In this document: piece by piece, positions 1 through 54,953 of the stretch
Position numbering within the stretch: the stretch's first letter is position 1
How the letters are laid out: each line of letters starts with the position of its first letter
Source: Tubulanus polymorphus
Lineage: Eukaryota > Animalia > Nemertea
Assembly: GCF_964204645.1 (NCBI RefSeq)
Contig: NW_027437479.1
Span: 1 to 54,953, forward strand
Reading direction: 5' to 3'
Length of the DNA stretch: 54,953 bases
The notes under the pieces: generated by a model
What the model saw: only the letters and a program-made list of their open reading frames with translations
Told to the model about the DNA's origin: nothing
Database searches by the model: none
Position numbers and translations under genes: made by a program

Positions 1-3000
1 CCCGAAAACGTCGTTCAGCGCGAGAAAAGACGTTTTCGTATCAAATATTCCCCCTATCGGAAAAACGACAATGTCGATGCGTAAAAGCGCTCAAATCGTC
101 AGGAAAAGCACTTTTCGCTCCGAAAACGTCGTTCAGCGCGAGAAAAGACGTTTTCGTATCAAATATTCCCCCTATCGGAAAAACGACAATGTCGATGCGT
201 AAAAGCGCTCAAATCGTCAGGAAAAGCACATTTCGACCCTAAAACGTCGTTCAGCGCGAGAAAAGACGTTTTCTCATCACATTTTCCCCCTATCGGAAAA
301 ACGACAATGTCGATGCGTAAAAGCGCTCAAATCGTCAGGAAAAGCACATTTCGACCCGAAAACGTCGTTCAGCGCGAGAAAAGACGTTTTCTCATCACAT
401 TTTCCCCGTATCGGAAAAACGACAATGTCGATGCGTAAAAGCGCTCAAATCGTCAGGAAAAGCACTTTTCGACCCGAAAACGTCGTTCAGCGCGAGAAAA
501 GACGTTTTCTCATCAAATATTCCCCGTATCGGAAAAAACGACGATGTCGATGCGTAAAAGCGCTCAAATCGTCAGGAAAAGCACTTTTCGACCCGAAAAC
601 GTCGTTCAGCGCGAGAAAAGACGTTTTCTCATCACATTTTCCCCGTATCGGAAAAACGACGATGTCGATGCGTAAAAGCGCTCAAATCGTCAGGAAAAGC
701 ACTTTTCGCTCCGAAAACGTCGTTCAGCGCGAGAAAAGACGTTTTCGTATCAAATATTCCCCCTATCGGAAAAACGACAATGTCGATGCGTAAAAGCGCT
801 CAAATCGTCAGGAAAAGCACTTTTCGTCGCGAAAACGTCGTTCTGTGCGAGAAAAGACGTTTTCTCATCACATTCTCCCCGTATCGGATAAACGACAATG
901 TCGATGCGTAAAAGCGCTCAAATCGTCAGGAAAAGCACTTTTCGACCCGAAAACGTCGTTCAGCGCGAGAAAAGACGTTTTCGTATCAAATATTCCCCCT
1001 ATCGGAAAAACAACAATGTCGATGCGTAAAAGCGCTCAAATCGTCAGGAAAAGCACATTTCGACCCGAAAACGTCGTTCAGCGCGAGAAAAGACGTTTTC
1101 GTATCAAATATTCCCCCTATCGGAAAAACGACAATGTCGATGCGTAAAAGCGCTCAAATCGTCAGGAAAAGCACATTTCGACCCGAAAACGTCGTTCAGC
1201 GCGAGAAAAGACGTTTTCGTATCAAATATTCCCCCTATCGGAAAAACGACAATGTCGATGCGTAAAAGCGCTCAAATCGTCAGGAAAAGCACTTTTCGAC
1301 CCGAAAACGTCGTTCAGCGCGAGAAAAGACGTTTTCGTATCAAATATTCCCCCTATCGGAAAAACGACAATGTCGATGCGTAAAAGCGCTCAAATCGTCA
1401 GGAAAAGCACTTTTCGCTCCGAAAACGTCGTTCAGCGCGAGAAAAGACGTTTTCGTATCAAATATTCCCCCTATCGGAAAAACGACAATGTCGATGCGTA
1501 AAAGCGCTCAAATCGTCAGGAAAAGCACATTTCGACCCTAAAACGTCGTTCAGCGCGAGAAAAGACGTTTTCTCATCAAATATTCCCCGTATCGGAAAAA
1601 CGACGATGTCGATGCGTAAAAGCGCTCAAATCGTCAGGAAAAGCACTTTTCGCTCCGAAAACGTCGTTCAGCGCGAGAAAAGACGTTTTCGTATCAAATA
1701 TTCCCCCTATCGGAAAAACGACAATGTCGATGCGTAAAAGCGCTCAAATCGTCAGGAAAAGCACTTTTCGACCCGAAAACGTCGTTCAGCGCGAGAAAAG
1801 ACGTTTTCTCATCAAATATTCCCCGTATCGGAAAAACGACAATGTCGATGCGTAAAAGCGCTCAAATCGTCAGGAAAAGCACTTTTCGTCGCGAAAACGT
1901 CGTTCAGCGCGAGAAAAGACGTTTTCTCATCACATTCTCCCCGTATCGGATAAACGACGATGTAGATGCGTAAAAGCGCTCAAATCGTCAGGAAAAGCAC
2001 TTTTCGACCCGAAAACGTCGTTCAGCGCGAGAAAAGACGTTTTTGTATCAAATATTCCCTGTATCGGAAAAACGACAATGTCGATGCGTAAAAGCGCTCA
2101 AATCGTCAGGAAAAGCACATTTCGACCCGAAAACGTCGTTCAGCGCGAGAAAAGACGTTTTCTCATCACATTTTCCCCCTATCGGAAAAACGACAATGTC
2201 GATGCGTAAAAGCGCTCAAATCGTCAGGAAAAGCACTTTTCGTCGCGAAAACGTCGTTCAGCGCGAGAAAAGACGTTTTCGTATCAAATATTCCCCGTAT
2301 CGGAAAAACGACAATGTCGATGCGTAAAAGCGCTCAAATCGTCAGGAAAAGCACTTTTCGACCCGAAAACGTCGTTCAGCGCGAGAAAAGACGTTTTCGT
2401 ATCAAATATTCCCCCTATCGGAAAAACGACAATGTCGATGCGTAAAAGCGCTCAAATCGTCAGGAAAAGCACATTTCGACCCGAAAACGTCGTTCAGCGC
2501 GAGAAAAGACGTTTTCGTATCAAATATTCCCCCTATCGGAAAAACGACAATGTCGATGCGTAAAAGCGCTCAAATCGTCAGGAAAAGCACTTTTCGACCC
2601 GAAAACGTCGTTCAGCGCGAGAAAAGACGTTTTCGTATCAAATATTCCCCCTATCGGAAAAACGACAATGTCGATGCGTAAAAGCGCTCAAATCGTCAGG
2701 AAAAGCACTTTTCGCTCCGAAAACGTCGTTCAGCGCGAGAAAAGACGTTTTCGTATCAAATATTCCCCCTATCGGAAAAACGACAATGTCGATGCGTAAA
2801 AGCGCTCAAATCGTCAGGAAAAGCACATTTCGACCCGAAAACGTCGTTCAGCGCGAGAAAAGACGTTTTCGTATCAAATATTCCCCCTATCGGAAAAACG
2901 ACAATGTCGATGCGTAAAAGCGCTCAAATCGTCAGGAAAAGCACTTTTCGACCCGAAAACGTCGTTCAGCGCGAGAAAAGACGTTTTCGTATCAAATATT

Positions 3001-6000
3001 CCCCCTATCGGAAAAACGACAATGTCGATGCGTAAAAGCGCTCAAATCGTCAGGAAAAGCACTTTTCGCTCCGAAAACGTCGTTCAGCGCGAGAAAAGAC
3101 GTTTTCGTATCAAATATTCCCCCTATCGGAAAAACGACAATGTCGATGCGTAAAAGCGCTCAAATCGTCAGGAAAAGCACATTTCGACCCTAAAACGTCG
3201 TTCAGCGCGAGAAAAGACGTTTTCTCACCACATTTTCCCCCTATCGGAAAAACGACAATGTCGATGCGTAAAAGCGCTCAAATCGTCAGGAAAAGCACAT
3301 TTCGACCCGAAAACGTCGTTCAGCGCGAGAAAAGACGTTTTCTCATCACATTTTCCCCGTATCGGAAAAACGACAATGTCGATGCGTAAAAGCGCTCAAA
3401 TCGTCAGGAAAAGCACATTTCGACCCTAAAACGTCGTTCAGCGCGAGAAAAGACGTTTTCGTATGAAATATAACCCCTATCGGAAAAACGACAATGTCGA
3501 TGCGTAAAAGCGCTCAAATCGTCAGGAAAAACACTTTTCGACGCGAAAACGTCGTTCAGCGCGAGAAAAGACGTTTTCGTATGAAATATAACCCCTATCG
3601 GAAAAACGACAATGTCGATGCGTAAAAGCACTCAAATCGTCAGGAAAAACACTTTTCGACGCGAAAACGTCGTTCAGCGCGAGAAAAGACGTTTTCGTAT
3701 GAAATATAACCCCTATCGGAAAAACGACAATGTCCATGCGTAAAAGCGCTCAAATCGTCAGGAAAAGCACTTTTCGACGCGAAAACGTCGTTCAGCGCGA
3801 GAAAAGACGTTTTCGTATCAAATATTCCCCCTATCGGAAAAACGACAATGTCGATGCGTAAAAGCGCTCAAATCGTCAGGAAAAGCACTTTTCGACCCGA
3901 AAACGTCGTTCAGCGCGAGAAAAGACGTTTTCGTATGAAATATTACCCCTATCGGAAAAACGACAATGTCGATGCGTAAAAGCGCTCGAATCGTCAGGAA
4001 ATGCTCTTTTCGAACCGAAAACGTCGTTCAGCGCGAGAAAAGACGTTTTCGTATCAAATATTCCCCCTATCGGAAAAACGACAATGTCGATGCGTAAAAG
4101 CGCTCAAATCGTCAGGAAAAGCACTTTTCGACCCGAAAACGTCGTTCAGCGCGAGAAAAGACGTTTTCGTATCAAATATTCCCCCTATCGGAAAAACGAC
4201 AATGTCGATGCGTAAAAGCGCTCAAATCGTCAGGAAAAGCACTTTTCGCTCCGAAAACGTCGTTCAGCGCGAGAAAAGACGTTTTCGTATCAAATATTCC
4301 CCCTATCGGAAAAACGACAATGTCGATGCGTAAAAGCGCTCAAATCGCCAGGAAAAGCACTTTTCGCTCCGAAAACGTCGTTCAGCGCGAGAAAAGACGT
4401 TTTCGTATCAAATATTCCCCCTATCGGAAAAACGACAATGTCGATGCGTAAAAGCGCTCAAATCGTCAGGAAAAGCACTTTTCGACCCGAAAACGTCGTT
4501 CAGCGCGAGAAAAGACGTTTTCGTATCAAATATTCCCCCTATCGGAAAAACGACAATGTCGATGCGTAAAAGCGCTCAAATCGTCAGGAAAAGCACATTT
4601 CGACCCGAAAACGTCGTTCAGCGCGAGAAAAGACGTTTTCGTATCAAATATTCCCCCTATCGGAAAAACGACAATGTCGATGCGTAAAAGCGCTCAAATC
4701 GTCAGGAAAAGCACTTTTCGACCCGAAAACGTCGTTCAGCGCGAGAAAAGACGTTTTCTCATCAAATATTCCCCGTATCGGAAAAACGACGATGTCGATG
4801 CGTAAAAGCGCTCAAATCGTCAGGAAAAGCACTTTTCGACCCGAAAACGTCGTTCAGCGCGAGAAAAGACGTTTTCTCATCAAATATTCCCCGTATCGGA
4901 AAAACGACGATGTCGATGCGTAAAAGCGCTCAAATCGTCAGGAAAAGCACATTTCGACCCGAAAACGTCGTTCAGCGCGAGAAAAGACGTTTTCGTATCA
5001 AATATTCCCCCTATCGGAAAAACGACAATGTCGATGCGTAAAAGCGCTCAAATCGTCAGGAAAAGCACTTTTCGTCGCGAAAACGTCGTTCAGCGCGAGA
5101 AAAGACGTTTTCTCATCACATTCTCCCCGTATCGGATAAACGACAATGTAGATGCGTAAAAGCGCTCAAATCGTCAGGAAAAGCACTTTTCGACCCGAAA
5201 ACGTCGTTCAGCGCGAGAAAAGACGTTTTTGTATCAAATATTCCCTGTATCGGAAAAACGACAATGTCGATGCGTAAAAGCGCTCAAATCGTCAGGAAAA
5301 GCACATTTCGACCCGAAAACGTCGTTCCGCGCGAGAAAAGACGTTTTCTCATCACATTTTCCCCCTATCGGAAAAACGACAATGTCGATGCGTAAAAGCG
5401 CTCAAATCGTCAGGAAAAGCACTTTTCGTCGCGAAAACGTCGTTCAGCGCGAGAAAAGACGTTTTCGTATCAAATATTCCCCGTATCGGAAAAACGACAA
5501 TGTCGATGCGTAAAAGCGCTCAAATCGTCAGGAAAAGCACTTTTCGACCCGAAAACGTCGTTCAGCGCGAGAAAAGACGTTTTCGTATCAAATATTCCCC
5601 CTATCGGAAAAACGACAATGTCGATGCGTAAAAGCGCTCAAATCGTCAGGAAAAGCACATTTCGACCCGAAAACGTCGTTCAGCGCGAGAAAAGACGTTT
5701 TCGTATCAAATATTCCCCCTATCGGAAAAACGACAATGTCGATGCGTAAAAGCGCTCAAATCGTCAGGAAAAGCACCTTTTCGACTCGAAAACGTCGTTC
5801 AGCGCGAGAAAAGACGTTTTCGTATCAAATATTCCCCCTATCGGAAAAACGACAATGTCGATGCGTAAAAGCGCTCAAATCGTCAGGAAAAGCACTTTTC
5901 GCTCCGAAAACGTCGTTCAGCGCGAGAAAAGACGTTTTCGTATCAAATATTCCCCTATCGGAAAAACGACAATGTCGATGCGTAAAAGCGCTCAAATCGT

Positions 6001-9000
6001 CAGGAAAAGCACATTTCGACCCGAAAACGTCGTTCAGCGCGAGAAAAGACGTTTTCGTATCAAATATTCCCCCTATCGGAAAAACGACAATGTCGATGCG
6101 TAAAAGCGCTCAAATCGTCAGGAAAAGCACTTTTCGACCCGAAAACGTCGTTCAGCGCGAGAAAAGACGTTTTCGTATCAAATATTCCCCCTATCGGAAA
6201 AACGACAATGTCGATGCGTAAAAGCGCTCAAATCGTCAGGAAAAGCACTTTTCGCTCCGAAAACGTCGTTCAGAGCGAGAAAAGACGTTTTCGTATCAAA
6301 TATTCCCCCTATCGGAAAAACGACAATGTCGATGCGTAAAAGCGCTCAAATCGTCAGGAAAAGCACATTTCGACCCTAAAACGTCGTTCAGCGCGAGAAA
6401 AGACGTTTTCTCACCACATTTTCCCCCTATCGGAAAAACGACAATGTCGATGCGTAAAAGCGCTCAAATCGTCAGGAAAAGCACATTTCGACCCGAAAAC
6501 GTCGTTCAGCGCGAGAAAAGACGTTTTCTCATCACATTTTCCCCGTATCGGAAAAACGACAATGTCGATGCGTAAAAGCGCTCAAATCGTCAGGAAAAGC
6601 ACATTTCGACCCTAAAACGTCGTTCAGCGCGAGAAAAGACGTTTTCTCATCACATTTTCCCCCTATCGGAAAAACGACAATGTCGATGCGTAAAAGCGCT
6701 CAAATCGTCAGGAAAAGCACTTTTCGCTCCGAAAACGTCGTTCAGCGCGAGAAAAGACGTTTTCGTATCAAATATTCCCCCTATCGGAAAAACGACAATG
6801 TCGATGCGTAAAAGCGCTCAAATCGTCAGGAAAAGCACTTTTCGACGCGAAAACGTAGGTCAGCGCGAGCAAAGACGTTTTCGTATGAAATATTCCCCCT
6901 ATCGGAAAAACCGACAATGTCGATGCGTAAAAGCGCTCAAATCGTCAGGAAAAGCACTTTTCGACCCGAAAACGTCGTTCAGCGCGAGAAAAGACGTTTT
7001 CGTATGAAATATAACCCCTATCGGAAAAACGACAATGTCGATGCGTAAAAGCACTCAAATCGTCAGGAAAAACACTTTTCGACGCGAAAACGTCGTTCAG
7101 CGCGAGAAAAGACGTTTTCGTATGAAATATAACCCCTATCGGAAAAACGACAATGTCGATGCGTAAAAGCACTCAAATCGTCAGGAAAAACACTTTTCGA
7201 CGCGAAAACGTCGTTCAGCGCGAGAAAAGACGTTTTCGTATGAAATATAACCCCTATCGGAAAAACGACAATGTCCATGCGTAAAAGCGCTCAAATCGTC
7301 AGGAAAAGCACTTTTCGACGCGAAAACGTCGTTCAGCGCGAGAAAAGACGTTTTCGTATCAAATATTCCCCCTATCGGAAAAACGACAATGTCGATGCGT
7401 AAAAGCGCTCAAATCGTCAGGAAAAGCACTTTTCGACCCGAAAACGTCGTTCAGCGCGAGAAAAGACGTTTTCGTATGAAATATTACCCCTATCGGAAAA
7501 ACGACAATGTCGATGCGTAAAAGCGCTCGAATCGTCAGGAAATGCTCTTTTCGAACCGAAAACGTCGTTCAGCGCGAGAAAAGACGTTTTCGTATCAAAT
7601 ATTCCCCCTATCGGAAAAACGACAATGTCGATGCGTAAAAGCGCTCAAATCGTCAGGAAAAGCACTTTTCGACCCGAAAACGTCGTTCAGCGCGAGAAAA
7701 GACGTTTTCGTATCAAATATTCCCCCTATCGGAAAAACGACAATGTCGATGCGTAAAAGCGCTCAAATCGTCAGGAAAAGCACTTTTCGCTCCGAAAACG
7801 TCGTTCAGCGCGAGAAAAGACGTTTTCGTATCAAATATTCCCCCTATCGGAAAAACGACAATGTCGATGCGTAAAAGCGCTCAAATCGCCAGGAAAAGCA
7901 CTTTTCGCTCCGAAAACGTCGTTCAGCGCGAGAAAAGACGTTTTCGTATCAAATATTCCCCCTATCGGAAAAACGACAATGTCGATGCGTAAAAGCGCTC
8001 AAATCGTCAGGAAAAGCACTTTTCGACCCGAAAACGTCGTTCAGCGCGAGAAAAGACGTTTTCGTATCAAATATTCCCCCTATCGGAAAAACGACAATGT
8101 CGATGCGTAAAAGCGCTCAAATCGTCAGGAAAAGCACATTTCGACCCGAAAACGTCGTTCAGCGCGAGAAAAGACGTTTTCGTATCAAATATTCCCCCTA
8201 TCGGAAAAACGACAATGTCGATGCGTAAAAGCGCTCAAATCGTCAGGAAAAGCACTTTTCGACCCGAAAACGTCGTTCAGCGCGAGAAAAGACGTTTTCT
8301 CATCAAATATTCCCCGTATCGGAAAAACGACGATGTCGATGCGTAAAAGCGCTCAAATCGTCAGGAAAAGCACTTTTCGACCCGAAAACGTCGTTCAGCG
8401 CGAGAAAAGACGTTTTCTCATCAAATATTCCCCGTATCGGAAAAACGACGATGTCGATGCGTAAAAGCGCTCAAATCGTCAGGAAAAGCACATTTCGACC
8501 CGAAAACGTCGTTCAGCGCGAGAAAAGACGTTTTCGTATCAAATATTCCCCCTATCGGAAAAACGACGATGTCGATGCGTAAAAGCGCTCAAATCGTCAG
8601 GAAAAGCACATTTCGACCCGAAAACGTCGTTCAGCGCGAGAAAAGACGTTTTCGTATCAAATATTCCCCCTATCGGAAAAACGACAATGTCGATGCGTAA
8701 AAGCGCTCAAATCGTCAGGAAAAGCACTTTTCGTCGCGAAAACGTCGTTCAGCGCGAGAAAAGACGTTTTCTCATCACATTCTCCCCGTATCGGATAAAC
8801 GACAATGTAGATGCGTAAAAGCGCTCAAATCGTCAGGAAAAGCACTTTTCGACCCGAAAACGTCGTTCAGCGCGAGAAAAGACGTTTTTGTATCAAATAT
8901 TCCCTGTATCGGAAAAACGACAATGTCGATGCGTAAAAGCGCTCAAATCGTCAGGAAAAGCACATTTCGACCCGAAAACGTCGTTCAGCGCGAGAAAAGA

Positions 9001-12000
9001 CGTTTTCTCATCACATTTTCCCCCTATCGGAAAAACGACAATGTCGATGCGTAAAAGCGCTCAAATCGTCAGGAAAAGCACTTTTCGTCGCGAAAACGTC
9101 GTTCAGCGCGAGAAAAGACGTTTTCGTATCAAATATTCCCCGTATCGGAAAAACGACAATGTCGATGCGTAAAAGCGCTCAAATCGTCAGGAAAAGCACT
9201 TTTCGACCCGAAAACGTCGTTCAGCGCGAGAAAAGACGTTTTCGTATCAAATATTCCCCCTATCGGAAAAACGACAATGTCGATGCGTAAAAGCGCTCAA
9301 ATCGTCAGGAAAAGCACATTTCGACCCGAAAACGTCGTTCAGCGCGAGAAAAGACGTTTTCGTATCAAATATTCCCCCTATCGGAAAAACGACAATGTCG
9401 ATGCGTAAAAGCGCTCAAATCGTCAGGAAAAGCACTTTTCGACCCGAAAACGTCGTTCAGCGCGAGAAAAGACGTTTTCGTATCAAATATTCCCCCTATC
9501 GGAAAAACGACAATGTCGATGCGTAAAAGCGCTCAAATCGTCAGGAAAAGCACTTTTCGCTCCGAAAACGTCGTTCAGCGCGAGAAAAGACGTTTTCGTA
9601 TCAAATATTCCCCCTATCGGAAAAACGACAATGTCGATGCGTAAAAGCGCTCAAATCGTCAGGAAAAGCACATTTCGACCCGAAAACGTCGTTCAGCGCG
9701 AGAAAAGACGTTTTCGTATCAAATATTCCCCCTATCGGAAAAACGACAATGTCGATGCGTAAAAGCGCTCAAATCGTCAGGAAAAGCACTTTTCGACCCG
9801 AAAACGTCGTTCAGCGCGAGAAAAGACGTTTTCGTATCAAATATTCCCCCTATCGGAAAAACGACAATGTCGATGCGTAAAAGCGCTCAAATCGTCAGGA
9901 AAAGCACTTTTCGCTCCGAAAACGTCGTTCAGCGCGAGAAAAGACGTTTTCGTATCAAATATTCCCCCTATCGGAAAAACGACAATGTCGATGCGTAAAA
10001 GCGCTCAAATCGTCAGGAAAAGCACATTTCGACCCTAAAACGTCGTTCAGCGCGAGAAAAGACGTTTTCTCACCACATTTTCCCCCTATCGGAAAAACGA
10101 CAATGTCGATGCGTAAAAGCGCTCAAATCGTCAGGAAAAGCACATTTCGACCCGAAAACGTCGTTCAGCGCGAGAAAAGACGTTTTCTCATCACATTTTC
10201 CCCGTATCGGAAAAACGACAATGTCGATGCGTAAAAGCGCTCAAATCGTCAGGAAAAGCACATTTCGACCCTAAAACGTCGTTCAGCGCGAGAAAAGACG
10301 TTTTCTCATCACATTTTCACCCTATCGGAAAAACGACAATGTCGATGCGTAAAAGCGCTCAAATCGTCAGGAAAAGCACTTTTCGCTCCGAAAACGTCGT
10401 TCAGCGCGAGAAAAGACGTTTTCGTATCAAATATTCCCCCTATCGGAAAAACGACAATGTCGATGCGTAAAAGCGCTCAAATCGTCAGGAAAAGCACTTT
10501 TCGACGCGAAAACGTAGGTCAGCGCGAGCAAAGACGTTTTCGTATGAAATATTCCCCCTATCGGAAAAACCGACAATGTCGATGCGTAAAAGCGCTCAAA
10601 TCGTCAGGAAAAGCACTTTTCGACCCGAAAACGTCGTTCAGCGCGAGAAAAGACGTTTTCGTATCAAATATTCCCCCTATCGGAAAAACGACAATGTCGA
10701 TGCGTAAAAGCGCTCAAATCGTCAGGAAAAGCACTTTTCGCTCCGAAAACGTCGTTCAGCGCGAGAAAAGACGTTTTCGTATCAAATATTCCCCCTATCG
10801 GAAAAACGACAATGTCGATGCGTAAAAGCGCTCAAATCGCCAGGAAAAGCACTTTTCGCTCCGAAAACGTCGTTCAGCGCGAGAAAAGACGTTTTCGTAT
10901 CAAATATTCCCCCTATCGGAAAAACGACAATGTCGATGCGTAAAAGCGCTCAAATCGTCAGGAAAAGCACTTTTCGTCGCGAAAACGTCGTTCAGCGCGA
11001 GAAAAGACGTTTTCTCATCACATTCTCCCCGTATCGGATAAACGACAATGTCGATGCGTAAAAGCGCTCAAATCGTCAGGAAAAGCACTTTTCGCTCCGA
11101 AAACGTCGTTCAGCGCGAGAAAAGACGTTTTCGTATCAAATATTCCCCCTATCGGAAAAACGACAATGTCGATGCGTAAAAGCGCTCAAATCGTCAGGAA
11201 AAGCACTTTTCGACCCGAAAACGTCGTTCAGCGCGAGAAAAGACGTTTTCGTATCAAATATTCCCCCTATCGGAAAAACGACAATGTCGATGCGTAAAAG
11301 CGCTCAAATCGTCAGGAAAAGCACATTTCGACCCGAAAACGTCGTTCAGCGCGAGAAAAGACGTTTTCGTATCAAATATTCCCCCTATCGGAAAAACGAC
11401 AATGTCGATGCGTAAAAGCGCTCAAATCGTCAGGAAAAGCACTTTTCGACCCGAAAACGTCGTTCAGCGCGAGAAAAGACGTTTTCGTATCAAATATTCC
11501 CCCTATCGGAAAAACGACAATGTCGATGCGTAAAAGCGCTCAAATCGTCAGGAAAAGCACTTTTCGTCGCGAAAACGTCGTTCAGCGCGAGAAAAGACGT
11601 TTTCTCATCACATTCTCCCCGTATCGGATAAACGACAATGTCGATGCGTAAAAGCGCTCAAATCGTCAGGAAAAGCACTTTTCGCTCCGAAAACGTCGTT
11701 CAGCGCGAGAAAAGACGTTTTCGTATCAAATATTCCCCCTATCGGAAAAACGACAATGTCGATGCGTAAAAGCGCTCAAATCGTCAGGAAAAGCACTTTT
11801 CGTCGCGAAAACGTCGTTCAGCGCGAGAAAAGACGTTTTCTCATCACATTCTCCCCGTATCGGATAAACGACAATGTCGATGCGTAAAAGCGCTCAAATC
11901 GTCAGGAAAAGCACTTTTCGCTCCGAAAACGTCGTTCAGCGCGAGAAAAGACGTTTTCGTATCAAATATTCCCCCTATCGGAAAAACGACAAAGTCGATG

Positions 12001-15000
12001 CGTAAAAGCGCTCAAATCGTCAGGAAAAGCACTTTTCGACCCGAAAACGTCGTTCAGCGCGAGAAAAGACGTTTTCGTATCAAATATTCCCCCTATCGGA
12101 AAAACGACAATGTCGATGCGTAAAAGCGCTCAAATCGTCAGGAAAAGCACTTTTCGACCCTAAAACGTCGTTCAGCGCGAGAAAAGACGTTTTCGTATCA
12201 AATATTCCCCCTATCGGAAAAACGACAATGTCGATGCGTAAAAGCGCTCAAATCGTCAGGAAAAGCACTTTTCGACCCTAAAACGTCGTTCAGCGCGAGA
12301 AAAGACGTTTTCGTATCAAATATTCCCCCTATCGGAAAAACGACAATGTCGATGCGTAAAAGCGCTCAAATCGTCAGGAAAAGCACTTTTCGACCCGAAA
12401 ACGTCGTTCAGCGCGAGAAAAGACGTTTTCGTATCAAATATTCCCCCTATCGGAAAAACGACAATGTCGATGCGTAAAAGCGCTCAAATCGTCAGGAAAA
12501 GCACTTTTCGCTCCGAAAACGTCGTTCAGCGCGAGAAAAGACGTTTTCGTATCAAATATTCCCCCTATCGGAAAAACGACAATGTCGATGCGTAAAAGCG
12601 CTCAAATCGTCAGGAAAAGCACTTTTCGACCCTAAAACGTCGTTCAGCGCGAGAAAAGACGTTTTCGTATCAAATATTCCCCCTATCGGAAAAACGACAA
12701 TGTCGATGCGTAAAAGCGCTCAAATCGTCAGGAAAAGCACTTTTCGACCCTAAAACGTCGTTCAGCGCGAGAAAAGACGTTTTCGTATCAAATATTCCCC
12801 CTATCGGAAAAACGACAATGTCGATGCGTAAAAGCGCTCAAATCGTCAGGAAAAGCACTTTTCGACCCGAAAACGTCGTTCAGCGCGAGAAAAGACGTTT
12901 TCGTATCAAATATTCCCCCTATCGGAAAAACGACAATGTCGATGCGTAAAAGCGCTCAAATCGTCAGGAAAAGCACTTTTCGCTCCGAAAACGTCGTTCA
13001 GCGCGAGAAAAGACGTTTTCGTATCAAATATTCCCCCTATCGGAAAAACGACAATGTCGATGCGTAAAAGCGCTCAAATCGCCAGGAAAAGCACTTTTCG
13101 CTCCGAAAACGTCGTTCAGCGCGAGAAAAGACGTTTTCGTATCAAATATTCCCCCTATCGGAAAAAACGACAATGTCGATGCGTAAAAAGCGCTCAAATC
13201 GTCAGGAAAAGCACTTTTCGTCGCGAAAACGTCGTTCAGCGCGAGAAAAGACGTTTTCTCACCACATTCTCCCCGTATCGGATAAACGACAATGTCGATG
13301 CGTAAAAGCGCTCAAATCGTCAGGAAAAGCACTTTTCGCTCCGAAAACGTCGTTCAGCGCGAGAAAAGACGTTTTCGTATCAAATATTCCCCCTATCGGA
13401 AAAACGACAATGTCGATGCGTAAAAGCGCTCAAATCGTCAGGAAAAGCACTTTTCGCTCCGAAAACGTCGTTCAGCGCGAGAAAAGACGTTTTCGTATCA
13501 AATATTCCCCCTATCGGAAAAACGACAATGTCGATGCGTAAAAGCGCTCAAATCGCCAGGAAAAGCACTTTTCGCTCCGAAAACGTCGTTCAGCGCGAGA
13601 AAAGACGTTTTCGTATCAAATATTCCCCCTATCGGAAAAACGACAATGTCGATGCGTAAAAGCGCTCAAATCGTCAGGAAAAGCACTTTTCGTCGCGAAA
13701 ACGTCGTTCAGCGCGAGAAAAGACGTTTTCTCATCACATTCTCCCCGTATCGGATAAACGACAATGTCGATGCGTAAAAGCGCTCAAATCGTCAGGAAAA
13801 GCACTTTTCGCTCCGAAAACGTCGTTCAGCGCGAGAAAAGACGTTTTCGTATCAAATATTCCCCCTATCGGAAAAACGACAATGTCGATGCGTAAAAGCG
13901 CTCAAATCGTCAGGAAAAGCACTTTTCGACCCGAAAACGTCGTTCAGCGCGAGAAAAGACGTTTTCGTATCAAATATTCCCCCTATCGGAAAAACGACAA
14001 TGTCGATGCGTAAAAGCGCTCAAATCGTCAGGAAAAGCACATTTCGACCCGAAAACGTCGTTCAGCGCGAGAAAAGACGTTTTCGTATCAAATATTCCCC
14101 CTATCGGAAAAACGACAATGTCGATGCGTAAAAGCGCTCAAATCGTCAGGAAAAGCACTTTTCGACCCGAAAACGTCGTTCAGCGCGAGAAAAGACGTTT
14201 TCGTATCAAATATTCCCCCTATCGAAAAACGACAATGTCGATGCGTAAAAGCGCTCAAATCGTCAGGAAAAGCACTTTTCGCTCCGAAAACGTCGTTCAG
14301 CGCGAGAAAAGACGTTTTCGTATCAAATATTCCCCCTATCGGAAAAACGACAATGTCGATGCGTAAAAGCGCTCAAATCGTCAGGAAAAGCACATTTCGA
14401 CCCTAAAACGTCGTTCAGCGCGAGAAAAGACGTTTTCTCACCACATTTTCCCCCTATCGGAAAAACGACAATGTCGATGCGTAAAAGCGCTCAAATCGTC
14501 AGGAAAAGCACATTTCGACCCGAAAACGTCGTTCAGCGCGAGAAAAGACGTTTTTCTCATCACATTTTCCCCGTATCGGAAAAAACGACAATGTCGATGC
14601 GTAAAAGCGCTCAAATCGTCAGGAAAAGCACATTTCGACCCGAAAACGTCGTTCAGCGCGAGAAAAGACGTTTTCTCATCACATTTTCCCCGTATCGGAA
14701 AAACGACAATGTCGATGCGTAAAAGCGCTCAAATCGTCAGGAAAAGCACTTTTCGACCCGAAAACGTCGTTCAGCGCGAGAAAAGACGTTTTCTCATCAA
14801 ATATTCCCCGTATCGGAAAAACGACGATGTCGATGCGTAAAAGCGCTCAAATCGTCAGGAAAAGCACATTTCGACCCGAAAACGTCGTTCAGCGCGAGAA
14901 AAGACGTTTTCTCATCACATTTTCCCCGTATCGGAAAAAACGACGATGTCGATGCGTAAAAGCGCTCAAATCGTCAGGAAAAGCACTTTTCGCTCCGAAA

Positions 15001-18000
15001 ACGTCGTTCAGCGCGAGAAAAGACGTTTTCGTATCAAATATTCCCCCTATCGGAAAAACGACAATGTCGATGCGTAAAAGCGCTCAAATCGTCAGGAAAA
15101 GCACTTTTCGACCCGAAAACGTCGTTCAGCGCGAGAAAAGACGTTTTCGTATCAAATATTCCCCCTATCGGAAAAACGACAATGTCGATGCGTAAAAGCG
15201 CTCAAATCGTCAGGAAAAGCACATTTCGACCCGAAAACGTCGTTCAGCGCGAGAAAAGACGTTTTCGTATCAAATATTCCCCCTATCGGAAAAACGACAA
15301 TGTCGATGCGTAAAAGCGCTCAAATCGTCAGGAAAAGCACTTTTCGACCCGAAAACGTCGTTCAGCGCGAGAAAAGACGTTTTCGTATCAAATATTCCCC
15401 CTATCGGAAAAACGACAATGTCGATGCGTAAAAGCGCTCAAATCGTCAGGAAAAGCACTTTTCGCTCCGAAAACGTCGTTCAGCGCGAGAAAAGACGTTT
15501 TCGTATCAAATATTCCCCTATCGGAAAAACGACAATGTCGATGCGTAAAAGCGCTCAAATCGTCAGGAAAAGCACTTTTCGACCCGAAAACGTCGTTCAG
15601 CGCGAGAAAAGACGTTTTCTCATCAAATATTCCCCCTATCGGAAAAACGACAATGTCGATGCGTAAAAGCGCTCAAATCGTCAGGAAAAGCACATTTCGA
15701 CCCTAAAACGTCGTTCAGCGCGAGAAAAGACGTTTTCTCATCACATTTTCCCCCTATCGGAAAAACGACAATGTCGATGCGTAAAAGCGCTCAAATCGTC
15801 AGGAAAAGCACATTTCGACCCGAAAACGTCGTTCAGCGCGAGAAAAGACGTTTTCTCATCACATTTTCCCCGTATCGGAAAAACGACAATGTCGATGCGT
15901 AAAAGCGCTCAAATCGTCAGGAAAAGCACTTTTCGACCCGAAAACGTCGTTCAGCGCGAGAAAAGACGTTTTCTCATCACATTTTCCCCGTATCGGAAAA
16001 ACGACAATGTCGATGCGTAAAAGCGCTCAAATCGTCAGGAAAAGCACATTTCGACCCGAAAACGTCGTTCAGCGCGAGAAAAGACGTTTTCGTATCAAAT
16101 ATTCCCCCTATCGGAAAAACGACGATGTCGATGCGTAAAAGCGCTCAAATCGTCAGGAAAAGCACTTTTCGTCGCGAAAACGTCGTTCTGCGCGAGAAAA
16201 GACGTTTTCTCATCACATTCTCCCCGTATCGGAAAAACAACAATGTCGATGCGTAAAAGCGCTCAAATCGTCAGGAAAAGCACATTTCGACCCGAAAACG
16301 TCGTTCAGCGCGAGAAAAGACGTTTTCGTATCAAATATTCCCCCTATCGGAAAAACGACAATGTCGATGCGTAAAAGCGCTCAAATCGTCAGGAAAAGCA
16401 CTTTTCGCTCCGAAAACGTCGTTCAGCGCGAGAAAAGACGTTTTCGTATCAAATATTCCCCCTATCGGAAAAACGACAATGTCGATGCGTAAAAGCGCTC
16501 AAATCGTCAGGAAAAGCACATTTCGACCCTAAAACGTCGTTCAGCGCGAGAAAAGACGTTTTCTCATCACATTTTCCCCCTATCGGAAAAACGACAATGT
16601 CGATGCGTAAAAGCGCTCAAATCGTCAGGAAAAGCACTTTTCGCTCCGAAAACGTCGTTCAGCGCGAGAAAAGACGTTTTCGTATCAAATATTCCCCCTA
16701 TCGGAAAAACGACAATGTCGATGCGTAAAAGCGCTCAAATCGTCAGGAAAAGCACTTTTCGACCCGAAAACGTCGTTCAGCGCGAGAAAAGACGTTTTCT
16801 CATCAAATATTCCCCGTATCGGAAAAACGACGATGTCGATGCGTAAAAGCGCTCAAATCGTCAGGAAAAGCACTTTTCGACCCGAAAACGTCGTTCAGCG
16901 CGAGAAAAGACGTTTTCTCATCACATTTTCCCCGTATCGGAAAAAACGACAATGTCGATGCGTAAAAGCGCTCAAATCGTCAGGAAAAGCACATTTCGAC
17001 CCGAAAACGTCGTTCAGCGCGAGAAAAGACGTTTTCGTATCAAATATTCCCCCTATCGGAAAAACGACAATGTCGATGCGTAAAAGCGCTCAAATCGTCA
17101 GGAAAAGCACTTTTCGTCGCGAAAACGTCGTTCAGCGCGAGAAAAGACGTTTTCTCATCACATTCTCCCCGTATCGGATAAACGACAATGTAGATGCGTA
17201 AAAGCGCTCAAATCGTCAGGAAAAGCACTTTTCGACCCTAAAACGTCGTTCAGCGCGAGAAAAGACGTTTTTGTATCAAATATTCCCTGTATCGGAAAAA
17301 ACGACAATGTCGATGCGTAAAAGCGCTCAAATCGTCAGGAAAAGCACATTTCGACCCGAAAACGTCGTTCAGCGCGAGAAAAGACGTTTTCTCATCACAT
17401 TTTCCCCCTATCGGAAAAACGACAATGTCGATGCGTAAAAGCGCTCAAATCGTCAGGAAAAGCACTTTTCGTCGCGAAAACGTCGTTCAGCGCGAGAAAA
17501 GACGTTTTCGTATCAAATATTCCCCGTATCGGAAAAACGACAATGTCGATGCGTAAAAGCGCTCAAATCGTCAGGAAAAGCACTTTTCGACCCGAAAACG
17601 TCGTTCAGCGCGAGAAAAGACGTTTTCGTATCAAATATTCCCCCTATCGGAAAAACGACAATGTCGATGCGTAAAAGCTCTCAAATCGTCAGGAAAAGCA
17701 CATTTCGACCCGAAAACGTCGTTCAGCGCGAGAAAAGACGTTTTCGTATCAAATATTCCCCCTATCGGAAAAACGACAATGTCGATGCGTAAAAGCGCTC
17801 AAATCGTCAGGAAAAGCACATTTCGACCCTAAAACGTCGTTCAGCGCGAGAAAAGACGTTTTCTCATCACATTTTCCCCCTATCGGAAAAACGACAATGT
17901 CGATGCGTAAAAGCGCTCAAATCGTCAGGAAAAGCACTTTTCGCTCCGAAAACGTCGTTCAGCGCGAGAAAAGACGTTTTCGTATCAAATATTCCCCCTA

Positions 18001-20224
18001 TCGGAAAAACGACAATGTCGATGCGTAAAAGCGCTCAAATCGTCAGGAAAAGCACTTTTCGACCCGAAAACGTCGTTCAGCGCGAGAAAAGACGTTTTCT
18101 CATCAAATATTCCCCGTATCGGAAAAACGACGATGTCGATGCGTAAAAGCGCTCAAATCGTCAGGAAAAGCACTTTTCGACCCGAAAACGTCGTTCAGCG
18201 CGAGAAAAGACGTTTTCTCATCACATTTTCCCCGTATCGGAAAAACGACAATGTCGATGCGTAAAAGCGCTCAAATCGTCAGGAAAAGCACATTTCGACC
18301 CGAAAACGTCGTTCAGCGCGAGAAAAGACGTTTTCGTATCAAATATTCCCCCTATCGGAAAAACGACAATGTCGATGCGTAAAAGCGCTCAAATCGTCAG
18401 GAAAAGCACTTTTCGTCTCGAAAACGTCGTTCAGCGCGAGAAAAGACGTTTTCTCATCACATTCTCCCCGTATCGGATAAACGACAATGTAGATGCGTAA
18501 AAGCGCTCAAATCGTCAGGAAAAGCACTTTTCGACCCGAAAACGTCGTTCAGCGCGAGAAAAGACGTTTTTGTATCAAATATTCCCTGTATCGGAAAAAC
18601 GACAATGTCGATGCGTAAAAGCGCTCAAATCGTCAGGAAAAGCACATTTCGACCCGAAAACGTCGTTCAGCGCGAGAAAAGACGTTTTCTCATCACATTT
18701 TCCCCCTATCGGAAAAACGACAATGTCGATGCGTAAAAGCGCTCAAATCGTCAGGAAAAGCACTTTTCGTCGCGAAAACGTCGTTCAGCGCGAGAAAAGA
18801 CGTTTTCGTATCAAATATTCCCCGTATCGGAAAAACGACAATGTCGATGCGTAAAAGCGCTCAAATCGTCAGGAAAAGCACTTTTCGACCCGAAAACGTC
18901 GTTCAGCGCGAGAAAAGACGTTTTCGTATCAAATATTCCCCCTATCGGAAAAACGACAATGTCGATGCGTAAAAGCTCTCAAATCGTCAGGAAAAGCACA
19001 TTTCGACCCGAAAACGTCGTTCAGCGCGAGAAAAGACGTTTTCGTATCAAATATTCCCCCTATCGGAAAAACGACAATGTCGATGCGTAAAAGCGCTCAA
19101 ATCGTCAGGAAAAGCACTTTTCGCTCCGAAAACGTCGTTCAGCGCGAGAAAAGACGTTTTCGTATCAAATATTCCCCCTATCGGAAAAACGACAATGTCG
19201 ATGCGTAAAAGCGCTCAAATCGTCAGGAAAAGCACATTTCGACCCTAAAACGTCGTTCAGCGCGAGAAAAGACGTTTTCTCACCACATTTTCCCCCTATC
19301 GGAAAAACGACAATGTCGATGCGTAAAAGCGCTCAAATCGTCAGGAAAAGCACATTTCGACCCGAAAACGTCGTTCAGCGCGAGAAAAGACGTTTTCTCA
19401 TCACATTTTCCCCGTATCAGAAAAACGACAATGTCGATGCGTAAAAGCGCTCAAATCGTCAGGAAAAGCACATTTCGACCCTAAAACGTCGTTCAGCGCG
19501 AGAAAAGACGTTTTCTCATCACATTTTCCCCCTATCGGAAAAACGACAATGTCGATGCGTAAAAGCGCTCAAATCGTCAGGAAAAGCACATTTCGACCCG
19601 AAAACGTCGTTCAGCGCGAGAAAAGACGTTTTCTCATCACATTTTCCCCGTATCGGAAAAACGACAATGTCGATGCGTAAAAGCGCTCAAATCGTCAGGA
19701 AAAGCACTTTTCGCTCCGAAAACGTCGTTCAGCGCGAGAAAAGACGTTTTCGTATCAAATATTCCCCCTATCGGAAAAACGACAATGTCGATGCGTAAAA
19801 GCGCTCAAATCGTCAGGAAAAGCACTTTTCGTCGCGAAAACGTCGTTCAGCGCGAGAAAAGACGTTTTCTCATCACATTCTCCCCGTATCGGATAAACGA
19901 CAATGTCGATGCGTAAAAGCGCTCAAATCGTCAGGAAAAGCACTTTTCGCTCCGAAAACGTCGTTCAGCGCGAGAAAAGACGTTTTCGTATCAAATATTC
20001 CCCCTATCGGAAAAACGACAATGTCGATGCGTAAAAGCGCTCAAATCGTCAGGAAAAGCACTTTTCGACCCGAAAACGTCGTTCAGCGCGAGAAAAGACG
20101 TTTTCGTATCAAATATTCCCCCTATCGGAAAAACGACGATGTCGATGCGTAAAAGCGCTCAAATCGTCAGGAAAAGCACTTTTCGACCCGAAAACGTCGT
20201 TCAGCGCGAGAAAAGACGTTTTCT
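1..20224. repeat. 118-bp tandem satellite, subfamily/domain A (about 171 monomers)
   Basis: The period is directly visible (gaaaacgtcg at 4 and 122). Consensus is cccgaaaacgtcgttcagcgcgagaaaagacgttttcgtatcaaatattccccctatcggaaaaacgacaatgtcgatgcgtaaaagcgctcaaatcgtcaggaaaagcacttttcga. Diagnostic A alleles are atcaaatatt or atcacatt, gacaatg and tcgtcagg. Confidence 0.98.
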
Positions 20225-23200
20225 CGACGGGAAAAGCACATTTCGGTCCGAAAACGTCGTTCAGCGCGAGAAAAGACGTTTTCTCGTCAACTTCTCCCCG
20301 TATCGGAAAAATGATAATGTCGATGCGTAAAAGCTCTCAAATCGACGGGAAAAGCACATTTCGGTCCGAAAACGTCGTTCAGCGCGAGAAAAGACGTTTT
20401 CTCGTCAACTTCTCCCCGTATCGGAAAAATGATAATGTCGATGCGTAAAAGCGCTCAAATCGTCAGGAAAAGCACATTTCGGCCCGAAAACGTCGTTCAG
20501 CGCGAGAAAATACGTTTTCGTATCGAATATTCCCCCTAACGGAAAAACGACGATGTCGATGCGTATCGAATATTGCCCCTATCGGAAAAACGACGACGTC
20601 GATGCGTAAAAGCGCTCAAATCGACGGGAAAAACACATTTCGGCCCGAAAACGTCGTTCAGCGCGAGAAAAGACGTTTTCTCGACGGGAAAAGCACATTT
20701 CGGTCCGAAAACGTCGTTCAGCGCGAGAAAAGACGTTTTCTCGTCAACTTCTCCCCGTATCGGAAAAATGATAATGTCGATGCGTAAAAGCGCTCAAATC
20801 GACGGGAAAAGCACATATCGACCCGAAAACGTCGTTCAGCGCGAGAAAAGACGTTTTCGTATCGAATATTCCCCCTATCGGAAAAACGACGATGTCGATG
20901 CGTAAAAGCGCTCAAATCGTCAGGAAAAGCACATTTCGGCCCGAAAACGTCGTACAGCGCGAGAAAAGACGTTTTCTCGACGGGAAAAGCACATTTCGGT
21001 CCGAAAACGTCGTTCAGCGCGAGAAAAGACGTTTTCTCGTCAATTTCTCCCCGTATCGGAAAAATTATAATGCCGATGCGCAAAAGCGCTCAAATCGACG
21101 GTAAAAGCACATTTCGGCCCGAAAACGTCGTTCAGCGCGAGAAAAGACGTTTTCTCGTCAACTTCTCCCCGTATCGGAAAAATGATAATGTCGATGCGCA
21201 AAAGCGCTCAAATCGACGGGAAAACACATTTCGGCCCGAAAACGTCGTTCAGCGCGAGAAAAGAAGTTTTCGTATCGAATATTCCCCCTATCGGAAAAAC
21301 GACGATGTCGATGCGTAAAAGCGCTCAAATCGTCAGGAAAAGCACATTTCGGCCCGAAAACGTCGTTCAGCGCGAGAAAAGACGTTTTCTCGTCAACTTC
21401 TCCCCGTATCGGAAAAATGATAATGTCGATGCGTAAAAGCGCTCAAATCGTCAGGAAAAGCACTTTTCGACCCGAAAACGTCGTTCAGCGCGAGAAAAGA
21501 CGTTTTCTCGACGGGAAAAGCACATTTCGGTCCGAAAACGTCGTTCAGCGCGAGAAAAGACGTTTTCTCGTCAACTTCTCCCCGTATCGGAAAAATGATA
21601 ATGTCGATGCGTAAAAGCGCTCAAATCGACGGGAAAAGCACATTTCGATCCGAAAACGTCGTTCAGCGCGAGAAAAGACGTTTTCTCGACGGGAAAAGCA
21701 CATTTCGGTCCGAAAACGTCGTTCAGCGCGAGAAAAGACGTTTTCTCGTCAACTTCTCCCCGTATCGGAAAAATGATAATGCCGATGCGCAAAAGCGCTC
21801 AAATCGACGGGAAAAGCACATTTCGGTCCGAAAACGTCGTACAGCGCGAGAAAAGACGTTTTCTCGTCAACTTCTCCCCGTATCGGAAAAATGATAATGC
21901 CGATGCGCAAAAGCGCTCAAATCGACGGGAAAAGCACATTTCGGCCCGAAAACGTCGTTCAGCGCGAGAAAAGACGTTTTCTCGTCAACTTCTCCCCGTA
22001 TCGGAAAAATGATAATGTCGATGCGTAAAAGCGCTCAAATCGACGGGAAAAGCACATTTCGACCCGAAAACGTCGTTCAGCGCGAGAAAAGACGTTTTCT
22101 CGACGGGAAAAGCACATTTCGGTCCGAAAACGTCGTTCAGCGCGAGAAAAGACGTTTTCTCGTCAATTTCTCCCCGTATCGGAAAAATTATAATGCCGAT
22201 GCGCAAAAGCGCTCAAATCGACGGGAAAAGCACATTTCGGCCCGAAAACGTCGTTCAGCGCGAGAAAAGACGTTTTCTCGTCAACTTCTCCCCGTATCGG
22301 AAAAATGATAATGTCGATGCGTAAAAGCGCTCAAATCGACGGGAAAAGCACATTTCGACCCGAAAACGTCGTTCAGCGCGAGAAAAGAAGTTTTCGTATC
22401 GAATATTCGCCCTATCGGAAAAACGACGATGTCGATGCGTAAAAGCGCTCAAATCGTCAGGAAAAGTGCATTTCGGCCCGAAAACGTCGTTCAGCGCGAG
22501 AAAAGACGTTTTCTCGTCAACTTCTCCCCGTATCGGAAAAATGATAATGCCGATGCGCAAAAGCGCTCAAATCGACGGGAAAAGCACATTTCGGCCCGAA
22601 AACGTCGTTCAGCGCGAGAAAAGACGTTTTCTCGTCAACTTCTCCCCGTATCGGAAAAATGATAATGTCGATGCGTAAAAGCTCTCAAATCGACGGGAAA
22701 AGCACATTTCGACCCGAAAACGTCGTTCAGCGCGAGAAAAGACGTTTTCGTATCGAATATTCCCCCTATCGGAAAAACGACGATGTCGATGCGTAAAAGC
22801 GCTCAAATCGTCAGGAAAAGCACATTTCGGTCCGAAAACGTCGTTCAGCGCGAGAAAAGACGTTTTCTCGTCAATTTCTCCCCGTATCGCAAAAATGATA
22901 ATGTCGAAGCGCAAAAGCGCTCAAATCGACGGGAAAAGCACATTTCGGTCCGAAAACGTCGTTCAGCGCGAGAAAAGACGTTTTCTCGTCAACTTCTCCC
23001 CGTATCGGAAAAATGATAATGTCGATGCGTAAAAGCGCTCAAATCGTCAGGAAAAGCACATTTCGGCCCGAAAACGTCGTTCAGCGCGAGAAAATACGTT
23101 TTCGTATCGAATATTCCCCCTGTCGGAAAAATGATAATGTCGATGCGCAAAAGCGCTCAAATCGACGGGAAAAACACATTTCGGCCCGAAAACGTCGTTC

Positions 23201-26200
23201 AGCGCGAGAAAAGAAGTTTTCGTATCGAATATTCCCCCTATCGGAAAAACGACGATGTCGATGCGTATCGAATATTGCCCCTATCGGAAAAACGACGACG
23301 TCGATGCGTAAAAGCGCTCAAATCGTCAGGAAAAGCACTTTTCGACCCGAAAACGTCGTTCAGCGCGAGAAAAGACGTTTTCTCGACGGGAAAAGCACAT
23401 TTCGGTCCAAAAACGTCGTTCAGCGCGAGAAAAGACGTTTTCTCGTCAACTTCTCCCCGTATCGGAAAAATGATAATGTCGATGCGTAAAAGCGCTCAAA
23501 TCGACGGGAAAAGCACATTTCGGCCCGAAAACGTCGTTCAGCGCGAGAAAAGACGTTTTCGTATCGAATATTGCCCCTATCGGAAAAACGACGACGTCGA
23601 TGCGTAAAAGCGCTCAAATCGTCAGGAAAAGCACTTTTCGACCCGAAAACGTCGTTCAGCGCGAGAAAAGACGTTTTCTCGACGGGAAAAGCACATTTCG
23701 GTCCAAAAACGTCGTTCAGCGCGAGAAAAGACGTTTTCTCGTCAACTTCTCCCCGTATCGGAAAAATGATAATGCCGATGCGCAAAAGCACTCAAATCGA
23801 CGGGAAAAGCACATTTCGGCCCGAAAACGTCGTTCAGCGCGAGAAAAGACGTTTTCTCGTCAACTTCTCCCCGTATCGGAAAAATGATAATGTCGATGCG
23901 TAAAAGCGCTCAAATCGACGGGAAAAGCACATTTCGACCCGAAAACGTCGTTCAGCGCGAGAAAAGACGTTTTCTCGACGGGAAAAGCACATTTCGGTCC
24001 GAAAACGTCGTACAGCGCGAGAAAAGACGTTTTCTCGTCAACTTCTCCCCGTATCGGAAAAATGATAATGCCGATGCGCAAAAGCGCTCAAATCGACGGG
24101 AAAAGCACATTTCGGTCCGAAAACGTCGTACAGCGCGAGAAAAGACGTTTTCTCGTCAACTTCTCCCCGTATCGGAAAAATGATAATGTCGATGCGTAAA
24201 TGCGCTCAAATCGACGGGAAAAGCACATTTCGGCCCGAAAACGTCGTACAGCGCGAGAAAAGACGTTTTCTCGTCAACTTCTCCCCGTATCGGAAAAATG
24301 ATAATGCCGATGCGCAAAAGCGCTCAAATCGACGGGAAAAGCACATTTCGGCCCGAAAACGTCGTTCAGCGCGAGAAAAGACGTTTTCTCGTCAACTTCT
24401 CCCCGTGTCGGAAAAATGATAATGCCGATGCGCAAAAGCGCTCAACTCGACGGGAAAAGCACATTTCGGCCCGAAAACGTCGTTCAGCGCGAGAAAAGAC
24501 GTTTTCTCGTCAACTTCTCTCCGTATCGGAAAAATTATAATGCCGATGCGCAAAAGCGCTCAAATCGACGGGAAAAGCATATTTCGGCCCGAAAACGTCG
24601 TTCAGCGCGAGTAAAGACGTTTTCTCGTCAACTTCTCCCCGTATCGGAAAAATGATAATGTCGATGCGCAAAAGCGCTCAAATCGACGGGAAAAACACAT
24701 TTCGGCCCGAAAACGTCGTTCAGCGCGAGAAAAGACGTTTTCTCGTCAACTTCTCCCCGTATCGGAAAAATGATAATGTCGATGCGTAAAAGCGCTCAAA
24801 TCGTCAGGAAAAGCACTTTTCGACCCGAAAACGTCGTTCAGCGCGAGAAAAGACGTTTTCGTATCGAATATTCCCCCTATCGGAAAAACGACGATGTCGA
24901 TGCGTAAAAGCGCTCAAATCGTCAGGAAAAGCGCATTTCGGCCCGAAAACGTCGTTCAGTGCGAGAAAAGACGTTTTCTCGTCAACTTCTCCCCGTATCG
25001 GAAAAATGATAATGTCGATGCGTAAAAGCGCTCAAATCGTCAGGAAAAGCACTTTTCGACCCGAAAACGTCGTTCAGCGCGAGAAAAGACGTTTTTGTAT
25101 CGAATATTCGCCCTATCGGAAAAACGACGATGTCGATGCGTAAAAGCGCTCAAATCGTCAGGAAAAGCACATTTCGGCCCGAAAACGTCGTACAGCACGA
25201 GAAAAGACGTTTTCTCGACGGGAAAAGCACATTTCGGTCCGAAAACGTCGTTCAGCGCGAGAAAAGACGTTTTCTCGTCAATTTCTCCCCGTATCGCAAA
25301 AATGATAATGTCGAAACTCAAAAATCGCTCAAAACGACGGGAAAAGCACATTTCGGTCCGAAAACGTCGTTCAGCGCGAGAAAAGACGTTTTCTCGTCAC
25401 ATTCTCCCCGTATCGGAAAAATGATAATGTCGATGCGTAAAAGCGCTCAAATCGACGGGAAAAGCACATTTCGACCCGAAAACGTCGTTCAGCGCGAGAA
25501 AAGACGTTTTCGTATCGAATATTCCCCCTATCGGAAAAACGACGATGTCGATGCGTAAAAGCGCTCAAATCGTCAGGAAAAGCACATTTCGGCCCGAAAA
25601 CGTCGTTCAGCGCGAGAAAAGACGTTTTCTCGTCAACTTCTCCCCGTATCGGAAAAATGATAATGCCGATGCGCAAAAGCGCTCAAATCGACGGGAAAAG
25701 CACATTTCGGCCCGAAAACGTCGTTCAGCGCGAGAAAAGACGTTTTCTCGTCAACTTCTCCCCGTATCGGAAAAATGATAATGTCGATGCGCAAAAGCGC
25801 TCAAATCGACGGGAAAAACACATTTCGGCCCGAAAACGTCGTTCAGCGCGAGAAAAGACGTTTTCGTATCGAATATTCCCCCTATCGGAAAAACGACGAT
25901 GTCGATGCGTAAAAGCGCTCAAATCGTCAGGAAAAGCACATTTCGGCCCGAAAACGTCGTTCAGCGCGAGAAAAGACGTTTTCTCGTCAACTTCTCCCCG
26001 TATCGGAAAAATGATAATGTCGATGCGTAAAAGCGCTCAAATCGACGGGAAAAGCACATTTCGACCCGAAAACGTCGTTCAGCGCGAGAAAAGACGTTTT
26101 CGTATCGAATATTCGCCCTATCGGAAAAACGACGATGTCGATGCGTAAAAGCGCTCAAATCGTCAGGAAAAGCGCATTTCGGCCCGAAAACGTCGTTCAG

Positions 26201-29200
26201 CGCGAGAAAAGACGTTTTCTCGTCAACTTCTCCCCGTATCGGAAAAATGATAATGCCGATGCGCAAAAGCGCTCAAATCGACGGGAAAAGCACATTTCGA
26301 CCCGAAAACGTCGTTCAGCGCGAGAAAAGACGTTTTCGTATCGAATATTCGCCCTATCGGAAAAACGACGATGTCGATGCGTAAAAGCGCTCAAATCGTC
26401 AGGAAAAGCGCATTTCGGCCCGAAAACGTCGTTCAGCGCGAGAAAAGACGTTTTCTCGTCAACTTCTCCCCGTATCGGAAAAATGATAATGCCGATGCGC
26501 AAAAGCGCTCAAATCGACGGGAAAAGCACATTTCGGCCCGAAAACGTCGTTCAGCGCGAGAAAAGACGTTTTCTCGTCAACTTCTCCCCGTATCGGAAAA
26601 ATGATAATGTCGATGCGTAAAAGCTCTCAAATCGACGGGAAAAGCACATATCGACCCGAAAACGTCGTTCAGCGCGAGAAAAGACGTTTTCGTATCGAAT
26701 ATTCGCCCTATCGGAAAAACGACGATGTCGATGCGTAAAAGCGCTCAAATCGTCAGGAAAAGCACATTTCGGCCCGAAAACGTCGTACAGCGCGAGAAAA
26801 GACGTTTTCTCGACGGGAAAAGCACATTTCGGTCCGAAAACGTCGTTCAGCGCGAGAAAAGACGTTTTCTCGTCAATTTCTCCCCGTATCGGAAAAATTA
26901 TAATGCCGATGCGCAAAAGCGCTCAAATCGACGGGAAAAGCACATTTCGGCCCGAAAACGTCGTTCAGCGCGAGAAAAGATGTTTTCTCGTCAACTTCTC
27001 CCCGTATCGGAAAAATGATAATGTCGATGCGCAAAAGCGCTCAAATCGACGGGAAAAACACATTTCGGCCCGAAAACGTCGTTCAGCGCGAGAAAAGAAG
27101 TTTTCGTATCGAATATTCCCCCTATCGGAAAAACGACGATGTCGATGCGTAAAAGCGCTCAAATCGTCAGGAAAAGCACATTTCGGCCCGAAAACGTCGT
27201 TCAGCGCGAGAAAAGACGTTTTCTCGTCAACTTCTCCCCGTATCGGAAAAATGATAATGTCGATGCGTAAAAGCGCTCAAATCGTCAGGAAAAGCACTTT
27301 TCGACCCGAAAACGTCGTTCAGCGCGAGAAAAGACGTTTTCTCGACGGGAAAAGCACATTTCGGTCCGAAAACGTCGTTCAGCGCGAGAAAAGACGTTTT
27401 CTCGTCAACTTCTCCCCGTATCGGAAAAATGATAATGTCGATGCGTAAAAGCGCTCAAATCGACGGGAAAAGCACATTTCGGCCCGAAAACGTCGTTCAG
27501 CGCGAGAAAAGACGTTTTCGTATCGAATATTGCCCCTATCGGAAAAACGACGACGTCGATGCGTAAAAGCGCTCAAATCGTCAGGTAAAGCACTTTTCGA
27601 CCCAAAAACGTCGTTCAGCGCGAGAAAAGACGTTTTCTCGACGGGAAAAGCACATTTCGGTCCAAAAACGTCGTTCAGCGCGAGAAAAGACGTTTTCTCG
27701 TCAACTTCTCCCCGTATCGGAAAAATGATAATGCCGATGCGCAAAAGCACTCAAATCGACGGGAAAAGCACATTTCGGCCCGAAAACGTCGTTCAGCGCG
27801 AGAAAAGACGTTTTCTCGTCAACTTCTCCCCGTATCGGAAAAATGATAATGTCGATGCGTAAAAGCGCTCAAATCGACGGGAAAAGCACATTTCGACCCG
27901 AAAACGTCGTTCAGCGCGAGAAAAGACGTTTTCTCGACGGGAAAAGCACATTTCGGTCCGAAAACGTCGTACAGCGCGAGAAAAGACGTTTTCTCGTCAA
28001 CTTCTCTCCGTATCGGAAAAATTATAATGCCGATGCGCAAAAGCGCTCAAATCGACGGGAAAAGCATATTTCGGCCCGAAAACGTCGTTCAGCGCGAGAA
28101 AAGACGTTTTCTCGTCAACTTCTCCCCGTATCGGAAAAATGATAATGTCGATGCGCAAAAGCGCTCAAATCGACGGGAAAAACACATTTCGGCCCGAAAA
28201 CGTCGTTCAGCGCGAGAAAAGACGTTTTCTTGTCAACTTCTCCCCGTATCGGAAAAATGATAATGTCGATGCGCAAAAGCGCTCAAATCGACGGGAAAAA
28301 CACATTTCGGCCCGAAAACGTCGTTCAGCGCGAGAAAAGACGTTTTCTCGTCAACTTCTCCCCGTATCGGAAAAATGATAATGTCGATGCGTAAAAGCGC
28401 TCAAATCGTCAGGAAAAGCACTTTTCGACCCGAAAACGTCGTTCAGCGCGAGAAAAGACGTTTTCGTATCGAATATTCCCCCTATCGGAAAAACGACGAT
28501 GTCGATGCGTAAAAGCGCTCAAATCGTCAGGAAAAGCGCATTTCGGCCCGAAAACGTCGTTCAGTGCGAGAAAAGACGTTTTCTCGTCACATCTCCCCGT
28601 ATCTGAAAAATGATAATGTCGATGCGTAAAAGCGCTCAAATCGACGGGAAAAGCACATTTCGACCCGAAAACGTCGTTCAGCGCGAGAAAAGACGTTTTC
28701 GTATCGAATATTCCCCCTATCGGAAAAACGACGATGTCGATGCGTAAAAGCGCTCAAATCGTCAGGAAAAGCACATTTCGGCCCGAAAACGTCGTTCAGC
28801 GCGAGAAAAGACGTTTTCTCGTCAACTTCTCCCCGTATCGGAAAAATGATAATGCCGATGCGCAAAAGCGCTCAAATCGACGGGAAAAGCACATTTCGGC
28901 CCGAAAACGTCGTTCAGCGCGAGAAAAGACGTTTTCTCGTCAACTTCTCCCCGTATCGGAAAAATGATAATGTCGATGCGCAAAAGCGCTCAAATCGACG
29001 GGAAAAACACATTTCGGCCCGAAAACGTCGTTCAGCGCGAGAAAAGACGTTTTCGTATCGAATATTCCCCCTATCGGAAAAACGACGATGTCGATGCGCA
29101 AAAGCGCTCAAATCGACGGGAAAAGCACATTTCGGCCCGAAAACGTCGTTCAGCGCGAGAAAAGACGTTTTCTCGTCAACTTCTCCCCGTATCGGAAAAA

Positions 29201-32200
29201 TGATAATGTCGATGCGTAAAAGCGCTCAAATCGACGGGAAAAGCACATTTCGACCCGAAAACGTCGTTCAGCGCGAGAAAAGACGTTTTCGTATCGAATA
29301 TTCGCCCTATCGGAAAAACGACGATGTCGATGCGTAAAAGCGCTCAAATCGTCAGGAAAAGCGCATTTCGGCCCGAAAACGTCGTTCAGCGCGAGAAAAG
29401 ACGTTTTCTCGTCAACTTCTCCCCGTATCGGAAAAATGATAATGCCGATGCGCAAAAGCGCTCAAATCGACGGGAAAAGCACATTTCGGCCCGAAAACGT
29501 CGTTCAGCGCGAGAAAAGACGTTTTCTCGTCAACTTCTCCCCGTATCGGAAAAATGATAATGTCGATGCGTAAAAGCTCTCAAATCGACGGGAAAAGCAC
29601 ATATCGACCCGAAAACGTCGTTCAGCGGGAGAAAAGACGTTTTCGTATCGAATATTCGCCCTATCGGAAAAACGACGATGTCGATGCGTAAAAGCGCTCA
29701 AATCGTCAGGAAAAGCACATTTCGGCCCGAAAACGTCGTACAGCGCGAGAAAAGACGTTTTCTCGACGGGAAAAGCACATTTCGGTCCGAAAACGTCGTT
29801 CAGCGCGAGAAAAGACGTTTTCTCGTCAATTTCTCCCCGTATCGGAAAAATTATAATGCCGATGCGCAAAAGCGCTCAAATCGACGGGAAAAGCACATTT
29901 CGGCCCGAAAACGTCGTTCAGCGTGAGAAAAGATGTTTTCTCGTCAACTTCTCCCCGTATCGGAAAAATGATAATGTCGATGCGTAAAAGCGCTCAAATC
30001 GACGGGAAAAGCACATTTCGACCCGAAAACGTCGTTCAGCGCGAGAAAAGACGTTTTCGTATCGAATATTCGCCCTATCGGAAAAACGACGATGTCGATG
30101 CGTAAAAGCGCTCAAATCGTCAGGAAAAGCGCATTTCGGCCCGAAAACGTCGTTCAGCGCGAGAAAAGACGTTTTCTCGTCAACTTCTCCCCGTATCGGA
30201 AAAATGATAATGCCGATGCGCAAAAGCGCTCAAATCGACGGGAAAAGCACATTTCGACCCGAAAACGTCGTTCAGCGCGAGAAAAGACGTTTTCGTATCG
30301 AATATTCGCCCTATCGGAAAAACGACGATGTCGATGCGTAAAAGCGCTCAAATCGTCAGGAAAAGCGCATTTCGGCCCGAAAACGTCGTTCAGCGCGAGA
30401 AAAGACGTTTTCTCGTCAACTTCTCCCCGTATCGGAAAAATGATAATGCCGATGCGCAAAAGCGCTCAAATCGACGGGAAAAGCACATTTCGGCCCGAAA
30501 ACGTCGTTCAGCGCGAGAAAAGACGTTTTCTCGTCAACTTCTCCCCGTATCGGAAAAATGATAATGTCGATGCGTAAAAGCTCTCAAATCGACGGGAAAA
30601 GCACATATCGACCCGAAAACGTCGTTCAGCGCGAGAAAAGACGTTTTCGTATCGAATATTCCCCCTATCGGAAAAACGACGATGTCGATGCGTAAAAGCG
30701 CTCAAATCGTCAGGAAAAGCACATTTCGGTCCGAAAACGTCGTACAGCGCGAGAAAAGACGTTTTCTCGTCAACTTCTCCCCGTATCGGAAAAATGATAA
30801 TGCCGATGCGCAAAAGCGCTCAAATCGACGGGAAAAGCACATTCCGACCCGAAAACGTCGTTCAGCGCGAGAAAAGACGTTTTCTCGACGGGAAAAGCAC
30901 ATTTCGATCCGAAAACGTCGTTCAGCGCGAGAAAAGACGTTTTCTCGTCAACTTCTCCCCGTATCGGAAAAATGATAATGCCGATGCGCAAAAGCGCTCA
31001 AATCGACGGGAAAAGCACATTTCGGTCCGAAAACGTCGTACAGCGCGAGAAAAGACGTTTTCTCGTCAACTTCTCCCCGTATCGGAAAAATGATAATGCC
31101 GATGCGCAAAAGCGCTCAAATCGACGGGAAAAGCACATATCGACCCGAAAACGTCGTTCAGCGCGAGAAAAGACGTTTTCGTATCGAATATTCCCCCTAT
31201 CGGAAAAACGACGATGTCGATGCGTAAAAGCGCTCAAATCGTCAGGAAAAGCACATTTCGGCCCGAAAACGTCGTACAGCGCGAGAAAAGACGTTTTCTC
31301 GACGGGAAAAGCACATTTCGGTCCGAAAACGTCGTTCAGCGCGAGAAAAGACGTTTTCTCGTCAATTTCTCCCCGTATCGGAAAAATTATAATGCCGATG
31401 CGCAAAAGCGCTCAAATCGACGGGAAAAGCACATTTCGGCCCGAAAACGTCGTTCAGCGCGAGAAAAGATGTTTTCTCGTCAACTTCTCCCCGTATCGGA
31501 AAAATGATAATGTCGATGCGCAAAAGCGCTCAAATCGACGGGAAAAACACATTTCGGCCCGAAAACGTCGTTCAGCGCGAGAAAAGAAGTTTTCGTATCG
31601 AATATTCCCCCTATCGGAAAAACGACGATGTCGATGCGTAAAAGCGCTCAAATCGTCAGGAAAAGCACATTTCGGCCCGAAAACGTCGTTCAGCGCGAGA
31701 AAAGACGTTTTCTCGTCAACTTCTCCCCGTATCGGAAAAATGATAATGTCGATGCGTAAAAGCGCTCAAATCGTCAGGAAAAGCACTTTTCGACCCGAAA
31801 ACGTCGTTCAGCGCGAGAAAAGACGTTTTCTCGACGGGAAAAGCACATTTCGGTCCGAAAACGTCGTTCAGCGCGAGAAAAGACGTTTTCGTATCGAATA
31901 TTGCCCCTATCGGAAAAACGACGACGTCGATGCGTAAAAGCGCTCAAATCGTCAGGAAAAGCACTTTTCGACCCGAAAACGTCGTTCAGCGCGAGAAAAG
32001 ACGTTTTCTCGACGGGAAAAGCACATTTCGGTCCGAAAACGTCGTTCAGCGCGAGAAAAGACGTTTTCTCGTCAACTTCTCCCCGTATCGGAAAAATGAT
32101 AATGTCGATGCGCAAAAGCGCTCGAATCGTCAGGAAAAGCACTTTTCGACTCGAAAACGTCGTTCAGCGCGAGAAAAGACGTTTTCGTATCAAATATTCC

Positions 32201-35200
32201 CCCTATGGGAAAAACCACAATGTCGATGCGTAAAAGCGCTCAAATCGTCAGGAAAACCACTTTTCGACTCGAAAACGTCATTCAGCGCGAGAAAAGACGT
32301 TTTCGTATCGAATATTCGCCCTATCGGAAAAACGACGATGTCGATGCGTAAAAGCGCTCAAATCGTAAGGAAAAGCACATTTCGGCCCGAAAACGTCGTA
32401 CAGCGCGAGAAAAGACGTTTTCTCGACGGGAAAAGCACATTTCGGTCCGAAAACGTCGTTCAGCGCGAGAAAAGACGTTTTCTCGTCAACTTCTCTCCGT
32501 ATCGGAAAAATTATAATGCCGATGCGCAAAAGCGCTCAAATCGACGGGAAAAGCATATTTCGGCCCGAAAACGTCGTACAGCGCGAGAAAAGACGTTTTC
32601 TCGACGGGAAAAGCACATTTCGGTCCGAAAACGTCGTTCAGCGCGAGAAAAGACGTTTTCTCGTCAATTTCTCCCCGTATCGGAAAAATTATAATGCCGA
32701 TGCGCAAAAGCGCTCAAATCGACGGGAAAAGCACATTTCGGCCCGAAAACGTCGTTCAGCGCGAGAAAAGACGTTTTCTCGTCAACTTCTCCCCGTATCG
32801 GAAAAATGATAATGTCGATGCGCAAAAGCGGTCAAATCGACGGGAAAAACACATTTCGGCCCGAAAACGTCGTTCAGCGCGAGGAAAGAAGTTTTCGTAT
32901 CGAATATTCCCCCTATCGGAAAAACGACGATGTCGATGCGTAAAAGCGCTCAAATCGTCAGGAAAAGCACATTTCGGCCCGAAAACGTCGTTCAGCGCGA
33001 GAAAAGACGTTTTCTCGTCAACTTCTCCCCGTATCGGAAAAATGATAATGTCGATGCGTAAAAGCGCTCAAATCGTCAGGAAAAGCACTTTTCGACCCGA
33101 AAACGTCGTTCAGCGCGAGAAAAGACGTTTTTGTATCGAATATTCGCCCTATCGGAAAAACGACGATGTCGATGCGTAAAAGCGCTCAAATCGTCAGGAA
33201 AAGCACATTTCGGCCCGAAAACGTCGTACAGCACGAGAAAAGACGTTTTCTCGACGGGAAAAGCACATTTCGGTCCGAAAACGTCGTTCAGTGCGAGAAA
33301 AGACGTTTTCTCGTCAATTTCTCCCCGTATCGCAAAAATGATAATGTCGAAGCGCAAAAGCGCTCAAATCGACGGGAAAAGCACATTTCGGTCCGAAAAC
33401 GTCGTTCAGCGCGAGAAAAGACGTTTTCTCGTCAACTTCTCCCCGTATCGGAAAAATGATAATGTCGATGCGTAAATGCGCTCAAATCGACGGGAAAAGC
33501 ACATTTCGGCCCGAAAACGTCGTACAGCGCGAGAAAAGACGTTTTCTCGTCAACTTCTCCCCGTATCGGAAAAATGATAATGCCGATGCGCAAAAGCGCT
33601 CAAATCGACGGGAAAAGCACATTTCGGCCCGAAAACGTCGTTCAGCGCGAGAAAAGACGTTTTCTCGTCAACTTCTCCCCGTATCGGAAAAATGATAATG
33701 CCGATGCGCAAAAGCGCTTAAATCGACGGGAAAAGCACATTTCGGCCCGAAAACGTCGTTCAGCGCGAGAAAAGACGTTTTCTCGTCAACTTCTCCCCGT
33801 ATCGGAAAAATGATAATGTCGATGCGCAAAAGCGGTCAAATCGACGGGAAAAACACATTTCGGCCCGAAAACGTCGTTCAGCGCGAGAAAAGAAGTTTTC
33901 GTATCGAATATTCCCCCTATCGGAAAAACGACGATGTCGATGCGTAAAAGCGCTCAAATCGTCAGGAAAAGCACATTTCGGCCCGAAAACGTCGTTCAGC
34001 GCGAGAAAAGACGTTTTCTCGTCAACTTCTCCCCGTATCGGAAAAATGATAATGTCGATGCGTAAAAGCGCTCAAATCGTCAGGAAAAGCACTTTTCGAC
34101 CCGAAAACGTCGTTCAGCGCGAGAAAAGACGTTTTTGTATCGAATATTCGCCCTATCGGAAAAACGACGATGTCGATGCGTAAAAGCGCTCAAATCGTCA
34201 GGAAAAGCACATTTCGGCCCGAAAACGTCGTACAGCACGAGAAAAGACGTTTTCTCGACGGGAAAAGCACATTTCGGTCCGAAAACGTCGTTCAGCGCGA
34301 GAAAAGACGTTTTCTCGTCAATTTCTCCCCGTATCGCAAAAATGATAATGTCGAAGCGCAAAAGCGCTCAAATCGACGGGAAAAGCACATTTCGGTCCGA
34401 AAACGTCGTTCAGCGCGAGAAAAGACGTTTTCTCGTCAACTTCTCCCCGTATCGGAAAAATGATAATGTCGATGCGTAAATGCGCTCAAATCGACGGGAA
34501 AAGCACATTTCGGCCCGAAAACGTCGTTCAGCGCGAGAAAAGACGTTTTCTCGTCACATTCTCCCCGTATCGGAAAAATGATAATGTCGATGCGTAAAAG
34601 CGCTCAAATCGACGGGAAAAGCACATTTCGACCCGAAAACGTCGTTCAGCGCGAGAAAAGACGTTTTCGTATCGAATATTCCCCCTATCGGAAAAACGAC
34701 GATGTCGATGCGTAAAAGCGCTCAAATCGTCAGGAAAAGCACATTTCGGCCCGAAAACGTCGTTCAGCGCGAGAAAAGACGTTTTCTCGTCAACTTCTCC
34801 CCGTATCGGAAAAATGATAATGCCGATGCGCAAAAGCGCTCAAATCGACGGGAAAAGCACATTTCGGCCCGAAAACGTCGTTCAGCGCGAGAAAAGACGT
34901 TTTCTCGTCAACTTCTCCCCGTATCGGAAAAATGATAATGTCGATGCGCAAAAGCGCTCAAATCGACGGGAAAAACACATTTCGGTCCGAAAACGTCGTT
35001 CAGCGCGAGAAAAGACGTTTTCGTATCGAATATTCGCCCTATCGGAAAAACGACGATGTCGATGCGTAAAAGCGCTCAAATCGTCAGGAAAAGCACATTT
35101 CGGCCCGAAAACGTCGTTCAGCGCGAGAAAAGACGTTTTCTCGTCAACTTCTCCCCGTATCGGAAAAATGATAATGTCGATGCGTAAAAGCGCTCAAATC

Positions 35201-35674
35201 GACGGGAAAAGCACATTTCGACCCGAAAACGTCGTTCAGCGCGAGAAAAGACGTTTTCGTATCGAATATTCGCCCTATCGGAAAAACGACGATGTCGATG
35301 CGTAAAAGCGCTCAAATCGTCAGGAAAAGCGCATTTCGGCCCGAAAACGTCGTACAGCGCGAGAAAAGACGTTTTCTCGACGGGAAAAGCACATTTCGGT
35401 CCGAAAACGTCGTTCAGCGCGAGAAAAGACGTTTTCTCGTCAATTTCTCCCCGTATCGGAAAAATTATAATGCCGATGCGCAAAAGCGCTCAAATCGACG
35501 GGAAAAGCACATTTCGGCCCGAAAACGTCGTTCAGCGCGAGAAAAGATGTTTTCTCGTCAACTTCTCCCCGTATCGGAAAAATGATAATGTCGATGCGCA
35601 AAAGCGCTCAAATCGACGGGAAAAACACATTTCGGCCCGAAAACGTCGTTCAGCGCGAGAAAAGAAGTTTTCGT
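20225..35674. repeat. 118-bp satellite, subfamily/domain B, left of the retroelement (includes 60-bp truncated monomers)
   Basis: Same core as A but with alleles ctcgtcaacttc, aaatgataatg, tcgacggg, atcgaatatt and tttcggccc or tttcggtcc. The first B-type junction ttttctcgacggg is at about 20,220-20,231. Confidence 0.97.
35661..35674 (+). repeat. Left target-site duplication (14 bp, aaagaagttttcgt)
   Basis: Identical to 39,115-39,128. Both copies carry the minority gaAg allele rather than consensus gaCg, and removing the insert plus one copy restores a normal monomer. Confidence 0.9.
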
Positions 35675-35712
35675 GATGCGTATTTTGTTCCCCTCACCTC
35701 CGGCAAGACTTA
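35675..35712 (-). other. 38-nt 3' tail of the PLE, present only at the 3' (left) end
   Basis: gatgcgtattttgttcccctcacctccggcaagactta lies between the left TSD and the start of the inverted repeat and has no counterpart at the right end. Short 3' tails beyond the pLTR are known for Penelope. Confidence 0.8.
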
Positions 35713-35748
35713 ATAAAATACAGATATTGACTATGACGAGGTGCATCT

Positions 35749-35754
35749 TTTATT
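35749..35754 (-). promoter_or_regulatory. Candidate AATAAA polyadenylation signal just 3' of the hammerhead
   Basis: tttatt on the plus strand, mirrored at 39,073-39,078. It sits in the 3' UTR, but the context is AT-rich so a chance match is possible. Confidence 0.35.
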
Positions 35755-35757
35755 TTC

Positions 35758-35807
35758 TTCACTACAAGACGTTTCGGCCTTCAAGCCTTCATCAATTGAG
35801 AATTGAA
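35758..35807 (-). ncRNA. Minimal type I hammerhead ribozyme motif (left pLTR)
   Basis: The minus strand reads uucaauucucaa-UUGAUGA-a-GGC-uugaag-GCC-GAAA-CGUC-uuguagugaa. This gives a core with a U3 variant, a short stem II, palindromic ACGU as stem III and stem I caa/uug plus bulged extensions. Confidence 0.75.
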
Positions 35808-35939
35808 TTAGACGGTTGAAGCAACAATACATCGTTGATAAGGAAACATTATACCCGCAAATAAAATACAAATATGGAATTTTCAACATGAGAATGAATG
35901 GATTAACAAGTACGAGCTTTCACAGATATATTATACATA

Positions 35940-36046
35940 GTAATAATGATAATCAAAATAATAATAATAACAATAATAATAATAATAATAATTATTATTA
36001 TTATTATTATCATTATTATAATAATAAAAATAATAGTAGTAGTAGC
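35940..36046. repeat. (AAT)n/(TAT)n/(TAG)n microsatellite in the PLE 3' UTR, left copy
   Basis: Visible trinucleotide runs: aac(aat)7(tat)6cat. Confidence 0.9.
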
Positions 36047-36153
36047 CATATGAAATACTGACCTAACACCAATAACGATAACAATAATGTACCACAAGAG
36101 ACAATTTATCAGATGGGGATTTCATTTAAATATCGACATAAACTGAATTAGAA

Positions 36154-38331
36154 TTATCTACGATAGGTATCATCTTCGAGATTAAGGCCACAGGGGGACA
36201 ACGTATTAAGTTTGTGGATGTAGAATGATTCCTTGAGGCGACGTTCAGAAGTAGATTCTACGCTTTCAATGGCAGTAACCGAGATATCTGACAGGCTGTG
36301 ATTGTTTGAATTGAAATGTTGTGCAACGAGGGTGTTAGTGTGATTTTTGGTGATAGAATAAAGATGCTCCCTGAATCTATCACCTAATCTTCGTCCTGTT
36401 TCACCGATATATTTGATATCACATTTGAGGCAAATGAGGCAATAAATGACGTTAGCACTAACGCATGAGAAGGACTGTTTTATACGGACGGATGAATGGC
36501 TCCCCACGATAGATTCAATATTACCTATTACATGATCACATGTTTTACAAATTCTGCGTTGACAAGGGAAAGTGCCAGGAATTTCACATTCCTTATTTAG
36601 TTTAGTACGCACGAGCTTACTCCCAATACATCTGTCATTTTTGAAGCAGGTAAGGAGGTTACTGTCAAAAAGGTGTCCAATGTCATTGTCCTCGGATAGA
36701 ATGTGAAAGTTACGTTTGATAGCACGTGCGACTTTAGAACTATATTGATTGAATGTAAGAACTAGAGGAATTTTATGTTCGGAGCTTTTCACGGTTGTGG
36801 TCAGAGTGGTAGATCTTTCTATTCTACGGCATTTGTCAAGAGCTCTTGATAGGAGATTTTCAGGATAGCCACGTTCAGAGAAAAATATTCTCATGTCGTT
36901 AGATTTAATTTTGAAGTCCTGATTGTCAGAACAAATACGCCTTAGTCGCAAGAATTGGCTAAATGGTATGCTATTGATACATTTAGATGGATGGTTTGAA
37001 TCATATCGAAGATAGCTGTGTGAGTCGGTGTTTTTATAGTGGACTGACGTTTCAATTTTGTTCGGTCCAACACTAAATATGGTGTCAAGAAAAACCTCGG
37101 ATGTATCAGATATGGAGTGAGTTACTTCGATGGACCTATGAAAGCTATTGAAACTTTCGATAAAGTTTTCCAAATTCTCGCGTGACATATCGGTTTTACC
37201 CGCAACATCGTCAATAAATCTAACATAAATGTCCGGTATGGGGCCTTGGAAGCTATCGAAAAAGCATTTCTCAAGATACCCCATGAAAATATTAGCGTAA
37301 ACAGGCCCAAATCGAGTTCCCATGCTAACTCCCGATACTTGGTCGTAAAAACGACCATTAAATTCAAAACAATTTCTTGTGAGCACCAGTTCAGCAAGAC
37401 GCAAAATAGTGACAGTAGGTATAACTGGGTTGCGGTTAAGATCTAAGTAATATTTGAGGGCACGGAGGCCATCAGCATGGGGAATGTTAGTATATAAGGA
37501 TTTTACATCCATGGTAAATAATAGCGTATTTTCGGAAACAGGTACATCCTTAATTAAATTGAGAAAATGGGTAGTATCCCTTACATATGATGGTAGTGTG
37601 GTGACAATATGTTGGAGGTGATCACTTAAAAAGTGTGAGATTCTTTCAGTCGGGCAAGAACATGCTGACACAATCGGTCGGCCGGGATTGTTAAGTTTGT
37701 GAATTTTAGGAAGCATATAAAATATACTACACCTGGGTACATTATTGATAAGCGATGCAGCCGTTTCAGGTAGATTGCCTAAATTAATTTCTTGTTTTAT
37801 AATAGTAGCAATATAGTCATTGTTTTCGATAGTTTTATCGGTTGATAGTTCCACATCAAAGTTCGAGTCTCTGAGTTGACGTTCAGCTTCATTTATGTAT
37901 AGGTCCTTCTGCCAAACTACTATGGCACCACCTTTGTCTGCTTTCTTGATGACTAAATCTTCTCTGGTTTGCAACCTTTTTAGTGCTGTCTGTTCATCAC
38001 GAGTCATGTTAGTCTTTTTGGATCGTGGTGTCTGGATCTGTTCAATTGAATTTTGGCATGTCCTGATGAAATTTGTGATAGCTGTAGGAGTGTCTTCGGG
38101 AATCCATATGCTCTGCTTTTTAGGTTTGTATTTATTGAAGATGGAGGGATCGTCATCGATGTTGTTCAGGTGTTTGTCACGGATGGTTTTGTTGGGATCA
38201 TTAAAGTGAGCATGTAATTTCAATCTTCTGTAAAATTCGTTGACCTGGACCTTCGTGGTTGAAACTTCAGCAGAATTTGTAAAACATGTGATCATGTAAT
38301 AGGTAATATTGAATCTATCGTGGGGAGCCAT
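36154..38331 (-). CDS. PLE polyprotein: reverse transcriptase, Cys-rich linker and GIY-YIG endonuclease (N-terminally truncated; the first ~21 codons derive from the inverted repeat)
   Basis: RT motifs are IKKADKGG, YMLPKIHK..PGRPIVS, LFTMDVKSLYTNIP, QVSGVSMGTRFGPVYANIFM, YVRFIDDV and VFLD. The thumb region reads SIPFSQFLRLRRICS and the linker PCQRRICKTC. The endonuclease reads VIYCLICLKC..YIGET..R..EH..VAQHF..E..YI..LN. There are no internal stops. Confidence 0.95.
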   Translation of the reverse strand: MAPHDRFNITYYMITCFTNSAEVSTTKVQVNEFYRRLKLHAHFNDPNKTIRDKHLNNIDDDPSIFNKYKPKKQSIWIPEDTPTAITNFIRTCQNSIEQIQTPRSKKTNMTRDEQTALKRLQTREDLVIKKADKGGAIVVWQKDLYINEAERQLRDSNFDVELSTDKTIENNDYIATIIKQEINLGNLPETAASLINNVPRCSIFYMLPKIHKLNNPGRPIVSACSCPTERISHFLSDHLQHIVTTLPSYVRDTTHFLNLIKDVPVSENTLLFTMDVKSLYTNIPHADGLRALKYYLDLNRNPVIPTVTILRLAELVLTRNCFEFNGRFYDQVSGVSMGTRFGPVYANIFMGYLEKCFFDSFQGPIPDIYVRFIDDVAGKTDMSRENLENFIESFNSFHRSIEVTHSISDTSEVFLDTIFSVGPNKIETSVHYKNTDSHSYLRYDSNHPSKCINSIPFSQFLRLRRICSDNQDFKIKSNDMRIFFSERGYPENLLSRALDKCRRIERSTTLTTTVKSSEHKIPLVLTFNQYSSKVARAIKRNFHILSEDNDIGHLFDSNLLTCFKNDRCIGSKLVRTKLNKECEIPGTFPCQRRICKTCDHVIGNIESIVGSHSSVRIKQSFSCVSANVIYCLICLKCDIKYIGETGRRLGDRFREHLYSITKNHTNTLVAQHFNSNNHSLSDISVTAIESVESTSERRLKESFYIHKLNTLSPCGLNLEDDTYRR

Positions 38332-38673
38332 TCATCCGTCCGTATAAAACAGTCCTTCTCATGCGTTAGTGCTAACGTCATTTATTGCCTCATTTGCCTC
38401 AAATGTGATATCAAATATATCGGTGAAACAGGACGAAGATTAGGTGATAGATTCAGGGAGCATCTTTATTCTATCACCAAAAATCACACTAACACCCTCG
38501 TTGCACAACATTTCAATTCAAACAATCACAGCCTGTCAGATATCTCGGTTACTGCCATTGAAAGCGTAGAATCTACTTCTGAACGTCGCCTCAAGGAATC
38601 ATTCTACATCCACAAACTTAATACGTTGTCCCCCTGTGGCCTTAATCTCGAAGATGATACCTATCGTAGATAA
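38270..38673 (+). pseudogene. Inverted duplicate of the GIY-YIG endonuclease-coding 3' end of the PLE ORF
   Basis: The track ORF 38,320-38,673 matches the C-terminal ~117 aa of the large ORF apart from the assigned start. It has no ATG of its own (GTG). Confidence 0.85.
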
Positions 38674-38780
38674 TTCTAATTCAGTTTATGTCGATATTTA
38701 AATGAAATCCCCATCTGATAAATTGTCTCTTGTGGTACATTATTGTTATCGTTATTGGTGTTAGGTCAGTATTTCATATG

Positions 38781-38887
38781 GCTACTACTACTATTATTTT
38801 TATTATTATAATAATGATAATAATAATAATAATAATAATAATTATTATTATTATTGTTATTATTATTATTTTGATTATCATTATTAC
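38781..38887. repeat. (ATA)n/(ATT)n microsatellite, right copy
   Basis: atg(ata)8(att)5gtt, the mirror of the left microsatellite with a shifted centre. Confidence 0.9.
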
Positions 38888-39019
38888 TATGTATAATATA
38901 TCTGTGAAAGCTCGTACTTGTTAATCCATTCATTCTCATGTTGAAAATTCCATATTTGTATTTTATTTGCGGGTATAATGTTTCCTTATCAACGATGTAT
39001 TGTTGCTTCAACCGTCTAA

Positions 39020-39069
39020 TTCAATTCTCAATTGATGAAGGCTTGAAGGCCGAAACGTCTTGTAGTGAA
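39020..39069 (+). ncRNA. Minimal type I hammerhead ribozyme motif (right pLTR)
   Basis: ttgatga at 39,032-39,038, stem II ggc (39,040-42) with gcc (39,049-51), and gaaacgtc at 39,052-39,059. Predicted cleavage is after C39,059. Confidence 0.75.
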
Positions 39070-39114
39070 GAAAATAAAAGATGCACCTCGTCATAGTCAA
39101 TATCTGTATTTTAT

Positions 39115-39128
39115 AAAGAAGTTTTCGT
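39115..39128 (+). repeat. Right target-site duplication (14 bp, aaagaagttttcgt)
   Basis: Identical to 35,661-35,674. The satellite resumes in register (atcgaatattcc). Confidence 0.9.
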
Positions 39129-42100
39129 ATCGAATATTCCCCCTATCGGAAAAACGACGATGTCGATGCGTAAAAGCGCTCAAATCGTCAGGAAAAGCAC
39201 ATTTCGGCCCGAAAACGTCGTTCAGCGCGAGAAAAGACGTTTTCTCGTCAACTTCTCCCCGTATCGGAAAAATGATAATGTCGATGCGTAAAAGCGCTCA
39301 AATCGTCAGGAAAAGCACTTTTCGACCCGAAAACGTCGTTCAGCGCGAGAAAAGACGTTTTCTCGACGGGAAAAGCACATTTCGGCCCGAAAACGTCGTT
39401 CAGCGCGAGAAAAGACGTTTTCTCGTCAACTTCTCCCCGTATCGGAAAAATGATAATGCCGATGCGCAAAAGCGCTCAAATCGACGGGAAAAGCACATTT
39501 CGACCCGAAAACGTCGTTCAGCGCGAGAAAAGACGTTTTCGTATCGAATATTGCCCCTATCGGAAAAACGACGACGTCGATGCGTAAAAGCGCTCAAATC
39601 GTCAGGAAAAGCACTTTTCGACCCGAAAACGTCGTTCAGCGCGAGAAAAGACGTTTTCTCGACGGGAAAAGCACATTTCGGTCCAAAAACGTCGTTCAGC
39701 GCGAGAAAAGACGTTTTTTCGTCAACTTCTCCCCGTATCGGAAAAATGATAATGTCGATGCGTAAAAGCGCTCAAATCGACGGGAAAAGCACATTTCGGT
39801 CCGAAAACGTCGTTCAGCGCGAGAAAAGACGTTTTCTCGTCAACTTCTCCCCGTATCGGAAAAATGATAATGCCGATGCGCAAAAGCGCTCAAATCGACG
39901 GGAAAATCACATTTCGGCCCGAAAACGTCGTTCAGCGCGAGAAAAGACGTTTTCTCGTCAACTTCTCCCCGTATCGGAAAAATAATAATGTCGATGCGTA
40001 AAAGCGCTCAAATCGACGGGAAAAGCACATTTCGACCCGAAAACGTCGTTCAGCGCGAGAAAAGACGTTTTCTCGACGGGAAAAGCACATTTCGGTCCGA
40101 AAACGTCGTTCAGCGCGAGAAAAGACGTTTTCTCGTCAACTTCTCCCCGTATCGGAAAAATGATAATGCCGATGCGCAAAAGCGCTCAAATCGACGGGAA
40201 AAGCACATTTCGGTCCGAAAACGTCGTACAGCGCGAGAAAAGACGTTTTCTCGTCAACTTCTCCCCGTATCGGAAAAACGACGATGTCGATGCGTAAAAG
40301 CGCTCAAATCGTCAGGAAAAGCACATTTCGGCCCGAAAACGTCGTACAGCGCGAGAAAAGACGTTTTCTCGACGGGAAAAGCACATTTCGGTCCGAAAAC
40401 GTCGTTCAGCGCGAGAAAAGACGTTTTCTCGTCAATTTCTCCCCGTATCGGAAAAATTATAATGCCGATGCGCAAAAGCGCTCAAATCGACGGGAAAAGC
40501 ACATTTCGGCCCGAAAACGTCGTTCAGCGCGAGAAAAGACGTTTTCTCGTCAACTTCTCCCCGTATCGGAAAAATGATAATGTCGATGCGTAAAAGCGCT
40601 CAAATCGTCAGGAAAAGCACTTTTCGACCCGAAAACGTCGTTCAGCGCGAGAAAAGACGTTTTCGTATCGAATATTCCCCCTATCGGAAAAACGACGATG
40701 TCGATGCGTAAAAGCGCTCAAATCGTCAGGAAAAGCACTTTTCGACCCGAAAACGTCGTTCAGCGCGAGAAAAGACGTTTTCGTATCGAATATTCCCCCT
40801 ATCGGAAAAACGACGATGTCGATGCGTAAAAGCGCTCAAATCGTCAGGAAAAGCGCATTTCGGCCCGAAAACGTCGTTCAGTGCGAGAAAAGACGTTTTC
40901 TCGTCACATCTCCCCGTATCGGAAAAATGATAATGTCGATGCGTAAAAGCGCTCAAATCGACGGGAAAAGCACATTTCGACCCGAAAACGTCGTTCAGCG
41001 CGAGAAAAGACGTTTTCGTATCGAATATTCCCCCTATCGGAAAAACGACGATGTCGATGCGTAAAAGCGCTCAAATCGTCAGGAAAAGCACATTTCGGCC
41101 CGAAAACGTCGTTCAGCGCGAGAAAAGACGTTTTCTCGTCAACTTCTCCCCGTATCGGAAAAATGATAATGCCGATGCGCAAAAGCGCTCAAATCGACGG
41201 GAAAAACACATTTCGGCCCGAAAACGTCGTTCAGCGCGAGAAAAGACGTTTTCGTATCGAATATTCCCCCTATCGGAAAAACGACGATGTCGATGCGCAA
41301 AAGCGCTCAAATCGACGGGAAAAGCACATTTCGGCCCGAAAACGTCGTTCAGCGCGAGAAAAGACGTTTTCTCGTCAACTTCTCCCCGTATCGGAAAAAT
41401 GATAATGTCGATGCGTAAAAGCGCTCAAATCGACGGGAAAAGCACATTTCGACCCGAAAACGTCGTTCAGCGCGAGAAAAGACGTTTTCGTATCGAATAT
41501 TCGCCCTATCGGAAAAACGACGATGTCGATGCGTAAAAGCGCTCAAATCGTCAGGAAAAGCGCATTTCGGCCCGAAAACGTCGTTCAGCGCGAGAAAAGA
41601 CGTTTTCTAGTCAACTTCTCCCCGTATCGGAAAAATGATAATGCCGATGCGCAAAAGCGCTCAAATCGACGGGAAAAGCACATTTCGGCCCGAAAACGTC
41701 GTTCAGCGCGAGAAAAGACGTTTTCTCGTCAACTTCTCCCCGTATCGGAAAAATGATAATGTCGATGCGTAAAAGCTCTCAAATCGACGGGAAAAGCACA
41801 TATCGACCCGAAAACGTCGTTCAGCGGGAGAAAAGACGTTTTCGTATCGAATATTCGCCCTATCGGAAAAACGACGATGTCGATGCGTAAAAGCGCTCAA
41901 ATCGTCAGGAAAAGCACATTTCGGCCCGAAAACGTCGTACAGCGCGAGAAAAGACGTTTTCTCGACGGGAAAAGCACATTTCGGTCCGAAAACGTCGTTC
42001 AGCGCGAGAAACGACGTTTTCTCGTCAATTTCTCCCCGTATCGGAAAAATTATAATGCCGATGCGCAAAAGCGCTCAAATCGACGGGAAAAGCACATTTC

Positions 42101-45100
42101 GGCCCGAAAACGTCGTTCAGCGTGAGAAAAGATGTTTTCTCGTCAACTTCTCCCCGTATCGGGAAAATGATAATGTCGATGCGTAAAAGCGCTCAAATCG
42201 ACGGGAAAAGCACATTTCGACCCGAAAACGTCGTTCAGCGCGAGAAAAGACGTTTTCGTATCGAATATTCGCCCTATCGGAAAAACGACGATGTCGATGC
42301 GTAAAAGCGCTCAAATCGTCAGGAAAAGCGCATTTCGGCCCGAAAACGTCGTTCAGCGCGAGAAAAGACGTTTTCTCGTCAACTTCTCCCCGTATCGGAA
42401 AAATGATAATGCCGATGCGCAAAAGCGCTCAAATCGACGGGAAAAGCACATTCCGACCCGAAAACGTCGTTCAGCGCGAGAAAAGACGTTTTCTCGACGG
42501 GAAAAGCACATTTCGGTCCGAAAACGTCGTTCAGCGCGAGAAAAGACGTTTTCTCGTCAACTTCTCCCCGTATCGGAAAAATGATAATGCCGATGCGCAA
42601 AAGCGCTCAAATCGACGGGAAAAGCACATTTCGGTCCGAAAACGTCGTACAGCGCGAGAAAAGACGTTTTCTAGTCAACTTCTCCCCGTATCGGAAAAAT
42701 GATAATGTCGATGCGCAAAAGCGCTCGAATCGTCAGGAAAAGCACTTTTCGACTCGAAAACGTCGTTCAGCGCGAGAAAAGACGTTTTCGTATCAAATAT
42801 TCCCCCTATGGGAAAAACCACAATGTCGATGCGTAAAAGCGCTCAAATCGTCAGGAAAACCACTTTTCGACTCGAAAACGTCATTCAGCGCGAGAAAAGA
42901 CGTTTTCGTATCGAATATTCGCCCTATCGGAAAAACGACGATGTCGATGCGTAAAAGCGCTCAAATCGTAAGGAAAAGCACATTTCGGCCCGAAAACGTC
43001 GTACAGCGCGAGAAAAGACGTTTTCTCGACGGGAAAAGCACATTTCGGTCCGAAAACGTCGTTCAGCGCGAGAAAAGACGTTTTCTCGTCAACTTCTCTC
43101 CGTATCGGAAAAATTATAATGCCGATGCGCAAAAGCGCTCAAATCGACGGGAAAAGCATATTTCGGCCCGAAAACGTCGTTCAGCGCGAGAAAAGACGTT
43201 TTCTCGTCAACTTCTCCCCGTATCGGAAAAATGATAATGTCGATGCGCAAAAGCGCTCAAATCGACGGGAAAAACACATTTCGGCCCGAAAACGTCGTTC
43301 AGCGCGAGAAAAGACGTTTTCTCGTCAACTTCTCCCCGTATCGGAAAAATGATAATGCCGATGCGCAAAAGCGCTCAAATCGACGGGAAAAGCACATTTC
43401 GACCCGAAAACGTCGTTCAGCGCGAGAAAAGACGTTTTCGTATCGAATATTCGCCCTATCGGAAAAACGACGATGTCGATGCGTAAAAGCGCTCAAATCG
43501 TCAGGAAAAGCGCATTTCGGCCCGAAAACGTCGTTCAGCGCGAGAAAAGACGTTTTCTCGTCAACTTCTCCCCGTATCGGAAAAATGATAATGCCGATGC
43601 GCAAAAGCGCTCAAATCGACGGGAAAAGCACATATCGACCCGAAAACGTCGTTCAGCGCGAGAAAAGACGTTTTCGTATCGAATATTCCCCCTATCGGAA
43701 AAACGACGATGTCGATGCGTAAAAGCGCTCAAATCGTCAGGAAAAGCACATTTCGGCCCGAAAACGTCGTACAGCGCGAGAAAAGACGTTTTCTCGACGG
43801 GAAAAGCACATTTCGGTCCGAAAACGTCGTTCAGCGCGAGAAAAGACGTTTTCTCGTCAATTTCTCCCCGTATCGGAAAAATTATAATGCCGATGCGCAA
43901 AAGCGCTCAAATCGACGGGAAAAGCACATTTCGGCCCGAAAACGTCGTTCAGCGCGAGAAAAGATGTTTTCTCGTCAACTTCTCCCCGTATCGGAAAAAT
44001 GATAATGTCGATGCGCAAAAGCGCTCAAATCGACGGGAAAAACACATTTCGGCCCGAAAACGTCGTTCAGCGCGAGAAAAGAAGTTTTCGTATCGAATAT
44101 TCCCCCTATCGGAAAAACGACGATGTCGATGCGTAAAAGCGCTCAAATCGTCAGGAAAAGCACATTTCGGCCCGAAAACGTCGTTCAGCGCGAGAAAAGA
44201 CGTTTTCTCGTCAACTTCTCCCCGTATCGGAAAAATGATAATGTCGATGCGTAAAAGCGCTCAAATCGTCAGGAAAAGCACTTTTCGACCCGAAAACGTC
44301 GTTCAGCGCGAGAAAAGACGTTTTCTCGACGGGAAAAGCACATTTCGGTCCGAAAACGTCGTTCAGCGCGAGAAAAGACGTTTTCGTATCGAATATTGCC
44401 CCTATCGGAAAAACGACGACGTCGATGCGTAAAAGCGCTCAAATCGTCAGGAAAAGCACATTTCGGCCCGAAAACGTCGTTCAGCGCGAGAAAAGACGTT
44501 TTCTCGACGGGAAAAGCACATTTCGGTCCGAAAACGTCGTTCAGTGCGAGAAAAGACGTTTTCTCGTCAATTTCTCCCCGTATCGCAAAAATGATAATGT
44601 CGAAGCGCAAAAGCGCTCAAATCGACGGGAAAAGCACATTTCGGTCCGAAAACGTCGTTCAGCGCGAGAAAAGACGTTTTCTCGTCAACTTCTCCCCGTA
44701 TCGGAAAATGATAATGTCGATGCGTAAATGCGCTCAAATCGACGGGAAAAGCACATTTCGGCCCGAAAACGTCGTACAGCGCGAGAAAAGACGTTTTCTC
44801 GTCAACTTCTCCCCGTATCGGAAAAATGATAATGCCGATGCGCAAAAGCGCTCAAATCGACGGGAAAAGCACATTTCGGCCCGAAAACGTCGTTCAGCGC
44901 GAGAAAAGACGTTTTCTCGTCAACTTCTCCCCGTATCGGAAAAATGATAATGCCGATGCGCAAAAGCGCTTAAATCGACGGGAAAAGCACATTTCGGCCC
45001 GAAAACGTCGTTCAGCGCGAGAAAAGACGTTTTCTCGTCAACTTCTCCCCGTATCGGAAAAATGATAATGTTGATGCGCAAAAGCGGTCAAATCGACGGG

Positions 45101-48100
45101 AAAAACAAATTTCGGCCCGAAAACGTCGTTCAGCGCGAGAAAAGAAGTTTTCGTATCGAATATTCCCCCTATCGGAAAAACGACGATGTCGATGCGTAAA
45201 AGCGCTCAAATCGTCAGGAAAAGCACATTTCGGCCCGAAAACGTCGTTCAGCGCGAGAAAAGACGTTTTCTCGTCAACTTCTCCCCGTATCGGAAAAATG
45301 ATAATGTCGATGCGTAAAAGCGCTCAAATCGTCAGGAAAAGCACTTTTCGACCCGAAAACGTCGTTCAGCGCGAGAAAAGACGTTTTTGTATCGAATATT
45401 CGCCCTATCGGAAAAACGACGATGTCGATGCGTAAAAGCGCTCAAATCGTCAGGAAAAGCACATTTCGGCCCGAAAACGTCGTACAGCACGAGAAAAGAC
45501 GTTTTCTCGACGGGAAAAGCACATTTCGGTCCGAAAACGTCGTTCAGCGCGAGAAAAGACGTTTTCTCGTCAATTTCTCCCCGTATCGCAAAAATGATAA
45601 TGTCGAAGCGCAAAAGCGCTCAAATCGACGGGAAAAGCACATTTCGGTCCGAAAACGTCGTTCAGCGCGAGAAAAGACGTTTTCTCGTCAACTTCTCCCC
45701 GTATCGGAAAAATGATAATGTCGATGCGTAAATGCGCTCAAATCGACGGGAAAAGCACATTTCGGCCCGAAAACGTCGTTCAGCGCGAGAAAAGACGTTT
45801 TCTCGTCACATTCTCCCCGTATCGGAAAATGATAATGTCGATGCGTAAAAGCGCTCAAATCGACGGGAAAAGCACATTTCGACCCGAAAACGTCGTTCAG
45901 CGCGAGAAAAGACGTTTTCGTATCGAATATTCCCCCTATCGGAAAAACGACGATGTCGATGCGTAAAAGCGCTCAAATCGTCAGGAAAAGCACATTTCGG
46001 CCCGAAAACGTCGTTCAGCGCGAGAAAAGACGTTTTCTCGTCAACTTCTCCCCGTATCGGAAAAATGATAATGCCGATGCGCAAAAGCGCTCAAATCGAC
46101 GGGAAAAGCACATTTCGGCCCGAAAACGTCGTTCAGCGCGAGAAAAGACGTTTTCTCGTCAACTTCTCCCCGTATCGGAAAAATGATAATGTCGATGCGC
46201 AAAAGCGCTCAAATCGACGGGAAAAACACATTTCGGTCCGAAAACGTCGTTCAGCGCGAGAAAAGACGTTTTCGTATCGAATATTCGCCCTATCGGAAAA
46301 ACGACGATGTCGATGCGTAAAAGCGCTCAAATCGTCAGGAAAAGCACATTTCGGCCCGAAAACGTCGTTCAGCGCGAGAAAAGACGTTTTCTCGTCAACT
46401 TCTCCCCGTATCGGAAAAATGATAATGTCGATGCGTAAAAGCGCTCAAATCGACGGGAAAAGCACATTTCGACCCGAAAACGTCGTTCAGCGCGAGAAAA
46501 GACGTTTTCGTATCGAATATTCGCCCTATCGGAAAAACGACGATGTCGATGCGTAAAAGCGCTCAAATCGTCAGGAAAAGCGCATTTCGGCCCGAAAACG
46601 TCGTACAGCGCGAGAAAAGACGTTTTCTCGACGGGAAAAGCACATTTCGGTCCGAAAACGTCGTTCAGCGCGAGAAAAGACGTTTTCTCGTCAATTTCTC
46701 CCCGTATCGGAAAAATTATAATGCCGATGCGCAAAAGCGCTCAAATCGACGGGAAAAGCACATTTCGGCCCGAAAACGTCGTTCAGCGCGAGAAAAGATG
46801 TTTTCTCGTCAACTTCTCCCCGTATCGGAAAAATGATAATGTCGATGCGCAAAAGCGCTCAAATCGACGGGAAAAACACATTTCGGCCCGAAAACGTCGT
46901 TCAGCGCGAGAAAAGAAGTTTTCGTATCGAATATTCCCCCTATCGGAAAAACGACGATGTCGATGCGTAAAAGCGCTCAAATCGTCAGGAAAAGCACATT
47001 TCGGCCCGAAAACGTCGTTCAGCGCGAGAAAAGACGTTTTCTCGTCAACTTCTCCCCGTATCGGAAAAATGATAATGTCGATGCGTAAAAGCGCTCAAAT
47101 CGTCAGGAAAAGCACTTTTCGACCCGAAAACGTCGTTCAGCGCGAGAAAAGACGTTTTCTCGACGGGAAAAGCACATTTCGGCCCGAAAACGTCGTTCAG
47201 CGCGAGAAAGACGTTTTCTCGTCAACTTCTCCCCGTATCGGAAAAATGATAATGCCGATGCGCAAAAGCGCTCAAATCGACGGGAAAAGCACATTTCGAC
47301 CCGAAAACGTCGTTCAGCGCGAGAAAAGACGTTTTCGTATCGAATATTGCCCCTATCGGAAAAACGACGACGTCGATGCGTAAAAGCGCTCAAATCGTCA
47401 GGAAAAGCACTTTTCGACCCGAAAACGTCGTTCAGCGCGAGAAAAGACGTTTTCTCGACGGGAAAAGCACATTTCGGTCCAAAAACGTCGTTCAGCGCGA
47501 GAAAAGACGTTTTTTCGTCAACTTCTCCCCGTATCGGAAAAATGATAATGTCGTTGCGTAAAAGCGCTCAAATCGACGGGAAAAGCACATTTCGGTCCGA
47601 AAACGTCGTTCAGCGCGAGAAAAGACGTTTTCTCGTCAACTTCTCCCCGTATCGGAAAAATGATAATGCCGATGCGCAAAAGCGCTCAAATCGACGGGAA
47701 AATCACATTTCGGCCCGAAAACGTCGTTCAGCGCGAGAAAAGACGTTTTCTCGTCAACTTCTCCCCGTATCGGAAAAATGATAATGTCGATGCGTAAAAG
47801 CGCTCAAATCGACGGGAAAAGCACATTTCGACCCGAAACGTCGTTCAGCGCGAGAAAAGACGTTTTCTCGACGGGAAAAGCACATTTCGGTCCGAAAACG
47901 TCGTTCAGCGCGAGAAAAGACGTTTTCTCGTCAACTTCTCCCCGTATCGGAAAAATGATAATGCCGATGCGCAAAAGCGCTCAAATCGACGGGAAAAGCA
48001 CATTTCGGTCCGAAAACGTCGTACAGCGCGAGAAAAGACGTTTTCTCGTCAACTTCTCCCCGTATCGGAAAAACGACGATGTCGATGCGTAAAAGCGCTC

Positions 48101-51100
48101 AAATCGTCAGGAAAAGCACATTTCGGCCCGAAAACGTCGTACAGCGCGAGAAAAGACGTTTTCTCGACGGGAAAAGCACATTTCGGTCCGAAAACGTCGT
48201 TCAGCGCGAGAAAAGACGTTTTCTCGTCAATTTCTCCCCGTATCGGAAAAATTATAATGCCGATGCGCAAAAGCGCTCAAAATCGACGGGAAAAGCACAT
48301 TTCGGCCCGAAAACGTCGTTCAGCGCGAGAAAAGACGTTTTCTCGTCAACTTCTCCCGTATCGGAAAATGATAATGTCGATGCGCAAAAGCGCTCAAATC
48401 GACGGGAAAAACACATTTCGGCCCGAAAACGTCGTTCAGCGCGAGAAAAGAAGTTTTCGTATCGAATATTCCCCCTATCGGAAAAACGACGATGTCGATG
48501 CGTAAAAGCGCTCAAATCGTCAGGAAAAGCACATTTCGGCCCGAAAACGTCGTTCAGCGCGAGAAAAGACGTTTTCTCGTCAACTTCTCCCCGTATCGGA
48601 AAAATGATAATGTCGATGCGTAAAAGCGCTCAAATCGTCAGGAAAAGCACTTTTCGACCCGAAAACGTCGTTCAGCGCGAGAAAAGACGTTTTCTCGACG
48701 GGAAAAGCACATTTCGGTCCGAAAACGTCGTTCAGCGCGAGAAAAGACGTTTTCGTATCGAATATTGCCCCTATCGGAAAAACGACGACGTCGATGCGTA
48801 AAAGCGCTCAAATCGTCAGGAAAAGCACTTTTCGACCCGAAAACGTCGTTCAGCGCGAGAAAAGACGTTTTCTCGACGGGGAAAAGCACATTTCGGTCCG
48901 AAAACGTCGTTCAGCGCGAGAAAAGACGTTTTCTCGTCAACTTCTCCCCGTATCGGAAAAATGATAATGCCGATGCGCAAAAGCGCTCAAATCGACGGGA
49001 AAAGCACATTTCGGTCCGAAAACGTCGTACAGCGCGAGAAAAGACGTTTTCTCGTCAACTTCTCCCCGTATCGGAAAAACGACGATGTCGATGCGTAAAA
49101 GCGCTCAAATCGTCAGGAAAAGCACATTTCGGCCCGAAAACGTCGTACAGCGCGAGAAAAGACGTTTTCTCGACGGGAAAAGCACATTTCGGTCCGAAAA
49201 CGTCGTTCAGCGCGAGAAAAGACGTTTTCTCGTCAATTTCTCCCCGTATCGGAAAAATTATAATGCCGATGCGCAAAAGCGCTCAAATCGACGGGAAAAG
49301 CACATTTCGGCCCGAAAACGTCGTTCAGCGCGAGAAAAGACGTTTTCTCGTCAACTTCTCCCCGTATCGGAAAAATGATAATGTCGATGCGCAAAAGCGC
49401 TCAAATCGACGGGAAAAACACATTTCGGCCCGAAAACGTCGTTCAGCGCGAGAAAAGAAGTTTTCGTATCGAATATTCCCCCTATCGGAAAAACGACGAT
49501 GTCGATGCGTAAAAGCGCTCAAATCGTCAGGAAAAGCACATTTCGGCCCGAAAACGTCGTTCAGCGCGAGAAAAGACGTTTTCTCGTCAACTTCTCCCCG
49601 TATCGGAAAAATGATAATGTCGATGCGTAAAAGCGCTCAAATCGTCAGGAAAAGCACTTTTCGACCCGAAAACGTCGTTCAGCGCGAGAAAAGACGTTTT
49701 CTCGACGGGAAAAGCACATTTCGGTCCGAAAACGTCGTTCAGCGCGAGAAAAGACGTTTTCGTATCGAATATTGCCCCTATCGGAAAAACGACGACGTCG
49801 ATGCGTAAAAGCGCTCAAATCGTCAGGAAAAGCACTTTTCGACCCGAAAACGTCGTTCAGCGCGAGAAAAGACGTTTTCTCGACGGGAAAAGCACATTTC
49901 GGTCCGAAAACGTCGTTCAGCGCGAGAAAAGACGTTTTCTCGTCAACATCTCCCCGTATCGGAAAAATGATAATGTCGATGCGTAAAAGCGCTCAAATCG
50001 ACGGGAAAAGCACATTTCGGTCCGAAAACGTCGTTCAGCGCGAGAAAAGACGTTTTCTCGTCAACTTCTCCCCGTATCGGAAAAATGATAATGCCGATGC
50101 GCAAAAGCACTCAAATCGACGGGAAAAGCACATTTCGGCCCGAAAACGTCGTTCAGCGCGAGAAAAGACGTTTTCTCGTCAACTTCTCCCCGTATCGGAA
50201 AAATGATAATGTCGATGCGTAAAAGCGCTCAAATCGACGGGAAAAGCACATTCCGACCCGAAAACGTCGTTCAGCGCGAGAAAAGACGTTTTCTCGACGG
50301 GAAAAGCACATTTCGGTCCGAAAACGTCGTTCAGCGCGAGAAAAGACGTTTTCTCGTCAACTTCTCCCCGTATCGGAAAAATGATAATGCCGATGCGCAA
50401 AAGCGCTCAAATCGACGGGAAAAGCACATTTCGGTCCGAAAACGTCGTACAGCGCGAGAAAAGACGTTTTCTCGTCAACTTCTCCCCGTATCGGAAAAAT
50501 GATAATGCCGATGCGCAAAAGCGCTCAAATCGACGGGAAAAGCACATTTCGGCCCGAAAACGTCGTTCAGCGCGAGAAAAGACGTTTTCTCGTCAACTTC
50601 TCCCCGTATCGGAAAAATGATAATGTCGATGCGCAAAAGCGCTCAAATCGACGGGAAAAACACATTTCGGCCCGAAAACGTCGTTCAGCGCGAGAAAAGA
50701 CGTTTTCGTATCGAATATTCCCCCTATCGGAAAAACGACGATGTCGATGCGTAAAAGCGCTCAAATCGTAAGGAAAAGCACATTTCGGCCCGAAAACGTC
50801 GTTCAGCGCGAGAAAAGACGTTTTCTCGTCAACTTCTCCCCGTATCGGAAAAATGATAATGTCGATGCGTAAAAGCGCTCAAATCGACGGGAAAAGCACA
50901 TTTCGACCCGAAAACGTCGTTCAGCGCGAGAAAAGACGTTTTCGTATCGAATATTCGCCCTATCGGAAAAACGACGATGTCGATGCGTAAAAGCGCTCAA
51001 ATCGTCAGGAAAAGCGCATTTCGGCCCGAAAACGTCGTTCAGCGCGAGAAAAGACGTTTTCTCGTCAACTTCTCCCCGTATCGGAAAAATGATAATGCCG

Positions 51101-52080
51101 ATGCGCAAAAGCGCTCAAATCGACGGGAAAAGCACATTTCGACCCGAAAACGTCGTTCAGCGCGAGAAAAGACGTTTTCGTATCGAATATTCGCCCTATC
51201 GGAAAAACGACGATGTCGATGCGTAAAAGCGCTCAAATCGTCAGGAAAAGCGCATTTCGGCCCGAAAACGTCGTTCAGCGCGAGAAAAGACGTTTTCTCG
51301 TCAACTTCTCCCCGTATCGGAAAAATGATAATGCCGATGCGCAAAAGCGCTCAAATCGACGGGAAAAGCACATTTCGGCCCGAAAACGTCGTTCAGCGCG
51401 AGAAAAGACGTTTTCTCGTCAACTTCTCCCCGTATCGGAAAAATGATAATGTCGATGCGTAAAAGCTCTAAAATCGACGGGAAAAGCACATATCGACCCG
51501 AAAACGTCGTTCAGCGCGAGAAAAGACGTTTTCGTATCGAATATTCCCCCTATCGGAAAAACGACAATGTCGATTCGTAAAAGCGCTCAAATCGTCAGGA
51601 AAAGCACATTTCGGCCCGAAAACGTCGTACAGCGCGAGAAAAGACGTTTTCTCGACGGGAAAAGCACATTTCGGTCCGAAAACGTCGTTCAGCGCGAGAA
51701 AAGACGTTTTCTCGTCAATTTCTCCCCGTATCGGAGAAATTATAATGCCGATGCGCAAAAGCGCTCAAATCGACGGGAAAAGCACATTTCGGCCCGAAAA
51801 CGTCGTTCAGCGCGAGAAAAGACGTTTTCTCGTCAACTTCTCCCCGTATCGGAAAAATGATAATGTCGATGCGCAAAAGCGCTCAAATCGACGGGAAAAA
51901 CACATTTCGGCCCGAAAACGTCGTTCAGCGCGAGAAAAGAAGTTTTCGTATCGAATATTCCCCCTATCGGAAAAACGACGATGTCGATGCGTAAAAGCGC
52001 TCAAATCGTCAGGAAAAGCACATTTCGGCCCGAAAACGTCGTTCAGCGCGAGAAAAGACGTTTTCTCGACGGGAAAAGCA

Positions 52081-52800
52081 CTTTTCGACTCGAAAACGTC
52101 TTTCAGCGCGAGAAAAGACGTTTTCGTATCAAATATTCCCCCTATGGGAAAAACGACAATGTCGATGCGTAAAAGCGCTCAAATCGTCAGGAAAACCACT
52201 TTTCGACTCGAAAACGTCGTTCAGCGCGAGAAAAGACGTTTTCGTATCAAATATTCCCCTTATGGGAAAAACGACAATATCGATGCGTAAAAGCGCTCAA
52301 ATCGTCAGGAAAAGCACTTTTCGACGCGAAAACGTCGTTCAGCGCGAGAAAAGACGTTTTCGTATCAAATATTCCCCCTATCGGAAAAACGGCAATGTCG
52401 GTGCGTAAAAGCGCTCAAATCGTCAGGAAAAGCACTTTTCGACGCGAAAACGTCGTTCAGCGCGAGAAAAGACGTTTTCGTATCAAATATTCCCCCTATG
52501 GGAAAAACGGCAATGTCGATGCGTAAAAGCGCTCAAATCGTCAGGAAAAGCACTTTTCGACGCGAAAACGTCGTTCAGCTCGAGAAAAGACGTTTTCGTA
52601 CCAAATATTCCCCCTATGGGAAAAACGACAATGTCGATGCGTAAAAGCGCTCAAATCGTCAGGAAAAGCACTTTTCGACGCGAAAACGTCGTTCAGCGCG
52701 AGAAAAGACGTTTTCGTATCAAATATTCCCCCTATGGGAAAAACGACAATGTCGATGCGTAAAAGCGCTCAGATCGTCAGGAAAACCACTTTTCGATCCG
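52081..52800. repeat. Patch of variant-C monomers (A-like backbone with cctatggg and tttcgacgcg/tttcgactcg)
   Basis: About six consecutive monomers with atcaaatatt and mostly tatgggaaaa. Similar patches occur at about 32,120-32,283, 42,723-42,886 and 54,548-54,953. Confidence 0.85.
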
Positions 52801-54953
52801 AAAACGTCGTTCAGCGCGAGAAAAGACGTTTTCGTATCGAATATTCCCCCTATCGGAAAAACGACGATGTCGATGCGTAAAAGCGCTCAAATCGTCAGGA
52901 AAAGCACATTTCGGCCCGAAAACGTCGTTCAGCGCGAGAAAAGACGTTTTCTCGTCAACTTCTCCCCGTATTGGAAAAATGATAATGTCGATGCGTAAAA
53001 GCTCTCAAATCGACGGGAAAAGCACATATCGACCCGAAAACGTCGTTCAGCGCGAGAAAAGACGTTTTCGTATCGAATATTCCCCCTATCGGAAAAACGA
53101 CGATGTCGATGCGTAAAAGCGCTCAAATCGTCAGGAAAAGCACATTTCGGCCCGAAAACGTCGTACAGCGCGAGAAAAGACGTTTTCTCGACGGGAAAAG
53201 CACATTTCGGTCCGAAAACGTCGTTCAGCGCGAGAAAAGAAGTTTTCGTATCGAATATTCCCCCTATCGGAAAAACGACGATGTCGATGCGTAAAAGCGC
53301 TCAAATCGTCAGGAAAAGCACATTTCGGCCCGAAAACGTCGTTCAGCGCGAGAAAAGACGTTTTCTCGTCAACTTCTCCCCGTATCGGAAAAATGATAAT
53401 GTCGATGCGTAAAAGCGCTCAAATCGTCAGGAAAAGCACTTTTCGACCCGAAAACGTCGTTCAGCGCGAGAAAAGACGTTTTCTCGACGGGAAAAGCACA
53501 TTTCGGTCCGAAAACGTCGTTCAGCGCGAGAAAAGACGTTTTCGTATCGAATATTGCCCCTATCGGAAAAACGACGACGTCGATGCGTAAAAGCGCTCAA
53601 ATCGTCAGGAAAAGCACTTTTCGACCCGAAAACGTCGTTCAGCGCGAGAAAAGACGTTTTCTCGACGGGAAAAGCACATTTCGGTCCAAAAACGTCGTTC
53701 AGCGCGAGAAAAGACGTTTTCTCGTCAACTTCTCCCCGTATCGGAAAAATGATAATGTCGATGCGTAAAAGCGCTCAAATCGACGGGAAAAGCACATTTC
53801 GGTCCGAAAACGTCGTTCAGCGCGAGAAAAGACGTTTTCTCGTCAACTTCTCCCCGTATCGGAAAAATGATAATGCCGATGCGCAAAAGCGCTCAAATCG
53901 ACGGGAAAAGCACATTTCGACCCGAAAACGTCGTTCAGCGCGAGAAAAGACGTTTTCTCGACGGGAAAAGCACATTTCGGTCCGAAAACGTCGTTCAGCG
54001 CGAGAAAAGACGTTTTCTCGTCAACTTCTCCCCGTATCGGAAAATGATAATGCCGATGCGCAAAAGCGCTCAAATCGACGGGAAAAGCACATTTCGGTCC
54101 GAAAACGTCGTTCAGCGCGAGAAAAGACGTTTTCTCGTCAACTTCTCCCCGTATCGGAAAAATGATAATGTCGATGCGTAAAAGCTCTCAAATCGACGGG
54201 AAAAGCACATATCGACCCGAAAACGTCGTTCAGCGCGAGAAAAGACGTTTTCGTATCGAATATTCCCCCTATCGGAAAAACGACGATGTCGATGCGTAAA
54301 AGCGCTCAAATCGTCAGGAAAAGCACATTTCGGCCCGAAAACGTCGTACAGCGCGAGAAAAGACGTTTTCTCGACGGGAAAAGCACATTTCGGTCCGAAA
54401 ACGTCGTTCAGCGCGAGAAAAGACGTTTTCTCGTCAATTTCTCCCCGTATCGGAAAAATGATAATGCCGATGCGCAAAAGCGCTCAAATCGACGGGAAAA
54501 GCACATTTCGGTCCGAAAACGTCGTTCAGCGCGAGAAAAGACGTTTTCGTATCAAATATTCCCCCTATCGGAAAAACGGCAATGTCGGTGCGTAAAAGCG
54601 CTCAAATCGTCAGGAAAAGCACTTTTCGACGCGAAAACGTCGTTCAGCGCGAGAAAAGACGTTTTCGTATCAAATATTCCCCCTATGGGAAAAACGACAA
54701 TGTCGATGCGTAAAAGCGCTCAAATCGTCAGGAAAAGCACTTTTCGACGCGAAAACGTCGTTCAGCTCGAGAAAAGACGTTTTCGTACCAAATATTCCCC
54801 CTATGGGAAAAACGACAATGTCGATGCGTAAAAGCGCTCAAATCGTCAGGAAAAGCACTTTTCGACGCGAAAACGTCGTTCAGCGCGAGAAAAGACGTTT
54901 TCGTATCAAATATTCCCCCTATGGGAAAAACGACAATGTCGATGTGTAAAGGG

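Follow-up and report, generated by a model that had tools for sequence, protein, structure and literature searches.

The 3,440-bp insert at positions 35675-39114 of the window (the whole stretch of ribbon-worm DNA analysed, 54,953 nt) is a very recent, incomplete insertion of an ordinary Penelope-like element (PLE) in a 118-bp satellite. The best explanation, to which a probability of about 0.8 is given, is that a very young, canonical PLE was inserted in a truncated, head-to-head form, its satellite site being due to weak target specificity combined with tolerance of insertion.

The insert and its coding frame

The window is an unplaced satellite contig of 55 kb (C62). Repeats based on the 118-bp unit, as detected by TRF, span 1-35672 and 39115-54950, and GC content falls only at 35-39 kb, so that the insert is the only non-satellite sequence on the contig, in agreement with the single unique insertion described in an earlier note on this DNA. 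The description of the array as homogeneous did not hold, since uniformity (~95%) is restricted to 1-20223; from 20224 onward the left array is composed of more divergent repeats with higher-order periods of 178, 296 and 414 bp (TRF), and this is the stretch in which the insert lies. The features are as follows.

1-35674, plus strand: left 118-bp satellite array (TRF, composition)
35661-35674, no strand: left copy of the target-site duplication, AAAGAAGTTTTCGT; its final 2 nt are possibly the element's terminal AC
35675-38269, minus strand: long PLE copy, 2,595 nt, with its tailed 3' end at 35675 and 5'-truncated at 38269
35675-35708, minus strand: 34-nt tail, confined to this end, the inverted arm having none (tail concept from PMC8557442, PMC3846280)
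35937-36035, no strand: (AAT)n-like low-complexity run of the 3' UTR, with its twin in the other arm at 38792-38890 (TRF)
36154-38268, minus strand: genuine PLE coding sequence of 704 codons and a stop (partial N-terminal region, RT, thumb, linker, GIY-YIG)
36205-36450, minus strand: GIY-YIG endonuclease, residues 607-688 (Pfam, alignment)
36538-36564, minus strand: Cys-rich linker C569-x4-C574-x2-C577 (invariant columns; fits CX2-5CxxC, PMC8557442)
37132-37680, minus strand: RT core, RVT_1, residues 197-379 (Pfam, alignment)
37207-37215, minus strand: predicted catalytic I352-D353-D354 (alignment)
37930-37938, minus strand: DKG motif, D111-K112-G113 of the 704-aa frame (invariant columns)
38269-38331, minus strand: chance N-terminal extension, 21 codons including ATG, antisense of the inverted arm
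38270-39114, plus strand: second, inverted 5'-truncated copy, 845 nt, without tail, matching 35713-36557 of the long copy
39115-39128, no strand: right copy of the target-site duplication
39115-54953, plus strand: right 118-bp satellite array, which stays in register (TRF, self-comparison)

As read from the junctions in the assembled sequence of the contig, the insert consists of two 5'-truncated copies, head to head, flanked by one duplicated stretch of satellite monomer. The near-identical inverted arms of 845 bp noticed earlier were confirmed, 35713-36557 being the reverse complement of 38270-39114 over 845 nt with 2 mismatches (35987 and 35990), both within the (AAT)n-like run. The tail of the long copy is followed by AC, the inverted copy ends ~35-40 nt before the tailed end, and the two copies meet at 38269/38270 with 1 nt of microhomology. 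The duplication, AAAGAAGTTTTCGT, is present at 35661-35674 and 39115-39128, both copies sharing one minority variant (A in place of the C of the monomer consensus), and the flanking monomers are 3572 nt apart, start to start, across the insert (3440 + 14 + 118). A perfect duplication of 14 bp had been claimed; it exists on both sides, but its length is 12-14 bp, since AC follows the tail in every copy and the terminal GT may therefore belong to the element. The head-to-head truncated form with a tail at one end is typical of endonuclease-bearing (EN+) PLEs (PMC8557442, PMC3846280).

The open frame at 36154-38331 of the minus strand encodes 725 aa, but its first 21 codons sit in the inverted arm, leaving 704 codons as the real PLE coding sequence. 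Thus, the uninterrupted frame of ~705 codons with RT and GIY-YIG proposed in the earlier note is indeed free of interruptions, although it is itself 5'-truncated. The 5' truncation of the long copy had been overlooked there. Pfam scores were 28.8 bits for RVT_1 and 20 bits for GIY-YIG, both slightly below the Pfam cut-offs. A protein search with a cut-off of E<=1e-10 retrieved 2406 proteins, of which the best is 52% identical (E=1e-226); the listed relatives have RVT_1 Pfam matches, some of them also GIY-YIG, and PF28514 and PF26215 are given for relatives as well in a precomputed table. In an alignment with 12 relatives, the order RT-linker-GIY-YIG is common to all and every invariant column is kept in the window copy. 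These columns include ADKGG, FTMDVKSLY, R-F-IDD and YK-TDSH-YL, as expected of a PLE-type RT, the DKG motif being diagnostic for it (PMC8557442). The C-terminal endonuclease is a GIY-YIG of the CCHH type, with two Cys between GIY and YIG in the segment VIY-C-LI-C613-LK-C616-D-IK-YIGET; the kept residues are Y609, C613, C616, Y620, G622, R631, H635, H651, H657 and E680, with N696 just outside the domain range. The RT, the CCHH GIY-YIG and the insertion form together bear out the assignment to endonuclease-bearing PLEs.

The window copy lacks ~215 N-terminal residues which are conserved in relatives, and the region upstream is also gone. It ends ~600 bp short, on the 5' side, of the copy on contig C1, where the additional sequence supplies an N-terminal frame with KTRxxSH..FL, IPxGF and LSKGLKF that aligns with relatives of 890-910 aa. 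The N-terminal motifs of PLEs (N1-N3, GxKF/Y) are therefore a feature of the family, being found in the C1 copy (LSKGLKF and others) and missing from the window copy. Judged from its sequence, the latter is very unlikely to be autonomous, since it would have been "dead on arrival" without these residues and motifs. The C1 copy, the only 5'-complete one in the assembly, carries a 1-nt frameshift, and its 5' region was found in none of the other copies there; a full-length copy that is intact is absent from the assembly.

The hammerhead ribozyme in the pseudo-LTR, which is typical of EN+ PLEs but not universal, was not found: the Rfam hammerhead models matched nothing in the element, its 3' end or the C1 5' region at thresholds of E<=1 and E<=10, and a regular expression for the CUGANGA...GAAA core, which minimal dimeric forms could escape, had no hit on the sense strand. 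A core-like string on the minus strand of the satellite was rejected, since helix II cannot form and Rfam gives no match there. Similarly, miRNA-like Rfam matches on C1 merely reflect the perfect hairpin of head-to-head fragments.

Family copies and the course of insertion

The family is of low copy number, with five loci at least 96% identical in the assembly and a coding divergence of ~0.2%. In the coding part, the window copy differs from that of C1 by 5 substitutions and one 1-nt deletion, and from that of C3 by 3 substitutions, which substantiates the very recent insertion supposed earlier. The loci on C3, C10 and C1 repeat the window layout, head to head with the 34-nt tail at one end, their duplications being of 9-12 bp (C3), 10-13 bp (C10) and 11 bp (C1); the EN+ PLE insertion form is thus found at four loci, with duplications of 9-14 bp. 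A tandem arrangement of units was also seen on C1. The C3 copy (C3:16829235-16831451) is a second insertion of the family in the same satellite.

On the preferred reading, this low-copy, very young PLE family would have made one insertion into the satellite at the window locus. The endonuclease of the element would nick one target strand, and the RT would then prime on the RNA at a variable position, 2-13 nt beyond the tail, which implies a template extending into the start of the next unit, as in the C1 tandem. A second nick, staggered by 10-14 bp, would prime another cDNA in the opposite direction, and both cDNAs would end early and be joined through the 1 nt of microhomology. This order of TPRT steps is one that we infer from structure only.

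Satellite arrays do copy embedded inserts, and the two satellite copies are ~99% identical and of the same polarity, so that both might descend from one ancestral insertion, later duplicated and remodelled as the array expanded or underwent unequal exchange. Nevertheless, this origin is most improbable, because the junction sequences contradict a single event. The duplications are unlike, AAAGAAGTTTTC(GT) in the window against (GTC)GATGCGTAA on C3, and neither arm is truncated at the same point in the two copies: counting element coordinates from window position 39114 back to 35675, the window holds 846-3440 and 2558-3406, and C3 holds 3249-3440 and 1376-3408, such that deletion alone derives neither copy from the other. 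Equally hard to credit is an assembly artefact, by which the insert or its inverted structure would have been created in an unplaced, repeat-only contig. Inverted and tandem PLE structures do trouble assembly (PMC8557442), and C62 is a contig of that kind; however, the clean duplication restores an in-register monomer, and the same architecture, each time with its own duplication, recurs at three loci on chromosome-scale contigs.

The satellite location

The 118-bp satellite makes up ~0.44% of the assembly, and its arrays are internal to the chromosomes, at 15.70 of 32.06 Mb on C1, 16.8 of 27.81 Mb on C3 and 7.3-7.7 of 11.55 Mb on C12. The list of satellite 24-mer matches passes from C1 directly to C3, which suggests that C2 may be without such an array. 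The earlier note had proposed that the flanks of all copies be tabulated and compared with this genomic share. Two of the five young loci lie in the satellite (window and C3) and three outside it (C1, C10 and C9), as do all of the older fragments (0 of about ten in satellite). For the two of five young loci, random insertion gives p = 2e-4, or 0.017 if the copy in the window is counted as a fixed starting point; corrected for ascertainment, p is 0.017-0.06, and weaker if collapsed arrays hide a larger true satellite share, the enrichment keeping its significance only with a share under about 2-3%.

With the independent insertion on C3, the satellite location is no longer a single case, and to this extent the satellite targeting suggested in the earlier note gains ground. 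Targeting is not established, however: three of the five young copies lie elsewhere, the window and C3 insertion points are ~48 bp apart within the monomer, and the four defined target sites (AAAGAAGTTTTC, GATGCGTAA, CTTTATCAAT and TTCTAGACTGG) have no motif in common. Neither a majority of insertions in the satellite nor a recurrent site, as would mark a satellite-targeting retroelement, was found. With two satellite events only, at differing sites, and the window chosen for holding one of them, a preference of the family for the satellite is no more than suggestive.

A true preference for the 118-bp satellite or its chromatin, which would make this a satellite-colonising and possibly centromere-associated PLE family, is accordingly an unlikely reading, though one with several points in its favour. 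Besides the excess over the ~0.44% share, both insertions have identical polarity relative to the satellite, the arrays are chromosome-internal on all three contigs named above, and the priming nick on C3 lies immediately after the 8-mer GATGCGTA, identical to the cDNA start. Moreover, a role of the linker in directing Neptune and Naiad elements to repeats has been proposed (PMC8557442). If so, the guide could be the linker plus the endonuclease, sensing DNA shape or sequence, or else the RNA 3' end annealing to the satellite 8-mer. Against this, in addition to the corrected p and the scattered sites, the whole tail is no more satellite-like than its own shuffles, 190 of 500 of which reach the observed alignment score, and a derivation of the tail from the satellite was rejected. 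Furthermore, other transposon classes share the C3 array region, where two sampled 10-kb gaps hold blocks of Maverick (rve and A32-type ATPase), LTR (gag, protease) and LINE (APE endonuclease) elements. Therefore, weak target specificity together with tolerance of insertion in a transposon-rich, heterochromatin-like region is the most likely account of the location, dedicated targeting being less likely.

The insert is of use as a clean, well-resolved case of the insertion form that is standard for PLEs, aiding transposon annotation in the ribbon-worm genome, and it locates the start of cDNA synthesis 2-13 nt beyond the tail, within the opening bases of the next unit. To our knowledge, the retroelements that colonise satellites or centromeres do not include PLEs; the literature search found no report of a PLE favouring either, nor any on the centromeres of nemerteans. 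Were the satellite preference true, the GIY-YIG endonuclease and its Cys linker would be a new targeting module to study, but two events are too few to carry such a claim.

Relation to known systems

The element was described earlier as Neptune-type, and its CX4CX2C linker does fit the motif of Neptune and Nematis; a choice of Neptune over Nematis is not established, as the sequence criterion is the linker motif alone and Nematis equally carries it. The CX2-5CxxC linker is present in both clades and absent from Penelope/Poseidon, and Neptune itself has been reported as paraphyletic (PMC8557442). The likeness to Neptune, a clade of EN+ PLEs (Arkhipova 2006, as summarised in PMC8557442 and PMC3846280), comprises a single ORF, a PLE-type RT with DKG, the N-terminal motif GxKF as found in the C1 copy, the linker between RT and endonuclease, invariant across the alignment, the C-terminal GIY-YIG with CCHH, and the head-to-head and tandem forms with a single tailed end and duplications of variable length. 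It differs in that no canonical hammerhead core was found in the window or C1 copies, and in its targets, since Neptune and Naiad are reported to enter microsatellites, a tendency rather than a definition in the case of Neptune, whereas the targets here are the 118-bp satellite and non-satellite DNA (0 of 4 defined targets being microsatellite). Nematis has a reduced linker retaining the Zn-finger-like motif; the motif is present here, and Nematis is a candidate clade as well.

Penelope/Poseidon elements (Penelope of Drosophila virilis and the Pen families of Adineta vaga) have the same insertion architecture, in which a 5'-truncated copy is inverted, one end bears a tail of ~31-40 nt and the duplications measure 8-15 bp, and they share the RT with C-terminal GIY-YIG (PMC3846280). 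Since the linker, an invariant feature here, is missing from this clade, the element was placed outside it. PLEs with GIY-YIG have not been found in mammals (10.64898/2026.07.22.740005). The Hydra clade (DKT, no CCHH, CxCX5C linker) is ruled out by DKG, CCHH and CX4CX2C, and Naiad/Chlamys, with an N-terminal GIY-YIG, by the C-terminal position of the endonuclease in the window copy, the C1 copy and all aligned relatives.

Among other retroelements, ATHILA, CRM and G2/Jockey-3 have the majority of their copies in centromeres, with CENP-A evidence. The present family resembles them as a retroelement in a chromosome-internal tandem satellite, with more than one independent insertion in the same satellite, and differs in element class, in the proportion involved (2 of 5 young copies) and in having no common insertion site. 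As regards the structure of the insert, a parallel is the twin priming of LINE-1, in which two cDNAs from staggered nicks, joined internally, would give an inverted, doubly 5'-truncated insert with one duplication. In L1 this is occasional and the endonuclease is of the APE type, whereas PLEs, with their GIY-YIG nuclease, habitually insert head to head; for PLEs, we infer a mechanism resembling twin priming.

Reading frame, truncation and age of the insert

The insert in the 118-bp satellite array of the window (contig C62) is an ordinary Penelope-like element (PLE) of Neptune/Nematis type, very young and dead on arrival. Its features are the following.

Features of the insert
35675-38269, minus strand: long copy, with a 34-nt tail at 35675-35708
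36154-38331, minus strand: open reading frame, 725 codons
35713-36557 and 38270-39114: inverted arms, 845 nt, two mismatches, both in an (AAT)n-like run
35661-35674 and 39115-39128: target-site duplication AAAGAAGTTTTCGT on both flanks

The first 21 codons of the frame fall in the inverted arm; its ATG is thus present by chance, and the element sequence amounts to 704 codons. Although the Pfam matches were slightly below the cut-offs (RVT_1, 28.8 bits; GIY-YIG, 20 bits), PLE membership is beyond doubt, since a protein search with a limit of E<=1e-10 returned 2406 proteins, with 52% identity (E=1e-226) for the best. Full-length relatives in this search mostly have 890-910 aa; the few that bear a name are from gastropods. 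When aligned with 12 relatives, the frame was seen to retain all the invariant columns.

Motifs conserved in the window frame (alignment with 12 relatives)
ADKGG (DKG motif)
RT motifs, including R-F-IDD
Thumb block YK-TDSH-YL
Linker C569-x4-C574-x2-C577
Nuclease segment VIY-C-x2-C613-x2-C616-...-YIGET, plus R631, H635, H651, H657, E680 and N696

This bears out the earlier note's reading of an RT plus GIY-YIG element. The uninterrupted frame of ~705 codons reported there is indeed open over its 704 element codons, but it is 5'-truncated, and the ~215 additional N-terminal residues which the relatives carry, with conserved motifs, are missing from it. The truncation, absent from that account, lies at 38269, because a full-length unit at C1:11749233-11752602 has no match to the window copy before the head-to-head junction (38269/38270), aligns with it from there on, and extends ~600 bp further 5', where an open frame bears the N-terminal motifs of the relatives. 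In the whole assembly this 5' region was found in the C1 copy only and, as the frame of this sole 5'-complete copy is broken by a 1-nt deletion (one C of a CC dinucleotide lost, corresponding to window 37903), no intact full-length copy exists in the assembly.

Over the coding part, five substitutions and one deletion separate the window copy from that on C1, and three substitutions separate it from that on C3 (divergence ~0.2%), the remaining differences being mostly in the low-complexity 3' UTR. Outside the (AAT)n-like run the arms are identical. The insertion is very recent, as had been proposed in part from the near-identical 845-bp arms. Both copies of the duplication contain the same minority monomer variant, and the monomer register over the insert (3572 = 3440 + 14 + 118) indicates a true duplication of one monomer. 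Since AC follows the tail in every copy of the family, the final GT of the left duplication may be element-derived; thus, the 14-bp duplication first described is in register, but its size should be read as 12-14 bp.

The AT-rich part of the 3' UTR (window ~35937-36088) is also matched, at 75-85% identity, by short tandem arrays at other genomic sites (C10:715347-715908, C10:2764463-2765004, C4:22175886-22176423, C33:13914-14222, C8:16001186-16001481 and C12:4978193-4978645), which could be either simple (AAT)n-like low-complexity sequence or minisatellites with a relationship to the PLE 3' UTR.

Paired copies and a proposed model of insertion

Each of the four well-defined insertions consists of two 5'-truncated copies placed head to head, one bearing the 34-nt tail end and its partner ending at element position 3399-3409. 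The same form, with the tail at one end, is typical of endonuclease-bearing (EN+) PLEs (PMC8557442, PMC3846280).

Paired copies in element coordinates (sense strand, window 39114 as position 1 back to 35675 as position 3440)
Window (C62): tailed copy 846-3440; other copy 2558-3406; duplication 12-14 bp
C3:16829235-16831451: tailed copy 3249-3440; other copy 1376-3408; duplication 9-12 bp
C10:10565111-10565615: tailed copy 3057-3440; other copy 3280-3399; duplication 10-13 bp
C1 full-length unit: complex, with a main copy spanning 845-3440 and another ~600 bp in the 5' direction, after tandem fragment 3343-3440; other copy 3350-3409; duplication 11 bp

Copies extend from 2 to 12-13 nt past the tail (AC, ACATC, ACATCAA, ACATCAAC, ACATCAACAAAT) and on C1, after the upstream tandem fragment, the 5' end of the unit opens with these bases. 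The template RNA therefore probably continues beyond the tail into a next unit, with priming at variable points within the first bases of that unit. In the window, the two halves are joined with 1 nt of microhomology. The facts are consistent with a twin-priming-like model, in which two staggered nicks, 10-14 bp apart, would give rise to two cDNAs, each aborted and then joined.

The satellite array and the question of preference

The window is an unplaced contig of 54,953 bp in an assembly of 268 Mb and 77 contigs, with 118-bp-based tandem repeats at 1-35672 and 39115-54950 (TRF) and GC content off the satellite level at 35-39 kb only. The array, described earlier as homogeneous, is so at 1-20223 (~95% uniform), but the remainder, where the insert lies, is more divergent, with higher-order periods of 178, 296 and 414 bp; the form changes at 20223 and reverts near 54377. 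Each monomer of the consensus contains a 10-bp dyad (CGAAAACGTC ... GACGTTTTCG, 16-nt spacer), which explains a weak 39-bp TRF period and whose right half is overlapped by the window insertion site. Long frames without a stop, the largest of 306 aa, cross the satellite (window 39065-39985 and similar stretches); they were rejected as genes, being repeat by-products with a reading frame recurring every 354 bp.

A monomer 24-mer (up to one mismatch) has 10,314 matches genome-wide and 454 in the 51.5 kb of satellite that the window contains, which scales to ~1.17 Mb, or 0.44% of the assembly. Arrays are internal to C1 (15.70 of 32.06 Mb), C3 (16.76-16.85 of 27.81 Mb) and C12 (7.33-7.68 of 11.55 Mb), and are also found on unplaced C28, C38, C58 and C62; the match list passed from C1 directly to C3, suggesting that C2 has none. 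The internal positions do not demonstrate a centromeric role.

The 3'-end search, in which all 17 candidates were scored, and the whole-element search together gave ~15 loci, five of them young (at least 96% identity: C62, C3:16.83 Mb, C1:11.75 Mb, C10:10.57 Mb and C9:7.69 Mb). The C9 locus (C9:7690747-7691775) is composite: a 3' end fragment of the family with 90% identity lies head to head with an internal RT fragment with 98% identity, and this inequality suggests two events or two subfamilies. Only the window and C3 copies lie in the satellite, and they are independent events, since they differ in duplication and in both truncation points, and deletion could not turn one into the other.

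With a share of 0.44%, at least two of five young loci in satellite has p = 2e-4. Nevertheless, the window was chosen for containing a copy and conditional tests are required: with this copy as given, p = 0.017 for at least one of the other four young loci and 0.06 for at least one of the other 14 loci, while a true share of 2% or 5%, allowing for collapsed arrays, raises the former to 0.078 or 0.19. A preference for the satellite would fit the polarity shared by the window and C3 inserts, and the position of the C3 nick, just behind an 8-mer that is the same as the beginning of the cDNA (chance ~2.5% per event). However, the two sites are ~48 bp apart within the monomer, the four target sites have no common motif, three young copies are in non-satellite DNA and the tail is not satellite-like. 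Moreover, 16-20-kb blocks without satellite interrupt the satellite region of C3 (16.76-16.85 Mb). Two of them, sampled as 10-kb stretches (C3:16765001-16775000 and C3:16787001-16797000), contain Maverick/Polinton-like (rve integrase and A32-type ATPase), LTR-type (gag, aspartyl protease) and LINE-type (APE endonuclease) ORFs, so that the region gathers transposons of several classes. A real preference is therefore unlikely, and the satellite-targeting idea, once flanks were tabulated and enrichment computed, is alive but thinly supported.

At C3:16831451 the tail end of the element abuts satellite ending in GATGCGTAA, the 8-mer being the first cDNA bases; in this single case, RNA-target annealing may have helped to select the priming site.

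Relation to known Penelope-like elements

A second PLE family, with 36% identity to the window element, is present on C4:1-7000, with an intact open frame of ~830 aa (RT, CX4CX2C linker, GIY-YIG). Upstream of this frame, C4 also carries a proline-rich ORF of 523 aa that matched nothing in Pfam. Head-to-tail arrays of the family (period ~6.35 kb) lie right at the start of three chromosome-scale contigs (C4:4.5-70 kb, C10:5.6-35 kb and C8:10.6 kb) and also on many unplaced contigs (C30, C34, C54, C63, C65 and C66). The first 7 kb of C4 showed no telomeric repeat; the terminal arrays of this EN+ family recall telomere-associated EN- PLEs.

As regards the window element, no canonical hammerhead ribozyme was detected in it or in the C1 copy, in searches which minimal dimeric forms could escape, whereas most canonical PLEs have one. 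The CCHH motif within GIY-YIG, the mark of canonical EN+ PLEs (PMC8557442), is present together with DKG, unlike in the Hydra clade, with DKT and without CCHH (PMC8557442). The nuclease is C-terminal, in contrast to that of Naiad/Chlamys, at the N-terminus (PMC8557442), and the CX2-5CxxC linker, absent from Penelope/Poseidon, is shared with Neptune and Nematis (PMC8557442). Because of linker, CCHH, DKG and nuclease position, the element is assigned on its motifs to the Neptune/Nematis type; the Neptune affinity proposed earlier thus holds by the Cys linker for the two clades jointly.
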